From: a virus | DNA length: 51,005 bases | Virus record (IMG/VR): IMGVR_UViG_3300045051_000371 | Coordinates: 1-51,005 of that record | Strand: one strand, 5' to 3' | Part shown: piece after piece, positions 1 to 51,005 of the stretch | Layout: the number at the start of each line of letters is the position of its first letter | Numbering within the stretch: position 1 is the first letter of the stretch | The notes under the pieces: model-generated | What the model was told of the DNA's origin: nothing | The model's input: only the letters and a program-made list of their open reading frames with translations | Database searches by the model: none | Made by a program: the position numbers and the translations under genes

Positions 1-127
1 CACGTGGTCGGAGATTTGCCTGTCTACTATTCACGTGGTCTGGGGAGTCGTAGATCAAGATATTCGCTGATTCACGTGGTCTGGGGAATGATCTTAACAA
101 CTAGTTCATCGCTTGTCTACGATTCAC
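1..127. repeat. Terminal direct repeat, copy 1 (identical to 50879..51005)
   Basis: The first 127 nt recur exactly as the last 127 nt. This implies a circular, circularly permuted or terminally redundant genome. 127 is also a typical assembler k-mer overlap. Confidence 0.9.
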
Positions 128-133
128 ATGGTC
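28..133. promoter_or_regulatory. Array of direct 13-mers (G/T)ATTCAC(G/A)TGGTC; a fourth copy lies at 50875..50887
   Basis: Copies at 28-40, 69-81, 121-133 and 50875-50887 (which is -3..9 once the repeat is collapsed). Start-to-start spacings are 31, 41 and 52 bp. The core is palindromic CACGTG. The array lies in the spacer between two minus-strand genes. Confidence 0.5.
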
Positions 134-142
134 AGCAGTGGT

Positions 143-280
143 TTATTCCCAAATCACAATTGCTCCGTCGTCTTCGTAATATTCATTCGCAATAGCTTCC
201 GCATTGCTCTTCGACGTGGCGATGATACTAACAACGTCTCCGTTGGTCAGCAAAACAGTGTAATGATTCTCGTTGAACAT
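143..280 (-). CDS. Small hypothetical protein (45 aa, MFNENHYTVLLTNGDVV...)
   Basis: ATG-to-TAA ORF below the 60-aa cutoff of the ORF track, found by hand translation. It is the first minus-strand ORF downstream of the palindromic control region. Confidence 0.4.
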   Translation of the reverse strand: MFNENHYTVLLTNGDVVSIIATSKSNAEAIANEYYEDDGAIVIWE

Positions 281-341
281 AGTGTGTTAATGCGTGATTT
301 ACTTTTATGGTCTTAATGTTCACTTATGACCTTTTATGAAC

Positions 342-627
342 TCATTTTACGGGAATTTTATTTTTTATGGCTTTTTATGATGAAATAAGGTGTTTCCAAA
401 ATTGGTGCGCTGGGGGGTGTGTTCGTAGGGTCGGCTAGTGGGGGGTGGCTGTAATTCAATAAAAAAAGTTATAAAATTTATTAAAAGATTTTATATTTCA
501 TTTTTTATATATTTTTTTATTTTCTTACACAACCCCCCTCCTACCCACACACCCCCCGAGACCTCGATTTTTGAATCATCTTATTTCATCATAAATCTTC
601 ATAAAAGTCATAATTCGCGTAAAATGA
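342..627. promoter_or_regulatory. About 290-bp imperfect palindrome with AT-rich core; candidate replication origin and/or divergent early promoters
   Basis: Three nested perfect inverted repeats share one axis (484.5): 342-351/618-627, 374-389/580-595 and 412-421/548-557. The core 450-530 is almost pure A/T. TTATGA/TCATAA motifs are iterated on both arms, and each arm carries cgTAAAATga. Confidence 0.4.
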
Positions 628-659
628 CCTCATAAAAACTCATAATGACTTCTTAAAGC

Positions 660-1578
660 GGTAAAAGTAGATGATAATTTAGTATCATCTCCTATTACCG
701 GCGAACAACATACTTTTCACAAGGCAGAGTCTCTCGTGGGACTTTCCTTATTCTCTCGGGAAGAGAACGAAACATTACTTTCATCCCCCACCCTACTCCC
801 GATAATGAATTTTCCTTGTTCTGTTGGATATTTTTTGAATGTTTACATTCCGGAATTTCAATCAGAATCGTATCCCTTCCATCCTAACAGCATCGACTTT
901 CACGATTTTAACAAGCATCAAAACCGGTGTTGTGGTTATGTTGCGAGAGAGTTTTCGTTACTCTCTCATTCGGGACGCTAAATCCCAACCCTACTTAATC
1001 ACCTATGAATTTCGTCATCTAGGGAAAGCCTCTAGGGTTGAACAATACTTACTCTCACAAAGAAGTTTACCGCCGGAAGTTTGGGGAGGCTAAGTCTTAG
1101 CTTACACGAGGGAGAATATAGACTTTCGTCCATTTTCGCACTTTTGGCTTTTAGTTCACCTTGCCCAGTTTTCCAACCGCTTTGTTTATTTAATTTTCGT
1201 TCAAGGGCATGGAAATTCTGTGACATTTTTCGGGGAGTCTTTCTAGGTTTTGCGCTGGCGATAATATCGCACTTCGGATTCAGTCAACGAACAAACTCGC
1301 GTTGGAAATTTTGTTCGCCTCGTGCAAGGGTAGTCGTCAGGAAACCTTAGTCTCTTTTCAACATCTCTAATGGCCGTTTGCGCTAGACCGTAGGACGGGA
1401 CTGGAAAGGGTAAGGAACTAGGTCGTAACCTAGGCTAGGCTTTCCAGCATGGCGGAAATGAGTGTGGATTAGTAGGGGATACTAGTCGCGTTAGGGTAGA
1501 AGATACCCGAAACACTCTCCGCGAAATGACAAAGGGCAGGCTTTGGACACTTGCCCTACTCGCCGCAATTGGCTTTGG
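660..1578. other. Long non-coding, hairpin-rich region (candidate structured RNA or leader)
   Basis: Only short, mutually overlapping ORFs with poor composition are present. There are many perfect stems, e.g. 945-952/960-967 and 1401-1408/1440-1447 enclosing 1418-1433. The motif CCCTACT occurs three times. Confidence 0.3.
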
Positions 1579-1611
1579 TCTGGCCTAGTAGGTAAACACC
1601 TACCGGCCAGA
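1579..1611 (-). terminator. 14-bp hairpin just downstream of the stop of CDS 1627..1974
   Basis: tctggcc-tagtaggt-aaac-acctac-c-ggccaga, 15 nt after the stop codon. There is no clear U tract. Confidence 0.35.
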
Positions 1612-1626
1612 ACGAAACCAACTAGG

Positions 1627-1974
1627 CTACTTTTGAGCCTGCCGGATAGCGGCAGCGAGTTTATTGATCCGAACCGCCGCCGCCCAGTGGGGACTAACGT
1701 AGCGGGTCTTAGTCCCTGTCACAACATGCTTGTCGCATTCTCCCCGGACCGCAATGGTCAACGCGGTAATCCGTCCGCCGGATTGACCAAGGGAATTGAC
1801 AAGTTCCACACTCTCGCGCGTGCTACAGGCGTCAGAGATAAACTTGTTGTCGCTGGCGTTAAGGGCGGCAGCGTCACCGGTGCCAAGCAAACCAATGCTG
1901 GCCAGTCCATCCGGCGAACAGAATGTGCGAAGCGTATCAATATCCTTCTGCAAGAGACTAGAAACAATCGACAT
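1627..1974 (-). CDS. Hypothetical protein (115 aa), isolated minus-strand gene in the control region
   Basis: ATG start. Codon choice resembles the capsid gene: no ATA, AGG, AGA, CTA or TTA codons. The in-register antisense ORF 1543..2040 is Arg-rich and uses rare codons. Confidence 0.55.
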   Translation of the reverse strand: MSIVSSLLQKDIDTLRTFCSPDGLASIGLLGTGDAAALNASDNKFISDACSTRESVELVNSLGQSGGRITALTIAVRGECDKHVVTGTKTRYVSPHWAAAVRINKLAAAIRQAQK

Positions 1975-2425
1975 AGTATCTGGTGTAAGGTGGCCGGATC
2001 ACCCGGAGAAATCGCACCCGACAAAAACAAAATTGGCTGACATAACCCAACAAGCCAAGAGAAATCTTTAATTATTTTCAGTCCGCGCTCTGCCCAATAT
2101 TTGCCCGATTGTCTATGTCTCAACAATCAAGGTCTTTATTGTCCACACGTCAACATATTTCTATATAACTATCTAACGATATGTAGTATATCCATCTATA
2201 GTTATACATCTATCCCTCCCCGGAAGTGAGTGTTGTTTTAACACAGGTCACCTCAGACAATAGCCATATTTTGAAAAAAGTCAAACACTAATTAGAAAAT
2301 AGTGGAAGATATAAATAGAGAAAGTAGAGTAGACACTAGAAAAAATAGGCCCATAGCAACGAAAAAAGTCAATATATACTAAAAAGTAAAATGAAGTAAA
2401 ATTGGAATTAATATCCTCCCCCACC

Positions 2426-2441
2426 TGGCATGAGAATTGCT
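2426..2441 (+). promoter_or_regulatory. Sigma-54 type -24/-12 promoter upstream of the terminase-portal-scaffold operon
   Basis: cCTGGCATGagaaTTGCTa has GG and GC at the canonical spacing. It lies about 85 nt upstream of the small terminase ATG (2525), in an intergenic region. Confidence 0.7.
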
Positions 2442-2524
2442 AGAAGGATATCTATGAATTACTCGCAAGAAGCAGAAGATGCCTGCCGGGATAGTGATCT
2501 CTGGTGGGAAGTCTAGAAGAGCCT

Positions 2525-3073
2525 ATGGAAAACACACAAATTGCTCAGTTGGTTGCAGCCTATGATGCCAATGTGGAAGTTCACATTGATGATCTGGCTG
2601 AGCTATTTGGAATGACGACGGAGACGGTGAAGCAAGCATTATTCGCCGGCGGAAGTAAGCGTCTAATGTCGGAAGGAACCTTGTTGACCGGTTCTCGCAA
2701 GACATTCACTAACGCCATGGTTAAACGTGCTGTAGCCACAATTGAGAGTTGTCTTGATAGTTACGACGATAGTATCCGTTTCCGTGCAGCAGAACTCATT
2801 ATTAAAGTTGACACTGGTGCCATCGGCAAGCCCGAAGTGCGCAATGTTACCAACTTCATTCAGCAGAACCTTAACATTCTAGATGACACAATCCGACGAG
2901 GCTTGGAAGCAAGAGAAGCCGCGAGGAATGGAAATGTTCCTCGACCCGCACATGATGATGTGCATAATCGACGAGGACTTCCGGGAGGGGAGATTGCGTG
3001 CATACCCGTGGCAAGTGAGAGAACTGGAGTCGTTTGCGAGCCACTCCCTGAAGGCGAGTTCATCCCAGCCTAA
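2525..3073 (+). CDS. Putative terminase small subunit
   Basis: Position immediately upstream of the large terminase, with an HTH-like N-terminus (DDLAELFGMTTETVKQALF). I took the ATG at 2525 rather than the GTG at 2504. Confidence 0.5.
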   Translation: MENTQIAQLVAAYDANVEVHIDDLAELFGMTTETVKQALFAGGSKRLMSEGTLLTGSRKTFTNAMVKRAVATIESCLDSYDDSIRFRAAELIIKVDTGAIGKPEVRNVTNFIQQNLNILDDTIRRGLEAREAARNGNVPRPAHDDVHNRRGLPGGEIACIPVASERTGVVCEPLPEGEFIPA

Positions 3074-4421
3074 TCGCGTTAATCTACGTGCTGCGAATGG
3101 TGCAGGTAAGGATCAAATGATTATCGGTCCAGCGATAATCTGGTTCCTGATGCGCTATCCGCGGGCGATTGTAGTATTAACCTCATCCTCTAGCTCACAG
3201 CTCGACAACCAAACAGAACCTTCTTGTCGGAGGTGGGCCTACGCGTGGAATCGCTATGCAGATCAGTGTCAACTTCCAGGGCGATTCATTATCCGTGAAC
3301 GGAAGATTGTCTTCACGCAATCACACGGATCATGCACAATGTTTGCCACAGACAATGAAGGCAAAGCGGAAGGTTTCCATCCAGTCATTGCAGCAGGTGA
3401 GCAGCGGATGCTTATAGTAATCAACGAAGCAAAGAACGTCGATGACAAAATCTATGGTGCGATGTATCGTTGTCGTGGATATACTGACATGCTGGAAATC
3501 AGCTCACCAGAACAAATGTCCGGTGAGTTCTATAAGAATTCCCTCAAGAGTGGAATTCGACAAGTGAGGATTGATTGGAGACAATGTCCACACATCAGTG
3601 AAGAAGAATATAACAGTGCACTGGAAGACCACGGCGGAAACGCTCAAGATCCGTGGATGCTCTCCTCGTTCGAGGCAGAGTTTGCAGATCAGGTCAGCGA
3701 TGTAATTATTCCGGTGGATCTTGTTAGGACACTGATTCGGAATCCTCCAGCGTTGAAAGCGGGAGAAATGGTTAGTGCCGGGACAGACATTGCAGTAGTC
3801 AACGATGAAGCGGTAGTTACAATCTTCACCGGCAACCACTGGAAACAAACCATCCGTCGGCGAGGTTTCCCGTCGATGACATATCTTGAAGATTGGCTCG
3901 ATGAAATTTACAAAACTTTCAAACCAACACACATCCCAATCGACTATGACGGTATTGGTCGTGGTCCCGTCGACAACTTAGTCAATCGGCGTGGTTGGAC
4001 CCAAATCATTCCCGTCCAAAACGGATCCGCTGCGCATCGCAACCATCTCTATCTCAACCGCGGAACAGAACTCTATGCTGAAGCACGACGTCTTATTGAA
4101 GCCCGTGCAATTAAGATAGACGGCACAGACGAGAGAATGATCTCCCAACTCACAAGTCGAAGAGTAATCACCGGCAACAAAGGAAAGAAAATCCTTGAAT
4201 CAAAGAAACAAGCAAAGGCTAGAGGTATTCCTTCTCCTGACCGTGCTGATAGTCTTGTGCTGGCACTTAGTGTTCACAGCTACGAAAGTCTAGTTGTTGG
4301 ACGGCGGTCATTAGAGGAACAGGAAGAACGGATAACTATTAAATCCGACGCGGATCTACAGAAAATTCTCAGAGGACACTATCTAAAACCCAAACAAAAA
4401 TGGAAAGCACTGAACTTTTAG
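2928..4421 (+). CDS. terL: Terminase large subunit
   Basis: YPWQ near the N-terminus, Walker A-like AANGAGKD, Walker B-like MLIVINEA, and typical size and position. All candidate starts (2883-2958) overlap the preceding ORF. Confidence 0.8.
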   Translation: MEMFLDPHMMMCIIDEDFREGRLRAYPWQVRELESFASHSLKASSSQPNRVNLRAANGAGKDQMIIGPAIIWFLMRYPRAIVVLTSSSSSQLDNQTEPSCRRWAYAWNRYADQCQLPGRFIIRERKIVFTQSHGSCTMFATDNEGKAEGFHPVIAAGEQRMLIVINEAKNVDDKIYGAMYRCRGYTDMLEISSPEQMSGEFYKNSLKSGIRQVRIDWRQCPHISEEEYNSALEDHGGNAQDPWMLSSFEAEFADQVSDVIIPVDLVRTLIRNPPALKAGEMVSAGTDIAVVNDEAVVTIFTGNHWKQTIRRRGFPSMTYLEDWLDEIYKTFKPTHIPIDYDGIGRGPVDNLVNRRGWTQIIPVQNGSAAHRNHLYLNRGTELYAEARRLIEARAIKIDGTDERMISQLTSRRVITGNKGKKILESKKQAKARGIPSPDRADSLVLALSVHSYESLVVGRRSLEEQEERITIKSDADLQKILRGHYLKPKQKWKALNF

Positions 4422-6247
4422 AACAAGCCCTGGCAGAGATGCCAGTGGAATTGAAGGCTGCACCAGCAGAAGCCTTGACAATTGACTTCGCTGCACCGAA
4501 ACTCCATGCGCTGTTGACAGACTGGAAAACTGTCGAGGATCGTATTACAGAAGGACGAGCTAATCGTGTCAAGGACATTAACATTGAAGCACTGCGAAGC
4601 AGCAACCAGTTGCTCGCAGATGAAATGTATTTGCCGGTTAATGTTGTCGACACAAACATCCAGCGTGCTAAGCCGGCATATCTTCAGTATCTTATCGGTC
4701 CGGTGAATCTTGTATTCTTCACGGATCCCGAGGATCTTGGAGACTCTTTTGAGGATGTTGCGACAGCTTTCAATACGCTCATTAAATACACCAACTGGGA
4801 AGAACCACATCTCCGCGCGATTGACTGTGCAATCAGTCACTTCTGTGGAGCAGTTGAAGTGTTGTTTGACAAGAATGCTCCCGGCCGAGTTAGTGTGGAA
4901 TACGTGGCCCTCAACGATCTAATCATTCCACTTAACACTGAATACCTGCATCAGCAACTCTATGTGATGCGCCGCTACCGTTGGACAAACGTGGCTCTTA
5001 AGCGCAACGCTAAGGAGTTTGGCTTTGATCCGGCGACAACGGATAAGATTCTGGAAGAATTCAAGGAGCGTGTTGATACGGCAGATGTCTACAAGGTCTA
5101 TATCCGGGAACCAGAAGGACTCTATATTGCTTGGTGGAGTGATAAATGTGGCAAGGAGTGGTTGAGGGAACCAGTTCCGTTTGATATCGGACTTGGCGGT
5201 ATCGAGACACAACTTCCGATTATTCCATTGCTTGCAGACCTACTGGAAGATTCTAAAGTTCTTGCGGGACGTGGTGAATGTGAGAAGTCCAAGCACACTC
5301 AGACGTGTGTTAGTGGTCTAGAGAGCAGCCTCATTAACCAAACAATGAGGGCCTCTAACCCTGTCTTCTCGCCGGAGAACATGGATACGGCTGCTCAAGA
5401 GCCTATCGTGATGAAGGCTGGAACAATTTCCAAGACCGCATTGAAGATGCACAAGATTGATCCGCCGGATCCGAATCTCTTCAGTCTTGCAGAGCGTATT
5501 CGGTCGCAGAATCTTGATGAGCGGGGTCAGGTTAACTATGCGGTGAATAACAGAACGGACTCTCGCAAGACCGCAACAGAAGTCATGTCGGCCGACGCAC
5601 AAGCTGTTAAGCTTCAGAGTGTGTCGGTGCTGAATCTTGCAAACTATCTCCGAGGAGTTTACACCTATGCGTGGCGCATCGTTAAACACTACGCTTTGCG
5701 TAACGAGATCTTCTTGCTCGGAACAAGGGATGACTACGGGAACATCCACAATGATCTGTCGCGCATTGATCGCAACTTCCTGATCACACCCACTGGAGGT
5801 AGTGAGCAGGCGCGGATGAATGATGTTAAGTTGGGAATGGAGAAGATCTTCCCGTTGGTCCGTGGCACTGCGCTGGAGAAGGTGATGATTAGCGATTATC
5901 TCCGATATGCACTGCCGACGCTGGGAACTAAATATCAGCGGATCTACAAGACTAGCATCATCGCGCAGGATCTCACGCTACAGATCCAACAGGGAATCAT
6001 TGAGCGGATCATGCAAGGCACACCGGATCCTACAGGGAACATCATGGTCCCGTTCACGCAACAAGAACTACAGCAATTCCAACAAACATTCCAACAATAT
6101 CAGCAAATCTATGGAGTTCTCGGAGATACCAGAGGCAGCATTGGCCCAGTGGAGGGAATGCCAGGCGACCCAGATTCTGCTACAGAAACTGCAACCGGAG
6201 ATAGCGAAGCTATTCCAATGCAAATCGGATCCGAGCCTATTGCGTGA
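4400..6247 (+). CDS. Portal protein
   Basis: 615 aa, directly after terL and before the scaffold and capsid genes, with an acidic C-terminus. Confidence 0.7.
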   Translation: MESTELLEQALAEMPVELKAAPAEALTIDFAAPKLHALLTDWKTVEDRITEGRANRVKDINIEALRSSNQLLADEMYLPVNVVDTNIQRAKPAYLQYLIGPVNLVFFTDPEDLGDSFEDVATAFNTLIKYTNWEEPHLRAIDCAISHFCGAVEVLFDKNAPGRVSVEYVALNDLIIPLNTEYLHQQLYVMRRYRWTNVALKRNAKEFGFDPATTDKILEEFKERVDTADVYKVYIREPEGLYIAWWSDKCGKEWLREPVPFDIGLGGIETQLPIIPLLADLLEDSKVLAGRGECEKSKHTQTCVSGLESSLINQTMRASNPVFSPENMDTAAQEPIVMKAGTISKTALKMHKIDPPDPNLFSLAERIRSQNLDERGQVNYAVNNRTDSRKTATEVMSADAQAVKLQSVSVLNLANYLRGVYTYAWRIVKHYALRNEIFLLGTRDDYGNIHNDLSRIDRNFLITPTGGSEQARMNDVKLGMEKIFPLVRGTALEKVMISDYLRYALPTLGTKYQRIYKTSIIAQDLTLQIQQGIIERIMQGTPDPTGNIMVPFTQQELQQFQQTFQQYQQIYGVLGDTRGSIGPVEGMPGDPDSATETATGDSEAIPMQIGSEPIA

Positions 6248-6306
6248 TAAAGTGGTAGAGATTGAAATTTTGCAGAAAGTTAGAAACCTGATCAGAAAAG
6301 GAAAAT

Positions 6307-7377
6307 ATGAACTCAACTGAAGATACGAACATTATGGTTGATCTTAGCGGATTGGAAGAGGGTGAAGTGGTGCAAACAGCTGCACCGGTTACCACACCTG
6401 AGGCTCCTAAGGTAGAGGCTAAGGCTGAAGCTCCCAAGGCGGAGACTCCTGAAGCTCCGGCGGCTGAAGAGCCTGCTAATGTAGAAGTTAGCACTCCCGC
6501 TGAACCTGCGGCAGAAGCTACTCCCACAGACGACACAGAACCCCAGTTTACCGAAGCTGAACAGAAGGTTCTCAAGCAGATGTCTCCTTATGCCCGAGAC
6601 TTTGCCATTGCCCGAGTCAAGGAACTACAGAAGGAGCGGGCGGAGCGTATTAAATTGGTGGATGAAGTCAAGACCTTGCGCGAGCAAAAGGAAGCTGCGC
6701 GTAGCAATGTCTATGAATCCGAGAATGCCTATGTGCTAAATCCTGAATATCAGGAAGCAGCCATGGCAGTTAATAACTACAAGAAGGCCGCCCGCCACTA
6801 TGAGAACCAGAAGGCTCTAGCTATTGATGGCGATCCGGTTACATTCATCACGGGAGTTGATGAAGAAGGAGAACTCACATTCTCCGAACCAATGAAACCT
6901 ACCGGCAAGGTGATTGCTACTCTTGACCGGGAAACGCTGAAGATTGCCCGTGGATACGATAAAGCGCAGGGAGTAGTGTCTCGTATCTCAACTGAACACT
7001 CGACCAATCACGGGAAGTTCCGTGAACGAGTTAACGCTATGTCTTCCGCGATGATCCCTCAATGGGATGCCATCACGAAGGCTAATCCCGCGGCCGCAAC
7101 AAGCCACAAGGCCACCCTCGATACACTAACCAAGATGGGCTTTGATCCCCAAGTCTCGCCACTTGTCGATACCGTGGCCCGCCTGTATGCTGTTGCGGAG
7201 CTTCTCGGCACCAAACTGGAAGCTGCCAACAAGTCACTGGCGTCCGCGAAGAGTGTTAACTCTGTCGCCAAGGTAGTGGGTCCCACCAACGGACAGCATG
7301 TTGATGCCGGTGGACGAGTCGCTAAATCCCGGCCGGGATATGTTGAGATCACTCCCGAAGAAGAAGCACGCTATTAA
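6307..7377 (+). CDS. Scaffolding protein
   Basis: Lies between the portal and capsid genes. It has a Pro/Glu/Ala-rich acidic N-terminus and a predicted helical, charged body. Confidence 0.6.
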   Translation: MNSTEDTNIMVDLSGLEEGEVVQTAAPVTTPEAPKVEAKAEAPKAETPEAPAAEEPANVEVSTPAEPAAEATPTDDTEPQFTEAEQKVLKQMSPYARDFAIARVKELQKERAERIKLVDEVKTLREQKEAARSNVYESENAYVLNPEYQEAAMAVNNYKKAARHYENQKALAIDGDPVTFITGVDEEGELTFSEPMKPTGKVIATLDRETLKIARGYDKAQGVVSRISTEHSTNHGKFRERVNAMSSAMIPQWDAITKANPAAATSHKATLDTLTKMGFDPQVSPLVDTVARLYAVAELLGTKLEAANKSLASAKSVNSVAKVVGPTNGQHVDAGGRVAKSRPGYVEITPEEEARY

Positions 7378-7407
7378 ATCTCTCAAAGCAACCCGCGCAC
7401 AATAACG

Positions 7408-7437
7408 AACGGGGCTGGATACTACTCCAGTCCCGTT
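7408..7437 (+). terminator. Hairpin after the scaffold gene
   Basis: aacggggctgga-tactac-tccagtcccgtt forms a 12-bp stem with one G-U pair, 30 nt after the stop. The T tract is weak. Confidence 0.5.
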
Positions 7438-7639
7438 CCCTTTACCATCGCTTGTAGCCCGTTCATAATCCATCGCTTCGGGCATTTGTTCCACGGCTGG
7501 TGGACTGGCCGTAGCGTTCCCGAGACGCGAGTGCGCGCAGCGAGCCGAAGGCGAGCGAGCCACGAGCGGCGAGGAATAGCACGCTATCCCGCTCCGGGCC
7601 TTCATATTCGCCGCGCAGCGGCGAGAACACTAATGAACT

Positions 7640-7655
7640 TGGCACGCATCTTGCT
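7640..7655 (+). promoter_or_regulatory. Sigma-54 type -24/-12 promoter upstream of the major capsid gene
   Basis: tTGGCACGcatcTTGCTt matches the extended consensus TGGCACG-N4-TTGCW exactly. It is intergenic, about 115 nt upstream of the capsid ATG (7768). Confidence 0.75.
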
Positions 7656-7767
7656 TACATAACATTGCCTCGCACACGCTGGAAGGGCATCCAGTTTTGG
7701 TTTGGTAGGTTATTCTAAACCTCCTAGTGAACAATGGTTGTTCATTAAACTAACTAAAACTCTACAC

Positions 7768-9039
7768 ATGCCACAGCCGTTTAACGCAATTGACGTGACG
7801 TATGGACATACGCCACAAGCCGAAGTGCAGTTTTCCAAACTGCCTTATATTCTCGCCAAGAAAGAACTGAAGTCCTGGAAGTCTACCCCGCTTGTTCGTA
7901 AACTTCTCGGTAAAGCCAAGTGGCAGCCGAATGAAGGTGCTACTGTGATGCGCACGGAGTATTCTACTCCTTCGCCCATTCAGCGGCAGATGCCGAAGCC
8001 GAACAAGATGTTCCAATCGGAGCCTAGCTTCGATGTTATTGGAACTCGTCGCTTCTACAATGAAGCCACTCCGGGCTGGAAGGGTTTCCACAGTGCTGAG
8101 TTCTACTGGCAGAACTCATTCGTTGAGAAGTTCCCTGATTCTATCAAGGATGCTTTCGACGACATCATGAATAAGGAGAAGATTTATGATGAAACCTATC
8201 TTCTGTCTGAACTCTACTTCCAAGCTCCGCGTGTTTATATCGCCGGGCAAGGATTTACCTCTGTTAAGCCGTCGTCTGCAATGGACCAGACGGTGAAGAC
8301 TGCTGAATGGGTTCAGGCTCAAGTTGTTGGCAAGGCTCGTGAAGCTCAGATCACTGACTTCATGCAGATTGCCTCTCAAATGCACGACAACGAGGGTATT
8401 CCTTTCTTCCAAGGTAAGGACTACGACGAAGGTTCTCCTGCTCCTGGCGGCACTTTTGCTCTTCTGTGCTCCACTGAGTTCATGCTTAATCTGACGTTTG
8501 ATCAGTATCTCAATCAGAATCGCATGCTCAATACTGATCTCGTTGGTGATGTCTGGAAGAAGACTCCCTTCGGGATGTATACGTGGAAGACTTGGCGTAA
8601 TCCGTTCCGTTTCCAGATTGATGGCACCACTGTTGCGCCGGAGATCACTGAGTCCGCCGCGGATGCGTTCAATCTCAACGAGACTGTTCCTAATCCGCTC
8701 TACACCAGCATGTTGAATGATGGCTCTCCTTACGAGGTTGCCATTATTCTCGGTCCTAACGCTGGTGATGCGCTGGAAGTTGGTCCGCCTCCTTCTGAGT
8801 TCACTAACTCCAGTGTCAGCTCCAAGATCACCGCTATCGACTGGAACGGTAAGATCAAGATGAATGATCTTTTTCTCGTTCCGACGGTTGGTGATGATGG
8901 TGTTGCCACTGTTGCCATCAATCCGATGGGCTTGCGTCGTCGTTATGAGTCTCTGCTCTCTGTTGGCTATGTTCCCCGCCAACGTCGTGCTGTGACTCTT
9001 TACTTCTACAAGCGCAAACTCGGTCCCGCCGTTGTGTAA
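7768..9039 (+). CDS. Major capsid protein
   Basis: 423 aa from the ATG at 7768, directly after the scaffold gene, with strongly biased codon usage. Function is assigned from position and size only. Confidence 0.65.
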   Translation: MPQPFNAIDVTYGHTPQAEVQFSKLPYILAKKELKSWKSTPLVRKLLGKAKWQPNEGATVMRTEYSTPSPIQRQMPKPNKMFQSEPSFDVIGTRRFYNEATPGWKGFHSAEFYWQNSFVEKFPDSIKDAFDDIMNKEKIYDETYLLSELYFQAPRVYIAGQGFTSVKPSSAMDQTVKTAEWVQAQVVGKAREAQITDFMQIASQMHDNEGIPFFQGKDYDEGSPAPGGTFALLCSTEFMLNLTFDQYLNQNRMLNTDLVGDVWKKTPFGMYTWKTWRNPFRFQIDGTTVAPEITESAADAFNLNETVPNPLYTSMLNDGSPYEVAIILGPNAGDALEVGPPPSEFTNSSVSSKITAIDWNGKIKMNDLFLVPTVGDDGVATVAINPMGLRRRYESLLSVGYVPRQRRAVTLYFYKRKLGPAVV

Positions 9040-9057
9040 TCATTACGACCTAAAACT

Positions 9058-9603
9058 ATGAAGAAACTTCTTGCACTTCTTGCGGCTGTTGTTGGGTTTT
9101 CTGCCCCAGCGGCTACGTTCTCTGAGTCTTATACGCTTCCGTATAACTCAACGAACACAGTGTTTAGCAATGCTCCGATTGTTATCAAGACTCTGTCTTT
9201 TTACAATCCTAGTGCTGCTACCGCTACGATTCGTTTCTACGACTCGACGACGAACAAGACCTTTTACACTAACACCACTGACACTACGAATCTTCATAGT
9301 GTCGCCCGTGTTGCTGTGACTGAGTTTTGGACTAACGGTGTCTATTCGTTCACGACTGCTGCTGGTCATACGACGAACATTGTTAACTACATCACCAACA
9401 CTACCTACATGTTGAAGACGATCTATACCAACATTCCTCCGGGTAGTTATGAGTTGGCTCGTTTGGCTAACTTCTCCATTCCGCCCAGCACCACAGTTGC
9501 TGTGACGTTTGAAGATGTTAACTTGTTTGTTCTGCGAGGTTTGACGGTGGCTAATGTTACTGGTGCCACGAACGTCGTGTTGCAGTCTATCTACAATCGG
9601 TAA
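9058..9603 (+). CDS. Thr/Asn-rich protein with an N-terminal signal-peptide-like segment
   Basis: MKKLLALLAAVVGFSAPA/ATF has the n-, h- and c-regions of a Sec signal. The rest looks beta-rich. Confidence 0.6.
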   Translation: MKKLLALLAAVVGFSAPAATFSESYTLPYNSTNTVFSNAPIVIKTLSFYNPSAATATIRFYDSTTNKTFYTNTTDTTNLHSVARVAVTEFWTNGVYSFTTAAGHTTNIVNYITNTTYMLKTIYTNIPPGSYELARLANFSIPPSTTVAVTFEDVNLFVLRGLTVANVTGATNVVLQSIYNR

Positions 9604-9610
9604 CCAAATC

Positions 9611-9632
9611 GAGGGGAGGTAACACTCCCCTC
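9611..9632 (+). terminator. Rho-independent-like terminator
   Basis: gaggggag-gtaaca-ctcccctc followed by aaccccttttct. Confidence 0.55.
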
Positions 9633-9644
9633 AACCCCTTTTCT

Positions 9645-11348
9645 ATGAGAATCATTCTCGCTCTTCTCTTCTCGGCGCTTGCGCTGGAAGCTCAGGTTAC
9701 CGATCTTCGATACAGCAATCCTGGCGTTCCTGGCATCTCTACTGGTGATCAGCTCTACACTAAGACCATCCGAGACAATGCAAACACGGCGGCTGTTAGT
9801 AATGCGTTCAAGATTGTTGAAACAAATCTTGCTTCGTTGACGAATGTTGTGGCTGCGTCGGCAGTAACTAATGCTACAACTTATAACGTTACTCTCCCTG
9901 CAGGACTTCACTGGCAGGCTCAGAACGATGCAATTACCTACGCTCGTCAAGTGCTACGTTACAGTTCAAATACTGTTAACATGTTTACTAACGGACAGCT
10001 TGCTCCATTGGCAACAGCACTGAGCCTTGTCTATGACAGCACGATTGGTTTTAGTAATATTGCTGACATCGTTTTGATGCACGAAGGAGCAACAGTTAGT
10101 AGTGGAACTAATCTTCCAACTCTTCGTGGAAGGATTCTTTATGGAACCAATATCGCTCTAACTACTCCAGGTCTCTACTTTCAAGGAACTAATGCCACGG
10201 CTAATCTCTGGCATATCCCTTCATCCATCAATCACACTATTGGTTTGAGGATGGCTAGTGAGACTAATGCTAACAGTGGTGGTAACTATCAATGGGCTTA
10301 CAGTCTTATTAGCACAAATGGATATGGAACTGCTTGCTATAGCTCTCTGGGCTGGAATAGTGCTGTGTTTTATCAATGGGTTTGGACGCAAAGTAGTGGA
10401 TTTCCTTCTTACGGTGTATTTCCGCGTTACTTCGGTGTAAATCCTTCCGAAGGCTTGATGCGTGGTCAGCGTCAATTTCGTAACGTCATTAGCACTGTTA
10501 ACGAGGATTCTTCTACAACGACGAATATTTCTACGTGGGTAGACGGCATTTGTGGACAGCAGAATATTACTAATATTCTTTCTTCTACTGCGGCTAATAG
10601 ACTCTTGCTCGGCTCTCGTTCTGACGGACAGTATTACTTTCGCGGCTTTCAGAGTCAGCTTTGGTATATCACCAAGAATCTTACCAGCAACGAAATTGTG
10701 ATTCTTGATCGTGCGATGAGTATCATTGCTCGCGAGATTCCTGTTGTTGTTTATGGTGATTCAATAAGCTTCTTTGACTATACTGATCCTAAACAAGGTC
10801 GTGAATGGTCACAGCAAATGTGGCAAGAGCTTGGTGTTTATACGAATCTTGTCGTAGTTCACAACCACGCAAAGTCAGGTCAGCGTGCGGATCAAGTTGG
10901 AACTGACATGCCAGCAACACTGTGGCATCGGCGTCCGTATATTGGCAACAAGAATGGCTCACACTTGATGATTCTGTCCGGCATCAACAATATTGTAATT
11001 AACAATGACAATGCCGTAACAACCTTTGGATATATTTCTAATCTTTGGAATATTGGTATTTCCAACGGTTACACTGTTCATGCCTGCACGTTGTTACCAC
11101 TGTCAACTAATTATTCTGGTTGGAATTTGAACTGGAGCAGTAACGTGATGTATGTGAATAACCTAATTCGTGGAGCAACAAACAATCCCTTCCGTCCATT
11201 CACGTATCTCTGGGATTTCAATCAGACTGTCACGGACACCAATGCTCTTACGCAACTCTTTGATGGTATCCATCCAACAAACTCTGTAGCTACTGCTATG
11301 GGTAAAATGGTCGGCACTAACCGCAACGTTTGGCTTGTTACACCATGA
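9645..11348 (+). CDS. Fibre/spike-like protein with a C-terminal SGNH (GDSL) esterase domain and an N-terminal signal-like segment
   Basis: The four SGNH blocks appear in order: VVVYGDSIS, AKSGQ, LSGINN, FDGIHPT. The N-terminus is MRIILALLFSALALEAQ. Confidence 0.7.
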   Translation: MRIILALLFSALALEAQVTDLRYSNPGVPGISTGDQLYTKTIRDNANTAAVSNAFKIVETNLASLTNVVAASAVTNATTYNVTLPAGLHWQAQNDAITYARQVLRYSSNTVNMFTNGQLAPLATALSLVYDSTIGFSNIADIVLMHEGATVSSGTNLPTLRGRILYGTNIALTTPGLYFQGTNATANLWHIPSSINHTIGLRMASETNANSGGNYQWAYSLISTNGYGTACYSSLGWNSAVFYQWVWTQSSGFPSYGVFPRYFGVNPSEGLMRGQRQFRNVISTVNEDSSTTTNISTWVDGICGQQNITNILSSTAANRLLLGSRSDGQYYFRGFQSQLWYITKNLTSNEIVILDRAMSIIAREIPVVVYGDSISFFDYTDPKQGREWSQQMWQELGVYTNLVVVHNHAKSGQRADQVGTDMPATLWHRRPYIGNKNGSHLMILSGINNIVINNDNAVTTFGYISNLWNIGISNGYTVHACTLLPLSTNYSGWNLNWSSNVMYVNNLIRGATNNPFRPFTYLWDFNQTVTDTNALTQLFDGIHPTNSVATAMGKMVGTNRNVWLVTP

Positions 11349-11764
11349 AAGAAATATCTGACGAAACACCGGTTAGGTTGTCAGTATCTAAAACATGGCA
11401 AGTTCTAGTGGCTACAGTTGCTGGAACAGCAGTAATTATAAGTTGGTTCTATATTCGAGACAATGAACGCCAACTTCGAGAACAAGAGTTCCGTCATTTA
11501 ATCCTTGATCAAATGAAAGGATTTATGACTTACTCTGCGATGAATGTTTGGGTTGATGAGCTAGAGCGTAAAAACCCTTCGTTGGTTCTTCCGAGGATTC
11601 GTCAGGCTGCGGTGGAAGGACCAACAAAGAATTCGTTCCAAGCAGCCTCAAAAGGAACTAGCTATGTTCATACACAACCTATCACACAGTTGCAAGACAA
11701 TAACTGCCTAGCCGCTGCTGAAGCTTGTCTGCCGAAAATTATCTCCACCTACGAACCCGAATGA
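11345..11764 (+). CDS. Type-II membrane protein (i-spanin-like topology)
   Basis: ATGA overlap with the upstream gene. A single N-terminal TM segment (WQVLVATVAGTAVIISWFYI) is followed by a charged helical segment. Confidence 0.5.
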   Translation: MKEISDETPVRLSVSKTWQVLVATVAGTAVIISWFYIRDNERQLREQEFRHLILDQMKGFMTYSAMNVWVDELERKNPSLVLPRIRQAAVEGPTKNSFQAASKGTSYVHTQPITQLQDNNCLAAAEACLPKIISTYEPE

Positions 11765-11943
11765 ATCTTAAACTTGTTTTCTTTCCGCTGGCAGTTCTCG
11801 TTGAACTCACTAGCGTTGCTGCTACTGGTCGTGAAACCGGTTTCGGTAACTGGGTAATGGACCGAGAACTTGGTGATCCGGCTGGTAAACCTTGGCAATC
11901 ACGTCAAGAAGTCCTCAAAGAACATGGAATCTCTACTCACTAA
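11761..11943 (+). CDS. Small secreted protein (60 aa)
   Basis: ATGA overlap with the upstream gene and a signal-like MNLKLVFFPLAVLVELTSVAA. Confidence 0.45.
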   Translation: MNLKLVFFPLAVLVELTSVAATGRETGFGNWVMDRELGDPAGKPWQSRQEVLKEHGISTH

Positions 11944-12271
11944 TCTCAACGACTTGTTTCTTAATTGGCCTTTGATTGTCTATGTGCTGGGACTTAATGT
12001 TCTTGGTAAGATTATCAAGCACAGTCCAATCGACAACAAGTATATCCCCTCAATTCTAGCTGTCGTTGGTGGTGCTACTTGTCACTTCGTTGTCGAGAAA
12101 CTTCCTGTTTGGAGTTTCTTTAATACCATGACTCACGTCTGGTTCGGAGTGTTTATTGGTTACGGTGCAGTTGGTATTCATCAGCAATTAGCCAACCTTG
12201 AATTCATCAAACGCATCCCATTCCTATCCAAGATTCTTTCCGATGAAAACGACAATCCTCCTACTCATTAG
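11924..12271 (+). CDS. Multi-pass membrane protein, holin-like
   Basis: 115 aa from the ATG at 11924, with three hydrophobic segments and a charged C-terminal tail. Confidence 0.45.
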   Translation: MESLLTNLNDLFLNWPLIVYVLGLNVLGKIIKHSPIDNKYIPSILAVVGGATCHFVVEKLPVWSFFNTMTHVWFGVFIGYGAVGIHQQLANLEFIKRIPFLSKILSDENDNPPTH

Positions 12272-12569
12272 CGCCACACTCGTTGGTTGTTCTACTACCC
12301 ATGTTAAACAATCCAATGAACTTTCCGTTGACTACTTCCGCCCCGACGGGACACTGGAGCGACGGGAAACTCGCAAACTTGACAGCGACGTCTCTGCTGT
12401 CGGAGACGGTAATGCGAATGTCTCAAAACTCCGTGGCTCTCAATCAAAGAGTGGAACTCTCTCATTGGGAACTGAAGGAGCAGAAGGAGAAGTTACCTCC
12501 CCCGCACTAGCGGAGCTTGTTAAATCTCTTTCAATGCTTATCGAGATTTCCAAATCTCTTGCAAAATGA
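12243..12569 (+). CDS. Lipoprotein (o-spanin-like)
   Basis: MKTTILLLISATLVGC has a lipobox L-V-G-C. The start overlaps the end of the holin-like gene. Confidence 0.55.
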   Translation: MKTTILLLISATLVGCSTTHVKQSNELSVDYFRPDGTLERRETRKLDSDVSAVGDGNANVSKLRGSQSKSGTLSLGTEGAEGEVTSPALAELVKSLSMLIEISKSLAK

Positions 12570-13801
12570 GCTACGATACGGTAACATTTCGCGAACCGAA
12601 GCGTATTGATCGCAGTGCAGGGTATTTTACTTTGCCTGCCTTCACATACTCTTTCAGCGACACAGGTCCTCACGCTGGATCACAGGATTATACTGTCGAT
12701 GATCTAACACTCACGGCAGACATCAATGATTCCCGTGCAAATCCCCTGAAGTGGAACGGAGCCTCACAGCGTATTACTCAGTGGAACTACTCTAGCACTA
12801 ATAACTTCGTGCTAACAGAACTTCCTGAGCCTCCAGTGGATTCGGACTTTTGTTTGTGCATTGCTTACCGTGTTGGTGATGAAGTTTATCGCTATAAACT
12901 CTGGGAAGGTATCGGGGAGGTTCTAAATGTTCCTCTTTATACTAGTCAAATTATCAAGAAATATTTCTCACTAGAAGTCTGGAGCACAGAGAGTAGTGAT
13001 GAAGTTAATCTTGGCACAGCAATCCAGCTGACTTCTTCCATCCGTGCCGTGATGACGGATGTAACGGATACCTTCGAGGTTGTTGAAGGTGTTGAAGCTG
13101 CGAATCAGCTCTATGAGACGCCTACTGTTACGGTTGATACCACAAACCTTGTTACTTGGTATCGTGGTGATGTGAGTCAGTTGACTGTTGACGCTGTTGG
13201 AACAGTTAGTGCTGCGACCTTGTATCAAGGCACAGGTCCAAACATGGTTGCTACTGCAGGGTTGAAGATTTCTGACGTTGATCCGACACTCTACGGTCAC
13301 AGTTTTGCTGAAGCTAATACTGTTAAGTCTCTTTACACATCCGCAGCTACGACAGGTGGACGTCAATGGCTTGCTGTTGTTAAAGTTCCAGTGGGGATTG
13401 GTGATACTACTGTAATTGTTGCACCAGGATTTATATTGGAAACAGTTGGAACAAAGTTCAACGTATCTATTGGTGGTGTTGTTTCTGAGATGTTTGATCT
13501 TGTCAATGACTGGATCGTTATAAATGTAAGCATCACTGATCAAGGCACTGATAATTTGTTTACGGTTAGTGTAACGGATATTGAAGGCAAACTGTTATAC
13601 AGCGCCACTGAAACATCCGCTGCTGCGCTGGTCATTGTTGACGGTGTGTTTACAGTCAAAAGCTGCTACTTCGCCGACTTTGTTACCTTCTCCGATGTGA
13701 CCGACGTCTCTAACTACATCAAAGCCATTCAGCTATTTTATGGTCTGTTCTTGACGGACATGACCCTCAACTCTAACACAGTTCTCGTCGATAACGCATG
13801 A
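12566..13801 (+). CDS. Virion/tail fibre-like protein
   Basis: 411 aa, Thr/Val-rich and beta-like, coupled by ATGA overlaps on both sides. No signal peptide. Confidence 0.45.
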   Translation: MSYDTVTFREPKRIDRSAGYFTLPAFTYSFSDTGPHAGSQDYTVDDLTLTADINDSRANPLKWNGASQRITQWNYSSTNNFVLTELPEPPVDSDFCLCIAYRVGDEVYRYKLWEGIGEVLNVPLYTSQIIKKYFSLEVWSTESSDEVNLGTAIQLTSSIRAVMTDVTDTFEVVEGVEAANQLYETPTVTVDTTNLVTWYRGDVSQLTVDAVGTVSAATLYQGTGPNMVATAGLKISDVDPTLYGHSFAEANTVKSLYTSAATTGGRQWLAVVKVPVGIGDTTVIVAPGFILETVGTKFNVSIGGVVSEMFDLVNDWIVINVSITDQGTDNLFTVSVTDIEGKLLYSATETSAAALVIVDGVFTVKSCYFADFVTFSDVTDVSNYIKAIQLFYGLFLTDMTLNSNTVLVDNA

Positions 13802-14904
13802 AAAAACTTTTCTTTCTGTTTGCTGCCTTCACGGCTGTCGGTGCTGAGAATTACAACGATCTTATCAAGGGCGTTGATTTCACTGGCCGTAGTGCTCTGA
13901 GTCCTACGACGTTGAATCAGCTTGTTGACAATGCACGGCTTAATACTAATCGTGGTATTATTCTCTTGCAGTCAACTCAACCTGATCATGTCACGAATCC
14001 ACGTTTCACTAACTTCGTTTGGCTTGATAACTCTACTCCAGGTCTTATTCAGCTGAAGGTTTACAATGGATCTTCTTGGACCAACGTGTATCTTGGTTCA
14101 ATTCTAACCGAGACCAACCTTGCTGATGGAGCTGTTACTACTCCGAAAATTGCTTCCGGTGCTGTTAGCGCAGAGAAGATTCTCAACGGTGCTGTTGGTT
14201 CGCTGCAACTTGCCGGTAGTGGTGTGACGGCAGATAAGATTGCGGTTGGTGTAGTGAATCGCAGTCACCTCAGTGATAACCTTATCGGCACTGCGCAGAT
14301 TACAAATAGTGCAGTGACAGGTCCTAAGATTGCTGATGGAACGATTAGCTCGGAAAAGATTGCTAGCGTTAACGCATATGTTATCACAAACCTTTCGTCT
14401 TATGCACTTCCGCAGACGAACTTGGATATTGGTAAGCTTCCACAGCCTAGCTACAATAATAGTAACTATACGTTGATTACGCTTCCTAACAGTCTCACAT
14501 GGACCACTGCTCCGATTGCTGAAGTGGTTTATCACTATCCATGGGCTGGAACTTTCAGGCATCAGCTAGGCTATTTTGGAACTGAGTCGCACACACTCGG
14601 CAGAAAACCTTTTGTTCATAACGTTGTTTTTGAATTTACAAATAGTTTCTACGGTAACGAAATTGGCGATGAAGTTTCATTGAGTTCACTTGTAATTAGT
14701 AACGCGTCTGTCACTACTCGCGTCTATCCAATCAATTATTCTCTTACTTCAACAAGCGTCGCCATTCGTGTCGATACACAATTCTGGACAAATGGAACTG
14801 CCAATCGTTGGTTCTGCCACAACGGCACCAATGGTTCTGAGACTGTGATGGGTGGTATCTACTTTCCAACCAATCTCGGTCGTTTCAAATTCTACCTCCG
14901 CTAA
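13798..14904 (+). CDS. Tail fibre protein with tandem G-A-V-x-x-x-K-I repeats and a signal-like N-terminus
   Basis: About seven repeats: GAVTTPKIASGAVSAEKILNGAVGSLQLAGSGVTADKIAVG...GPKIADGTISSEKIAS. The N-terminus is MKKLFFLFAAFTAVGA. Confidence 0.6.
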   Translation: MKKLFFLFAAFTAVGAENYNDLIKGVDFTGRSALSPTTLNQLVDNARLNTNRGIILLQSTQPDHVTNPRFTNFVWLDNSTPGLIQLKVYNGSSWTNVYLGSILTETNLADGAVTTPKIASGAVSAEKILNGAVGSLQLAGSGVTADKIAVGVVNRSHLSDNLIGTAQITNSAVTGPKIADGTISSEKIASVNAYVITNLSSYALPQTNLDIGKLPQPSYNNSNYTLITLPNSLTWTTAPIAEVVYHYPWAGTFRHQLGYFGTESHTLGRKPFVHNVVFEFTNSFYGNEIGDEVSLSSLVISNASVTTRVYPINYSLTSTSVAIRVDTQFWTNGTANRWFCHNGTNGSETVMGGIYFPTNLGRFKFYLR

Positions 14905-14907
14905 CCT

Positions 14908-15855
14908 ATGCTAATCGACATCCTTAATAGCATTTCACCGCTCAAAGGGCGACTTAATCTCGCCGACGAGCGTGTAAAGTCTATTTGGGTCGCACGCATT
15001 AACGAAGCGGCTCGTGGACTTTATGAACGGTCAGAGCTTCTTGACTCTTCCCGCACAGCAGTCTTTGAAACTTCTGAACTTGCTACTGATGTCATTGCCT
15101 TTCCGTGGTATGTGATGGTTCCTCTTCGGATCCGTAACATCCGCACCAAGGAAATCTTTGACTTCGCGCAGCAAGCAGGGCGATTTCAAGAATTCCAAAC
15201 AGACTTCAATAACTTCACTATCACTAAGCGTTCTCCGCTTAACCGGGAGATTCTCAATGCTGGTCCTTTGACCTTTACACTCAAGGACACCGAATCCGCT
15301 ACGTTCCGAATCTCCGGCCGGACAAATAAATCTAGTTCCTTCGTTGAAACACTCACGATCACCAACGCACTCTCCGGCACCACGGCAGCCTTCTGGGAAG
15401 ACGTCGAAAGTATCACACAAGACGTTCATACCTACGATACTACTGTTACTGATATTGACGATGTCGTTATTAGCCGTATTCCTAACAACATGACTGAGGT
15501 GTTCTACACCCACTATCGTTTCAAAGACGATTGGTGGCAGAACACCAACAAGCAGGATACGCTGGAACTTCTTTATCGTCCGGTCTACGAGCCAATGCTT
15601 GATGATCGTAGCAATTTCCAATGCGGAAGTCGTTACGATGATGCCATCAAGTATATGACCTTATCCCGTGATGCACTGGAGTCTGAAAAGAATCCAGGTC
15701 TGGCGCAGCAATACGATGCTAAAGCGCAAGCTATTCTCGCCGGACTTCACGCTAATGCTCAAACGGGCCAGCGTCAAGTAGTGTTCGAGCGTAACAGGTT
15801 TCTAACCATTGGAGAAAATGGACATCACCCGCAAAGACTTTACTGGCGGTATTAA
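14908..15855 (+). CDS. Virion structural protein (adaptor or tail candidate)
   Basis: Position within the structural operon. No diagnostic motif. Confidence 0.4.
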   Translation: MLIDILNSISPLKGRLNLADERVKSIWVARINEAARGLYERSELLDSSRTAVFETSELATDVIAFPWYVMVPLRIRNIRTKEIFDFAQQAGRFQEFQTDFNNFTITKRSPLNREILNAGPLTFTLKDTESATFRISGRTNKSSSFVETLTITNALSGTTAAFWEDVESITQDVHTYDTTVTDIDDVVISRIPNNMTEVFYTHYRFKDDWWQNTNKQDTLELLYRPVYEPMLDDRSNFQCGSRYDDAIKYMTLSRDALESEKNPGLAQQYDAKAQAILAGLHANAQTGQRQVVFERNRFLTIGENGHHPQRLYWRY

Positions 15856-17449
15856 CCGCAAGGATGGAGTTGATAAACTGGCGGATTCAGAGTATCCGTT
15901 GGGAATCAATCTCCGTGTCCGTGCGAACAATGTTGCGCCGATTAAGAAAGCTGCAAAGCTGACCGGCATCAACGCAGCGTTGTTCCAAGGTTGTGAAGGC
16001 ATTGAGAACTATCTCATTGTTGCTGCTGATGGATACCTCTACTGGCGTGACTTGAGCCAAGAAGATAGCAACTTTGCTTATTTCCGTGATGCTGCTGGCG
16101 CGCCAATTGTCATGGATCCCTCTGCTAGGATCCACTTCAAAGCTGTTCCAGCCTCTTCCATCAATCGCAAGCGTGTTCCCGTTACGGCGAATGTCGCTAA
16201 CACTGAGGTGAACTACACCGCTACCGTCAATGGTTCCCCTGCTGCTATCCTTGTCACGGATGGTGTTAGTCAGCCTGCGGTGGTATTCCTCGATGGAAGT
16301 GGTCGTCGCACTAAATCCTACGCCGAATGGACTGATGAAGATCCGGAGTATGTTCCTATCGGCTCAATCATGTATTACAACGGTAACACAGTTTACATGA
16401 TGTCGCCGGATGGTAAGTATCTCTACCGCAGTGTCAGCGGAATGCCGCTGAACTTTGTTATCGTCATTGATAACAATGGCGCTAAAGCTGGCGATGCGAC
16501 TGAGAGTGCATACCGATATTCCTACGAGCGCACGACAGCACTTAGTCCACTCTATGGAACCACGGACTTCATGGCTTCTACAGCCACGCAAGGTTTTCGG
16601 ATCCAAATTGACTACACAAATGTCTTCTTCGGAGAACCTAGTCACACCCGCGTAGGTCTAGCGTCCGGTGCCATTCATCATTATGGTGTGACGACTATCG
16701 GTGCAGATACTGTGTTTGTTGATGCAAATGGTATCAAATCCTTCAACGCCATCGCTGCTGTTGCATCTAAGGCTGAAGTTGATCCGTTTTCACTTAAGGT
16801 TCAACCGTTGATGAACGGTGTTCTCCAGCAGTATCCTTGTGCTATTTCGCTGCGAGATTATACTTACTTTAGCGTCAACACTATCTTCGGCCAGGGCATT
16901 ATGGTCTATGATGAAACTCTCCGTGTGTTTGTTTCACTGGATCTTGATCCTCGTTTGACGGACGTGATTCGTTTCACAACGATCAACACACAGCCACAGC
17001 AGAAGTTAGTTGTTTGCACAACGACGGGAATCTACATCTACGAGGATTCTGATGAATACGCTGAAGCAGGTTTCTACTACGGTGAAATCTCTTCACCGAC
17101 TCCTGCGCAAGAGAGTTCTGCAATTCGTCTCCGTGTCCGGTTCACTGAAGTGTTTGAGAATGGCACTGTAACAGTGCTCAATTACGTTGACGGGAAACTT
17201 GATAAAACCATCCAGCAAGAACTTCTTGCGGATGATGTTACGATTCCCGAATATCCTTGGACAACGCCAACACCAGTCACGGATAACAAACTATCCGCCA
17301 CACTTAACTTCCAGTATGAAGGCGATCTTTGTTCTGGTTCATTGTTGGGCTTCTGGATTAAGTTCGCATTTAATGCACAACTCAACGCCCTTCATCTTGA
17401 AACTCGCGAGAGTGGTGAGGTGATTCCTTCCAATCAGCAATATGTTTAG
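15809..17449 (+). CDS. Virion structural protein (tail tubular/nozzle candidate)
   Basis: 546 aa, assigned by position. The start could also be the ATG at 15818. Confidence 0.4.
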   Translation: MEKMDITRKDFTGGINRKDGVDKLADSEYPLGINLRVRANNVAPIKKAAKLTGINAALFQGCEGIENYLIVAADGYLYWRDLSQEDSNFAYFRDAAGAPIVMDPSARIHFKAVPASSINRKRVPVTANVANTEVNYTATVNGSPAAILVTDGVSQPAVVFLDGSGRRTKSYAEWTDEDPEYVPIGSIMYYNGNTVYMMSPDGKYLYRSVSGMPLNFVIVIDNNGAKAGDATESAYRYSYERTTALSPLYGTTDFMASTATQGFRIQIDYTNVFFGEPSHTRVGLASGAIHHYGVTTIGADTVFVDANGIKSFNAIAAVASKAEVDPFSLKVQPLMNGVLQQYPCAISLRDYTYFSVNTIFGQGIMVYDETLRVFVSLDLDPRLTDVIRFTTINTQPQQKLVVCTTTGIYIYEDSDEYAEAGFYYGEISSPTPAQESSAIRLRVRFTEVFENGTVTVLNYVDGKLDKTIQQELLADDVTIPEYPWTTPTPVTDNKLSATLNFQYEGDLCSGSLLGFWIKFAFNAQLNALHLETRESGEVIPSNQQYV

Positions 17450-17903
17450 CAATCCACTGTTGGGAAATTTGCAGGCGCGTTTAGCTCCTAGTAATTTCCG
17501 CCCGCCGATGATCAGTCCGATCATAGGTGCTAATCTATTGACGGATGGTTTGATCTCTGAACGGAAACGTAAACAGTTTGAAGTTAAAGATCCTAACATT
17601 ACTGCGGTTGACGAAGCCGCACTTGCTGCACAAGCTAAACAAAATGCTGCACGCGCAGGTGGATATGACGTATCTAGTAAGCAAATCGAAGCTGCAACAA
17701 ATGCTGCTTCCGAAGCAAACCGTATTGCTGCTTGGCGCAGAGCCAATCTCCAGCAGCCACCGAACGATGCTGAATCACAGTTTGTTGCTCGACAACTAGC
17801 CACTGCGCGTGCTATTGAACGTGCCCAAAAGAAGATGCAAGCCCAAGCCGACGAACGCGCTCAAAACGGCGGAAACCTTTTCACTAGAAAGTTTAACTAC
17901 TAA
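17442..17903 (+). CDS. Internal virion protein candidate
   Basis: Ala/Gln-rich and low-complexity. Lies upstream of the giant protein. Confidence 0.4.
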   Translation: MFSNPLLGNLQARLAPSNFRPPMISPIIGANLLTDGLISERKRKQFEVKDPNITAVDEAALAAQAKQNAARAGGYDVSSKQIEAATNAASEANRIAAWRRANLQQPPNDAESQFVARQLATARAIERAQKKMQAQADERAQNGGNLFTRKFNY

Positions 17904-17908
17904 ACACC

Positions 17909-18742
17909 ATGGCTTCTTATCATGAAGTTTCTCCAGCAGAACTTGCTGGCTATACGGTTTCTTCACTTCCTAAGGTTCTTGAGGCTTATACTAAAGCCAT
18001 CCAGCCTTATGATCGTGCGATGCTTGATGCAGCTAGGGTTATTGATCCGCAGAAAGCTCAACACGAATACGATCTCTCTGCTCGTTTCAGTCCGTTGTAT
18101 AACCAGCTGACCAACGATCTACAAGATCAAAACACTGAACTGGGTGCTCGTCGGGAACTTAACACACTCCGCGGAACCGGACGAGATCTTGTCAGTGAGG
18201 CAGTTAAACTTGATGAACTTGCCAATCCAGAGTTCTATGCCACACGTCGTCACTCTAGTGCTCTGTTTAATCAGCTCCTTGATTCTGTTAATCCTAACGG
18301 CCTGACTCCTACTGAGTCTGCTGAGATTGAACGTGGCCTTGCGCGCACTGGAGAACTTCCCGGATCACAGTCTTGGAAACATGCCCAGACTTTTGGCAAT
18401 GCGTTGAACGCTAAGAAGGATCGTCTTGCTTCACTGCTTTCCATGGCTCCTTCCATGCTAAGTTCCAAGACTCAAATTGATCCTTTTCAAGTTGGCACGG
18501 GACGTGCTGGTGTCAGTGCTGCGCCAGTGACCAATTTTAACCCTAGTGGCTATAACAATTCTTCTGCTATTGCAGGGATTGGTAATCAACTTGCAGGACA
18601 GATTGGTTCACAGGTTCAGGCTAATCAAGCTAATGCGCTGGCCCAACAGAACTCTAATCGCCAAAACGCCCTTGGTTGGGCTGGCATTGGTGTTAGCGGT
18701 TTGAATGTTCTCAACAAGACCTTCCCCGGTTACTCCGGCTAA
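17909..18742 (+). CDS. Internal virion protein candidate
   Basis: Position, plus a Gln/Asn/Gly-rich C-terminus. Confidence 0.4.
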   Translation: MASYHEVSPAELAGYTVSSLPKVLEAYTKAIQPYDRAMLDAARVIDPQKAQHEYDLSARFSPLYNQLTNDLQDQNTELGARRELNTLRGTGRDLVSEAVKLDELANPEFYATRRHSSALFNQLLDSVNPNGLTPTESAEIERGLARTGELPGSQSWKHAQTFGNALNAKKDRLASLLSMAPSMLSSKTQIDPFQVGTGRAGVSAAPVTNFNPSGYNNSSAIAGIGNQLAGQIGSQVQANQANALAQQNSNRQNALGWAGIGVSGLNVLNKTFPGYSG

Positions 18743-18747
18743 ACAAT

Positions 18748-20127
18748 ATGCCTTTACTACAAGACCTTCTTTTTGGTAGTTATCTTGCACGGAAACAGCG
18801 TGAGAATGAAGTTGCCCGTGCGGAAGCAATGCGGCCGGATGAAGAGTTTAAAGCCGGTGTAACACGGGCTACTGATGCTGCGCGAGTAAAGGTTGCAGCT
18901 GAGCAAGCTGATTGGCTGGAAGAGATGCGTCGGCGGAGAGAAAGAAAGAAACCTAAAGAGGATACCGAGGATGAACTTAACGTTGAAACGCAATACGGAC
19001 AAAATCCATTGTATCCCCGAACTTCTCGCGGAGCAACCGCTGCACGCAACGAAGAACTAGCCACAGGTTCCAAGGCTAGGTCTGAATTTAACCTTGGTTA
19101 CATTCCATTCGCTAGGGGTATCGGTGACATGGAAGGCAGTCGTAAGAATCTTGAGACTGTCAATGATCGTAATAGACTTGCTGGTCAGTATGGTGTGTCT
19201 TATCGCCTGGGAGAGACTGCTGCTGATTCAGAACTTGCTAGACACGTCGCTGCTGCTAACGTTGCTCGTGCAACTAGTGCGCTAACTCCCGGACGGACAG
19301 CGTTGGAGCAGGCTCAGAATGCTGAGGCCACTGCAAGTGCAGCTGGTAAAGGCAAGCTTGAACGCGCTAAAATCGCAGCAGATCTGGATGCTGAAAGTCT
19401 TCGCGGTATGGTTAATTACGATCGCGCAGAGCGTGGGCAGGATGCTGTTGATACTGATCGTAGCTTGACTGAGCTTAATAAAGTCCTTGCACAATCCGAT
19501 CTCAGCACTGCCAGACGTTTGTTTGATCCTAATACTGGATCACCAATTGATGCTGCAATTCATCTCGGGGGTGGACGAATTCAGCAAGGAACGGCTATTC
19601 CGGGTGTTAATTATCCTTCGCCTAGCGAAGATATTAAGATGGTGAAGGATCCGTTGACCGGCATTGAGAAGCCAATGGCTGTTCGTGAAGCAGGAAAACC
19701 TGTTCCAACGCTTGGTCGTAGGTTATTGGCTCCTGGAGCTAGTTCCAAATCAAATCTTCCACCTGTCGGTATTGGTAAACTTCCCGACGATGGTAACCAG
19801 CCGCCGCCTCCGGCCGTGCAACCAATTGCTGCCCCTAAATCAGAAGCTGATCAAAAAGCTTCTAAGTTGATTGAAGCCGAGAAGCTTCGTTTGAGTGACA
19901 CTTCAAACTGGACAAAAGCTGACTGGTATAATCTTGCACACAAGTCTTACGGACTTGGTAACATAATCGAACCGCACAAATCTGACGTTATTCGTAAGCT
20001 GCAAAGCGCGATGACTAAAGAAATCGAAACTGGTCGTGACTTTAGAACTGGTGCGCAGCTTAGTCCTGAAGTTATTGCACAAGTTAAACAGCAACTCGAT
20101 GCTTTGATGCGCTTCAATCTCAACTAA
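18748..20127 (+). CDS. Internal virion protein candidate
   Basis: 459 aa with charged, coiled-coil-like segments. Assigned by position. Confidence 0.4.
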   Translation: MPLLQDLLFGSYLARKQRENEVARAEAMRPDEEFKAGVTRATDAARVKVAAEQADWLEEMRRRRERKKPKEDTEDELNVETQYGQNPLYPRTSRGATAARNEELATGSKARSEFNLGYIPFARGIGDMEGSRKNLETVNDRNRLAGQYGVSYRLGETAADSELARHVAAANVARATSALTPGRTALEQAQNAEATASAAGKGKLERAKIAADLDAESLRGMVNYDRAERGQDAVDTDRSLTELNKVLAQSDLSTARRLFDPNTGSPIDAAIHLGGGRIQQGTAIPGVNYPSPSEDIKMVKDPLTGIEKPMAVREAGKPVPTLGRRLLAPGASSKSNLPPVGIGKLPDDGNQPPPPAVQPIAAPKSEADQKASKLIEAEKLRLSDTSNWTKADWYNLAHKSYGLGNIIEPHKSDVIRKLQSAMTKEIETGRDFRTGAQLSPEVIAQVKQQLDALMRFNLN

Positions 20128-20130
20128 TCT

Positions 20131-23100
20131 ATGCCTTTCACCGAAGAACAAAAACGTCGTGCGTTGGTGGATAATGGTTATGATCCTACGTTGTTTGATA
20201 TTGACGAGCAGGGATATACCATTGAGCGCCAGAAAGCTCCACCAGCGACTGCCGCCACAGAGATCCAGCACACTCCGCCGCAAACTAGTGCAAAGGGTGC
20301 CTTTGGTAGATCCTTTGGCGCAGCCATTGCACCTACTCTTGCTGGTCTTGCAACTTCTGCTGCGGCGCTTGGAGCTGCTGAAACAGTCACTGGCGTAGGT
20401 GCTCCAGTTGGTATTCCAACATTAGCTCTCGCGGGACTTCTTGGTGCTGGCGCATCATGGGCTGCATCTAAAGGCCAAGAGAAGTTGATGCCTAAGAGCT
20501 GGAAGGAGCAACTTGCTGCCGATGCGGAGCAACATCCTATCGCGGCGAACCTTGGATCTCTTGCTCCAAACCTTGTTGCATTCCGTCCCAATACTCCGGC
20601 GAATCTTGTTAAGACTGTTCGTGGATTTATTCCTGGGCAGATTGATGATGCTGCAAGACTGGCTGCAAAAGATGCTGCGATCAACACCGGGATTAACCTT
20701 GGCGTTGGTGCAGGTATGCGCACAATGGAGGGTGGCAATGCACTGGATCCGAGCGGAGTAGCTTGGGATGCCGCCGGAGCGCTAGCATTTGGTCGGGCCA
20801 GAAATAATGCACTGACTCGTGGCTTGAAACTTCATCCGGGAATTGATGAAGTTAATCTGGCGGAACTAGTTGATGCAGCGCATCAAGATCAACGTCCTGC
20901 GTTTGAGCCCGTAGCGCCAGAAGCCCCTGCTCCAACGCTGCGCACTTGGGACTTTGATATTCACGGCCGGGAAAAGGAGATCAAAGCTGCCCGGAGTGTA
21001 GTAGATAAGGAACTTGCAGGTCGTCAAGTTGATCCGGCGACTTATGAGTCGATGCTTGTTGATGCGAGTGACAAGCTCCGCGGTGAAGGGAAGCTCAAGG
21101 CCTCGAATCCTGTAGTGTATAAACTCACCAGCGAACTCAAGGTTCGCAAAGAAGCTGAGAAGATTGCACTGGAGGAGTCTAAGCTGGAGCAGGAACGGAT
21201 TGTGCGAGAAGAGAAACTGAAGAAGCAATTCCTGTCTCCGGAAGAAGCTGCTGTGCAGAACAGTGCATTGGAGCAGGAACGGATCATTAACGAGGCGCGT
21301 GCTAGACGCAAGGAAGAGCTTCAGCGTGAAATTGATGCAGAGAATGCACAGCTGGAGCAAGAGGTGGCTACTGCGGCGGAAGATCGTCGCTTGCGCAGGG
21401 AGCAGTTAAAGCGTGAAGTGGATGCTGATAATGCTGCGTTGGCGGAAGAAGAGCGTATTGCGCGGGAAGAGGCGATGCGTCAGCGACAAGTGGCGCAGGA
21501 GGCTAAACTTGAACAAGCCACTAAGGCCGAAGAGCAGCGTCTAAATGCTCAGCCGGACGAGCCTGTTGTTGGCGTGCAGTTTAAGACTGCGCTTGGTTCT
21601 GTCTATACTGCACACGAAGATGGAACCACAACAAGAAACAAGTCTTACCACAAAGAGCATGGTGCTGCGGATGTTGGTGTAAAGCCGCGCAGTAAGGCTA
21701 CTTACTATGTTGCAGAAGACGCTCTTCGCAGGCTTGATCTTGTGCAAGCTCGTGGCAAAAAGTATCGAGACACCGTGGCTGACGTAGGTCAAAATCACGT
21801 TGGTGTTGTGTTGCTTGACGGGCCTGAAAAAGGTAAGTTGTATAAAGATACTTGGGCTCCATTTAAGAAAACGCCTGAGGTTGGACTCTATCCTGTTGAG
21901 GTGTGGGAAGATGGTTCAACTCATTTTGGTAATAAAATTGTTGAAGTTAGGGGTGCGAAAGAGCCTGCCGTTAACCGCATTGCACCTGAAACTCCTACAC
22001 TAGAGCCACAGCGCGGCAAACTCCGCACCACACCTGAGTGGATGGGTCGCACGTCAGAGTCTCGCACAGAGGCTCCGGATGTTGCTGTTGATCAGCGTCG
22101 TCAGGATTCTCGCGAGCAGGCATTGACGAAGGGATTTGTTGACATTTTCAAGAACCACTTCGCTCCGTTGCATGGTGATAAGCTTGTCGCTGGAGAACCT
22201 AAACCTGGCGTTAAAGGCTTTGTCAAAGATGGCGAAGCAACCTATACTCCTGCTGCAACTCAAGATACTCTTCCGCATGAGTTATATGGCCACTCATTCA
22301 TTGACAAAGCTCTCGCTGATCCCCGTGGTAAGAAGATCGTTGGTCAACTGATGACTGAGATCGAAGCTTCACCAGACTATGCTCGTTGGCGAGATGAGGC
22401 TGTTGCTGGCGGGAAGGTTGATCCCAGTGCCAAGGAGTATGCTGCGCAGCTGCTTGGGCAACGTCTTGCTGGTGATCTTGCTGGGCCTAAGTATAAAACT
22501 ACCGAGACTGTTAAGTATCAGCTTAATATCTTGAAGCGCGAACTAAAGAGAATCTTTGGTCGTGCTACGCAGGATGATATTGCTGAGCTTGTGCAGAATG
22601 CTTATGTGATGGGTAGTAGGATGCGGCCGGTGGTGGGTGGAGGTGTGAATGAGTCGCGTGAAGACGCTCCCAATGTTTATGACACTGAAGTCTATCGAAC
22701 TGGAAAACCTGTCAATAAGAAGACTCAACAATACTACGATTACAAGCGTATCGAAAAGCCTGGCTTTGATCGGTTAGTTCATTTTGGAACTAAGGAACAG
22801 GCAGAAGCCGCTGGAGCTTTTCTTCATCCTGGAGAAGAACGTGAACTTTACAAAGGAAAGATACGCAGCGAAGGTTTGATTCCACTTGATGAGGATGTTT
22901 TCAAGGATAATCGCTATATAGATGAACGACTGGAGGCTCAGCTTCTTGATAAAGAAATTGTTACTGAAGACGAGCTAAATGATCTTCGCCGTAGTGCCCT
23001 TAAAAAAGAGGGTCAAGTAGAACAAAGCCTGATTAATCTACTCGAAAAGAAAGGCTATAAAGGATTTACGTATCCTAATGATGCCGAAGGTGAAGGAACA

Positions 23101-25482
23101 AGTTATGCACTATTTCCACGCCGAGGTAGTGAGCTCGTTAAAGGAAAAGATGGCAGCGAATACACACGTGAGATCGGTGGTAGCATCTTCAAACTGTCAG
23201 ACGATTCTCCTTATGTAAAGGGTATTGATCCTGCAAAACGCTACGATGCCACTAATCCTGATCCTCGTTACTCACGCTCCGATGCACCGATTGTAGGCTC
23301 TGGTCTGTCGCGCATTCGCGAACTGGGTCCCGGTGGTGAGTATCTCGGTGACAAATTAGAAGCTAACGCCCAAGATCAGCAACTACTCAACGGACGTTTC
23401 CGTAATCCTGTCTCAGAGGTTCTGCGTGAATTCAGCAATGAAGATGCTGCGAAGATCGACGCACTTGTGTCACAGGAAGGCGGCTTTATTCCACCGAAGT
23501 TTAAGAAGGCTGTGGCGACAATCAAGAAAGCCTTGCAAGATACTCACGATGAACAACGTGCAAGAGGTTTGCCGGTCAAGTATCTTGACGAGAAAGGTAA
23601 TACACGTGTTCGTCCGCCTGAAGATAAGGTTGGCTATAACCCATCTGTCACTGGAACCCATGTCTACGATCAGTTAATCAACACTCCTGAAAGTGCTGAA
23701 GCCGCTGCGTTGCGTAAGGATTTCATTGACTATTTCACCAACGAGTTCTCTGAAGCCAGCGATCCTAAAGCTAAAGCAGAGGAACGCTTGCAGCAAATGT
23801 TCCCGCGAAAAGGTGGTGGTGTTGGGGTAGACTACAACGCTGTTCGTTTGGCGGAGGGACACGGGTTACCTGAGTCTTGGAAAGAAAAGAATATTGCCAA
23901 CAAGTGGTATCGGTATCTTAGCAAGTTCAACGCTGACCTGGCATACTTCAAGAATCTCCAGTCTGATCCAGCGGTGCGGCAGTTACTTAACATCAACGAG
24001 GACGGTAAGACTGTCGGTGTTGCGGAGCGTGCAGAGACACTTCCGGATGGCACTGATATTAAGCACGTGAACTACGAGTCTAATCCACATGTCATCGGTG
24101 CTTTGCATGATGCGGTTGGTGGTAGACAGTTGCTCCCGTCGCAGATGTTGAGCTACGCGAAGCTTGCTAATGCTGTGACGCTTGGGCCAGTGGGTAAAGT
24201 GCGTGACCTTGCAACTGTTGTTCCTATTGCGATGGAACTTGTTGGTCCGTGGGAAGTTATCAAGGCATTGCCAAAAGCAGTAATGTCTACTGCTGAAGGT
24301 ATTGCTAAGGCAAAGGAACGTGGCATTATTAACACACGTTCTGCTACGTGGCACGAGAATCTGGATAACCTTGACACAATGGTTGATCGTGCAGCGGATA
24401 CAATTAACCACTATACCGGAGCACAAAAACTTGAGCAGGTTAATAGGGGTTTCTCATGGGCCCTGGGAAGGACTATCGCCGAGAGCATGCAGAATGATCC
24501 CTCCTTCGTCAAGAAGTTCGGCGGGAAGAAAGATGTTGAGTCACTAGCTGATCGTATTACCGAGAACATTCAAGGAACCTACGACTTCCGCGGAACACCT
24601 ACATGGATTCGGGAAAGCTCATTTGGTCCGCTGTTTGCGTTGAATCGATGGTCTATTGAACGGTTCAACAACTGGAAACGCAATGTGTTCGATGAAGCTC
24701 GGGATGGTAATCTCAAACCACTGCTCGGCAATATGTTCGGGGTGTTGCTGGGGAGTGCATTAATTGATGAACTGAATGAAACTATTCGTGGGAAGAAGCC
24801 TGATCATCTTAGCTGGTCCGAATGGCTGGCGCTAGACGGAGAAGACTCCGCATATAAACTAGCTGCTGCCTTGAGCACTAGTTCAACGACGGGAGTGCTT
24901 GGGGATATTATCTATTCTGCACAACAACTTGCTGCCGGGAAACCTCCGCGTGGAACGGGAATGCCGATGTTGGAGATTGCAAGCAATGTGAGTGAGCGTT
25001 TGGGGCAAATGGTCCAAGCAGAGTCACTAGACTTCGCTCAACTTGCTGTGCAACTGGCAAAGGATAATATTCAGATCGTCCGAGATCTCATTCCTGCCGA
25101 CCCAAAGGCTGATGAACGGCGGGATGTTAGGATCTACAAACGTGTTGTGGAAGATAAACCCACACCGTTCATCAATGCTAATCCGTTCGAGAACGCTACT
25201 GAGAAGGAGCTTCGTGACGCGACGCCGGAGGAGTTTGCTGCATTGCTTCCCAAGGTTGTGCAGGATATTGTAAAGACTTCTCGTAATCCTGCAAAGGATA
25301 TTGAGAGTTTGAAACGCTCACTGTCACGTGGTGATAACAGCTTCGTAGAAGATAACAAGTTCTATCAGATGCTTGTTAAGCTCCGCGGTGAGCGCGAAGC
25401 AAAGGATCGGTTGATTAAGTATCTCGGTGAGAAAGCACTGCGAGAAACTAAGAGTGGTGCATTGGGAGGAGGTGAAAAATAA
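20131..25482 (+). CDS. Giant (1783 aa) virion/ejection protein candidate
   Basis: Gly/Ala-rich hydrophobic N-terminal segments are followed by a long E/R/A coiled coil (about residues 330-480). It is the last gene of the late arm, like the podovirus internal core proteins. Confidence 0.5.
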   Translation: MPFTEEQKRRALVDNGYDPTLFDIDEQGYTIERQKAPPATAATEIQHTPPQTSAKGAFGRSFGAAIAPTLAGLATSAAALGAAETVTGVGAPVGIPTLALAGLLGAGASWAASKGQEKLMPKSWKEQLAADAEQHPIAANLGSLAPNLVAFRPNTPANLVKTVRGFIPGQIDDAARLAAKDAAINTGINLGVGAGMRTMEGGNALDPSGVAWDAAGALAFGRARNNALTRGLKLHPGIDEVNLAELVDAAHQDQRPAFEPVAPEAPAPTLRTWDFDIHGREKEIKAARSVVDKELAGRQVDPATYESMLVDASDKLRGEGKLKASNPVVYKLTSELKVRKEAEKIALEESKLEQERIVREEKLKKQFLSPEEAAVQNSALEQERIINEARARRKEELQREIDAENAQLEQEVATAAEDRRLRREQLKREVDADNAALAEEERIAREEAMRQRQVAQEAKLEQATKAEEQRLNAQPDEPVVGVQFKTALGSVYTAHEDGTTTRNKSYHKEHGAADVGVKPRSKATYYVAEDALRRLDLVQARGKKYRDTVADVGQNHVGVVLLDGPEKGKLYKDTWAPFKKTPEVGLYPVEVWEDGSTHFGNKIVEVRGAKEPAVNRIAPETPTLEPQRGKLRTTPEWMGRTSESRTEAPDVAVDQRRQDSREQALTKGFVDIFKNHFAPLHGDKLVAGEPKPGVKGFVKDGEATYTPAATQDTLPHELYGHSFIDKALADPRGKKIVGQLMTEIEASPDYARWRDEAVAGGKVDPSAKEYAAQLLGQRLAGDLAGPKYKTTETVKYQLNILKRELKRIFGRATQDDIAELVQNAYVMGSRMRPVVGGGVNESREDAPNVYDTEVYRTGKPVNKKTQQYYDYKRIEKPGFDRLVHFGTKEQAEAAGAFLHPGEERELYKGKIRSEGLIPLDEDVFKDNRYIDERLEAQLLDKEIVTEDELNDLRRSALKKEGQVEQSLINLLEKKGYKGFTYPNDAEGEGTSYALFPRRGSELVKGKDGSEYTREIGGSIFKLSDDSPYVKGIDPAKRYDATNPDPRYSRSDAPIVGSGLSRIRELGPGGEYLGDKLEANAQDQQLLNGRFRNPVSEVLREFSNEDAAKIDALVSQEGGFIPPKFKKAVATIKKALQDTHDEQRARGLPVKYLDEKGNTRVRPPEDKVGYNPSVTGTHVYDQLINTPESAEAAALRKDFIDYFTNEFSEASDPKAKAEERLQQMFPRKGGGVGVDYNAVRLAEGHGLPESWKEKNIANKWYRYLSKFNADLAYFKNLQSDPAVRQLLNINEDGKTVGVAERAETLPDGTDIKHVNYESNPHVIGALHDAVGGRQLLPSQMLSYAKLANAVTLGPVGKVRDLATVVPIAMELVGPWEVIKALPKAVMSTAEGIAKAKERGIINTRSATWHENLDNLDTMVDRAADTINHYTGAQKLEQVNRGFSWALGRTIAESMQNDPSFVKKFGGKKDVESLADRITENIQGTYDFRGTPTWIRESSFGPLFALNRWSIERFNNWKRNVFDEARDGNLKPLLGNMFGVLLGSALIDELNETIRGKKPDHLSWSEWLALDGEDSAYKLAAALSTSSTTGVLGDIIYSAQQLAAGKPPRGTGMPMLEIASNVSERLGQMVQAESLDFAQLAVQLAKDNIQIVRDLIPADPKADERRDVRIYKRVVEDKPTPFINANPFENATEKELRDATPEEFAALLPKVVQDIVKTSRNPAKDIESLKRSLSRGDNSFVEDNKFYQMLVKLRGEREAKDRLIKYLGEKALRETKSGALGGGEK

Positions 25483-25527
25483 TGAAGAAGAAAGGTAAAG
25501 GCGGAAAGAAGTGCTAGTAAAAAAGAA

Positions 25528-25562
25528 CCCCCAGGATGTTGAGTCCTGGGGGTTTTTGTTTT
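25528..25562. terminator. Bidirectional terminator between the convergent arms
   Basis: cccccagga-tgttgag-tcctggggg, flanked by aaaaaagaa on one side and tttttgtttt on the other. Confidence 0.8.
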
Positions 25563-25574
25563 AGATCGTATCAT

Positions 25575-25865
25575 TCATAATCTATCAATTATTCCTTTCT
25601 GTCGTTTGCCTTCTTCAGTTAGTGTGACTTCTTTGCTTTCGAGTAGGCGTTTGTAGCAGGCGGATTTGTGCTCCAACAACTCATTCTTAAATTGCTGTCT
25701 CGTCATAAAAACTCTTAAGTTATTTATTACCTTGTCTATACCGGCGTCATGGTCTGATGGTGGTGGACCAATTGCAATTATTTCAGCTGGAGTTAGAAAA
25801 TGAACATTTGCACTTTCAGGCAACTTGTCATACTCAGGATTACGGATAGGTTCGTTATTTTCCAT
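25575..25865 (-). CDS. Hypothetical protein
   Basis: ORF track. It is the last gene of the minus arm, before the terminator. Confidence 0.5.
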   Translation of the reverse strand: MENNEPIRNPEYDKLPESANVHFLTPAEIIAIGPPPSDHDAGIDKVINNLRVFMTRQQFKNELLEHKSACYKRLLESKEVTLTEEGKRQKGIIDRL

Positions 25866-26088
25866 GTTTCTTTACAGCATCTTGAAGGTTATAGAAGAAG
25901 TTTGATATCACAACAGCACGCATTTGTTCGAGTTCTTTGGCTTTCTGTTCGACGCGGTGGTATTCAGTTTCTGTTCGAGCAACGCCACACATGAAGCCTA
26001 GTGTGAATAGAATTAGCATAGCCATGAATATTAGAAATCCCGTCAGAGATTCAGAGATAAACTTTTTAACGATGAAGTCGGAGTTCAT
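25855..26088 (-). CDS. Small membrane protein
   Basis: One TM segment (LTGFLIFMAMLILFTLGFMCGV). Overlap-coupled to its neighbours. Confidence 0.5.
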   Translation of the reverse strand: MNSDFIVKKFISESLTGFLIFMAMLILFTLGFMCGVARTETEYHRVEQKAKELEQMRAVVISNFFYNLQDAVKKHGK

Positions 26089-26315
26089 TCAGCCCTCCTA
26101 CAAGCTTCAAGTGGATAATACCAAGTATTGCCATTTTCAAGTTTTACAGGCAACATATCTAAAGGCACCGAAACTTTTAAGTCTACAGTCCCTGGTCCCT
26201 TATACTGAGGACAATCAACAAACACTTTAATACCAAATGGAAATTCTTTTTCGCGTATATCTCTGAGTTCTTGATGAACAGCGTGATATTTTTTGATGAG
26301 TTCTTTCATACCCAA
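26085..26315 (-). CDS. Hypothetical protein
   Basis: ORF track, with an ATGA-type overlap. Confidence 0.5.
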   Translation of the reverse strand: MGMKELIKKYHAVHQELRDIREKEFPFGIKVFVDCPQYKGPGTVDLKVSVPLDMLPVKLENGNTWYYPLEACRRAE

Positions 26316-26503
26316 TTAATAACATTCCAATCCCTAATCGCAAATGTTCTATCTGTCCAACGATCAGAACGATTACCACAATTAAGACACTCAACTAGCA
26401 CATGCTTGCTGGTTCCACTAGGAAAATACCTACGACTGACTGTAGTTATTACGACGTGCTTCTTCGCTTCGCATTTTTTGCAAGGTAAGATTACATTTTT
26501 CAC
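26306..26503 (-). CDS. Zn-ribbon protein, Lar-like (restriction alleviation) candidate
   Basis: CKKC...CLNCGNRS...FAIRDWN reproduces the Lar-family pattern CxxC-Xn-CxxCG-Xn-AIxxWN. Confidence 0.4.
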   Translation of the reverse strand: MKNVILPCKKCEAKKHVVITTVSRRYFPSGTSKHVLVECLNCGNRSDRWTDRTFAIRDWNVINWV

Positions 26504-26597
26504 AAAGCATTCCTTCGGTTGTTATGTAGATAGATTGTAGGTGAAAGTAGTCATGACACCAAGCACATTCTTCAAAGGGTTCGGTAAGGGTTGGCAT
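26430..26597 (-). CDS. Small Zn-ribbon protein
   Basis: CAWC...CEKC. I took the internal ATG at 26597. Confidence 0.4.
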   Translation of the reverse strand: MPTLTEPFEECAWCHDYFHLQSIYITTEGMLCEKCNLTLQKMRSEEARRNNYSQS

Positions 26598-26778
26598 AGA
26601 GAGTTTGTTGTAAGAGGTAAACATCCATACTGTCAAGTGCTACGCGACTTTTAACAATATCTTCAATACGTTTAAGTAATTCAGCCTGAACTTTAACCAT
26701 GCGTTGCAAAATAACGATTTGCTCTTCTAGTGGCGCAGCGATACTGTCCTGCAATTTAGCTACTTCGGTGGCGGTCAT
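26572..26778 (-). CDS. Small helical protein
   Basis: ORF track, with a heptad-like composition. Confidence 0.45.
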   Translation of the reverse strand: MTATEVAKLQDSIAAPLEEQIVILQRMVKVQAELLKRIEDIVKSRVALDSMDVYLLQQTLYANPYRTL

Positions 26779-26781
26779 AGA

Positions 26782-26988
26782 TTAGTTCCTAGCAGGATTT
26801 CTATATCCCTTCTTTTTCTTAACGCTTCTCCAACAATCTTTGCTGCAAAATATCAGTAAACGCTCACTGGCCCAGTCGTTGACAACTATATGTCCTAAGT
26901 CAATTAACAACTTTGCAACTTCGATGCTGGGTTTAGCTGGTTGTGGATTGTTTGATAACTCTTTATGACATACGAAACAGGTTATCAT
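26782..26988 (-). CDS. Small Cys-rich protein
   Basis: CFVCH...CSKDC with a basic C-terminal tail. Confidence 0.45.
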   Translation of the reverse strand: MITCFVCHKELSNNPQPAKPSIEVAKLLIDLGHIVVNDWASERLLIFCSKDCWRSVKKKKGYRNPARN

Positions 26989-28268
26989 TTCGTCTCAAAC
27001 TCCTTCAAGTAAGTTCCAATCTCATAGACATTCAGGTTGCACTTAGTATCCATTCGATTGGTCAATTTCATTTCTCCCGTTTCAGCACGAAACATTCGTG
27101 CCTTGCGTAACTTAATCATAGATCTCAAAGTCTCTACAAACTCCCGTGCGTTGACAGATTCCAACACTGCTTTGTAAAGTTCAGTGATCTCATAGTCAGC
27201 GTTGTTCAGCAGATCTTCAATCAACTCATGGATCGGGAACAACTCATTGCGTGGCTTTGTGCTGAGTGCTAAATCCATGGTTTTTTCAATAGACTCCAAG
27301 GCTGCGAAAGCTTGTTTGACGTGCGTAATATGGATAGGATGGCTGAGATCTGGACACTGTGAAAGACACACAATACCCGCTAACTTCTGGACGTGAACAC
27401 GTTTACGCTCATAGTAATCAAGCAACTTCGGCGAGCGATTAAGACGCTTCGTGTCGGACTCATGTTCATACCAGTATTTAACATACTCCCGCGCATCATC
27501 AGTGTATCGAAGTGGACCGACGAGACGTGTGAGTTTTGCGATGTGAGCCATTAAACGATGCTTTGCTTCAAGCATCTCTTTGGTCACCGCAGGTCCGTTG
27601 AAATTACGCTTCTTTGGTGTGGCTTCGTAGATGAACCAGGTTCTTGCACCGAGACCTTCGTTGAAGATCTTCTTTTCATAGCAGTCGTAGATGAAAGCTG
27701 GTTGAGCGGCAGAGAGGAGATTCAGGCAGCCGTTGTGGATAGTCTCTTTGCCGCGTTTCTCAGTCATGCCTTGGTAGAGACCGCTATCGTAGATTACTGT
27801 CAGGAACCTGGCAACTTCACGGGGATCCATTCCGGAGGGAAACAGCGCAGAGAACTCCGTCAGTGCAAGCGCGAGGCTGGCATGATGATAAAGACCTCCG
27901 TTGTAATGCTCAATGTTTCCCAGCTTAGACATCAGCTTAACCAACGAGACCTTTGAAGTATTATCAGGTCCTGTCGGAATAGCAAGCTCCTCATTCTCGG
28001 GATACTTACTAAGCGTGTCGTCAGTATTAAGCTCGCCATTCTTCCCAATCCGAAACAAAATATCTCTAACACGATCAATGACTGCGGATTTACCAACGCC
28101 AGGTCCAGCAACGTATGTTGTGTAGGTATTGAGATATAGCCTACTCTCATCGTTTGCTAACCATACTTTTCGCCCGACAGCGGACGATACAAGTGAATAG
28201 AATCCAAAGTCCTTGAATGAATCAGGACTCTCAAGATTCTTGTTGTATTCATCCCAGTCTTGTTTCAT
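26985..28268 (-). CDS. P-loop NTPase, putative replicative helicase or primase-associated ATPase
   Basis: Walker A YVAGPGVGKS, 427 aa, directly upstream of the polymerase genes. Confidence 0.5.
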   Translation of the reverse strand: MKQDWDEYNKNLESPDSFKDFGFYSLVSSAVGRKVWLANDESRLYLNTYTTYVAGPGVGKSAVIDRVRDILFRIGKNGELNTDDTLSKYPENEELAIPTGPDNTSKVSLVKLMSKLGNIEHYNGGLYHHASLALALTEFSALFPSGMDPREVARFLTVIYDSGLYQGMTEKRGKETIHNGCLNLLSAAQPAFIYDCYEKKIFNEGLGARTWFIYEATPKKRNFNGPAVTKEMLEAKHRLMAHIAKLTRLVGPLRYTDDAREYVKYWYEHESDTKRLNRSPKLLDYYERKRVHVQKLAGIVCLSQCPDLSHPIHITHVKQAFAALESIEKTMDLALSTKPRNELFPIHELIEDLLNNADYEITELYKAVLESVNAREFVETLRSMIKLRKARMFRAETGEMKLTNRMDTKCNLNVYEIGTYLKEFETK

Positions 28269-29287
28269 TTTTCTACCAAGCCTCCAGGGTTTTTATCTTT
28301 ATGCCAAGGTCCCCAATTGTCGCCGATCATGCCGCTACTAAGCATTTGAAACTCTTCACCACGTGAAGAAACGAGGTGTGCTTCAATAGCAGGTTTCATA
28401 ACTTCTTCATTCGCTTGCACAGCTTCATCTTCGGGACAGTTTAAAGCAAAGCTGTCGTGACAGTTATTGAAGATTGTCCAATCGAGACGTTCCTTCTGGA
28501 TCCGGGACCACACTATCTCCACCGCTCGATGTGTAATCTCTGCTACTGTGCTTTGTGGATTTGCAGCGTAGATATCCTTGATGCTGTGGCGAACCCGGGG
28601 CGTGAATCGCATCGGATGGCCGAACAGATTATACACAACATCACCATTCTGACGAAATTCACGCAAGACACGTGGTTGCCAGTCGTTGAAAATCTCAGGA
28701 AAGAGTTCATTTTTGTAGGTATTGACATCATGTTGAGCTTCCTCGTAGGAGAGCCAGAGCATTCCGCCGGATCGCTTGAGACAGGTGTCACGATAGATGG
28801 AAGCCTCAGCATCATAGTTAAGACTATGGCACATCGTCTTCCCGTTGAAGTAATAGCGTGCTCCATGTTCCCAGTTGTCACTGTCGGCGATGATTGCAAC
28901 AAGCTCTTTCCAGTAGGAGAGAGATTTCAGTTTCTCGATCGGTGTGCTGGCGGCTTCAAGGAATTGCTCTGCACGCTCTGGGATACGCTTGGCAAATTCA
29001 TGCTTATAACGTCGCAGTGCAACAAAACAATGCGGCTTGATGCCCAACTTGAACAGCTTGCGGAAGTTACCATCCGGAGCTTCCCAAGCAACAATACGTG
29101 CATCAGCACCACTTTGATCTCGCTGAACAATCTTGCGACCCTTGCCAGCAACTACAATGCAACGCTTGCTCTTCTCCCAGTTTTGCATTGAGCGACCAGT
29201 GCCAAAAGGTCCACGCGAGAATAGCTTCCCCTGAGACAGGCGAAACATCTTCTGCGAAGCTATCTTACAGCTGGCTGTTATGAGCAT
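28265..29287 (-). CDS. Family A DNA polymerase, C-terminal fragment (fingers/palm)
   Basis: GTGRSMQNW (compare TGRLSSxxPNLQN), motif A DQSGADARIVA, motif B GKTMCHSLNYD, motif C NCHDSF. Confidence 0.75.
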   Translation of the reverse strand: MLITASCKIASQKMFRLSQGKLFSRGPFGTGRSMQNWEKSKRCIVVAGKGRKIVQRDQSGADARIVAWEAPDGNFRKLFKLGIKPHCFVALRRYKHEFAKRIPERAEQFLEAASTPIEKLKSLSYWKELVAIIADSDNWEHGARYYFNGKTMCHSLNYDAEASIYRDTCLKRSGGMLWLSYEEAQHDVNTYKNELFPEIFNDWQPRVLREFRQNGDVVYNLFGHPMRFTPRVRHSIKDIYAANPQSTVAEITHRAVEIVWSRIQKERLDWTIFNNCHDSFALNCPEDEAVQANEEVMKPAIEAHLVSSRGEEFQMLSSGMIGDNWGPWHKDKNPGGLVEK

Positions 29288-29451
29288 ACAACAGAATATA
29301 CTTTACTTCCAAACACAAACATACACCGTTCGCCAGGCTTCATGATCTTAAGTGCATGTTGCTTCAACTCGTCAACATTGTCACCAAGTAATGTTGCGTA
29401 GCGAATCTTACCTGTCTCAGCAATAGTGCTGATTACGCACTGAGTTTGCAT
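29278..29451 (-). CDS. 57-aa ORF bridging the two polymerase fragments
   Basis: ATG at 29451 and TAA at 29278, found by hand translation (MQTQCVISTIAETGKIRY...). It overlaps the ends of both pol ORFs in a third frame. Confidence 0.35.
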   Translation of the reverse strand: MQTQCVISTIAETGKIRYATLLGDNVDELKQHALKIMKPGERCMFVFGSKVYSVVCS

Positions 29452-31028
29452 TGTTCTTTGCTCCAGGTTCTGTAGTTACGGTAGTAAGGTTTCAACTTGA
29501 GATCACTTGCAGCTTTAGCTTGCTCCCGATAGGCGAGAGTAAGCAGAAGAATTGGATGTGGACCAATCTTCAAGGCAAGTTTGTAGAATTCGTTCTCACC
29601 GAGTTTAGGTGCTCCGGCCGGAGTGTATTTCACTGCCGGATGCTTTTGCACACTGTGGAAATATTTAGAGAGCTGGGCCGGAGACGAGACAAGGCGAGCT
29701 TTGGAACCTTTACCAGCTACCATAGCTTTAATCTCTGGTCCAATCAACAGCTCCGCCACACGTGCATAAAGATTTGCACGATCATCGCAACGTTTTTGCA
29801 TTGTGATACGACGTTCATCGTCAACTTCGCAACCATTCAACGTCATATCCATATATGCACGCGCAGCAGCACAGGCATGTTCAATGGATTTCTTTAGTCC
29901 CTTGCGGGTTTCAGCATAGGCTAGTTGTTTCTGCTTGATTAGACGCATCAAGGAAACATCCTTACCGCAGTAATGCTTCAGTCGATACTCTTGATCGTGA
30001 TTGACAGGATTGTAAACACCGTCATTCTTGTGGTATGGCTCGAAAGTCCACAGTGAACCGCAATGACCAAGGGAACGCTCAAGCAACGGATAGCAACGAT
30101 GCTGGGCGATCATTGTATCGTATAGCTTTTTAGGTGCTGCGGGAAAACCGTAACGCCAGATCATTGCGGGACAGTCGAAGGTATCACCGTTGTGCATGAT
30201 AACACAATCTGCACGACGGATGGCGAGTGTGAGTTCCAGTAAGATACGGAAACCGTCAGGTCGCATGACATCGTTATAATCAACAACACTCGTTACATAC
30301 ACAGGACCCTCTTCACCACACCAAGCGAAACAGCGTATGGATAAATCCGTAGCAGTCTCAATGTCAAAGTAGAAATTCCCCGTATGCGCCCGCAACTTCT
30401 CACAAGGATTGTCAAGCATGATGATCTCGGTTTGATCCAAGGGCATCTTATGCTTGAGAAGGAAGGCAACTTTGCGACTATCGAACTCTAGCCAGGACTT
30501 AAAGTTTTGACGGGAAGTCTTACCGTGGTGAGATTTCTCATCCTCGAAAGTATCTTCAGCATCTTTGTCGTAGGCTTCACTGTCATCATCCGAGACCTCA
30601 TCAGGAGTGTTGTTTTCCTGGAACTTCTTCTCGTGATTCTTGCTGTCGAAACAATCCTGCGGGGTGTAGGATGATACTGCAACGACGTGAGTTAGCTGAA
30701 TCGGCGAGCCACGCTGTTCTCCGAGCGTGGAGAGTGTGCCCATGAAGGTGGTTTGCGCCTTCTGACCGAGACAGAAGATAACACGTGTTCCTTCACGGAG
30801 TGGGCTACGATCATCAGCGATACGAACTTCGCAGGCGTAGAAGTTAATATCAGCCTTGGCAAGACACTCTGTGCTGAACCACTTACCCGCAACGGAAGTG
30901 AGGATCTTGGGTTTATTTTCCTGTGCGGATTGGATAGTGTCGAAGCGGGACGGAGAAGACAAAATGATCGTCAGTCCATTATAGGGAAGACGGGGATTGA
31001 TGCGATATTGTGCCGGCTCAAAGTTCAT
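29433..31028 (-). CDS. Family A DNA polymerase, N-terminal fragment (3'-5' exonuclease plus thumb)
   Basis: ExoI FDIET, ExoII HNGDTFDCP, ExoIII YCGKDV, then a thumb-like LAYREQAKAAS. It ends with TAA. Confidence 0.75.
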   Translation of the reverse strand: MNFEPAQYRINPRLPYNGLTIILSSPSRFDTIQSAQENKPKILTSVAGKWFSTECLAKADINFYACEVRIADDRSPLREGTRVIFCLGQKAQTTFMGTLSTLGEQRGSPIQLTHVVAVSSYTPQDCFDSKNHEKKFQENNTPDEVSDDDSEAYDKDAEDTFEDEKSHHGKTSRQNFKSWLEFDSRKVAFLLKHKMPLDQTEIIMLDNPCEKLRAHTGNFYFDIETATDLSIRCFAWCGEEGPVYVTSVVDYNDVMRPDGFRILLELTLAIRRADCVIMHNGDTFDCPAMIWRYGFPAAPKKLYDTMIAQHRCYPLLERSLGHCGSLWTFEPYHKNDGVYNPVNHDQEYRLKHYCGKDVSLMRLIKQKQLAYAETRKGLKKSIEHACAAARAYMDMTLNGCEVDDERRITMQKRCDDRANLYARVAELLIGPEIKAMVAGKGSKARLVSSPAQLSKYFHSVQKHPAVKYTPAGAPKLGENEFYKLALKIGPHPILLLTLAYREQAKAASDLKLKPYYRNYRTWSKEQCKLSA

Positions 31029-31210
31029 GGAGTGATGGTAGCAACTACACGTCCGGTGGAAGCTTCTATTGCGATGACCTTGGTAGCGGTCGGATAGGCC
31101 GTGAAGAGTGACACAAGGAACATGGCGAGGGAGGGCATACCGGGACAGTTGAAGCTAGTGCGGTAGACAGTGGTGTCCGGCAGCGTAACGGAGAAGTTGT
31201 AGGTTGTCAT
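31025..31210 (-). CDS. Small hypothetical protein
   Basis: ATGA overlaps with both dut and pol. I took the internal ATG at 31210. Confidence 0.45.
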   Translation of the reverse strand: MTTYNFSVTLPDTTVYRTSFNCPGMPSLAMFLVSLFTAYPTATKVIAIEASTGRVVATITP

Positions 31211-31641
31211 TTCCCGGTGCTCCCAAATCCACCAAGCCAACGCTGAGTGGGTTCAAGTTCTTCAACGACTTCGATGGTGGGGTTGAATACTGGCATCACA
31301 ACAAGTTGCGCCACACGATCACCGACATTGTAGCCAAACATTCCCGGAAATAGTCTAGTGTCAAAGATCACACGAACATCTCCACGGTAATCAGAGTCAA
31401 TGACACCGACGGAATTAGTCAATCGGAGATTGGTTTTATAGATACTGCTCCGCGGGAACAGCAATCCAACATATCCCGCCGGAATCTCAACAGCTATCCC
31501 GGTGGAGATAGTAATGAGGTGTGTCATATAAGCATCAGTGCAAGGCACGATACTGTCGAAATAAAGATCATAGCCTGCCGCTCCGCTGGTTGCACGGACA
31601 GGAGCTTTAGCAGTTGGGGTCAGTAGTTTAATTTTCATCAT
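31207..31641 (-). CDS. dut: dUTP diphosphatase
   Basis: All five dUTPase motifs are present: AAGYDL, PRSS, GVIDSDYRG, GDRVAQL, GGFGSTG. Confidence 0.9.
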   Translation of the reverse strand: MMKIKLLTPTAKAPVRATSGAAGYDLYFDSIVPCTDAYMTHLITISTGIAVEIPAGYVGLLFPRSSIYKTNLRLTNSVGVIDSDYRGDVRVIFDTRLFPGMFGYNVGDRVAQLVVMPVFNPTIEVVEELEPTQRWLGGFGSTGK

Positions 31642-31682
31642 TCTCTCACATCAAAGCACAACACGTATGCTCTGATTGGAAA

Positions 31683-31702
31683 GGGGGAGGACTCCCTCCC
31701 CG
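31683..31702 (-). terminator. Hairpin after the SSB-like gene
   Basis: ggggagg-actc-cctcccc, 7 nt after the stop, followed on the minus strand by TTTCC. Confidence 0.4.
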
Positions 31703-31708
31703 TGATGG

Positions 31709-32272
31709 TTAGAAGTTATTGTCCGGAGCGTTAACGTTGCTCGGGCCAATCCAGCGAGAGAGCTGGAGTTCGTGCACGATAACAGGCTGGTTATTATCAT
31801 CCAGCACCGACACCAACTCAGGTTTCTCACCGGCAGCTTTCTGCGCGGGAGTGAGTTCGGCGTAGGCTTTACGAGGCTTGGAGCGAGTGTTAACGATCGC
31901 CCGGACAACCTTACCGACGAACGGGACGTTAACGATCTCACCGTCCGGAGTCTTAACCTGCATCGGATTATCAGTATCCAACGAACGCTTGTAACCACAA
32001 GCACTGTAAAGTGCAAAGAGGCCAAACGACGTGTGCAGGTTCATCTTGGAGATGCCGACATAAGTAGTAATCTCCTTACCAGAGATGGAATACTTCTTGC
32101 CAGCGATCTCGATATTCTCCGGAGCAAGAACCTCAAGAGTCAACTTCCAGGAGATCTTCTCTTCCTTGGTGTGAGGTTCAACCTTGCGAATGTAAACGTC
32201 CACAGAAGTATCCGGGACACGAACGGAACCATCAATCATCGGGAACGTATTGTCGTCGTTGAGTTCAGGCAT
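31709..32272 (-). CDS. Putative ssDNA-binding protein (T7 gp2.5-like organisation)
   Basis: 187 aa within the replication cluster. The C-terminal tail ends in ...APDNNF, with an aromatic last residue as in gp2.5. The similarity is weak and motif-level only. Confidence 0.35.
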   Translation of the reverse strand: MPELNDDNTFPMIDGSVRVPDTSVDVYIRKVEPHTKEEKISWKLTLEVLAPENIEIAGKKYSISGKEITTYVGISKMNLHTSFGLFALYSACGYKRSLDTDNPMQVKTPDGEIVNVPFVGKVVRAIVNTRSKPRKAYAELTPAQKAAGEKPELVSVLDDNNQPVIVHELQLSRWIGPSNVNAPDNNF

Positions 32273-32315
32273 ATGTGTTTGTTTTGTTAAGCCCTCAGCT
32301 TAGAGGGAAATTGGG

Positions 32316-32465
32316 TTATTCGGCGGTGAGGATAATGCAATCGTTGGTGTTATCGAAACAGGCTTCGCCTTCCATGGGAACATATTCACCATCAACAAGG
32401 AATTGCACTTCAGCGGATTGAGGAAGCGCTTGAAGCTGTTTAATTAGTTCATGCGCGAGGATCAT
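32316..32465 (-). CDS. Small hypothetical protein (49 aa)
   Basis: Found by hand translation, with an ATGA overlap with 32462..32656. Confidence 0.4.
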   Translation of the reverse strand: MILAHELIKQLQALPQSAEVQFLVDGEYVPMEGEACFDNTNDCIILTAE

Positions 32466-32656
32466 AATTCCCAAGTAACAATTGAAACGTCAGGTTGACC
32501 AACGGCAGGATTCAGGCGAAGACCAGTGATTTCAATAGCAGCAGTTTCAACTGCCTGTTCACCAATTTCAGGAAGTTCACGCTTCACAACACTAACTGCA
32601 ATGGTCATTTCTTCGTCGAATTTATTCAGTTCAGTAATGAGTTCTTTGGTTGTCAT
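32462..32656 (-). CDS. Small hypothetical protein
   Basis: ORF track, overlap-coupled. Confidence 0.45.
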   Translation of the reverse strand: MTTKELITELNKFDEEMTIAVSVVKRELPEIGEQAVETAAIEITGLRLNPAVGQPDVSIVTWEL

Positions 32657-33405
32657 ACGTAAATCAAGTTCCAGTCTGCGGGGATTGTTTTGCCACGAAG
32701 GTGTTCTGCTCGGCTACCATACCGATCAGCAGTTCCTTCAAAGATGATTTGGTTGTTAAATGTTCCGTCAGGATTGACAGTGCCTTTCCGAAAATATCCA
32801 ACTGCGTGCATACGCCCAAGGAATGTGTTGGCTAGTTTACCGGGCAGATCAAGAACCTTCTCGGTTGGTTCTTCGAGAATGTTCTTGGTTACACCCTTGC
32901 GAGCTTCACCGTCCAGCATCTTAGCTGTCTCACCATCCCACTTATCTTTAACGTGTCCAACAAAGATAACATATGGCGCAACACGCTCAAGCATTGTCTC
33001 TAGTTTCAGGAATGCTGTGTAGAGTGTTTCGTAACCCTTAAATGGCACGTCACGAATGTCTGCAACTTCAGGTTCCTTTGCGGATTTGGTGCGATTGTAG
33101 ATAGCGGTGGTGTGTTCGATGCAAAGCCCAACAAGTTCTGTGATACTATCCACAGCAACATACTTGTAAGGCTTCCCGGCTTTCTCAATGGCCAACAGGA
33201 GTTCAATAAACTCCATGTAAGTTTTGATCTTGCCTGTTCGGCAGCAGGAATAGAATCCTGCATGTCCGTCAATATCAATGATCAACGATGGTTCAGGTAG
33301 TTGTGTCAGGAACAGTGTCTTACCGGACAACTGAATTCCATATAGCAACAACAACCTAGGATTCTTTTCGGATGGGGGTGAGATTCCCTTCGGGAGAGAT
33401 GTCAT
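32653..33405 (-). CDS. AAA_24 / Sak4-like RecA-fold ATPase
   Basis: LLLYGIQLSGKTLF (Walker A) followed by SLIIDIDGH, as is typical of the phage AAA_24 family. Confidence 0.6.
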   Translation of the reverse strand: MTSLPKGISPPSEKNPRLLLLYGIQLSGKTLFLTQLPEPSLIIDIDGHAGFYSCCRTGKIKTYMEFIELLLAIEKAGKPYKYVAVDSITELVGLCIEHTTAIYNRTKSAKEPEVADIRDVPFKGYETLYTAFLKLETMLERVAPYVIFVGHVKDKWDGETAKMLDGEARKGVTKNILEEPTEKVLDLPGKLANTFLGRMHAVGYFRKGTVNPDGTFNNQIIFEGTADRYGSRAEHLRGKTIPADWNLIYV

Positions 33406-33640
33406 AAGATGCTACAATACGTTCTGTGTATGTTCGTTCAACGATGATTAGTTTGCCGGGATGACGTGTAGCTGATCCTCCGTAGTGTTTCTCAGGAGCC
33501 TCAGAACTTTTCCAATAACCTTCCATTATCTGCCACTCCGGATTTCCTTCAACTTCCCAACGCCACCGTGATTGATATTCTTTACCGTCTTTGACTGTCT
33601 TCTCCAGAAGCTTTAAGGTATTCATCGACTCGATCGGCAT
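33356..33640 (-). CDS. Hypothetical protein
   Basis: ORF track. The start is uncertain (33640 or 33625). Confidence 0.4.
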   Translation of the reverse strand: MPIESMNTLKLLEKTVKDGKEYQSRWRWEVEGNPEWQIMEGYWKSSEAPEKHYGGSATRHPGKLIIVERTYTERIVASYDISPEGNLTPIRKES

Positions 33641-33911
33641 ACTTATCTTTGAGTTGTTTTCCGTATTGGTAGACTGAGAGGTCTAGAATCTCCGCACGAA
33701 TCTCTCTGTCAAATTCACAACGGAAGAAATTCCCACCATGTTCATCATTACCCATCTTGAATTTACACACTGTCTTCACTGCTTGATCCACCAGCATCTC
33801 CGTCAGGAACTCTTCATATGCCAGGTTGAAACCCTGTGTCCTCACCAGCGCCCTGACCTTTGACTCTAGATCCTCGATGACGGAGAATGGGATTGTATTC
33901 CACTTGCTCAT
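33582..33911 (-). CDS. Hypothetical protein
   Basis: I took the internal ATG at 33911 (MSKWNTIPF...). The upstream part of the tracked ORF overlaps the nuclease gene. Confidence 0.4.
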   Translation of the reverse strand: MSKWNTIPFSVIEDLESKVRALVRTQGFNLAYEEFLTEMLVDQAVKTVCKFKMGNDEHGGNFFRCEFDREIRAEILDLSVYQYGKQLKDKYADRVDEYLKASGEDSQRR

Positions 33912-34725
33912 AGTTTTCAGTTCGGTTTGTGTGACAAATGTCGAAGTAGTTGCAGACGTAGTCTTTGCCGGACATACAGGATCCCGTGACGATGCCTGTC
34001 GGAAGTCCAGGCACGAAGTTATCCACAAATCGTCGGAGGAGATCTCCATATTCCGAGACTAGTTGCCAGTTGATGTTGAAACAGTGTTGGTTGAACGAGA
34101 CGCCAGTCTTTAGCATTCTGACGCTGTAGATGTTAATGCAGCGCAAGGCAGGATAAACTTCCTTCGCAAACCAAGAGTCCGGTTTTGCAAGAGCCAACTC
34201 CCGCATCAGCCAAGGATAATGCAAGAATTGCGCAGAACGTTCATACTGACGGAGATCAATCTCCCATTTCATCGTGGTCTTAATATCACGAACGGCGATG
34301 AAATCAGTTGGCAATCGCTCCATGCCATCCAGTGTGCCAGTGCCGATGTCGATGACGTCTTCCGTTTCACGGATAGGATAAGCCAGCGAGAACTCAACAC
34401 AAGCTTCTCCATTAGGCTTAGTGATAACTGGGTTGCGGGAACCACGATCAGCTTCCCAAGCTTCACACATGCTGGACACGTAGCCTGCTGTGAGCCAAGG
34501 GATGGTTGGTTTAACGTGCGCCTGATTCATCATGCCCATCGCACGAAGGCCAGCAGTATCCTCGTCCACACCTTGATTGCGAAGAGCATCATAGAGATGC
34601 AACGCTGAGCCAGCAGTTAGGAAGTTATCTTCCTGACGGGGACGGAAGCCAGATTGAACATAGCTAATAGCCTTGTTACAGCCACCGGCTAGAGTTGATT
34701 GTGACCAATATCGTTTAATTTTCAT
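33814..34725 (-). CDS. PD-(D/E)XK exonuclease, Cas4/RecB-like with a Cys cluster
   Basis: VRDIKT (D-x-K), an upstream GSALH, one N-terminal Cys (GGCNKA) and three C-terminal Cys (GSCMSGKDYVCNYFDIC). Confidence 0.6.
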   Translation of the reverse strand: MKIKRYWSQSTLAGGCNKAISYVQSGFRPRQEDNFLTAGSALHLYDALRNQGVDEDTAGLRAMGMMNQAHVKPTIPWLTAGYVSSMCEAWEADRGSRNPVITKPNGEACVEFSLAYPIRETEDVIDIGTGTLDGMERLPTDFIAVRDIKTTMKWEIDLRQYERSAQFLHYPWLMRELALAKPDSWFAKEVYPALRCINIYSVRMLKTGVSFNQHCFNINWQLVSEYGDLLRRFVDNFVPGLPTGIVTGSCMSGKDYVCNYFDICHTNRTENYEQVEYNPILRHRGSRVKGQGAGEDTGFQPGI

Positions 34726-34964
34726 ATATCTAGCTTATCAAGCTTATCAAGCATTGCTTTAATTTTACTACGATCAGCTGGCGGACGAGTAGGAGGCGCA
34801 TGGCGTTTTGGTTTAGATTCTCGTGTGGTGCTCTCTGGACTTCCACGGATCAATCTAACTTCTGGCAGGAGATCTTTGAACATATCCATCAAGGTCTCAT
34901 CACTCTCATTCAGCAATGCAATGATCTTCTCGTCATCAAGATTGGTTAATTCATCTATTGTCAT
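34722..34964 (-). CDS. Small hypothetical protein
   Basis: ORF track, ATGA-coupled. Confidence 0.45.
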   Translation of the reverse strand: MTIDELTNLDDEKIIALLNESDETLMDMFKDLLPEVRLIRGSPESTTRESKPKRHAPPTRPPADRSKIKAMLDKLDKLDI

Positions 34965-35602
34965 AGATCAAGATGCAGCGTAACTTCCATACCCTTCAGA
35001 CCTTTAACTGCAATGCCGGGATATTTTAGGATAAAGGTTTGCAACTTTGTATAGTCAGTCAGGCTGTGCAGTTTAATTGTCAATTCACCGATGTCACCTT
35101 CTCGCTTCATCCATTCAACAATCTGTAGTTGCCAGTTGAGTTCTGTCATCATCGGCGAGGCAACGGACAACACACGGTTTTTACGTTGAACCTTAACATC
35201 ACCGCCACGCTTGGCGAAGCTGTAGAGTTCTTCCCACTCAGAGTATTTTCCGGTAGGATCTAGATTCTCGACCAGATACGCAAGACCGTGACGGAAATAC
35301 TGAATAGCTGATGAAGCGGTTAGGCGTGTGGGAAGAATCTCATCTTCAACACCACGATCAATAATGTCTCTAACTTCAACCGCTGCCCGGTGACAGTAGT
35401 ATTCTCCACGAATACAAGTAAACCGGGACTTCTCAGGTTGTCGAATGTAACCGTCAGCTTCGATAATAATCTTGCGAAGACGCTCCTGGAGATCACAGAG
35501 CTGGTTGTCGATCTTCTCTTTTGTCGCTGGATCAGAGACTACCTTTCGACTCTTGATAAGAGCGGCTGCGGTTGATTGGATTTCTTTGTAAGCAGGAATC
35601 AT
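34961..35602 (-). CDS. Hypothetical protein immediately downstream of the sigma-54 activator
   Basis: ORF track, 213 aa, no recognisable motif. Confidence 0.5.
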   Translation of the reverse strand: MIPAYKEIQSTAAALIKSRKVVSDPATKEKIDNQLCDLQERLRKIIIEADGYIRQPEKSRFTCIRGEYYCHRAAVEVRDIIDRGVEDEILPTRLTASSAIQYFRHGLAYLVENLDPTGKYSEWEELYSFAKRGGDVKVQRKNRVLSVASPMMTELNWQLQIVEWMKREGDIGELTIKLHSLTDYTKLQTFILKYPGIAVKGLKGMEVTLHLDL

Positions 35603-35620
35603 GCCAGTGGGGGAAGAGTA

Positions 35621-36556
35621 TTAAAGTGCATCAAGTTTCATGCGTTCACCAAGTGCAATTAGTGAGCGGACGTTGTGGCGAAGATCGCCACGTGTAAGTA
35701 GTGGTGGCAATGGATACTCGAAGCCAGGATAAAGCTCTGACCAAATAAGTTTTGCATCAGCAGGTCGTTCAATCAGATGCTTGATACGGAACTCAAATAT
35801 ACTAATACGAGCATGGAAGTCTTCACGTGTTGGAGTTCCTTGCGACGCACAAACAATGCGACAGTTGGAGATTTCATCAACACCGCCAATGCGTCTAATC
35901 CAACAGCGGCCATCGGAGTCTGGTTGTAGCGCCCGAAGCATCTTGGCTTGGAGATAATCAGGAAGGTCAAACACTTCATCAAGGAACAAAGTTCCACCGA
36001 ATGCTTGTTGGAATACACCATCTTTGCGGTTGTCTGCGCCTGTAAATGCACCTTTCTCGTAACCGAACAATTCAGTTTCCAACAGTGTCGCTGGAATCGC
36101 TGCACAGTTAAGTGCAACAAAAGGTCCTTGTCGCCAAGGTCCATGCAAGGCGCGAGCAAGCAGTTCCTTGCCAACACCCGTAGGTCCACGAAGTAGAACA
36201 GTGTGATCAGTGTAAGCCAGCTTGCGGATGCAACGACAGGTGTCCAGTGTATCAGGGTCTTGTGTGTAAAAAGATTCCAGTCCATTGTAATACTCAGTAT
36301 GCTTAGGTGGCATCCGGCACACTACACGACCTGCATCAGCAACTAAAGGCTCAGCCAAAGATTCTGCTGCCTCGATACGACCTTTAAGATCTTGATACCG
36401 GAACTTAACATTGTTGGGAGTCTTTGCACGTTTGGGATCTACGATTATATGCTTCCATCGCTCCTCAGCCTTTGCATTACGATCCATTGCCCGCATAAAG
36501 ATCTCGACATTCTTAGGATCATGGATGTCGGTAATTTCAATAGTTGAATCACTCAT
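35621..36556 (-). CDS. Sigma-54-dependent transcriptional activator (bEBP AAA+ domain) without an HTH domain
   Basis: LLRGPTGVGKELLARALH, FVALNCAAIP, ETELFGYEKGAFTGA, GGTLFLDEV, QAKMLRALQ and HNVRSLI, collinear with the NtrC central domain. The protein ends right after sensor II. Confidence 0.85.
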   Translation of the reverse strand: MSDSTIEITDIHDPKNVEIFMRAMDRNAKAEERWKHIIVDPKRAKTPNNVKFRYQDLKGRIEAAESLAEPLVADAGRVVCRMPPKHTEYYNGLESFYTQDPDTLDTCRCIRKLAYTDHTVLLRGPTGVGKELLARALHGPWRQGPFVALNCAAIPATLLETELFGYEKGAFTGADNRKDGVFQQAFGGTLFLDEVFDLPDYLQAKMLRALQPDSDGRCWIRRIGGVDEISNCRIVCASQGTPTREDFHARISIFEFRIKHLIERPADAKLIWSELYPGFEYPLPPLLTRGDLRHNVRSLIALGERMKLDAL

Positions 36557-36789
36557 ATGATTAGCGTTACATGAATATTGCCAGGAACTAAATTACAACA
36601 ATCGCTTTGGTTACAAATTTCATTACGCCAATTTACCTTCCATGTAAGATTACCCGGTAAAGGGTAGTGAGACGTGGCACAGGAGATAAGTTCTTCATCA
36701 GTCCAGTTTTTGCTTACACAAACTTCGATTGTAAACTTGGGACTCGTTATAACATCAAATGAACTTTTTAAAGCTGTATCACTCATCAC
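36553..36789 (-). CDS. Small hypothetical protein
   Basis: ORF track, overlap-coupled to the activator gene. Confidence 0.45.
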   Translation of the reverse strand: MMSDTALKSSFDVITSPKFTIEVCVSKNWTDEELISCATSHYPLPGNLTWKVNWRNEICNQSDCCNLVPGNIHVTLII

Positions 36790-37855
36790 TTGTATCTCCA
36801 GTTACGTAATCCTCAGGGTTGACTTTCTCAATATAAGGATCATTGATTACGAGACTATCATTTGTCCAGACCATATCAGAGTAGGTTTCCGTCGAAGTGT
36901 GTCTATCGCAGCGAAGTTTCTGCGAGACCTTCTTGGCTACTTTAACTTCACGGGTGCCGTTGAAGGCAAGGGATTCTTGGTAGGTATCAGAACAGGAAGT
37001 CAGTCGGTGTGCTCGACCATAGGCTTGGACAACCATCTTGGAAGAGTATGGAAGTCCCAGCTTTGAGCGACGAGGACGAGTGCCATCTTCATCATGCAGC
37101 GAGAGTGCAACACCACCACTGGCCAATGTAAAGATTGCATAATCTGCTTGTCCAGCTTGGAATGCACGTATCTGTTTCCAACGGGTTTCCTTATCCACTG
37201 CACCAAGCAAGCTCTTATCAATCGCACTGAGATCTTGATTGAGCCTATTACTATACGACTCAATCAACTCATCCAACAACCCATCCTCAATGAACTGATT
37301 AACTTCTTCCTCGCTGAGCTTCTTGCGGATCTGTTCTTCAGCTACCTTACGTTTACGTTCTTGTGCTCCATATCCACCCCAGATGATTGCGATCTTGGCT
37401 GGGTTGACGCCGTGCTTGTGGACAAGGTTGTTGACTACCTCTACGACAGATCGCTTGAAGCACAGCCCAATGACACTGGCATAGCCTTCTGCAACTTCGT
37501 TGTATGCTTCTTGTGCAATGATGACAGTCTTCAGTCGTTCAGCTTCTTCACGCAGCTTGCCATCTTCAACAAGCTTCCGGATGACCGGATGATGATACTC
37601 GTCAATCCTAGCACACTCAGCCATGTAGCGATTGAATGCTTGGTTATAACAGATATGATCTTCTTCGGATGCGAACTCAATGAGCCGCACCCGGTTGTAT
37701 GATTTGAATGCGGATGGAATCTTAGGCATCCGGTAGTAGCGGTTGCCTAGTAGCCCCACCATGCGACGGATGGATACTTCGTTGTAGTCTAAATGATCTG
37801 CGGGATAACAGATCTGTGAGACCACAGAGTGCCAATTATCAGGAGTGACGATCAT
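36779..37855 (-). CDS. SF2 helicase, C-terminal (RecA2) half
   Basis: Motif IV-like VIGLCFKRS, motif V FTLASGGVALSL, motif VI VQAYGRAHRL. I took the ATG at 37855. Confidence 0.6.
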   Translation of the reverse strand: MIVTPDNWHSVVSQICYPADHLDYNEVSIRRMVGLLGNRYYRMPKIPSAFKSYNRVRLIEFASEEDHICYNQAFNRYMAECARIDEYHHPVIRKLVEDGKLREEAERLKTVIIAQEAYNEVAEGYASVIGLCFKRSVVEVVNNLVHKHGVNPAKIAIIWGGYGAQERKRKVAEEQIRKKLSEEEVNQFIEDGLLDELIESYSNRLNQDLSAIDKSLLGAVDKETRWKQIRAFQAGQADYAIFTLASGGVALSLHDEDGTRPRRSKLGLPYSSKMVVQAYGRAHRLTSCSDTYQESLAFNGTREVKVAKKVSQKLRCDRHTSTETYSDMVWTNDSLVINDPYIEKVNPEDYVTGDTSDE

Positions 37856-38039
37856 TTGGTGACAAACTGTGAAGTCTATTACTAAACTCAAGAAGTTTCG
37901 CTTCAAGCTCACGTTGGCGCAAGCTATAAATTTCTCGGGAAAGAATAATATTAGTTTGCGCAAGACTGCGATTATCTTGCAAGGCTCGTTGAAGCTCGTC
38001 CTTCAACTGATGCAACAGATAGTTTTCTTCAGGTGTCAT
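37839..38039 (-). CDS. Small coiled-coil protein
   Basis: ORF track. Lies between the two helicase halves. Confidence 0.4.
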   Translation of the reverse strand: MTPEENYLLHQLKDELQRALQDNRSLAQTNIILSREIYSLRQRELEAKLLEFSNRLHSLSPNDRHS

Positions 38040-38317
38040 GATAGGTGATACAGTTGCCGAATAGTTTCATCCTTCTGCGCGTTGATAGATTCCAGTCGAT
38101 GCACTAGCATCTTCTCCAGAACGCGCTGCTCTGGCAAGGTGAGTTCCATGCGTAGCTCCGTTCCGCCAGGCATTACTAACTTCAACGGGAGGAATTCAAA
38201 ATCTTTCCGGCTATACCTCAAGAAGTGCTCAACAAGATCAGCATCTCGCTCAGCCTTCTCGATCTTGAACAATAGTGTCTTGCTGTCCATAAAAATCAGG
38301 ATGTTCACCACAAGCAC
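38036..38317 (-). CDS. Small hypothetical protein
   Basis: ORF track. Lies between the two helicase halves. Confidence 0.4.
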   Translation of the reverse strand: MLVVNILIFMDSKTLLFKIEKAERDADLVEHFLRYSRKDFEFLPLKLVMPGGTELRMELTLPEQRVLEKMLVHRLESINAQKDETIRQLYHLS

Positions 38318-38510
38318 GGGATGTCTTGGCTACTTGTGGGTATAGTGTCTTGGGATACTGTTGTTCTTCATTGTTCTGCACGTCCTTGGTGAAGATAAAG
38401 ATGGCTGGAGGATAGGCTTTACAATCTCCCATCATTTCAGTCTTCTTGATTCCACGCTCTTCAAAGAACGGACAGTTACCGCAGGTTGCATTGGGGTTTC
38501 TCATTAGCAA
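38250..38510 (-). CDS. Small Cys-rich protein
   Basis: CGNCPFF...GDCKAY...ACGEH. Lies between the two helicase halves. Confidence 0.4.
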   Translation of the reverse strand: MLMRNPNATCGNCPFFEERGIKKTEMMGDCKAYPPAIFIFTKDVQNNEEQQYPKTLYPQVAKTSRACGEHPDFYGQQDTIVQDREG

Positions 38511-39352
38511 ATCTTCTTTCGGATTTCAAGGATCATTTCTTCTGTGACTTCATACTTCAACATAGCAAGCATCAACTCCGTGGCACGGGTAGCCACTGTA
38601 GCAGAGGTGAGTAAGAGACGAGGTTTGCGGGTGGTCATAACATAAGCAGCGAGGACTTTAGTAATCTTGGCATTGGGGTTACCAACTGTGTGAGACTCGT
38701 CACACACAAGCAGAGCCGGCTGTCGTCCGGGTCGCCAAGAGATAACCTCTGTTTCAATACCCTCTAAACTCTGGACTTCCCACTTGAGATACTCCTTGAT
38801 TCCCGCAGAGCTGCGAAGATTCTCATAGTTCACCACCAGTAGATCTTCACGCTTGATGCCGAACAATTCCTCCGCTACGTAACGTGTCTGTAGAACTGCA
38901 TTGTCCTTCGTCAGCCACATAACCGGAACAGTCATATGGAATTCGGACAGTGTGCTCTTTAGCCATGGGAGCATCTCATGAATTGCTGCGCTGACGGCGA
39001 ATGTCTTACCATTGCCAGCAACACTAGACATAACGAAGGACATCTCATTGTTATGCTGGAACTGCTGGATGATGTTGAGTGCACAGGTGTTATGCTGTGC
39101 GTAATACTTGACCTTTGGATTCTTGGCGAGGATGTCCAGCTTACGCTCTGAGCGAGTGATGACTGTCTTCTCGCTGGTGGGAGTAGCTGCTTGTTCGTGG
39201 TCGAGTTGAGCTGCTATGATGTCGGGGAAGGTGACAGTGGAGGCGGGAACAGTGCGGTCAGCGTCGGATGGTGTGATGCCAAGTCGCTGCTTGATGTCGT
39301 AAAGGGATACGCTGAGCTTCTTGGCTTTAATGAATGCGATGGCGGAGATCAT
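38504..39352 (-). CDS. SF2 (DExH) helicase, N-terminal (RecA1) half
   Basis: Motif I AGNGKT, motif II LVCDESH, motif III LLLTSAT. It ends with TAA. Confidence 0.6.
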   Translation of the reverse strand: MISAIAFIKAKKLSVSLYDIKQRLGITPSDADRTVPASTVTFPDIIAAQLDHEQAATPTSEKTVITRSERKLDILAKNPKVKYYAQHNTCALNIIQQFQHNNEMSFVMSSVAGNGKTFAVSAAIHEMLPWLKSTLSEFHMTVPVMWLTKDNAVLQTRYVAEELFGIKREDLLVVNYENLRSSAGIKEYLKWEVQSLEGIETEVISWRPGRQPALLVCDESHTVGNPNAKITKVLAAYVMTTRKPRLLLTSATVATRATELMLAMLKYEVTEEMILEIRKKIC

Positions 39353-39798
39353 ACACTAAGGATTTCCCTAAGTCTTTCAATTGTCAACCGTCCATCCACA
39401 ATACGCTCAGCAAAAACCAGCAGCTTGCTGTCACTGCATCCACCAAACTCCGGTTTGAGTCTAGCCATCAGTGATGCGAGTTCCTGCTTGCGCTGTTCAT
39501 TAGCAACCATCTCCGCTTCCCATTGTGCTACTCGCTTAGCGGACAGTTCCTTGTCACGTTCCAACTTTTCATTGCTGGCTACCCAGCGATCGTAATGCCA
39601 GAACAGGACTAGGTTGTTGCTTCCCGGAGACTCTTCAATGTATGCGAAGTGTGGGATTCTGAGTGGTAGAACGAAGGGGATATTAAACTGTGCAACGAGT
39701 TGTTCTGCGATTGGTTTGTCGAGAACAGCATAGTCACGCCAGGATACTATCGTGTCACGGAGATAGATGGTTGGAAGAGATAATGAGGGAGGGGTCAT
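39349..39798 (-). CDS. Hypothetical protein
   Basis: ORF track, ATGA-coupled. Confidence 0.5.
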   Translation of the reverse strand: MTPPSLSLPTIYLRDTIVSWRDYAVLDKPIAEQLVAQFNIPFVLPLRIPHFAYIEESPGSNNLVLFWHYDRWVASNEKLERDKELSAKRVAQWEAEMVANEQRKQELASLMARLKPEFGGCSDSKLLVFAERIVDGRLTIERLREILSV

Positions 39799-39887
39799 TG
39801 TGATTTATTTAGGAAGTAAAGCATCAGGCCAACAATACATATAGCTGTCACTGAAGCAATCAGGTCATTAATATTTTCAGGCGTCAT
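39795..39887 (-). CDS. 30-aa transmembrane micropeptide (MTPENINDLI...), paralog of 48248..48334
   Basis: Found by hand translation, with ATGA overlaps on both sides and one TM segment. Confidence 0.45.
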   Translation of the reverse strand: MTPENINDLIASVTAICIVGLMLYFLNKSQ

Positions 39888-40054
39888 AGCGTTTTCATTA
39901 TGCAACTACTACACCAATAGTGCAACGTGGTTTCTTTTGCACCTTTCTTTGGTGTGGAGAATCGTGGAACAAAGCGACCACATTGGTGGCAGCGGGGTTT
40001 ACGTTTGGATAAGACAGGAATTATGCAGCCAGACTTAGGGAGTATCAGTATCAT
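39884..40054 (-). CDS. Small Zn-ribbon-like protein
   Basis: CHQCG...CSSC. I took the internal ATG at 40054. Confidence 0.4.
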   Translation of the reverse strand: MILILPKSGCIIPVLSKRKPRCHQCGRFVPRFSTPKKGAKETTLHYWCSSCIMKTL

Positions 40055-40298
40055 CTTTACTCTCCTCTCTGCTGAGACTGACAGATCCCCACAATCCGAA
40101 GACAAACAACTGAAGTCCAGCAGCCAGCATTACATAATCAAATCGAAAGATAAAAGCTAGATAGAGGTGTGTGATTACCCATCCTAGAAACATTGTGCCA
40201 AAAGCAGTTGATAAGCTTTCTGAGATTTTAGATTTCATAAAAGAAATGTTGCCTGTTGTAGAGTTTATAAATAGTATCGACAGGCGGCTGATACCCAA
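40035..40298 (-). CDS. Small membrane protein
   Basis: Two hydrophobic segments and an acidic C-terminal tail. Confidence 0.45.
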   Translation of the reverse strand: MGISRLSILFINSTTGNISFMKSKISESLSTAFGTMFLGWVITHLYLAFIFRFDYVMLAAGLQLFVFGLWGSVSLSREESKDDTDTP

Positions 40299-40481
40299 TG
40301 AAAGGCGCTGCTAGTCAATCATGTAAACCTAGCAGACTCACAGGGAGAGCTCTACTACTCGTTGAAATTTCTAAGACCCTAGCCAACCGGCTAGTGATTA
40401 CGACATCGTGTCAACTTAGTTTACCACTCGTTAACGTCATTAGAGTGGTGAAAACTACGCGGAGAGTATTACCCCTCCGCG

Positions 40482-40575
40482 TTCTCCGTGTAGGAATCGA
40501 ACCTACCTAGGACACTGCTCAACCACGACAGCGCCTGCCGGCCGTCGCCGGTGATTACCAAGTATCAGACGGAGG
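40482..40575 (-). ncRNA. tRNA-like element with T arm, D arm and acceptor pairing but no anticodon arm
   Basis: The minus strand reads GTAGG-TTCGATT-CCTAC (40506..40490). The acceptor pairs CCTCCGT/ACGGAGA at 6 of 7 positions. The D arm is TGAT-acttGGta-ATCA. The middle folds as CCGGC-gacg-GCCGG instead of an anticodon stem-loop. Confidence 0.3.
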
Positions 40576-40708
40576 AAATTGTTTGAGTGTTATAGCAGAA
40601 CTTGCACATGTATTCTGCTACTTGATTCATTCGCATGAACACCATGAACTGCAATTCTTTGTAGACTTTACATTTAATACATTCATAAACCTTGATGGTT
40701 GCTTTCAT
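40565..40708 (-). CDS. Small Zn-ribbon protein
   Basis: CIKC...CKFC. I took the ATG at 40708. Its 3' end abuts the tRNA-like element. Confidence 0.4.
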   Translation of the reverse strand: MKATIKVYECIKCKVYKELQFMVFMRMNQVAEYMCKFCYNTQTISSV

Positions 40709-40783
40709 TATGCTCTTGATTGTAGGGAGTAGTTGTTCTCCCCACAAGAAAGAGCACAAGGTGTTACCCCTGTGCCTTGATTG

Positions 40784-41413
40784 TTACGCCGCCTTCGGCT
40801 TACGGCGACGGGACTCAATGTCCGCAACGAGCGAAGTCTTCTGCACCTTGAGAACGCGCAACGCAGTGCGCTCTTCATCGGACAGAACATCCTTCACAGT
40901 ATATTCCATACCGGTGGCAGGATTGATGTCACCATTGAAGACAGGCTGCAACTTGGGCTCAAAGCCAGCGAGTTCCTTCTCGATAGCCTCAAGCGCCTCA
41001 GTCATATCCTTAATAGACGCACCCGCATCATCACGCAGCCACTTCTCCAGGGCCTTGGCAGCGATCTCTTCATCCAATCCTTCCTTCTCAGTAGTAGCAG
41101 CGCGAGTGCATTTGTTACCAGCCATGCGGAAGTCAGCATCCAGCACGCTGAGAACATTAGCCTCACCGCCATAGACCTGAATGTAATCCGCCAGCTTCCA
41201 GCCATTGCGATCAATCTGGACGGTCAACGGATAAACTTCAACTTCCTTGCGAACGATGTTGCCGTGAGCATCAAGCTGCGGCTGACCACTGGCATCGAGG
41301 ACATTGACAGGCTCCTTCACAGCACGCAGTGCCTTGGCGAGAACGATCTTGATTTCACGGGGACCAGACTGAGTGTCAAGGTTGAACGAACGAACGAGCT
41401 TATTGGTTTCCAT
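40784..41413 (-). CDS. Hypothetical protein with a basic C-terminal tail
   Basis: 209 aa, preceded by a 60-nt A-rich leader, ending RRRKPKAA. Confidence 0.55.
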   Translation of the reverse strand: METNKLVRSFNLDTQSGPREIKIVLAKALRAVKEPVNVLDASGQPQLDAHGNIVRKEVEVYPLTVQIDRNGWKLADYIQVYGGEANVLSVLDADFRMAGNKCTRAATTEKEGLDEEIAAKALEKWLRDDAGASIKDMTEALEAIEKELAGFEPKLQPVFNGDINPATGMEYTVKDVLSDEERTALRVLKVQKTSLVADIESRRRKPKAA

Positions 41414-41473
41414 AGTTTTCTGTTTTTGGTTTTTGTCTTCTACCTTTGTGGTTGAAGAAATTGTTTTTGTTTA

Positions 41474-41836
41474 CTATCCAAGGTCGGGAAGATACACTAC
41501 ATTACCGGGAAGATCGTTGGTCAATTCGAGCTTCGATGGATCTATACCAGCAAGTCCCGTGCCAACTGGTGTAAGAAGAAAGCACGTATCTGGATTAGCA
41601 CGTGCGTAATATTTGAATGCACGCAATGATTCATTGATCACATCAGGATCTAGTGAGCATAGCCGGGAGTCTTTCGTCGGAATGGCATAGCTATTACCCT
41701 GTCTTCCATTGCCTATTCCTTTCACCGCACCGAAGTGTGTTCGTGCAAAGAGCGCAGCACCTGCTCCGTGATAGCCGGCAAGGTTAGAACCAAAGACGAA
41801 GACGTAACGTGACGGGAGTGATTTGGTGAGGATCAT
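41474..41836 (-). CDS. Conserved phage protein with FVFGSNLAGxHGAGAA / SYAIPTK motifs (Rossmann-like; function unknown)
   Basis: I recall this motif pair from a widespread phage and bacterial family. I cannot name the family with certainty. Confidence 0.5.
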   Translation of the reverse strand: MILTKSLPSRYVFVFGSNLAGYHGAGAALFARTHFGAVKGIGNGRQGNSYAIPTKDSRLCSLDPDVINESLRAFKYYARANPDTCFLLTPVGTGLAGIDPSKLELTNDLPGNVVYLPDLG

Positions 41837-42018
41837 GATTCTTCTGCTAATTCGATTGCCACAAGTCGAAGCTTGTTGGGCCTGAGTTTTAGATGTTCGC
41901 CGATAAGTTTCAAACCATCATACTTTGTCTTGGCGTAGAGTTCGTAGACTTTGCCGGAGTAGAAGGCCATGTATGGATAGTCGCCTTCGGATTTTGTGTT
42001 GATCTTGATGTGGTTCAT
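41833..42018 (-). CDS. Small hypothetical protein
   Basis: ORF track, ATGA-coupled. Confidence 0.45.
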   Translation of the reverse strand: MNHIKINTKSEGDYPYMAFYSGKVYELYAKTKYDGLKLIGEHLKLRPNKLRLVAIELAEES

Positions 42019-42416
42019 TCAACTAGTTCCCAGTTGGTGGAATTGATGTCAGCGATAATAATACTATGAATGCTCCTGTCTTCTTGATCGTCTGTTGTGC
42101 TGTAATAAGTATTGTTATCTTTCCAGTAGATAGCATAACCATAGTTACGGATAGACTTTACTCGCTTTCCTCTTTGCAACTCTTCCCATGCCCAAGCGAA
42201 TGTGCCTTTGGGATAGGGGTTAGGTGGGGTCCAGAGGAGCCAGCCAGCATAGTTGAACATACTCTGAGTTAGTGATTGGGCTTCTCCTTCTTCAGAAAGA
42301 ATTACATCATCTTTAATATAGATGTATTCTTCTGGTCCCCAATTACTATGTCTAATCTTCTTCCCTTCCAGCATTTGCTGGATGGCCCACAAGGATGCTC
42401 CGGGTGTTAGGTTCAT
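42015..42416 (-). CDS. DUF2829-like (Tad2-like) protein
   Basis: Two copies of the pattern a-x-x-x-L-x-x-G-K-K/R-V/I (AIQQMLEGKKIRHSNW and AWEELQRGKRVKS), plus a C-terminal IADINSTNWELV resembling the DUF2829 ending. Confidence 0.45.
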   Translation of the reverse strand: MNLTPGASLWAIQQMLEGKKIRHSNWGPEEYIYIKDDVILSEEGEAQSLTQSMFNYAGWLLWTPPNPYPKGTFAWAWEELQRGKRVKSIRNYGYAIYWKDNNTYYSTTDDQEDRSIHSIIIADINSTNWELVE

Positions 42417-42766
42417 GCGAGTTTTGATAGTTGTTTCTTGGTGATGATCTTGTGACGAAGGAGTAGTCGTAGTGTCTCGATTACACTGTAAGAACTAACA
42501 CCATTCGGCTTATAGCAACGTTTGTATTTTCTATATTCATTTACACCAGCTGAAGAAGCTACTCTGACTGTATGATATTGGCGTCCTTCGGACGGAAAGA
42601 TCTGAACATCTGCAAGGTTAGCAGTATTCAGCTTTGCAATAACATCACGCTTTACCACGTCTTCATAGGCAGCAAAAAGCTCCTTGCGTTTGTTATTAAT
42701 TTTTTCAAGCCGCGCTTCTTCTAACTTAATCAAAGCTTGAGCTTGTTGTTTAATTGTTGGATTCAT
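42413..42766 (-). CDS. Hypothetical protein
   Basis: I took the internal ATG at 42766 (MNPTIKQQ...). Confidence 0.45.
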   Translation of the reverse strand: MNPTIKQQAQALIKLEEARLEKINNKRKELFAAYEDVVKRDVIAKLNTANLADVQIFPSEGRQYHTVRVASSAGVNEYRKYKRCYKPNGVSSYSVIETLRLLLRHKIITKKQLSKLA

Positions 42767-42899
42767 AGTATTCAGCTTCTTCAATTGTCCAGACTTCATC
42801 GGGACGTGAGTGGATAAAGACCAGAGCATTAGCATAAGTGCTAAAGACTTTTCGTGTGTGTTCTGCTGTGATGCAAGTTGCGATGTAGCAGGTTTTCAT
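42750..42899 (-). CDS. Small hypothetical protein (49 aa)
   Basis: Found by hand translation, with an ATGA overlap with the upstream ORF. Confidence 0.4.
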   Translation of the reverse strand: MKTCYIATCITAEHTRKVFSTYANALVFIHSRPDEVWTIEEAEYYESNN

Positions 42900-43066
42900 T
42901 TATCGTTGGATGTAAACATAATTACTTTTCCTCGCCCCATAGTCTCAGCCCAGTGAACTGCCACTGCTGACTGGCGAAGATGTTCGACTTCGAGGATGAT
43001 AGTGGTTTCGTCGGGGATGTGTGTGAGGAATTCTTTGAGTGTGCCGATAGTAAGGAGTTCGTTCAT
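42896..43066 (-). CDS. Small hypothetical protein (56 aa)
   Basis: Found by hand translation, with ATGA overlaps on both sides. Confidence 0.4.
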   Translation of the reverse strand: MNELLTIGTLKEFLTHIPDETTIILEVEHLRQSAVAVHWAETMGRGKVIMFTSNDK

Positions 43067-43341
43067 AACACAATAACCAAACGATGGTCGTGGATTAGAA
43101 GTTGTTTGATGTCAGAAAAGAAAAATATAAGTTCGCGTTTGTGGCCAGCAGCAGAGTATTTTTCCAAGACAATATGATAGCGATCATTATCTAGTGGTAT
43201 GAGAAAGCTTAAAAATCGCTTGCTTTCATCCAAGTCTATCCACACAGACTTGTCGTGGAACTCTTGAAGAAGAGAACGTTTAACATTATCAACTTGATTA
43301 TTCAGACCGTTGATTAGGTCGAGGTAAGTTTCTAGGTTCAC
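43063..43341 (-). CDS. Hypothetical protein
   Basis: ORF track. Confidence 0.45.
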   Translation of the reverse strand: MNLETYLDLINGLNNQVDNVKRSLLQEFHDKSVWIDLDESKRFLSFLIPLDNDRYHIVLEKYSAAGHKRELIFFFSDIKQLLIHDHRLVIVL

Positions 43342-43679
43342 AGTGTTCTAGTAGTTAGTGTTGTCCCCGGCTTAGACACTAACGCCAGCACTGCGTCTTT
43401 ATCTTCTTCACGACAATGCACTCGCGGCGTTGCTTCTTTGCCACAGAATACTCCTGTCTCGATGACATAGTTACCTGGCATTAGTTCTTGGGTTTCTGTC
43501 TTGATGTTAAAGTGATTGCCAAAGCGTAACTCTTGTGGAGTGGCGTTGGGAAGTTGACAGATGCGATAGTAGGAACAGCTACCACCAGACCAGCCAGTTG
43601 TTGGATGGATACTGGTGGTGATATGAAGGATAGCCTTTCGCTTACGCGAGAAGTTAGGGACGAATTCGTGAATGGTCAT
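43338..43679 (-). CDS. Hypothetical protein
   Basis: ORF track. Confidence 0.45.
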   Translation of the reverse strand: MTIHEFVPNFSRKRKAILHITTSIHPTTGWSGGSCSYYRICQLPNATPQELRFGNHFNIKTETQELMPGNYVIETGVFCGKEATPRVHCREEDKDAVLALVSKPGTTLTTRTL

Positions 43680-43807
43680 AGCTTATTAAGTTCTTCTTCT
43701 AGTTCATCTGCATGACTAATGCAGAGTTCTGCAAGCCGTTCATATAGTTGAGCTGCCTCAACACACTCAGCTTCCCAAGCTTTCTCTGCTTCAACCTCAT
43801 AGGCCAA
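43676..43807 (-). CDS. Small acidic helical ORF; start uncertain (TTG at 43807, or ATG at 43843 followed by an in-frame TAG)
   Basis: Found by hand translation. Its stop overlaps the next ATG (ATGA). Confidence 0.3.
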   Translation of the reverse strand: MAYEVEAEKAWEAECVEAAQLYERLAELCISHADELEEELNKL

Positions 43808-43839
43808 ACCTTCCAGTGTCTACTTCTCGATTAGATGTT

Positions 43840-44034
43840 TCATTCCTTTACATCGTAAGAGGTTATAGTGAATAGGTGGTCTTTGGTTTCGATTAGGCCA
43901 CGGTTACTTTTCTTCGCGCCACATTCTTTGGCTAGCCATTTAGTTGCAGCAAGACGAGATTTGAATGCGGCCATGAATTTCCAGTTAGCTACGTAGTGGG
44001 TGGAGTATTCAACGATGAAGATTCGGGTTGGCAT
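43840..44034 (-). CDS. Small hypothetical protein
   Basis: I took the internal ATG at 44034. Confidence 0.4.
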   Translation of the reverse strand: MPTRIFIVEYSTHYVANWKFMAAFKSRLAATKWLAKECGAKKSNRGLIETKDHLFTITSYDVKE

Positions 44035-44257
44035 AGACAAGCTTATCGTATAGCTTATTGTGATGATCTTGAAACTTGCACAGCAATTTAAAAGACACAT
44101 CAAAGTCTAGCATTCTAAAACTCAGCACGACTAACAGTGTCTCGAAGAGCAGCACAATATCCGTGAGCCAAATCAGAAATCTGCGATAGAATGCAAGAAG
44201 AACTTTGGTTTGTTTGAGAGTCGCAATATCGCCAGGCTTAAACTTATGCAAGCTCAT
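44009..44257 (-). CDS. Small membrane protein
   Basis: Hydrophobic central segment (FLIWLTDIVLLFETLLVVL). Confidence 0.4.
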   Translation of the reverse strand: MSLHKFKPGDIATLKQTKVLLAFYRRFLIWLTDIVLLFETLLVVLSFRMLDFDVSFKLLCKFQDHHNKLYDKLVYANPNLHR

Positions 44258-44603
44258 AACACTGGATTGAAGCTAGCAGTGATTCTTTAGTGGGATAGAG
44301 TTCGTCTTCATTGAAGGTTGTGTCCAGTAAATCGCTATAGACTTTGTATCTACCCGGGCGTATGATAGTCATAATCTTAACTTGATAAATATTATTATGC
44401 ATCATCACCCACACCTTAGCTCCGACAGAGTAGCGAGTAGCGGGGGAGAGTTGATCTTCGTTAGCGTGACGGCAACTCTTGTTACTATCTAATGCATACC
44501 AAGGCATTGGCTTGTCCGAAGTCCAGCCAATTTGAATGATAGCATAAACACTACTATCATATATCACCTTATCCCCGACGTTAAATTTGGTTTCGATTTT
44601 CAT
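44244..44603 (-). CDS. Small protein with F-x-V-G-D-K-V motifs; member of a paralog family
   Basis: FNVGDKVIY and YSVGAKVWV. The architecture is similar to 47646..48065 and 46148..46504. Confidence 0.5.
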   Translation of the reverse strand: MKIETKFNVGDKVIYDSSVYAIIQIGWTSDKPMPWYALDSNKSCRHANEDQLSPATRYSVGAKVWVMMHNNIYQVKIMTIIRPGRYKVYSDLLDTTFNEDELYPTKESLLASIQCYELA

Positions 44604-44767
44604 TTGAAGTAATCTTTCCAGAGTTTGTAGACTTGCTCAGGAGTTTCATTGACATACCACTCTTGGTCTTTGCACACAACTAGTGTGCACTGAACTGCTT
44701 GCCTAATTGCTCGAATGTCTCCGGCGAGAATATAGATTGGGCCGTGGGTTGTAGTTAGTTTGATCAT
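44600..44767 (-). CDS. Small hypothetical protein (55 aa)
   Basis: Found by hand translation, with ATGA overlaps on both sides. Confidence 0.4.
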   Translation of the reverse strand: MIKLTTTHGPIYILAGDIRAIRQAVQCTLVVCKDQEWYVNETPEQVYKLWKDYFK

Positions 44768-44961
44768 GATTTGCTAAAGCATGCGGTTAACAGTGCCGTC
44801 TCAATTCGTGTAAGTTCTCGGCAGGCATCCGCGTTAGTGTCAAAGGTTTCAGCGAACACGCGTCCGCTATCGAGCCTGACGATCACACGATTCTCATGGA
44901 CGTAAGCACAGACAACCTGGCGTGTATTGAATAAAACATTTCGGAATTTGTAGTAGTTCAT
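44764..44961 (-). CDS. Small hypothetical protein
   Basis: I took the internal ATG at 44961 (MNYYKFRNV...). Confidence 0.4.
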   Translation of the reverse strand: MNYYKFRNVLFNTRQVVCAYVHENRVIVRLDSGRVFAETFDTNADACRELTRIETALLTACFSKS

Positions 44962-45113
44962 TTGTTTTGTTTGTCGTAGTATTGTTTGCAAGTATGTGGT
45001 TGACCGCCAGTATAGGGTCGCCATTTATCATCTGTCTGTTTCCAAACTATGAACTTACCGCAGTAGCGACAACGCGGCTTAACATAGTAGCGATCAAGCT
45101 TTTCGTTAATGAC
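44958..45113 (-). CDS. Zn-ribbon ORF (CRYCG...HTC) lacking a canonical start
   Basis: The open frame ends in an ATGA overlap with the next gene. The only upstream ATG (45146) is followed by an in-frame TAA after 10 codons. Confidence 0.3.
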   Translation of the reverse strand, partial: VINEKLDRYYVKPRCRYCGKFIVWKQTDDKWRPYTGGQPHTCKQYYDKQNK

Positions 45114-45126
45114 TTACATGTCAAAG

Positions 45127-45516
45127 TCATCGTAAGTCTCGCTCATAAATTCTCCTTACCACCTCCGCCCAACGCTTATGATTGGGCGGACAATAAACTT
45201 TTGCAAACTCTTCAAGCGTCAAGTGGGAATTGCTTGATATAGTCCTCAAGCAAATGACTCGTGCCTGCGCGGGAGTGAATTTCTTGAAGCTCTTTCCGCC
45301 GCTCCTTATCTGTATACCATACGGATAACGGGTTGACTTTCCCCCTTCCGCCCTGTAGATCGCTGATGCTAAACGGTTGGAGTCGAAACTGTTGAGCAAC
45401 GAGGCGAAGCTCTTGTTTCCAACAATCGACTGCGCGTTTGTCGTGGACGCGAATAAGCTTAGCAACAAGATGCCAAGTATCTGTGTATTGAATTGGATTA
45501 ATAGACGGAATTTCAT
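45127..45516 (-). CDS. Alternative-frame ORF: signal peptide plus AEGG...YPYGI motif (GH108-like muramidase?)
   Basis: MKFRLLIQFNTQILGILLLSLFASTTNAQS followed by AIYRAEGGKSTRYPYGI. It uses many codons that are rare in this genome (ATA, AGG, CTA, TTA). Confidence 0.3.
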   Translation of the reverse strand: MKFRLLIQFNTQILGILLLSLFASTTNAQSIVGNKSFASLLNSFDSNRLASAIYRAEGGKSTRYPYGIQIRSGGKSFKKFTPAQARVICLRTISSNSHLTLEEFAKVYCPPNHKRWAEVVRRIYERDLR

Positions 45517-45556
45517 GTGGTGCTGCCCATCGTGTAACGTTGGATTCAATAGCCAT
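45212..45556 (-). CDS. Hypothetical protein (the frame favoured by codon usage)
   Basis: It overlaps 45127..45516 almost completely in another frame. Its codon choice resembles confirmed genes. The start is the ATG at 45556 or the TTG at 45640. Confidence 0.4.
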   Translation of the reverse strand: MAIESNVTRWAAPHEIPSINPIQYTDTWHLVAKLIRVHDKRAVDCWKQELRLVAQQFRLQPFSISDLQGGRGKVNPLSVWYTDKERRKELQEIHSRAGTSHLLEDYIKQFPLDA

Positions 45557-45633
45557 GCTTGCTGCTGCACAGCGACGACCGTTGTGTTGACAACGGCAAG
45601 TTCCTACATCACTGATGCACTTGGCATTCTGTA

Positions 45634-45822
45634 TTAGCAAAAACCATCGTTAGTTTCTATTGGAAAACATTTGTTATTGCTATCGTAATTCCAAAGCTTT
45701 CCGACGTGACAACTATCTTTGCAAGACAACTCTACAAATTTGCCAACATGATTATTGATTACTTCAACTGCAGCTTGTTCACGTGCGAGAGTAAGCTCTT
45801 GAAATTTGGCAAGCTTGTTCAT
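45634..45822 (-). CDS. Small hypothetical protein
   Basis: ORF track. Confidence 0.45.
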   Translation of the reverse strand: MNKLAKFQELTLAREQAAVEVINNHVGKFVELSCKDSCHVGKLWNYDSNNKCFPIETNDGFC

Positions 45823-46151
45823 AGCTTTGATTTAATGTAGGCGAGTATGCGGGACTTTGGACGAGGTTGTTGAAAGCGAGGATTAACACCATCGTTGATG
45901 GAACTAATGACAATAGAATTACTATCAGTCAGCTCGTAGAACTTGATGGCTTTAGGGCTTTCAATGAGTCCATAAGAGTAAAGCCTAGTGCCTAAGTGTC
46001 CACGGGCACAATGACAACCCTTGTCGTTGGTTAGTTTATACTTGCACCATTTGTTGGATGGGATAGCTTTGAAGAAATTATAGTAGTCGAGGAGGGTGTT
46101 CATAGCGGGCAAGGCGGCGATGAGTTCTGATTTAGTGTTGAAGTGGATCAT
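45819..46151 (-). CDS. Hypothetical protein
   Basis: ORF track. Confidence 0.45.
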   Translation of the reverse strand: MIHFNTKSELIAALPAMNTLLDYYNFFKAIPSNKWCKYKLTNDKGCHCARGHLGTRLYSYGLIESPKAIKFYELTDSNSIVISSINDGVNPRFQQPRPKSRILAYIKSKL

Positions 46152-46504
46152 ACAAAATCCTGTTCGTGATGATAAATGAAATCAGCTATCGTAAGATAAA
46201 GAATCGTTCTACGAGGATCGCATACTGTCATATGCAACAAGCCTTGGATACGTTGATAGGTATAATTCCTATCGCCAATGGTGTAGACATAAGTTTCGTT
46301 GCTAGCTTTGGCGTTATCAGCAGCAGCGATGAAGTCACGGATGGTGAAGGGCTTAGATAGGTCGTGCTCCGCTGCTACAAATTGCGGCTTGTCATTAAGT
46401 TTAATGACGTAATAGATTCCCGCTTCGCAGAGTCGAACTTCGATAACTGTTGCCGGCTGACGATTGAAAACTACCCGATCTTTCAGGTTGAATTTATGAT
46501 TCAT
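46148..46504 (-). CDS. Hypothetical protein
   Basis: ORF track. The N-terminus FNLKDRVVF resembles the 44244 and 47646 family. Confidence 0.45.
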   Translation of the reverse strand: MNHKFNLKDRVVFNRQPATVIEVRLCEAGIYYVIKLNDKPQFVAAEHDLSKPFTIRDFIAAADNAKASNETYVYTIGDRNYTYQRIQGLLHMTVCDPRRTILYLTIADFIYHHEQDFV

Positions 46505-46509
46505 ATCAG

Positions 46510-47154
46510 TTACTCCATGAAGATGTATTCCAGTGTATACCTACTCCAGTTCATATATCGTGGACGGGAGAGTGGTCGGCCTTCTGTCACTGTGCCAGCG
46601 AAGAGTTCCGCCACTGCATCTTCACATTCATCACGAAGACGTGATTGGATGGCAGCGATGAGACGTGGATGCCAGTGAGCAGGAGCAGAGATAACACGCG
46701 AAGCAACTACTCGCCAGTCAACCTCCTGTGAGAACTGGCCAGCGTGGTAGAGTTGTTCGGCGGTGGCGGGAGAGAGTGCAAGTGGGCCGGAGGATTGTGT
46801 CGTAATCCAATCAGCCTTTCGTTTCTTCCGGTCAAGATATTGTTCTTGTCGGAGGCGATACTCTGCGGCGGGAAGTGTGAGACGATGAACTTCGACGAGG
46901 TTGCGGAGTCGAGTGTTTGCGGGAGAAGATTCACAATCGTCGCGGTAGATAACGATGCCAAGATCATCATCCACACGGTATGTTACATCGTTGGCGACGA
47001 GTGTCTTGATGTGTTCCTTGAGGAGTAACTCAAAGTCCAGACACTCGGGATCGTTGGGGTCGAGGGACGAGACGTTAGTTGCGGAACGAAGCAGGTGTTC
47101 ACAAGGATCATGACAGATGAGTGAGTAATAGCCGGGAATCTTAGCAGTGATCAT
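46510..47154 (-). CDS. Hypothetical protein
   Basis: ORF track, 214 aa. Confidence 0.5.
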   Translation of the reverse strand: MITAKIPGYYSLICHDPCEHLLRSATNVSSLDPNDPECLDFELLLKEHIKTLVANDVTYRVDDDLGIVIYRDDCESSPANTRLRNLVEVHRLTLPAAEYRLRQEQYLDRKKRKADWITTQSSGPLALSPATAEQLYHAGQFSQEVDWRVVASRVISAPAHWHPRLIAAIQSRLRDECEDAVAELFAGTVTEGRPLSRPRYMNWSRYTLEYIFME

Positions 47155-47166
47155 ACGTTGGGAGAG

Positions 47167-47412
47167 TTAGTTGTTGGCGTGGGTGGGTAAGAGATAATCT
47201 ATCATGGCGTTTGCAACTTCAGGTTTAACAGTGCTTGGATTTGCAGTGATTGTGATAGCAATGCAGATTGCTCGCCATTCACGGTCAGTGAGTGGAAGTT
47301 CGGCGAGGATCTTCAGCATCAGGAGCATGAGACAAGTGTTTTGATCCGGCGAGAGTTTAGTCATGTCGCCGGTTTTAAGTGTAGCGATGAGGAGTTCTTG
47401 ATTGGGTGTCAT
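47167..47412 (-). CDS. Small hypothetical protein
   Basis: ORF track. Confidence 0.45.
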   Translation of the reverse strand: MTPNQELLIATLKTGDMTKLSPDQNTCLMLLMLKILAELPLTDREWRAICIAITITANPSTVKPEVANAMIDYLLPTHANN

Positions 47413-47415
47413 AAG

Positions 47416-47649
47416 TTACATGCGGGGTGCGCGAAAGGGAATGTGTTTTCCGGTTGCGGGAACTAGGTAGTCGTCGTGGTGACAGGCGTAGCTGATGACT
47501 TCTAGCGTGATAACTTCTACACAGGTCTTAATGCCTAGCCGTCGGTAATGTTGAACGATTATGTTGAAGAATTCTATAGAGATAGCATCTAATTTATTGA
47601 TCCAATTGGGAAAGTTGAGATCAAGCAGCGCGAGAACGGTTGCATTCAT
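47416..47649 (-). CDS. Small hypothetical protein
   Basis: ORF track. Confidence 0.45.
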   Translation of the reverse strand: MNATVLALLDLNFPNWINKLDAISIEFFNIIVQHYRRLGIKTCVEVITLEVISYACHHDDYLVPATGKHIPFRAPRM

Positions 47650-48065
47650 GCGAGGGGGATAACCTTGATTGCGGCTCGGCAGGATTCGGCGTCGGGGAAG
47701 AGATGGTCTTCGATGTAACAGGATAGACTATTTTTAGTGTGATAGAAATTGTTACTGAAAGATTCAATGACATCTTCCACAATGCCTTGCCAACTAACAC
47801 GCCAAACCTTTTCGCCGACGGCAAAGCGAGGGGCGAGGTGATAATCAGTTAGATCGGATTCGAAGTAAAGTTTGCAGTGTTCAGGCTCTCGGTAGTAGAC
47901 TCCGGCACGTGTATCAAGACCAATATGGCCGATGTTAATAGTTTGCTTGCCGTCAGTAATCTTGTCGCCGACTTTGAATCGTGATTGGAATGTGTTAGTA
48001 TGCATAGTGGATTTGGGGAATTGAGGTGAGGGATAGTGGGTTGTTTTAGTTTCCATCTTGTTCAT
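47646..48065 (-). CDS. Small protein with F-x-V-G-D/E-K motifs (paralog family)
   Basis: FKVGDKITD and FAVGEKVWR, with a C-terminus EDHLFPDAESCRAAI (compare EDELYPTKESLLASI in 44244..44603). Confidence 0.5.
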   Translation of the reverse strand: MNKMETKTTHYPSPQFPKSTMHTNTFQSRFKVGDKITDGKQTINIGHIGLDTRAGVYYREPEHCKLYFESDLTDYHLAPRFAVGEKVWRVSWQGIVEDVIESFSNNFYHTKNSLSCYIEDHLFPDAESCRAAIKVIPLA

Positions 48066-48246
48066 TGTTGCGCAAAGTCTTGCGCAGTTGGATGATTAGT
48101 TGTTGGGCTTGAGCGTTGGTGAGAAAGATGTCGTGTATGCGAAGTCCTTCTGGCGTGCTGAAACTTAGCATTACATCTTTCTTGTGATACTGACATCCAA
48201 GGCAGTTCTTGCCGTAGACGTGCATGGTTTTGACGATGAATTCCAT
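48046..48246 (-). CDS. Small hypothetical protein
   Basis: I took the internal ATG at 48246. Confidence 0.4.
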   Translation of the reverse strand: MEFIVKTMHVYGKNCLGCQYHKKDVMLSFSTPEGLRIHDIFLTNAQAQQLIIQLRKTLRNNEQDGN

Positions 48247-48247
48247 A

Positions 48248-48334
48248 CTATCTTGTTGCTGCCCATGCAATAACAGCAAGCATGAGAACAGGTGCCATGC
48301 ACTTAATTAGCGTGTCGATGTTTTCAGGTGTCAT
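48248..48334 (-). CDS. 28-aa transmembrane micropeptide (MTPENIDTLI...), paralog of 39795..39887
   Basis: Found by hand translation. It shares the MTPENI(D/N)xLI N-terminus and a single TM segment. Confidence 0.45.
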   Translation of the reverse strand: MTPENIDTLIKCMAPVLMLAVIAWAATR

Positions 48335-48400
48335 AGTATTACCAATCAAAATACTCCACGCGAGATGGAGTGAGGGAGAGAAGCCAGAGGAGGAGGGAGT

Positions 48401-48589
48401 TCATTTCTTTTGTATGAAGTCAAAAGGTATAATGTAACGCATTGCGTAGCTACGCATTTCACGAGCTTCGTCTTCTGTAATAAGTTTAGCTTCAATTGCT
48501 TTACGTTGAAGCACAACAAGGTGTGTGCATTCAGGAAACAGCTCTCGCAATGCGATAAATGTGTGAATAGGTTGGTCGTTTGAGGTCAT
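48401..48589 (-). CDS. Small protein, paralog of 49502..49666
   Basis: The two share ELFPE...ITEDE and an identical 15-mer ttcaggaaacagctc (48530-48544 and 49610-49624). Confidence 0.5.
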   Translation of the reverse strand: MTSNDQPIHTFIALRELFPECTHLVVLQRKAIEAKLITEDEAREMRSYAMRYIIPFDFIQKK

Positions 48590-48903
48590 TGAGTATTCCT
48601 TTCCAATTCCATTTTCTTAAACCAAGGATCAAGAAGAATTTTCAGTGGTGTCAGTTGTTTCCAGAAAGCAAGGTATTGTTCGAGTTCGTCGACTTCGTTA
48701 AGTTGCTCACGAATAACTTGCTTGCTCCAGCGCCTTTCAGCACGGATGGTGTGGCGCTTGAAGTCTGCGCTGTGATCACAACAGGGACAGCGATTGGCTT
48801 TCTTGATGACGCACTGAGTCTTGCGACGGCAGGCATGAAACCTGTTGACCATTTGCCAAGGACTACCGATGCAGTCGGGGATGATTTCACCGATGGTTTT
48901 CAT
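48586..48903 (-). CDS. Cys/His-rich small protein
   Basis: HACRRKTQC...CPCCDH. Confidence 0.45.
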   Translation of the reverse strand: MKTIGEIIPDCIGSPWQMVNRFHACRRKTQCVIKKANRCPCCDHSADFKRHTIRAERRWSKQVIREQLNEVDELEQYLAFWKQLTPLKILLDPWFKKMELERNTQ

Positions 48904-49499
48904 GTTAAACGCATTGATTCAGTGGTGTAATCAGGATAATCACGACGTTCATATTCATCGTAACATGATTGAATATCGTGACGAATGTTTTCTAGTGGAT
49001 CCGTATCGTTAAAGTTTCTTTCAATTTCTCGCTTAATGTCTTCAAGAAACATGTTACGAGACATTGTAATGAAAGTTTGTCGACATTCTTCTTGCTCTTC
49101 CCAAAGCAGAAACATTTGGTCGATTTCTTCAGGGATAGAAAGGATGTCTTCAGCTTCAATAGCTTCTTTTTCAAGCTCCCGCTTCAGCGCCTTGCGTAAG
49201 CGACGGGAAGACATCTTCTTGAATCGGTGATGATACTCACCGAAGTTCTCCATCACACTGAGCCCCGTGATATCTTTGCCGCACAGACGGATAGGACGAC
49301 GGGTTTGTGGAGAATTCACTGGACGATAGAAAGCGGTAGCCTTATAGCAAGGCTCATGCCAACCGAAGTAGTGTTCGCCACTTCGGGAAACTATAGTGTG
49401 CGTAGGCTTGCCGATGCTGGATACGAGTTTACATGCTTCGCTAGAGTGAAACCAGAAGATGGAATCACGGCGGGGGCAAAGCTGTGCGAGAGTTTTCAT
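48900..49499 (-). CDS. Hypothetical protein
   Basis: ORF track, 199 aa. Confidence 0.5.
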   Translation of the reverse strand: MKTLAQLCPRRDSIFWFHSSEACKLVSSIGKPTHTIVSRSGEHYFGWHEPCYKATAFYRPVNSPQTRRPIRLCGKDITGLSVMENFGEYHHRFKKMSSRRLRKALKRELEKEAIEAEDILSIPEEIDQMFLLWEEQEECRQTFITMSRNMFLEDIKREIERNFNDTDPLENIRHDIQSCYDEYERRDYPDYTTESMRLT

Positions 49500-49501
49500 A
49501 G

Positions 49502-49666
49502 TTAATTGCGCTCTCTGATAATATCTGCCAAAAACAGATACTCATCTTCAGTGATAACGTTGCGTAGATATGCAGCTTCCAATGCACGACGCGCTGAATG
49601 TTTCAAGTGTTCAGGAAACAGCTCGTGAATTGCACGAAGTGTATCAAGAATTTGAGTGGGATTCAT
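49502..49666 (-). CDS. Small protein, paralog of 48401..48589
   Basis: I took the internal ATG at 49666. Confidence 0.45.
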   Translation of the reverse strand: MNPTQILDTLRAIHELFPEHLKHSARRALEAAYLRNVITEDEYLFLADIIRERN

Positions 49667-49853
49667 AAAGCCAAGGGAATTTGCGTTGCATTTCTTCTTT
49701 GAATAGCTGCCAGACAGTATCAGCGTCATCAACTATTGCGTAAACAGAAGTGCTGTTGGGAGATTTGATTGTTGCTGCAAAATAGCCAAGCGCATTAAGC
49801 ACAAGAACGAATTCTTCTGCGTGAAAGTGTGGTAGACTGGTGTGAAGTTTCAT
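49644..49853 (-). CDS. Small hypothetical protein
   Basis: ORF track. Confidence 0.4.
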   Translation of the reverse strand: MKLHTSLPHFHAEEFVLVLNALGYFAATIKSPNSTSVYAIVDDADTVWQLFKEEMQRKFPWLYESHSNS

Positions 49854-50044
49854 ATTCGTTTTCTTCTATCCCTCTTACAACATTCCGCACTACAGTATCC
49901 ACCGTTGTGGGTTGTAGAGTTATTACATTTTGCAAGTCGGCACTTACGTGAGGGCTTTTGCGGTGTAACGGTGAACAGCTTCTTTGCTTCAGGACAAGAC
50001 TGAATGAGTGTGCTGATTGCAAAGGGAATTAAGCGAGAGATCAT
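49850..50044 (-). CDS. Small Cys-rich basic protein
   Basis: CRLAKCNN...GGYCSAECCKRDRRKR. Confidence 0.45.
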   Translation of the reverse strand: MISRLIPFAISTLIQSCPEAKKLFTVTPQKPSRKCRLAKCNNSTTHNGGYCSAECCKRDRRKRI

Positions 50045-50211
50045 GTTAGTGATGGTAAACTATTACGGACAATCTTGATGATTTCTTCAAGATCCTTAAT
50101 AGCACTTCGCCAAAGATCACGATTCGGTTTGCTACGAAGCTCATAGCTACGTTGCTCTAGATTATAGAGCAACGTTCGCCATTCGGTTTCGGTAAGGTCG
50201 GGTGGGGTCAT
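50041..50211 (-). CDS. Small hypothetical protein (56 aa)
   Basis: Found by hand translation, with an ATGA overlap with 49850..50044. Confidence 0.4.
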   Translation of the reverse strand: MTPPDLTETEWRTLLYNLEQRSYELRSKPNRDLWRSAIKDLEEIIKIVRNSLPSLT

Positions 50212-50216
50212 GACAA

Positions 50217-50360
50217 TTACTCATCAAGATACTCACCAATTTCTTCGGCCAGCTTATTCATCACAGGAATAAGATGCTTAAGCTTGGCCGGGATCATGTT
50301 ATTACCGTCTTCGGTAATAAGACACAGCGTATTATAGAGGATTTCAAGAAGTGAGTGCAT
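50217..50360 (-). CDS. Small hypothetical protein (47 aa)
   Basis: Found by hand translation. Confidence 0.35.
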   Translation of the reverse strand: MHSLLEILYNTLCLITEDGNNMIPAKLKHLIPVMNKLAEEIGEYLDE

Positions 50361-50449
50361 ACTTTTTCCTTTCTCCGTAAAACAAACAAGTTCTCCCGCG
50401 CCCGGAAGAGGTTTTTGCGGGATAGGAGAGTGAATCCTACCAGTTAGAA

Positions 50450-50505
50450 CTTGTTGTAGAAGATAGGGAATAGCATTGGCCTATTCCCTAGGTTTCTACA
50501 ACAAG
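50450..50505 (-). terminator. Compound hairpin (11-bp plus 9-bp stems) spanning the stop codon of 50496..50798
   Basis: cttgttgtaga/tctacaacaag encloses agggaatag/ctattccct. Confidence 0.45.
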
Positions 50506-50798
50506 GTGCTAATTGCTGCCTGCGCAGCGCCAGGTCCGTTGTCTCTGTCATATCCCCAAGGATTAAGTTCATCCCCAGAAATATCCACTTTCATTACTCG
50601 ACCGTGGAGATAGTCAAAGTATAACTCACCACAATTCGAGAAACCGTGTTGCGGTATGTTGTTAATTTCTTCTCGCGCTTCTTCCACACTCATCGGTGAT
50701 GCTCCGCGCTTGTGCAAGAATCCCATGCCTTGTTGTTTACTAGCGTTATACAACGCCGCAAGAACTGCGGCCTTATCGAGTCCTTTAATGTTAATCAT
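50496..50798 (-). CDS. Conserved small protein (…LYFDYLHGRVMKVDISGD…YDRDNGPGAA…)
   Basis: I took the ATG at 50798 rather than the GTG at 50819. The motif looks like a recurrent phage family that I cannot name. Confidence 0.55.
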   Translation of the reverse strand: MINIKGLDKAAVLAALYNASKQQGMGFLHKRGASPMSVEEAREEINNIPQHGFSNCGELYFDYLHGRVMKVDISGDELNPWGYDRDNGPGAAQAAISTLL

Positions 50799-50809
50799 AA
50801 CCAAATGCA

Positions 50810-50842
50810 GAATCCCCACACCTTACTGGGGTGTAGGGATTC
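50810..50842 (-). other. 13-bp hairpin 12 nt upstream of the ATG at 50798
   Basis: gaatccccacacc / ggtgtagggattc with one mismatch. It could be a leader structure or an attenuator. Confidence 0.35.
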
Positions 50843-50878
50843 TGTGTTAATTATGTGTGGTTAGGAGATTCGGAGATT

Positions 50879-51005
50879 CACGTGGTCGGAGATTTGCCTG
50901 TCTACTATTCACGTGGTCTGGGGAGTCGTAGATCAAGATATTCGCTGATTCACGTGGTCTGGGGAATGATCTTAACAACTAGTTCATCGCTTGTCTACGA
51001 TTCAC
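50879..51005. repeat. Terminal direct repeat, copy 2 (identical to 1..127)
   Basis: Exact 127-nt identity with the start of the window. Confidence 0.9.

Follow-up and report, generated by a model that had tools for sequence, protein, structure and literature searches.

The stretch of DNA analysed here, referred to as the window, is a viral contig of 51,005 nt. A direct repeat of 127 nt is present at both of its ends, and the window is therefore considered to be a complete, circularly assembled genome of approximately 50.9 kb. The long open reading frames (ORFs) form two arms that diverge from a gene-poor region of about 2.4 kb (1-2500). The plus-strand arm (2525-25482) includes the large terminase gene, and the minus-strand arm (from about 50980 down to 26572) carries replication genes, namely pieces of a family A DNA polymerase, DUF3987 and AAA_24 proteins and a split helicase. 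A holin, a dUTPase and a Tad2-like protein are also encoded, as found by a pooled Pfam scan of 53 further ORFs of both arms, a result that applies to the set and not to individual ORFs. Neither a sigma factor nor an RNA polymerase was detected in this pooled scan or in targeted scans. Most of the ORFs in the window have no known function, and scanning its full length for Rfam families and tRNAs gave no match. Megablast with 10 kb of the window gave no near-identical match among GenBank phages, and no match was obtained in a first scan of IMG/VR with a terminase query. The genome matches that were obtained are distant, with 30-33% identity, and consist of contigs from metagenome-assembled genomes (MAGs) binned as Alphaproteobacteria, Terracidiphilus and 'Proteobacteria', together with a contig from one Azospirillaceae strain.

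The first genes of the plus-strand arm make up a module that is here called late operon 1. Its first long ORF (2525..3073, +) encodes 182 amino acids and is conserved and syntenic in related phages; it is a putative small terminase by position, with no match in Pfam or PHROGs. The following gene (2883..4421, +) encodes the large terminase (TerL), identified using tblastn through its similarity to the terminases of Akkermansia phages (31% identity, E=3e-37). Close homologs are 423-474 amino acids long, and the true TerL start is therefore probably located downstream of 2883. The remainder of the operon (4400..7377, +) consists of a 615-aa ORF and a 356-aa ORF, which by position would be the portal and the scaffold or protease, respectively. 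Their order is kept in the related contigs L001-L005, L014 and L015, and neither has a family match in Pfam or PHROGs. The preliminary description had named this module a terminase-portal-scaffold operon. Homology bears out the large terminase, and the labels small terminase, portal and scaffold are positional, as are all of the other downstream gene identities. After the last gene, a GC-rich hairpin (GGGGCTGGA-TACTAC-TCCAGTCCC) followed by a T-rich tail can be read from the sequence at 7410..7436 (+). This hairpin is likely the terminator that closes the operon; a scan for terminator-like structures covering 7410-7436 did not list it.

Upstream of this operon lies the 16-mer TGGCATGAGAATTGCT (2426..2441, +), which is contained in the segment CCTGGCATGAGAATTGCTA (2424-2442) and is a candidate core of a sigma-54-type promoter with a predicted transcription start at about 2451-2453. 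The -24 GG is located at 2427-2428 and the -12 GC at 2439-2440, with the canonical spacing of 10 nt. The 16-mer deviates from the consensus TGGCAC-N5-TTGCW only at position 6, where it has T in place of C, a frequently seen substitution. This consensus was reportedly given by Barrios et al. in 1999. The motif is intergenic, with a divergently oriented 115-aa ORF (1627-1974, -) on one side and, on the other, the plus-strand module, whose orientation it shares. The distance to the ATG at 2525, the start of the 182-aa ORF that precedes the large terminase, is 84 nt, and the distance to a small ORF in between is 13 nt. The element TGGCAT-N5-TTGC with canonical GG/GC spacing, described previously from the letters alone, is thus present exactly at 2426-2441, and the earlier estimate of about 85 nt to the putative small-terminase ATG agrees with the measured distance. 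The same description had seen no convincing -35/-10 pair in the two large intergenic gaps of the plus strand. The sigma-70 scan gave the same outcome, with only weak 9/12 matches near 2426 and 7640 (2271-2300 and 7441-7469); such matches occur in the window at chance rate (17 against 11.5 +/- 3.9 expected).

The motif also stands out statistically. Strict matches to TGGCAY-N5-TTGCW on both strands of the window number four (2426+, 7640+, 41549- and 49346-), where 0.18 +/- 0.44 are expected from 100 dinucleotide shuffles, none of which reached four. When two mismatches are allowed, 40 matches are found and 29 are expected. A weight matrix was trained on 17 intergenic sites from related contigs only, with the window itself excluded. 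Among the approximately 102,000 positions of the window, this matrix ranks the 7640 site first (21.8 bits) and the 2426 site second (20.5 bits); the top scores of 30 first-order Markov simulations had a mean of 13.3 bits and a maximum of 19.5. The seven top matches of the matrix are all co-oriented with the local genes. As far as can be judged from sequence, the 2426 motif has every feature that would be expected of a sigma-54 promoter.

The second of these sites, TGGCACGCATCTTGCT (7640..7655, +), has a perfect consensus and heads what would be late operon 2, so that both large plus-strand gaps carry a -24/-12 element, as had been proposed. Orthologous sites are present in L002, L003, L014, L015 and L010, located 93-142 nt upstream of the ATG of a gene of approximately 420 codons, the putative capsid gene. 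In the window, this gene (7768..9039, +) encodes 423 amino acids from the ATG at 7768, and its relatives are 417-426 amino acids long. It is a putative major capsid gene based on position and size; the protein has no match in Pfam or PHROGs, and its AlphaFold model (pLDDT 43.7) is too poor for use. The leader of the putative capsid gene contains a conserved 5' UTR hairpin, GCTGGA-AGGGCA-TCCAGT (7678..7695, +), with six predicted pairs, three of which show compensatory changes.

Related phage contigs were found via homologs of the large terminase. The TerL identity to the window is 72% for L001, 53% for L002, 43% for L003, L004 and L005, 39% for L014, 36% for L015 and 33% for L010, a contig from an alphaproteobacterial MAG bin. 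The common gene order of these relatives is a small ORF, TerL, a gene for about 600 amino acids, a gene for about 350 amino acids, a gap and a gene for about 420 amino acids. In six lineages, a GG-N10-GC motif (TGGYAY, GCT) precedes the first late ORF: TGGCATGAGAAGTGCT in L001, TGGCACGCCACCAGCT in L002, TGGCACCGTTCCTGCT in L003, TGGCACAGTATATGCT in L014, TGGCATGAAAGTAGCT in L015 and TGGAATAGAACTTGCT in L010. A second motif before the putative capsid gene is found in five of the six. When the upstream regions are aligned globally, some blocks survive further upstream, but the alignment is lost near the motif owing to spacing differences of more than 100 nt. The flanks diverge and the motif stays, indicating that the motif itself is what is conserved. 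In the matrix, TGG-A-Y and (T)GCT, set at a fixed distance, are the only informative positions of the family sites, and this pattern is the known signature of sigma-54 promoters.

Between the candidate promoter and the ATG at 2525 lies a conserved micro-ORF of 20 amino acids, MNYSQEAEDACRDSDLWWEV (2454..2516, +). Its ATG is located 14 nt past the C of the -12 GC, and six lineages show distances of 13-17 nt. In the encoded peptide, L001-L003 retain the SD[LI]W motif, with SDLM in L014 and YDSW in L015. Transcription from sigma-54 promoters usually starts 11-13 nt past the C of the -12 GC. Applied to these distances, this rule predicts only 0-5 nt of leader for the first late mRNA; in the window, counted from 2440, the micro-ORF would likewise be translated from a leaderless or nearly leaderless transcript. 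In three lineages, the interval separating the -12 element from the start codon of the micro-ORF contains purine runs resembling a Shine-Dalgarno (SD) sequence; the run in the window is AGAAGGA. These runs would be absent from a transcript that starts at about +1, which is odd unless transcripts from further upstream also exist; they sit uneasily with the model and count against it. In the window and in L001, the ATG of TGGCATG shares the reading frame of the micro-ORF, and the motif was therefore also considered as the start of a coding ORF; this reading was rejected because L002, L003 and L014 have TGGCAC at this position.

The minus-strand arm encodes a sigma-54 activator, or bacterial enhancer-binding protein (bEBP), of 311 amino acids (35621..36556, -), which consists of about 95 N-terminal residues of unassigned fold and an AAA+ core. 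A six-frame search of the window for GAFTGA gave a single match, located in this ORF, which had escaped the preliminary description. The protein matches PF00158 with 144.7 bits (E=2.8e-42, cut-off 20.2) and contains a Walker A motif (GPTGVGKE), the GAFTGA loop (ELFGYEKGAFTGA), a Walker B motif (LFLDEV) and a sensor-II-like motif (HNVRSL). Among six phage homologs, no variation is seen in Walker A, GAFTGA, Walker B or the sensor-II arginine. The best sequence match in the PDB is the FleQ/NtrC AAA+ domain (E=1e-35), with FlrC, NtrC1 and PspF also found, and a Foldseek search with the predicted fold retrieved NtrC4, FleQ, FlrC and PspF (E=1e-15 to 1e-16 for NtrC4 and FleQ). In Pfam, the protein has no HTH_8 domain, and a single helix ends it about 14 residues past the sensor-II arginine R297. 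No receiver or other sensory domain (REC, GAF, PAS, V4R) was found, and residues 1-95 have no Pfam match. Residues 1-55 are modeled as disordered (pLDDT <50), and the model of the N-terminal region is unreliable because the underlying alignment contains six sequences only. This region could bind DNA or a regulator. The cellular homologs carry REC, AAA-lid and HTH_8 domains, with PF02954 in all cellular matches, and the activator and its five close homologs (299-311 amino acids) have neither a receiver nor HTH_8. By its predicted domain content, the protein is a bona fide PF00158 sigma-54 activator minus the DNA-binding and sensory modules. The neighboring 394-aa ORF was considered as a phage sigma-54 and rejected, as it carries a QAYGRAHR motif and resembles the C-terminal half of an SNF2-type helicase that is split in two.

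The activator gene is embedded in a syntenic block shared with L008, L009, L017 and L019, consisting of the helicase halves, the activator, an ORF of about 210 amino acids, a nuclease-like ORF, AAA_24 and the polymerase. L008 and L009 share their source samples with L001 and L002. In PHROGs, the family that matches the activator carries the label 'unknown function'. A profile of the phage-type activator detects many homologs of 250-310 amino acids that likewise end at sensor II, and in IMG/VR, 28 viral contigs encode homologs of the activator. In 376 kb of these contigs, the matrix finds 22 matches of at least 14 bits, all of which are on the strand of the activator gene, and several of the contigs have 3-5 intergenic sites each. 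The GenBank phage records matching the activator are, among those inspected, of the cellular type, and many have ordinary cellular regulator annotations; L006, the sole GenBank match examined in detail, is bacterial metabolic DNA. The gut-virome 'Bacteriophage sp.' scaffold MT836026 was considered as a second phage with activator and motif and was rejected, since it is bacterial metabolic DNA with a classical activator carrying HTH_8.

Other candidate sites are present elsewhere in the genome. The perfect-consensus site TGGCACGGGACTTGCT (41549..41564, -) lies inside the 3' part of ORF 41474-41836 and is probably the promoter of a 209-aa gene (40784-41413), whose start it precedes by 136 nt and which is followed by a terminator-like hairpin (40753-40776). 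In L009, where another gene has been inserted between the two, synonymous changes have eroded the old embedded site, and an intergenic site (L009:1956) has newly arisen directly before the ortholog of the 209-aa gene. This combination of decay and replacement argues that the 41549 site is functional. A candidate internal late promoter, TGGCACGGGACGTGCT (18493..18508, +; 20.4 bits), is located in coding sequence; it differs from the site ending at 41564 by one base of the 16-mer, and the four 5' flanking bases are identical. The remaining strict-consensus match (49346..49361, -) encodes W-H-E-P-C of a conserved protein, and the ortholog in L008 has WHQPC at the position of WHEPC; this match may be a coding coincidence resulting from protein constraint. 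Two of the four strict sites (41549 and 49346) are thus in coding sequence, which counts against the model. In addition, the -24/-12-like motif TGGCATGATTCCTGCT (35591..35606, -; 16.4 bits) is located immediately after the activator gene and in this lineage overlaps the ATG of the next ORF. It does not fit a simple promoter role and also counts against the model. A site just past the activator gene recurs in many of the relatives in IMG/VR.

Upstream activator sequences are typically located about 80-200 nt upstream of sigma-54 promoters, with or without IHF, and are not obligatory where the activator has no DNA-binding domain. No shared k-mer of at least 8 nt was found upstream of the four strict sites, and no IHF consensus is present near 2426 or 7640. 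The A+T content of the 200 nt upstream is 68% versus 38% at the two late promoters. A repeat, GAAAAAAGTCAA, occurs at 2273 and 2361 and is private to this genome, and the 2426 and 35591 sites share an extra C-rich extension, TCCCCCAC(C)TGGCATGA. The absence of a shared element and of IHF sites in these searches, together with the differing composition, fits activation from solution.

The components found here can be compared with known bacterial systems. The systems glnAp2/NtrC, pspA/PspF and Pu/XylR have the same 10-nt GG/GC spacing, TGGCAY and TTGCT elements and AAA+ activator motifs. Unlike these bacterial systems, the components in the window are virus-borne, the sites are located at the heads of morphogenesis operons, the activator has neither sensory nor DNA-binding domains, and no upstream sites were found. 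Natural activators without a DNA-binding domain are Helicobacter FlgR, Chlamydia CtcC and Rhodobacter FleT, which activate from solution. The engineered AAA+ domain of DctD (DctD250) is reported to be promiscuous and active from solution (PMC3844500). Like FlgR, CtcC, FleT and DctD250, the phage protein has an AAA+ core without HTH_8 and would be expected to act on the sigma-54 holoenzyme from solution, whichever sigma-54 promoter is occupied. A phosphorylatable receiver is retained in FlgR and CtcC, whereas the phage protein has an unrelated N-terminal region of about 95 residues, mostly predicted to be disordered, and is virus-encoded.

The sigma-54 holoenzyme forms a stable closed complex at the -24/-12 elements, and its opening needs ATP hydrolysis by an activator hexamer via GAFTGA. 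Reviews of the subject include PMC7057263 and PMC5095919. Based on the above, the reading preferred here, with a probability of about 0.78, is that host sigma-54 RNA polymerase reads the late promoters at 2426 and 7640 and that the phage activator opens them from solution. The promoter heading the late operon, as suggested in the preliminary description, is supported at the sequence level by enrichment, orientation, positional conservation and a phage-encoded activator. Early in infection, the minus strand would be transcribed from sigma-70-type promoters near the genome junction, where a candidate (TAGACA-17-TG-TAAGAT) is located at 50997-50969 amid four ATTCACGTGGTC repeats. This transcription would yield the activator along with the replication proteins, while host sigma-54 polymerase would wait as a closed complex at 2426 and 7640. 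The activator, once accumulated, would open these complexes without an enhancer. Transcription from 2426, with a start at about 2451-2453, would then cover the micro-ORF, the putative small terminase, the large terminase, the putative portal and the 356-aa protein and end at 7410-7436, and the twin promoter at 7640 would drive the capsid and tail operon. With no receiver and no DNA-binding domain, we infer that the activator is constitutively active and works from solution, and late transcription would be a simple function of its concentration. The reader would thus be host sigma-54, implying that rpoN is present in the host, and the trigger would be the activator of the phage and not that of the host, with no need for an enhancer.

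Several other explanations were considered. The first, which is unlikely, is that the 2426 motif is a real sigma-54 promoter driven by host enhancer-binding proteins and that the phage activator is otherwise employed, for example, at the sigma-54 regulons of the host during takeover. Pseudomonas phage YuA is reported to use a sigma-54-like promoter (PMC10914365), and neither YuA nor any other Pseudomonas phage is among the tblastn matches of the activator, indicating that phages can use host activators. An activator without a DNA-binding domain would also fire the sigma-54 promoters of the host, comparable to what is described for DctD250. However, motifs and activator gene are found together across the lineage, and the late promoters have no conserved upstream host-activator site in common. 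The roles of the phage activator in late-gene expression and at host regulons are not mutually exclusive.

Distinctly less probable is that sigma-54 binds the site without promoter function, with the closed complex acting as a roadblock, a repressor or a sigma-54 sink. Many non-productive or intragenic sites are bound by sigma-54 (PMC4591121), with intragenic sites in E. coli as a precedent, and in the window, a start codon is overlapped by the 35591 motif, while the 49346 and 18493 sites are in coding sequence. The 2426 and 7640 sites are, however, intergenic and correctly oriented, and in up to seven lineages a conserved short distance separates them from the first ORF of their operon. There is no evident alternative promoter, and a phage activator makes sense only if some sites fire. 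It is more improbable still that the resemblance to sigma-54 sites is superficial and that the motif is recognized by a phage-specific factor or another host sigma factor. Such a factor could be among the many ORFs of no known function, and the C-rich extension common to 2426 and 35591 would also agree with it, but in its conserved positions and its exact spacing the motif corresponds to sigma-54 sites. At equal stringency, the matrix also finds two gene-preceding sites on the bacterial contig L006, which carries a classical activator, and the phage has no recognizable transcription protein other than the sigma-54 activator, whose GAFTGA loop is intact. A functionless chance match is scarcely credible, for although a degenerate consensus is readily matched by 16-mers with one mismatch and the looser search gave 40 matches against 29 expected, the strict matches far exceed expectation (four against 0.18), the independent matrix ranks the site second, and its position is conserved in six other lineages.

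Among phages, YuA is the nearest precedent to the reading of sigma-54 promoters opened by a phage activator. It is likewise a tailed phage with a promoter of the host sigma-54 type, and the leader of its major head gene (5' UTR) also contains a conserved RNA element. YuA is reported to have one sigma-54-like promoter among many others, whereas here, both late operon heads carry one and the activator is phage-encoded. Late transcription in phage T4 (gp55, gp33 and the gp45 sliding clamp; PMC2988020) is similar in that a phage-encoded enhancer-like activator is needed for the opening of late promoters by the core polymerase of the host. In T4, however, the sigma factor is replaced and the replication clamp is used, whereas the phage described here would keep the sigma factor of the host and supply only the ATPase. 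No description of a phage-encoded sigma-54 activator controlling late genes was found in the literature that was searched. The timing of late transcription in phages is known to be achieved through a phage RNA polymerase, the replacement or appropriation of sigma factors, antitermination, and classical activators of sigma-70 promoters. To our knowledge, sigma-54 is the only bacterial sigma factor with promoters that are completely silent without an ATPase, which would make these promoters an ideal leak-free late switch. This phage lineage probably switches its late genes on in a manner that is undescribed for phages.

A wider reading extends the preferred one to a widespread uncultured clade of tailed phages, to which the window, six or more related metagenomic lineages and most of the approximately 28 IMG/VR contigs would belong. 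These phages would have a self-contained sigma-54 late switch, in which the minimal activator builds up during the replication phase and fires, from solution, the perfect-consensus -24/-12 promoters of the packaging operon, the capsid operon and a few internal genes, the first transcript is leaderless or nearly leaderless and begins with the SD[LI]W micro-protein, and the sigma-54 regulon of the host is opened as well. This extended reading is tentative, and we give it slightly less than an even chance.

If correct, a new strategy would be added to the temporal controls used by phages, and rpoN would be a determinant of host range and resistance for the clade. The activator would also fire every sigma-54 promoter of the host, so that infection would force open the whole host regulon and collateral activation of host sigma-54 regulons would accompany it. 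In addition, a natural minimal activator and strong orthogonal promoters would become available for synthetic biology. The activator and the motif together would also provide an annotation handle for operon starts in a large group of viral contigs that are otherwise unannotatable.

A conserved micro-ORF (window 2454-2516) is present directly 3' of the sigma-54-type promoter at 2426-2441 (+), which heads the first late operon. In the window and in three contigs of related phages (L001-L003), it encodes 13-26 aa with the motif SD[LI]W. It runs up to or into the beginning of the following gene (in L001 and L002 the overlap is ATGA or TAATG), and this arrangement suggests that the two reading frames are translationally coupled.

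Upstream of the same promoter, at a distance of 160-330 nt, three non-coding blocks within window 2110-2262 are conserved in L001-L003. The first block reads GTCTAYGTCTCAACAATC, the second, TATAACTATNTAACGATAT, corresponds to the left arm of an inverted repeat (19 nt, 2164-2206), and the third consists of CCCNCCCC...TTACAC...CCTCAGACAA. These blocks were not found upstream of the promoter of the putative capsid gene (7640 site, +), and they could serve in packaging (as a pac/cos site) or in regulation of the divergent 115-aa gene. In addition, a perfect 12-nt direct repeat, GAAAAAAGTCAA, is present at 2273-2284 and 2361-2372, with the copies 88 nt apart and about 170 and about 80 nt upstream of the predicted transcription start, respectively. 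The repeat is located in an A-rich insert that is absent from the relatives and is private to this genome.

The putative capsid gene (ATG at 7768) lacks a Shine-Dalgarno sequence and is preceded by a conserved and structured leader of about 110 nt (window 7656-7767). A hairpin at 7678-7695 (GCTGGA-AGGGCA-TCCAGT) is also observed in three relatives (L002, L003 and L014), with compensatory changes in the stem and a conserved AAGGCA loop, and is followed on its 3' side by a second stem, AGGTT/AACCT, at about 7707-7723. The leader sequence ACATTGCCTCGC is shared even with L015, a relative with only 36% identity in the large terminase. This structured leader may function either as an operator of translation or as an element that affects stability.

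Other motifs resembling -24/-12 elements have been observed elsewhere in the window. One of these, TGGCATGATTCCTGCT at 35591-35606 (-), is located directly 3' of the phage-encoded sigma-54 activator gene (35621-36556, -) and has the extension TCCCCCAC(C)TGGCATGA in common with the 2426 site. In the lineage of the window, translation of the next ORF (conserved M-x-x-A...) begins at the ATG within this motif. In the more distant IMG/VR relatives L019, L022 and L023, the motif precedes the start codon of that ORF by about 17 nt. A near-identical 20-mer, agtTGGCACGGGAC(G/T)TGCTggt, is present at 18493-18508 (+) and 41549-41564 (-) in two unrelated coding sequences, where it encodes VGTG(R/L)AG; such a recurrence is difficult to account for other than by selection on the DNA sequence itself. 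Two canonical -24/-12 promoters are also present on the GenBank virome scaffold MT836026.1, labelled 'Bacteriophage sp.', which was rejected as bacterial metabolic DNA; it carries fumarase, proline racemase, transporters and a classical sigma-54 activator. This scaffold is a contaminant of a phage collection, and similar 'Bacteriophage sp.' virome scaffolds in GenBank appear to be of the same kind.

The helicase is apparently divided over two ORFs, 36779-37963 (-) and 38504-39352 (-), separated by a 93-aa ORF. A DEAD/ResIII-like match was obtained for the N-terminal half, and the motif QAYGRAHR is present in the C-terminal one; the split is also conserved in L009 and L019.

No convincing ORF was found in the approximately 900 nt of window 700-1620, and no Rfam match was obtained there. 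This stretch is partly GC-rich with many local stems (e.g., 1380-1460 and 1540-1620), and it could correspond either to a decayed gene or to a non-coding RNA of an uncharacterised type. A large imperfect palindrome at about 300-660 contains TTATGA/TCATAA-type repeats as well as G-rich and C-rich arms (GGGGGGTG ... CACCCCCC), which surround a core of very high A+T content (about 460-530); it could function as a replication origin or as some other cis site. The 127-nt terminal direct repeat (window 1-135 and 50879-51005) indicates a circular assembly. A sigma-70-like candidate early promoter at 50997-50969 (-) is flanked by four copies of ATTCACGTGGTC, one of which reads CACATGGTC, located partly inside the longer TGTCTACNATTCACRTGGTC; these repeats look like operators or iterons. 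Between this candidate promoter and the first early gene, a hairpin with a 15-bp stem (CAGAATCCCTACACC ... GGTGTGGGGATTCTG; 50808-50844, -) could serve as an attenuator or protein-binding site.

Follow-up and report, generated by a model that had tools for sequence, protein, structure and literature searches.

How is the major capsid gene of this uncultured phage transcribed? The question is raised by a short element in the gap upstream of that gene in IMG/VR virus record IMGVR_UViG_3300045051_000371 (positions 1 to 51,005; this whole stretch of 51,005 nucleotides is called the window below), which has the form of a sigma-54 (-24/-12) promoter. It occupies positions 7639-7656 of the plus strand and reads TTGGCACGCATCTTGCTT; its core at 7640-7655 (TGGCACGCATCTTGCT) agrees with the extended consensus TGGCACG-N4-TTGCW at every specified position, and the GG (7641-7642) and the GC (7653-7654) are exactly 10 nt apart. 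The surrounding intergenic gap is 390 nt long (7378-7767), the site is co-oriented with the capsid gene, and 113 nt separate the end of the site from the capsid ATG at 7768. An earlier inspection of the letters without database searches (the sequence-only reading) had proposed a full-consensus sigma-54 promoter here, in a 390-bp gap, in the right orientation and about 115 nt before the capsid ATG, and the coordinates bear this description out. For sigma-70 the gap offers a single weak match (9/12), at 7441-7469, about 170 nt upstream of the site. If the standard geometry of sigma-54 promoters applies, the capsid mRNA is predicted to start about 11-13 nt past the -12 GC, near 7665-7667, and positions 7665-7767 on the plus strand would be its 5' untranslated leader; throughout the family the predicted leaders measure about 90-260 nt.

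An exact direct repeat of 127 nt is present at both ends of the window, so the record is a genome of about 50.9 kb that was assembled as a circle. A plus-strand module (~2.5-25.5 kb) holds packaging, head, lysis and tail genes, among which a holin and a tail fibre are recognisable, and a minus-strand module (~27-50 kb) holds replication and small genes, with a recognisable DUF3987 primase-like protein, a split family-A DNA polymerase, an AAA_24 protein, a helicase-like protein and a dUTPase. Many ORFs, including one of 1783 aa (20131-25482), match no recognisable family, and the window has no tRNA genes. Megablast and tblastn searches of 50,697 deposited phage records returned no match to the capsid region, the capsid or the portal, and no prophage relatives were present across 185,579 species genomes; the window represents an uncultured lineage. 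Searches of the window for sigma-70-type motifs (not enriched; the best match is 9/12) and for the Bacteroidota-type motif TAnnTTTG (also not enriched, with 14 observed and ~25 expected) identified no early promoters. Shine-Dalgarno sequences are almost entirely missing before the window's genes.

The downstream gene was called a capsid gene in the sequence-only reading, but is that what it encodes? The 423-aa product of 7768-9039 (plus strand) matches nothing in Pfam, PHROGs or the PDB by sequence. A first AlphaFold model built from 11 sequences was unusable (pLDDT 43), and the model taken instead, from an alignment of 65 sequences, has a pLDDT of 83.3 and a pTM of 0.82. Its top Foldseek match is the phage N4 capsid (9e99_B, E=2.2e-11); the best matches are the capsids of N4, Moo19, DEV and B2 (E ~1e-11 to 1e-9, probability 1.00), and almost all of the highest-ranked among the 300 matches at E<=1e-3 are phage capsid proteins. 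From this modelled structure the gene is identified as that of an HK97-fold major capsid protein closest to those of N4-like podoviruses, as the earlier call had it. An exhaustive profile search places 162 clusters in the protein family, and because alignments to homologues of 416-426 aa begin at residue 1, the ATG at 7768 is supported as the start.

Upstream of the gap lies a 356-aa ORF (6307-7377, plus strand) with no family match, which is labelled a putative scaffolding gene from gene order only: a portal-sized ORF of 615 aa, the 356-aa ORF and the capsid gene follow one another, and relatives keep this order. Thirty nucleotides past its stop is a 13-bp GC-rich hairpin (7407-7438, plus strand). 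The sequence-only reading had spoken of a scaffold-gene terminator hairpin; the hairpin is there, its gene carries the scaffold name by position only, and its T-tract is weak (CCTTTACC). Hairpins with T-tracts occur at the same position in three relatives (L005, L006 and L013), and we presume that the window's hairpin is a terminator that parts the capsid unit from a terminase-portal-scaffold unit.

How often would such a site arise by chance? The pattern TGGCAY-N5-TTGC has five exact matches in the window (2426+, 7640+, 8622+, 41550- and 49347-), while dinucleotide shuffling gives an expectation of 0.33 and none of 100 shuffles reaches five. The earlier estimate of about 0.2 matches at equal base frequencies was arithmetically right; the accompanying manual count of four was one short, and one of the five (8622) is spurious. 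The match at 8622-8637 (plus strand) was rejected as a promoter: it encodes a conserved DGTxVAPEI peptide, does not reach 10 bits with the family matrix described next, and is a by-product of coding, since in relatives other codons specify these residues and the motif is lost. A weight matrix was built only from the capsid-upstream sites of relatives; it carries 2.0 bits at the positions of TGGCA and TGC and 0.3-0.7 bits in the spacer. Such a scan had been suggested as a check on the promoter, and it ranks 7640 first in the window at 27.8 bits, with four sites above 16 bits where 0.21 are expected. Each of the six top matrix sites is on the coding strand of its own module; they include relaxed matches at 18493+ and 35606-, both of which the earlier scan had missed.

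The strongest evidence for the site comes from its relatives. Almost all of those examined, including some with capsids only 23% identical, have a -24/-12 element 98-271 nt before the capsid gene. TGGCAY-N7-GC precedes the capsid gene in every one of the 14 contigs retrieved by way of capsid homologues (97% to 26% identity); its distance from the gene is 113-121 nt in closer relatives and 114-271 nt in more distant relatives. When five lineages with 48-97% capsid identity are aligned, TTGGCACGC and TGCT are invariant, and the spacer and nearly all of the flanks vary. In metagenomes, 51 of 51 loci whose upstream sequence was long enough have their best sigma-54-like site 112-185 nt ahead of the estimated start, with scores in the consensus range in about 20 of them; a freshwater clade has the variant TGGCATATCGTTAGCA, in which GG-N10-GC is kept and the -12 element is non-consensus (TAGCA). 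The element is found 98-230 nt upstream and on the gene strand in 73 of the 80 IMG/VR loci listed, against a background of 0.03 per 350 nt. Spacing provides an internal control: 63 of 69 distinct IMG/VR upstream regions have the two halves at N7 (equivalent to GG-N10-GC), and spacings of N4-N6 and N8-N10 are each found in 0 or 1 of the 69. The exact pattern is missing in six of these regions, one of which (L180) carries a variant with GCG at the -12 end, and this leaves one clade (5 loci) without the element altogether.

The conservation and the spacing control together exclude a chance match. The capsid-upstream motif is a phylogenetic footprint in the compared sequences, with its exact spacing kept at capsid identities of 23-30%, and on this comparative evidence we are highly confident that 7639-7656 is a sigma-54-type promoter that serves the capsid gene.

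The remaining matrix sites suggest that the capsid promoter is one of several. The candidate at 2426-2441 (plus strand; TGGCATGAGAATTGCT, 15.8 bits) closes an AT-rich gap of 460 nt and precedes the first packaging/head gene (ATG 2526) by about 84 nt, and a distant relative (L012) has an equivalent site at 3709, before its first structural gene. The candidate at 41549-41564 (minus strand; TGGCACGGGACTTGCT, 17.0 bits) lies 135 nt before a 209-aa gene (40784-41413, minus strand), and homologous genes of about 205 aa have equivalent sites in two relatives, L010 (4962) and L011 (1956); the latter site is intergenic, and that of the window overlies the codons for VGTGLAG in ORF 41474-41836. A terminator-like hairpin (40776-40753) is directly 3' of the 209-aa gene, so the unit that would start from 41564 looks monocistronic, and the idea that this promoter heads an operon containing the activator gene discussed below, with positive autoregulation, is not supported. 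Two further sites are plausible sigma-54 promoters by their match to the matrix, and relatives for a conservation comparison were found for neither: one at 49346-49361 (minus strand; TGGCATGAGCCTTGCT, 21.6 bits) is inside the long ORF 48900-49499 (minus strand), 92 nt before an in-frame ATG at 49253 that would give a 117-aa product, and a weaker one at 18493-18508 (plus strand; TGGCACGGGACGTGCT, 13.8 bits) is inside tail-module ORF 17909-18742, 239 nt before gene 18748-20127. A sigma-54-type site at 35591-35606 (minus strand; TGGCATGATTCCTGCT, 21.5 bits) lies 15 nt past the stop of the activator gene, and its -24 element, TGGCATG, holds the ATG of the next gene (34961-35602), so that a start predicted from it would fall inside that gene. 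A site 4-540 nt past the activator stop recurs in L010, L090, L094-L098, L100, L110, L113 and L114, and in some of these lineages the next ATG is about 6 nt past the predicted start. Several of the candidates (41564, 18493, 49361 and 35606) thus lie in or overlap coding sequence. The layout with multiple promoters is a family trait beyond the capsid site alone, since 38.8 kb of UViG 3300025912_000027 (48.1 kb, with a capsid of 28% identity) contain eight matrix sites, every one of them on the gene strand. A search for a shared enhancer found no upstream k-mer common to the window's sites beyond chance 9-mers.

Sigma-54 promoters are silent without an activator, so what could activate these? 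The minus-strand module encodes a predicted sigma-54 activator (bEBP) of 311 aa at 35621-36556 (minus strand; PF00158, E=2.8e-42). It has a Walker A motif (residues 124-131, GPTGVGKE), a GAFTGA motif (169-174) and a Walker B motif (D193-E194, in LFLDEV), all of which are invariant in the phage subfamily except that some members have GSFTGA. Over residues 109-301 the protein can be aligned with the AAA+ domains of FleQ, NtrC and PspF (E=2e-28 for PspF), and it ends within the AAA+ lid. It has no match to a C-terminal helix-turn-helix (HTH_8, Fis-type PF02954), and its N-terminal region of about 100 aa (residues 1-109) has no Pfam match even at E<=10; the automatic JGI name, 'PAS, ATPase and Fis domain', is therefore not borne out. 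The N-terminal region could itself bind DNA, or it could make activity conditional. Full-length relatives have 300-311 aa, and the precomputed Pfam assignments of P0013-P0017 lack PF02954 and PF25601, both of which are present in the cellular hits; cellular NtrC-type proteins match the core only, at about 51% identity.

The short activator and the capsid promoter occur together in this family. Two relatives (L010 and L011) have short activators in syntenic replication modules, and a scan of IMG/VR with the short-activator alignment gave 255 relatives. When the best 80 of these 255 are compared with the 80 capsid loci, at least 27 viral genomes have both the capsid family and the short activator, and among the 43 capsid contigs that are 45 kb or longer, at least 23 belong to this set. 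PHROG 7998, the family that the activator matches, carries the annotation 'unknown function', and our search of the open-access full-text literature found no report of a phage-encoded sigma-54 activator.

The footprint at GG-N10-GC, the capsid fold and the presence of an activator in the same genome all support the sigma-54 reading with which the analysis began, and we consider it likely, with somewhat less assurance than for the promoter itself, that the host's sigma-54 polymerase and the phage's own activator together drive capsid transcription. By this model, host RNA polymerase carrying sigma-54 would bind the -24 GG and the -12 GC and wait there as a closed complex, and the 311-aa AAA+ activator, made earlier from the replication-side module, would open the complex by ATP hydrolysis through its GAFTGA loop. 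Transcription would start near 7665-7667, run through a leader of about 100 nt that contains a conserved hairpin, and continue over the capsid gene and, probably, the genes behind it. Because no DNA-binding domain is recognisable in the activator, it most likely acts from solution with no enhancer, and all of the phage's sigma-54 promoters would fire together; its appearance would switch on the sites at 2426, 7640 and 41564, and probably those at 49361 and 18493, at once. The silence of such promoters before an activator is present would make this a clean temporal switch. From these features of the promoter and the protein we infer that sigma-54 binds, that the phage activator is needed, where and when transcription starts, and that no enhancer is required. 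The absence of a shared upstream motif fits an activator that lacks a DNA-binding domain, yet it removes one of the usual hallmarks of a sigma-54 system.

Could host activators fire the promoter instead? Phage YuA is the obvious comparison. The 2008 paper on YuA is said to report three sigma-54 promoters in the region for particle formation and lysis that depend on host rpoN, as judged with an rpoN mutant. The dependence of YuA (Yuavirus) on sigma-54 promoters is also stated in the part of PMC10914365 that cites Ceyssens et al. 2008, and with this precedent the use of sigma-54 by a phage is not new. Like the window, YuA is a tailed phage without an RNA polymerase of its own; it uses the host sigma-54 holoenzyme for part of its programme, as we propose for the window. 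Its capsid gene, too, comes after a terminator, and the long leader of that gene is a candidate non-coding RNA. Unlike the window, YuA has no TGGC-N9-GC match in the gap that precedes its major head gene and no tblastn match to the window's activator, and the window's capsid region, capsid and portal have no sequence relationship to Yuavirus. A sigma-54 promoter before the capsid gene that is family-wide and paired with a phage-encoded activator thus sets the window apart.

YuA presumably fires its promoters with host activators, and the window's promoter could likewise be genuine and fired by the host, the phage AAA+ protein then serving to reprogram host sigma-54 regulons or to titrate sigma-54. 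No enhancer sequence ties the phage activator to the window's sites, and an activator without a DNA-binding domain would fire host sigma-54 promoters as well. Such a division of labor would nevertheless have to accommodate the co-occurrence of activator and capsid promoter throughout a family whose capsids are now as little as about 25% identical, as well as the recurrence in many lineages of a sigma-54 site soon after the activator gene. It would also make the late genes depend on signals from the host, for instance its nitrogen or flagellar status, despite the constitutive-looking core of the phage's activator. We regard firing by host activators as unlikely on these grounds, though it is the best of the alternatives.

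A different objection is that TGGCAY-N7-GC merely resembles a sigma-54 promoter and is read by another factor, such as a phage sigma factor, an RNA polymerase or a DNA-binding regulator. There is room for such a factor among the many ORFs without a recognisable family, the 1783-aa ORF included, and the capsid fold is nearest to those of N4-like phages, which carry their own polymerases; the off-consensus TAGCA of the freshwater clade also points this way. The positions that are conserved are nevertheless the bases that sigma-54 contacts, at exact spacing and with a spacer that is free to vary, this genome also codes for a protein with the GAFTGA loop, the established sigma-54 contact motif of its family, and the ORFs scanned gave no RNA polymerase or sigma domain, so that another reader of the element seems very improbable to us. 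Equally little probability is given to a sigma-54 site that does not transcribe the capsid gene (poised, a roadblock or fortuitous, with the capsid read through from upstream), for which the conserved intragenic and non-productive sigma-54 sites described for E. coli in the portion of PMC4591121 concerned, the weak T-tract of the upstream hairpin and the overlap of 35606 with a start codon, which may make that site one of the non-productive kind, can be cited, because chance is excluded as above and the element has a fixed place in an intergenic gap, co-oriented with the capsid gene, about 100-230 nt before its ATG and after a hairpin.

Returning to a phage-supplied activator acting at the capsid promoter, is an activator of this shape known to work elsewhere? 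PspF is similar in size: like the phage protein it has about 300 aa, no receiver domain and an AAA+ core that aligns. The C-terminal helix-turn-helix of PspF binds an enhancer, and PspF is controlled by PspA; it is also a host gene, despite its phage-shock name. FlgR of Helicobacter and Campylobacter has no DNA-binding domain, and the AAA+ domain of DctD has been used as a promiscuous activator. FlgR, the DctD core and CtcC of Chlamydia have in common with the phage protein an AAA+ domain with GAFTGA and no C-terminal helix-turn-helix. CtcC and FlgR differ from it in being cellular and in having a phospho-receiver domain, where the virus-encoded protein has its N-terminal region of about 100 aa without a recognisable domain and ends inside the lid. 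CtcC is described as a functional activator without a DNA-binding domain in the section of PMC7482065 on this protein, and enhancer-free action of activators that lack such a domain at sigma-54 promoters is the subject of PMC3844500. Late transcription in phage T4, as outlined in the part of PMC2988020 that deals with gp55/gp33 and the gp45 clamp, is conceptually alike in that a phage activator without a fixed DNA site acts at late promoters that are not of the sigma-70 type; T4 supplies its own sigma-like protein and a replication clamp, whereas in our model of the window sigma-54 comes from the host and the phage adds only an ATPase.

What would this mean for the family as a whole? It has an N4-like capsid fold and is represented by at least 89 IMG/VR genomes from soil, fresh water and other habitats. 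On balance we favor the view that this uncultured family of tailed phages, with genomes of about 47-56 kb, runs its middle and late genes through host sigma-54 and times them with an enhancer-independent AAA+ activator that each phage encodes itself, that this would be the first virus-encoded bEBP system, and that the leader hairpin may add control after initiation. The routes by which phages are known to redirect host transcription are their own polymerases, sigma factors, anti-sigma factors and antiterminators. To our knowledge, use of host sigma-54 is documented only for YuA-type phages, without a phage activator. The host factor being already known, the novelty here would lie in the virus-supplied, enhancer-independent activator and in the family-wide promoter architecture. 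If this is true, it amounts to a third route to late transcription, in which a phage that supplies the ATPase alone obtains a compact, all-or-none late switch, and it would explain the 'sigma-54 interaction domain' proteins that are scattered through viral metagenomes (PHROG 7998 and the 255 IMG/VR relatives). It would also provide a rule by which late promoters can be annotated in an abundant family of uncultured phages (TGGCAY-N7-GC, about 100-230 nt ahead of the capsid gene), constrain host prediction, in that the host must have rpoN, and offer a small orthogonal activator-promoter pair for synthetic biology.

The predicted leader contains a conserved hairpin at 7678-7695 (plus strand; GCTGGA-AGGGCA-TCCAGT). 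Its loop, A|AGGGCA|U, is nearly invariant (AAGGGCAU) and its stem varies freely, with 41 distinct stems sharing the same loop across the family. Among five sequences, three of the six stem pairs show compensatory changes; the fifth pair forms in 31 of 39 sequences and is the only unbiased one, as the set was selected for a stem of at least 4 bp. The hairpin has no match in Rfam, and a linear motif resembling TTGCTTCTAC precedes it in many relatives. From this comparative pattern we regard the hairpin as a candidate new RNA motif. In lambda-type nut sites, a boxA and a boxB hairpin stand early in a long phage transcript, and the leader hairpin is like them in its short stem, its purine-rich loop of conserved sequence and the linear motif before it; it differs in having no sequence similarity to boxB and in that no N-like protein or antitermination function was identified with it. 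It could as readily be an mRNA stabiliser or a translational operator as a nut-like element. A pairing of the loop's GGCAU with the start codon region AUGCC, suggested by a single-sequence fold, was rejected, as the gene of relative L006 starts with AUGGC.

Between the hairpin at 7407-7438 and the promoter there is in addition a GC-rich block of about 120 nt (7484-7600) that is nearly invariant down to 73% capsid identity. It contains two covarying pairs, and among the window's sites the capsid promoter alone has such a block, at -40 to -160.

The leader that follows the predicted sigma-54 promoter of the capsid gene (-24/-12 element at 7639-7656 (+)) carries a hairpin at 7678-7695 (+) whose 4-7 bp stem covaries freely and whose loop, A-AGGGCA-U, is almost constant. 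The same hairpin is present in the capsid leaders of the related contigs and loci L004-L009, L015-L035 and L126-L179, and 41 distinct versions of it were found at distances of 23-104 nt past the promoter. GCTTCTA flanks the hairpin on each side in some clades, and many of the capsid leaders begin with a TTGCTTCTAC-like motif, the window version of which is TTGCCTCGCAC. The hairpin has no Rfam match; the layout of leader motif plus hairpin recalls boxA/boxB, and a role in antitermination, in transcript stability or as a translational operator is possible. On the other side of the promoter, between it and the upstream hairpin (7407-7438 (+)), lies a GC-rich non-coding block of ~120 nt (7484-7600 (+)) that hardly changes across the window, L001, L017 and L004 (the last with 73% capsid identity), in contrast to its diverged flanks. 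This block folds into several hairpins that include two covarying pairs (TG/CA, CG/CG, CA/TG), and L005 contains an analogous repeat, GGCGGAC...CGAAGG.... The block may act as a structured RNA or as an upstream element specific to this promoter.

In one clade of capsid relatives from freshwater metagenomes (L036, L039-L064 and L183-L196) TGGCATATCGTTAGCA lies ~155 nt before the capsid gene; it keeps the GG-N10-GC spacing, and its -12 element is TAGCA, not TTGCW. No such motif is present upstream of the capsid gene in a separate clade made up of L141, L161, L162, L166, L167 and L171.

A sigma-54-type site is also located shortly past the window's activator gene, at 35591-35606 (-), and such sites occur 4-540 nt past the activator stop codon in many lineages (for example, at L010:10908, L090:1579, L095:10702, L098:2597 and L114:11039). 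For the window, L090 and L010, the gene after the activator encodes a protein of ~212 aa with an N-terminus that is conserved as protein, and the start codon of this gene sits within the -24 element (TGGCATG) of the site, so a transcript initiated there would not include it. By contrast, only ~6 nt separate the predicted transcription start from the next ATG in L095 and L098.

Two further candidate promoters, 18490-18511 (+) and 41567-41546 (-), share 21 of 22 nt (AGTTGGCACGGGAC[G/T]TGCTGGT); both encode V-G-T-G-[R/L]-A-G in the same frame of ORFs that look unrelated. A gene for a 209-aa protein with no assigned function (40784-41413 (-)) is followed by a hairpin at 40776-40753, and candidate sigma-54 promoter, gene and terminator look like a monocistronic unit. 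L010 and L011 share this arrangement, which suggests that the 209-aa protein is needed in large amounts.

Virus-encoded sigma-54 activators may extend beyond this phage family. Different ones are encoded on other viral contigs: L101 (IMGVR_UViG_3300009873_000274) codes for a 342-aa protein that resembles PspF, C-terminal HTH included, and several human-faecal "Bacteriophage sp." contigs (GenBank MT836026, MT835853 and others) encode AAA+ sigma-54 domains.

The window is a circular assembly of a ~50,878 bp genome, because an exact 127-nt direct repeat is present at its two ends (1-127 and 50879-51005). Its GC content is 46.5%, and across the window no enrichment is seen for promoter motifs of either the sigma-70 type or the Bacteroidota type (TAnnTTTG). 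Of 37 gene starts, just ~2-3 are preceded by a Shine-Dalgarno-like sequence; the upstream regions of the genes are A/C-rich instead. In the ORF at 42015-42416 (-), Pfam PF11195 detects a domain like that of the anti-Thoeris protein Tad2, at E=2.5e-6 and above the curated cut-off. Searches of Pfam, PHROGs and PDB sequences gave no match for a 1783-aa ORF at 20131-25482 (+); with an N4-like capsid fold, it is conceivable that its product would be a virion-delivered enzyme, e.g. a polymerase that transcribes early genes. Two neighbouring ORFs, of 531 aa (29433-31028 (-)) and 340 aa (28265-29287 (-)), encode a split family-A DNA polymerase, and L011 has the same two-ORF split.

Follow-up and report, generated by a model that had tools for sequence, protein, structure and literature searches.

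Does a phage supply its own activator for the sigma-54 RNA polymerase holoenzyme of its host, and if so, which of its genes would such an activator switch on? The question is raised by a gene for a 311-aa product in IMG/VR virus record IMGVR_UViG_3300045051_000371, the 51,005 nucleotides of which are referred to here as the window. A first-pass annotation had read this product as a sigma-54 enhancer-binding protein (bEBP) without a DNA-binding domain and had proposed that the phage uses it to turn on its structural genes from -24/-12 promoters. We examined the protein, the promoter-like sites in the window and their viral relatives as follows.

Genomic setting of the activator gene

An exact 127-bp terminal repeat identified the window as a complete circular genome of 50,878 bp, in which genes for a holin, a primase, a split PolA, Sak4, a helicase, a dUTPase and a Tad2-like protein were found. 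A bacterial contig carrying a host regulator was ruled out by the circular 50.9 kb, the two divergent arms and these phage hallmark genes. The activator gene (Table 1) lies in the minus-strand arm together with the helicase, Sak4, dUTPase, split PolA and primase genes, which agrees with its earlier assignment to the early/replication arm. The phage had also been stated to lack an RNA polymerase and a sigma factor of its own, and no domain of either kind was detected among the about 50 phage proteins scanned. Most of the phage proteins carry no annotation.

The window has no detectable sequence relatedness to the phages YuA or M6, with no match to GenBank phages obtained by megablast of the virion region or by tblastn of Pol and the capsid-like protein. 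No tRNA was found in the window, Rfam gave no match in its gene-poor 1-kb region or anywhere else in it, matches to sigma-70-type promoters were not above shuffle levels and the Bacteroidota-type -33/-7 pattern was not enriched. The host of the phage is unknown, and the presence of rpoN in that host is therefore assumed. In the virion module, the 423-aa capsid-like product is putatively the major capsid protein, an assignment that rests only on size and position: the protein had no Pfam, PHROG or PDB sequence match, its family was not found in 185,579 GTDB species genomes and a peptide-pattern method found no relatives of it in IMG/VR.

Table 1. Coordinates of the activator gene, its motifs, the predicted sigma-54-type sites and neighbouring features in the window
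Feature	Position	Strand	Evidence or remark
Phage sigma-54 activator (bEBP) gene, 311 aa	35621..36556	-	ATG start; ORF, PF00158 and fold match
Orphan N-terminal region, aa 1-95	36272..36556	-	No Pfam, PDB or non-family match
AAA+ sigma-54 interaction domain, aa 96-311	35624..36271	-	Alignments A1 and A2, Foldseek, signature comparison
Walker A GPTGVGKE, aa 124-131	36164..36187	-	Translation and alignment A1
GAFTGA L1 loop, sigma-54 contact motif, aa 169-174	36035..36052	-	Translation and alignment A1
Walker B TLFLDE, aa 189-194	35975..35992	-	Translation and alignment A1
Arginine fingers R244 and R250 (REDFHAR)	35807..35827	-	Invariant in alignment A1; pair with PspF FRADLLDRL
Sensor II arginine R297 (HNVRSL)	35666..35668	-	Invariant in alignment A1
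Predicted promoter TGGCATGAGAATTGCT	2426..2441	+	18.0 bits; predicted transcription start about 2452
Predicted promoter TGGCACGCATCTTGCT, exact consensus	7640..7655	+	27.3 bits; predicted transcription start about 7666
Weaker intragenic site TGGCACGGGACGTGCT in ORF 17909-18742	18493..18508	+	16.4 bits; predicted transcription start about 18519
Site TGGCATGATTCCTGCT	35591..35606	-	21.0 bits; predicted transcription start about 35580
Predicted promoter TGGCACGGGACTTGCT, exact consensus	41549..41564	-	23.0 bits; predicted transcription start about 41538
Intragenic site TGGCATGAGCCTTGCT in early ORF 48900-49499	49346..49361	-	20.0 bits; predicted transcription start about 49335
Capsid-like gene, 423 aa, conserved virion-module protein	7768..9039	+	Position after portal-sized and 356-aa genes
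213-aa gene, function unassigned	34961..35602	-	Directly downstream of activator; start codon within 35591 element
209-aa gene, function unassigned	40784..41413	-	Conserved sigma-54-type promoter upstream
Terminator-like 13-bp hairpin past 356-aa gene	7407..7438	+	-24.4 kcal/mol, z = -6.1
Terminator-like hairpin directly past 209-aa gene	40753..40776	-	-16.3 kcal/mol, z = -4.4

A predicted sigma-54 activator with an AAA+ domain and no HTH

The Pfam domain Sigma54_activat (PF00158) was found at aa 99-241 of the protein with an E-value of 2.8e-42 (144.7 bits versus a cut-off of 20.2), and its NCBIfam matches fell only on the central domains of NtrC-class regulators. All of the motifs previously quoted for the protein (Walker A, FVALNCAAIP, GAFTGA, Walker B, QAKMLRALQ, RRIGG...CRIVCAS and HNVRSLI) were present in the translation. 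In an alignment with its orthologues and with E. coli PspF and PrsR, a PEP-CTERM-box regulator, as references (alignment A1), the GAFTGA loop paired with GAFTGA of PspF and GAYTGA of PrsR, and its residues G169, T172, G173 and A174 were invariant. K130/E131, the glutamate-switch asparagine N150, D193/E194, the arginine fingers R244/R250 (which we take to correspond to R162/R168 in the numbering of PspF) and the sensor II arginine R297 were likewise all invariant, PspF included. The AAA+ domain opens with FYTQD, a virus-family signature that stands where LIGxSxxM would be in a cellular protein.

The AlphaFold (AF2) model of the protein had a pLDDT of 74, with values of 80-94 in the AAA+ part, and the top Foldseek matches of this model were the solved bEBP AAA+ domains of NtrC4, FleQ, FlrC, NtrC1 and PspF (E about 1e-17). 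With PF00158 well over its cut-off and GAFTGA aligned with that of PspF, the reading of this region as the AAA+ domain of a sigma-54 activator was upheld. Judged by its sequence, the 311-aa product is a minimal bEBP-type AAA+ ATPase, of which the domain, motifs and architecture are directly visible, while ATPase and open-complex activities are inferred.

Outside this domain, none of HTH_8, receiver, GAF and PAS was matched by Pfam in the 311-aa protein at E<=1, and the first-pass annotation was correct both in noting that the C-terminal Fis-type HTH is absent and in seeing no receiver, GAF or PAS domain in the N-terminus (no Pfam match in aa 1-98). The phage protein and its orthologues end ~10 residues past the sensor-II helix, whereas PspF and PrsR run on into their HTH (alignment A1). 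The same architecture was found in all seven family clusters, the phage protein and six relatives, obtained from 5.8 billion proteins: each lacked the HTH, was 275-311 aa long and ended right past the AAA+ lid. The broader statement that the protein has no DNA-binding domain was supported for recognisable domains but not beyond those, because the 95-aa N-terminus has no assignable fold.

Residues 1-52 had pLDDT values below 50 in the model of the full protein, and the N-terminus modelled alone by AlphaFold reached only 55. A profile of this region had no match among PDB sequences and, among 1.84 billion representatives, retrieved family members only, including one new short member (P0123); nor did the N-terminus align convincingly with the receiver domain of PrsR in alignment A1. 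The segment of aa 56-95 (ADAxRVxCxxPPKH) was conserved in all orthologues, and the helices modelled at aa 54-66 and 70-79 could in principle form a small DNA- or protein-binding module. Without an assignable fold for these 95 residues, action of the protein from solution therefore remains an inference.

Six near-consensus sigma-54-type sites in the window

With a matrix for sigma-54 promoters that was derived from 68 sites, all of which were in other viral contigs, we detected exactly six sites at >=16 bits in the window versus 0.2 expected, and no site scored between 12 and 16 bits. The exact pattern TGGCAC-N5-TTGCW occurred twice (0.076 expected; 2/500 shuffles) and TGGCAYG-N4-TTGCT four times (0.02 expected; 0/500 shuffles). 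The orientation of every site was that of the genes in its arm. Two of the sites, 2426 and 7640, are intergenic, one (35591) lies over a start codon and the other three (18493, 41549 and 49346) are within ORFs.

Site 2426 is at the end of 480 bp of AT-rich intergenic DNA that precedes the terminase/portal operon (2504-7377); it is identical in the relatives L005 and L006, and an analogous site was found upstream of the terminase-side operon of L009. The terminase/portal unit is divided by the hairpin past the 356-aa gene from the unit of P7640, the site of which is placed within a 390-bp gap ahead of the capsid-like gene. An intergenic site ahead of the capsid-like orthologue was also present in five independent relatives (L007, L008, L009, L010 and L011, with protein identities of 49, 60, 27, 26 and 31%, respectively), in which the DNA around the site was unalignable. 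Site 18493 is upstream of 459-aa and 1783-aa tail-region genes.

In the opposite arm, site 35591 lies 14 nt past the activator stop codon, covers the ATG (35602) of the 213-aa gene and leads into the recombination/replication module, and a site of this type was found at the same junction in L001, L002 and L013. As the predicted start lies past the annotated ATG, the transcript from P35591 could not encode the 213-aa protein from that ATG. Site 41549 is within the 3' end of ORF 41474-41836, upstream of the 209-aa gene. A site ahead of the orthologue of this gene was kept in L001, where it is in coding sequence, and in L002, where it is intergenic and follows a different upstream gene. With the hairpin after the 209-aa gene, P41549 and this gene thus make up a compact transcription unit.

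The -24/-12 sites that had been reported at 2426 and 7640 were therefore confirmed as intergenic sites ahead of virion operons. The proposal of a switch for the structural genes was right in that late promoters are present but too narrow for the six sites: three of them (35591, 41549 and 49346) are on the activator's own strand and one of these three directly follows the activator gene, so that the switch would also cover middle (recombination/replication) genes.

We considered whether something else than sigma-54 might read these motifs, for instance a phage factor that escaped recognition, or whether the AAA+ protein might be non-transcriptional and its motif match convergent. An unrecognised factor is not excluded where most phage proteins are unannotated, and divergent loops (GSYSGA or GSYTGA) occur in some family members. 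However, the viral consensus TTGGCACG-N4-TTGCT, with its fixed GG-N10-GC spacing, reportedly equals the textbook sigma-54 consensus of Barrios et al. 1999, and the window protein has a canonical GAFTGA loop along with all catalytic residues. We find such an explanation barely credible.

Co-occurrence of short activators and promoters in viral contigs

From at least 254 IMG/VR loci, the best 80 were surveyed for related activators and for sigma-54 consensus sites within +/-10 kb. Short HTH-less relatives (242-310 aa) were found in 51 of these 80 loci, around which we counted 90 sites versus 22 expected, an about four-fold enrichment; the 24 loci with long bEBPs showed no enrichment (10 sites versus 17 expected). 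The pair of gene and promoter recurs in many uncultured phages, with enrichment only where the activator is of the short viral type. Among the 90 sites, 72 were on the activator's strand and 78 fell outside same-strand ORFs. Since many of the IMG/VR loci are near-duplicates, 90 versus 22 overstates their independence and a count over 20 viral clusters is safer. In 12 of the 20 clusters, a site with at most one mismatch was found within 700 nt past the bEBP stop codon, mostly at 18-62 nt, where about 0.01 would be expected per locus, and four further clusters had a two-mismatch site within 35 nt of the stop codon.

In searches by tblastn, the activator and two of the IMG/VR short bEBPs retrieved the same roughly 64 GenBank records, mostly bacterial-labelled with ordinary regulator annotations. 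The one record inspected among these, MT836026, carries the gene of a 478-aa PAS-AAA-HTH regulator in a metabolic gene neighbourhood. From 185,579 GTDB genomes, we inspected 38 of the best 80 loci and found a short viral-type bEBP in none; these 38 loci encoded full-length or otherwise non-viral-type bEBPs, mostly of 440-830 aa, with (I/L)(I/V)GxS-type motifs.

The survey bears on the possibility that the activator mainly reprograms the sigma-54 regulon of the host (nitrogen, envelope, RNA repair etc.), the phage sites being served by host bEBPs or incidental. As inferred from its architecture, an activator that is not directed to particular DNA sites should act at all sigma-54 promoters that are occupied in the cell, and YuA-type phages use sigma-54 promoters without a PF00158 gene (no Pseudomonas phage was among the tblastn matches; PMC10914365). 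The gene and the promoters nevertheless travel together, with enrichment only in short-viral-bEBP loci and a promoter right after the gene in most clusters; the promoters ahead of virion genes are conserved at 26% protein identity; and host bEBPs require enhancers of their own, none of which is conserved here. We consequently regard host reprogramming as the main role of the protein as highly improbable.

Taking these viral loci together with the protein of the window, we incline, on balance, to the view that short (242-311 aa), HTH-less activators without a recognisable sensor domain constitute a large virus-specific family, in which F[IY]TxD replaces LIGxSxxM and the loop is GAFTGA, GSFTGA, GSYTGA or GSYSGA. 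With a promoter directly after the gene, they would be the core of a widespread undescribed phage strategy, in which the host sigma-54 holoenzyme serves as a private polymerase that is kept tightly off and an enhancer-independent activator drives the middle and late programmes.

Action from solution or contact with promoter-proximal DNA

No upstream activating sequence was detected in the window, as the upstream DNA of the three best promoters had no 10-mer (<=1 mismatch) in common. In the relatives, the capsid-gene promoter is only 17-90 nt past the preceding stop codon or terminator, and in L013 all of the DNA ahead of the 35591-type element has given way to an inserted gene. Closer to the promoters, sites 2426 and 35591 have about 26 nt of upstream flank in common, including the C-rich CTCCCCCAC right next to the -24 element, and this flank is kept in L013, while 7640 and 49346 have GAACACTA in common at an equal distance from TGG. 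The CTCCCCCAC flank might be a proximal binding site.

These flanks leave room for a sigma-54 activator that does not act from solution, in which DNA near the promoters, for example the CTCCCCCAC tract, is bound by the orphan N-terminus or by a partner, for which the adjacent 213-aa protein is a candidate. The activator would then be an enhancer-binding protein of an unconventional kind, its site being proximal. The two predicted helices and the conservation of aa 56-95 in all orthologues would be compatible with such binding. However, the N-terminus is not basic but neutral to acidic (pI 5.6-7.8 across orthologues) and matches no HTH in Pfam and nothing in the PDB, and the flanks differ among the sites and are not conserved in relatives. 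Furthermore, the IMG/VR relatives that are 242-260 aa long and have Walker A at residue 31-52 consist of the AAA+ domain only and still co-occur with promoters, down to members of 242 aa with Walker A at residue 31. Proximal binding is thus possible but unlikely, and since an HTH, a detectable regulatory domain and a conserved upstream activating sequence are all missing, the protein most likely acts from solution or contacts the holoenzyme directly.

Comparison with known activators and phage switches

FlgR and CtcC had been offered as HTH-less precedents, which holds as far as the HTH is concerned, but both keep a receiver domain. In architecture, the phage protein comes closest to FleT, a bEBP whose partner is the DNA-binding bEBP FleQ. 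FleT and the phage protein are both essentially an AAA+ sigma-54 activation domain with neither an HTH nor a recognisable sensory domain. FleT is a cellular flagellar regulator, whereas the phage protein is a member of a virus-specific family, carries a 95-aa orphan N-terminus and has F[IY]TxD for LIGxSxxM, and the phage does not encode a partner bEBP. According to a review, FleT of Cereibacter (Rhodobacter) sphaeroides is the sole known bEBP without both regulatory and DNA-binding domains (PMC7175178). FlgR of Helicobacter/Campylobacter and CtcC of Chlamydia are group 5 bEBPs without a DNA-binding domain and are thought to activate E-sigma54 enhancer-free (PMC7175178; PMC7482065). They resemble the phage protein in missing the C-terminal HTH and differ from it in having a receiver domain under a histidine kinase, there being no receiver in the phage protein and no kinase in the phage.

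An N-terminal sensory domain is missing from PspF, HrpR and HrpS, as it is from the phage protein; these three naturally carry an HTH and bind enhancers, whereas the phage protein is naturally HTH-less. The AAA+ domain of PspF aligned with the phage protein over its full length with all catalytic residues conserved, and PspF structures were among the fold matches. In vitro, the laboratory construct PspF(1-275), an HTH-less fragment of PspF, acts from solution to activate strong sigma-54 promoters. PspF is restrained by PspA, while no anti-activator is evident for the phage protein.

Pseudomonas phage YuA is known from experiments to use host sigma-54 promoters, one of which, the sigma-54-like P015, has been mapped (PMC10914365, citing Ceyssens 2008). 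YuA and the present phage are alike in that part of their transcription uses the host sigma-54 holoenzyme and differ in that the present phage encodes its own activator. No PF00158-type protein was found by tblastn in Pseudomonas phage records, and YuA must therefore rely on a host or unknown activator. In the abstract of Ceyssens 2008, the sigma-54 promoters of YuA are said to serve the virion and lysis region and to have been tested in an rpoN mutant. The earlier remark that no phage late switch of this kind has been characterised therefore applies to the activator, as we found no description of a phage-encoded sigma-54 activator in the literature, but not to the use of host sigma-54 as such. 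In T4 late transcription (gp55 sigma, gp33 and the sliding clamp gp45), a mobile non-site-specific phage activator also fires otherwise inactive promoters (PMC2988020). T4, however, employs its own sigma-like factor and a DNA-loaded clamp, in place of the host sigma-54 and ATP-driven AAA+ remodeller proposed here, and there is no homology between the two systems.

A proposed early-to-late switch and its implications

Inferring function from sequence alone, we consider it probable that the host sigma-54 holoenzyme is switched on at the phage -24/-12 promoters by an HTH-less activator of the phage's own, a reading that each of the computational tests applied supports. What is observed are the promoter motifs, which are conserved and co-occur with the activator; that they are activated by it via host RpoN, and without an enhancer, is inferred. 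In the proposed sequence of events, the activator would be made from the early (minus-strand) arm, presumably by host primary-sigma transcription, and would form hexamers as it accumulates. Its GAFTGA loops, powered by ATP hydrolysis, would then remodel closed host sigma-54 RNA polymerase complexes parked on the six near-consensus promoters. P35591 would serve the recombination/replication module that immediately follows the activator gene, P41549 the stand-alone 209-aa gene, P2426 the terminase/portal operon and P7640, perhaps reinforced by P18493, the capsid-like/lysis/tail operon, and the activator itself would most likely be controlled simply by the timing of its synthesis.

Because sigma-54 promoters are silent without an activator, this arrangement would be a tight and private early-to-middle/late switch that needs neither a phage sigma factor nor a phage polymerase. 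Two qualifications apply. P49346 and P41549 are on the strand of the activator gene and upstream of it, so that feedback may complicate a simple early-to-later picture, and an activator without a DNA-binding domain would also fire host sigma-54 promoters, so that action on the phage only cannot be claimed.

The timing switches known in phages are phage sigma factors, phage RNA polymerases, antiterminators and sigma-70 activators or appropriators. An AAA+ activator of host sigma-54 that is carried by the phage itself would be a class apart from these. Since sigma-54 promoters have essentially no basal activity, one small gene would suffice for a near-digital switch. The viral loci suggest that the arrangement is common in uncultured phages of about 45-60 kb, and with no cultured representative in GenBank, the regulatory strategy has so far gone unnoticed. 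If true, bEBPs would be found in viruses for the first time, and the engineered promiscuous activators that lack a DNA-binding domain would have a natural counterpart. Naturally compact, independent of enhancers and matched by strong promoters, these proteins are candidate components of orthogonal gene circuits and candidate tools to map sigma-54 regulons. They would also allow the way in which a bEBP locates E-sigma54 while not tethered to DNA to be studied in a minimal system, and rpoN is predicted to be a host-range or resistance determinant for such phages.

A sigma-54 activator domain without a recognisable DNA-binding domain

All motifs quoted by the first-pass annotation for the 311-aa product (hereafter the activator, a sigma-54 activator or bEBP) were found in its translation and in the same order. 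The assignment to the sigma-54 activators was borne out by Pfam, where Sigma54_activat (PF00158) matched residues 99-241 with E=2.8e-42 (144.7 bits against a cut-off of 20.2), and by an alignment with five orthologues, E. coli PspF and the PEP-CTERM-box regulator PrsR, in which Walker A (GxxGxGKE), the glutamate-switch Asn N150, GAFTGA, the Walker B DE, R244 and R250 (opposite PspF FRADLLDRL) and the sensor-II Arg R297 were invariant. The protein had also been said to lack a C-terminal HTH and any N-terminal receiver, GAF or PAS domain; HTH_8, Response_reg, GAF and PAS indeed gave no Pfam match at E<=1, and in the alignment it ends ~10 residues past the sensor-II helix, with PspF and PrsR extending into an HTH. 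NCBIfam models for NtrC, NifA, NorR, PrpR, RtcR, FlgR and PspF matched the central domain only, all with scores far under the equivalog cut-offs. The AAA+ part was modelled confidently by AlphaFold (pLDDT 80-94), and the top structural matches were the solved bEBP AAA+ domains of NtrC4, FleQ, FlrC, NtrC1 and PspF (E ~1e-17). Judged by motif content, the activator is a catalytically complete bEBP AAA+ domain with neither HTH nor known sensor. The automatic JGI name of the exact protein (record P0001), 'transcriptional regulator with PAS, ATPase and Fis domain', is wrong in two of its three parts since PAS and Fis-type HTH are both absent, and the matching PHROGs family (phrog_7998) is labelled 'unknown function'.

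The N-terminal region gave no Pfam match and, as a family profile, no PDB sequence match; run against 1.84 billion representative proteins, the profile recovered nothing outside this one small family. AlphaFold gave pLDDT <50 for residues 1-52 and moderately confident helices at 54-66 and 70-79, and the region folded by itself was not usable (pLDDT 55). Its neutral to acidic pI in all orthologues (5.6-7.8) would count weakly against a DNA-binding role.

Genome organization

The identical 127-base ends indicate that the window is not a fragment and that the assembly closes into a circle of 50,878 bp. The plus-strand arm (~100-25,480) encodes a holin and terminase-, portal-, capsid- and tail-sized proteins, and these virion-sized proteins match almost nothing known. 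The minus-strand arm (50,819 to ~25,575) encodes a DEAD/ResIII-type helicase, the activator, a Sak4-like annealase, a dUTPase, a split family-A polymerase, a primase and a Tad2-like anti-defence protein. As first proposed, the activator gene thus lies in the early/replication arm, on the strand of the helicase, Sak4-like, PolA and primase genes, and no sigma factor or RNA polymerase domain was detected in the ~50 proteins scanned. No GenBank phage had detectable shared DNA, polymerase or capsid-like protein.

The 133-aa Tad2-like protein exceeds the curated cut-off for the Thoeris anti-defence 2 domain (PF11195, E=2.5e-6), and its gene in the early arm probably serves anti-defence. The polymerase split, with a 57-aa ORF between the two parts, is also present in the relative L002. 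At the junction of the divergent arms, four copies of ATTCACGTGGTC (one being ATTCACATGGTC) lie within ~135 bp, adjoined by a hairpin with a 15-bp stem; the repeats are iteron-like and could be origin or operator sites. About 1 kb of the early arm contains no convincing gene and had no match by ARAGORN or Rfam; a tRNA-like T-arm GTAGGTTCGATTCCTAC lies near 40500, followed by a hairpin with a T-run near 40450-40480, and the stretch could represent a novel small RNA or the remnant of a tRNA. A Shine-Dalgarno motif, even a loose one, preceded only 4 of 38 genes, and the leaders were A-rich. This points to a host that does not depend on SD pairing; our guess is an SD-poor lineage with rpoN, such as Bacteroidota.

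Sigma-54-type promoters in the window

The exact consensus TGGCAC-N5-TTGCW occurred twice in the window against 0.076 expected (2/500 shuffles), and TGGCAYG-N4-TTGCT four times against 0.02 (0/500). Because the latter had been refined after data inspection, an independent position matrix was built from 68 unique sites in other viral contigs, leaving out the window and its 86% relative. Exactly six window sites (named P plus position) reached >=16 bits against 0.2 expected, none fell between 12 and 16 bits, and all six were co-oriented with the genes of their own arm. The -24/-12 sites anticipated ahead of the late operons were thereby recovered as P2426 and P7640. P7640 is preceded by a hairpin of very high stability (-24.4 kcal/mol, z = -6.1), and a terminator-like hairpin lies directly 3' of the 209-aa gene.

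The six elements also form three pairs, one member per arm, with flanks alike beyond the sigma-54 consensus: P2426 and P35591 share the upstream TTAATA..CTCCCCCAC; P18493 and P41549 lie within AGT...GGT, with 22/23 nt identical and both coding VGTG(R/L)AG; and GAACACTA lies 15 nt upstream of each of P7640 and P49346.

Coordinates of features in the window and in contigs of viral relatives
Feature	Position	Strand	Details
Activator ORF	35621-36556	-	311 aa, ATG start
Activator N-terminal region	aa 1-95		ahead of AAA+ core
P7640	7640	+	27.3 bits; gap before 423-aa capsid-like gene
P41549	41549	-	23.0 bits; ahead of 209-aa gene
P35591	35591	-	21.0 bits; 14 nt past activator stop codon
P49346	49346	-	20.0 bits; within ORF
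P2426	2426	+	18.0 bits; end of 480-bp AT-rich gap ahead of terminase/portal operon
P18493	18493	+	16.4 bits; within ORF
Pair 2426/35591	2400-2441, 35591-35632
Pair 18493/41549	18488-18511, 41546-41569
Pair 7640/49346	7625-7655, 49346-49376
Post-activator element	35591-35606	-	window
Post-activator element, L001	10908-10923
Post-activator element, L002	6288-6303
Post-activator element, L013	~1575-1590
Capsid-gene gap site, L008			TGGCACGCAAGCTGCT; capsid-like protein 60% identity
Capsid-gene gap site, L007			TGGCACGCCCCCTGCT; 49% identity
Capsid-gene gap site, L011			TGGCATGAAACCTGCT; 31% identity
Capsid-gene gap site, L009			TGGCACGCTTCTTGCT; 27% identity
Capsid-gene gap site, L010			TGGCACACTTCCTGCT; 26% identity
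Leader hairpin	7678-7695	+	window
Leader hairpin, relatives	L008 367-384, L007 3832-3851, L010 3380-3393, L011 2374-2387
Terminal direct repeat	1-127, 50879-51005		exact, 127 bp
Holin	11870-12271	+	PF16079
Split polymerase	28265-29287, 29433-31028	-	531 aa and 340 aa
Tad2-like gene	42015-42416	-
Gene-poor region	39799-40783	-
Arm-junction repeats	50877, 30, 71, 123	+
Arm-junction hairpin	50808-50844

Conservation in relatives

Full-length orthologues of the activator formed only five clusters among 5.8 billion proteins (86, 84, 61, 48 and 48% identity; 299-311 aa, without HTH), and a sixth, shorter member (P0123) has 275 aa and a GSFTGA loop. The early arms were syntenic on the contigs of three of these. 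The 209-aa-gene site recurs as TGGCACGGGCCTTGCT in the relative L001, within the same upstream gene, and as TGGCACAGATCCTGCT in L002, where it is intergenic behind an unrelated gene, so protein-coding constraint does not explain it. Homologues of the capsid-like protein led to contigs of seven lineages; in L007-L011 a site lies just ahead of the gene with the remaining gap unalignable, and its presence in 5/5 relatives is not attributable to chance at ~2e-3 per gap. L009 has extra sites: one precedes its terminase-side operon, and another is directed at the first gene of the opposing arm.

The 5' leader of the capsid-like gene carries a hairpin of ordinary stability (z = -0.3) with a conserved loop, A(A/G)GGCA, and covarying stems (GCTGGA/TCCAGT, GTTGGA/TCCAAC, CGTAGAA/TTCTACG, GCGA/TCGC and TCGC/GCGA). 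The covariation in five lineages suggests a putative protein- or ribosome-binding RNA element.

Scanning IMG/VR with the family alignment, we found relatives on at least 254 viral contigs. At 51 of the best 80 loci the protein was short (242-310 aa); no more than 150-165 residues separate its GAFTGA-type loop from the C-terminus, which leaves no room for an HTH. The loops of the short viral bEBPs were GAFTGA, GSFTGA, GSYTGA or GSYSGA, many of these proteins are encoded on 45-60 kb contigs, and in the representatives inspected F[IY]TxD or a close variant replaced the cellular LIGxSxxM-type motif. The first-pass annotation had suggested surveying related metagenomic phages, and gene and promoter did recur together: the 51 short-bEBP loci contained 90 consensus sites (<=1 mismatch) against 22 expected, 78 of them outside same-strand ORFs and 72 on the activator strand. 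The 24 long-bEBP loci (>=420 aa), which are likely to be host genes from prophages or from wrongly binned contigs, contained 10 against 17 expected.

When the short proteins were grouped into 20 clusters at 60% identity, 12 had a <=1-mismatch site within 700 nt past the stop codon, mostly at 18-62 nt, and a further four had a 2-mismatch TGGCATG...CTGCT-type site within 35 nt of it; by this comparison, P35591 is a conserved post-activator element. In eight clusters a homologue of the 303-aa gene of the window was located 1.2-2 kb downstream of the activator, so the post-activator promoter leads into a conserved recombination/replication module.

With the activator and two short IMG/VR bEBPs as tblastn queries, no family member was found among GenBank phages. 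bEBP matches in that collection were only in bacterial-looking records (e.g. MT836026, AGRM01, AFYI01, CAKLQ*, OR85*), several titled Salmonella genomes or annotated glnG, zraR or prpR; the one inspected, MT836026, has a 478-aa PAS-AAA-HTH regulator beside fumarase-like and transporter genes. Across 185,579 GTDB species genomes, all 38 inspected loci among the best 80 bEBP matches were cellular-type, with regulators mostly of 440-830 aa carrying receiver and HTH.

Overlap of P35591 with the 213-aa gene

Transcription from P35591 is predicted to begin at ~35580, which is 21 nt into the annotated 213-aa ORF that follows the activator gene, so its transcript could not encode the 213-aa protein from the annotated ATG. 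The -24 and -12 elements include the ATG and fourth codon (GCT) of this ORF, both in the window and in L001, L002 and L013. The L002 activator is extended by five C-terminal residues (KKYMV), and their codons provide the TGG; in the relative L021 the equivalent promoter lies ahead of the 213-aa homologue in the ordinary way. Synthesis of the 213-aa protein may depend entirely on read-through transcripts; alternatively, E-sigma54 bound at the promoter may form a gate behind the activator gene. With P49346 and P41549 both upstream of the activator gene, feedback is possible.

Proposed mechanism

On sequence evidence, the window has six sigma-54-type promoters, sites of this type are conserved in relatives, and they are coupled to the activator gene across the viral family. 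We infer that the activator, produced from the early arm, would hexamerise and, using ATP and the GAFTGA loops, convert closed complexes of host E-sigma54 at the phage promoters into open ones, turning on the recombination/replication module from P35591, the 209-aa gene from P41549 and the two virion operons from P2426, P7640 and perhaps P18493. The original idea that the phage switches on its structural genes by an activator for host sigma-54 is supported but was too narrow, leaving out middle genes and further promoters.

Less certainly, the activator would work without an enhancer. This is inferred because the promoters have no common upstream motif, the capsid-gene promoter of relatives abuts the preceding stop codon or terminator, an inserted Zn-ribbon gene in L013 replaces all sequence upstream of the 35591-type element, AAA+-only family members are still paired with promoters, and the viral consensus, TTGGCACG-N4-TTGCT (with TGGCACGATTCTTGCT found in several clusters), is near the strongest natural sigma-54 promoters. 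Strong sigma-54 promoters can respond to HTH-less PspF acting from solution. Without experimental data on either point, we hold the activator/promoter pairing with high confidence and the enhancer-independent action with moderate confidence.

Among known systems, FlgR and CtcC are REC-plus-AAA+ activators without a DNA-binding (D) domain, and FleT has been called the only known bEBP without both regulatory (R) and D domains (PMC7175178); the missing D domain of CtcC has been confirmed (PMC7482065). FleT and the laboratory fragment PspF(1-275) are closest in architecture to the phage protein. That no phage switch of this kind was known held in part: a full-text literature search found no description of a phage-encoded bEBP, but YuA, a Pseudomonas phage with promoters for host sigma-54 (PMC10914365, citing Ceyssens 2008), is a sigma-54 precedent in phages. 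No Pseudomonas phage record has a PF00158 relative. Corrected for this precedent, the original reading extends to more promoters, middle-gene targets and a whole viral family, and the novelty lies in known molecular parts in an undescribed viral role.
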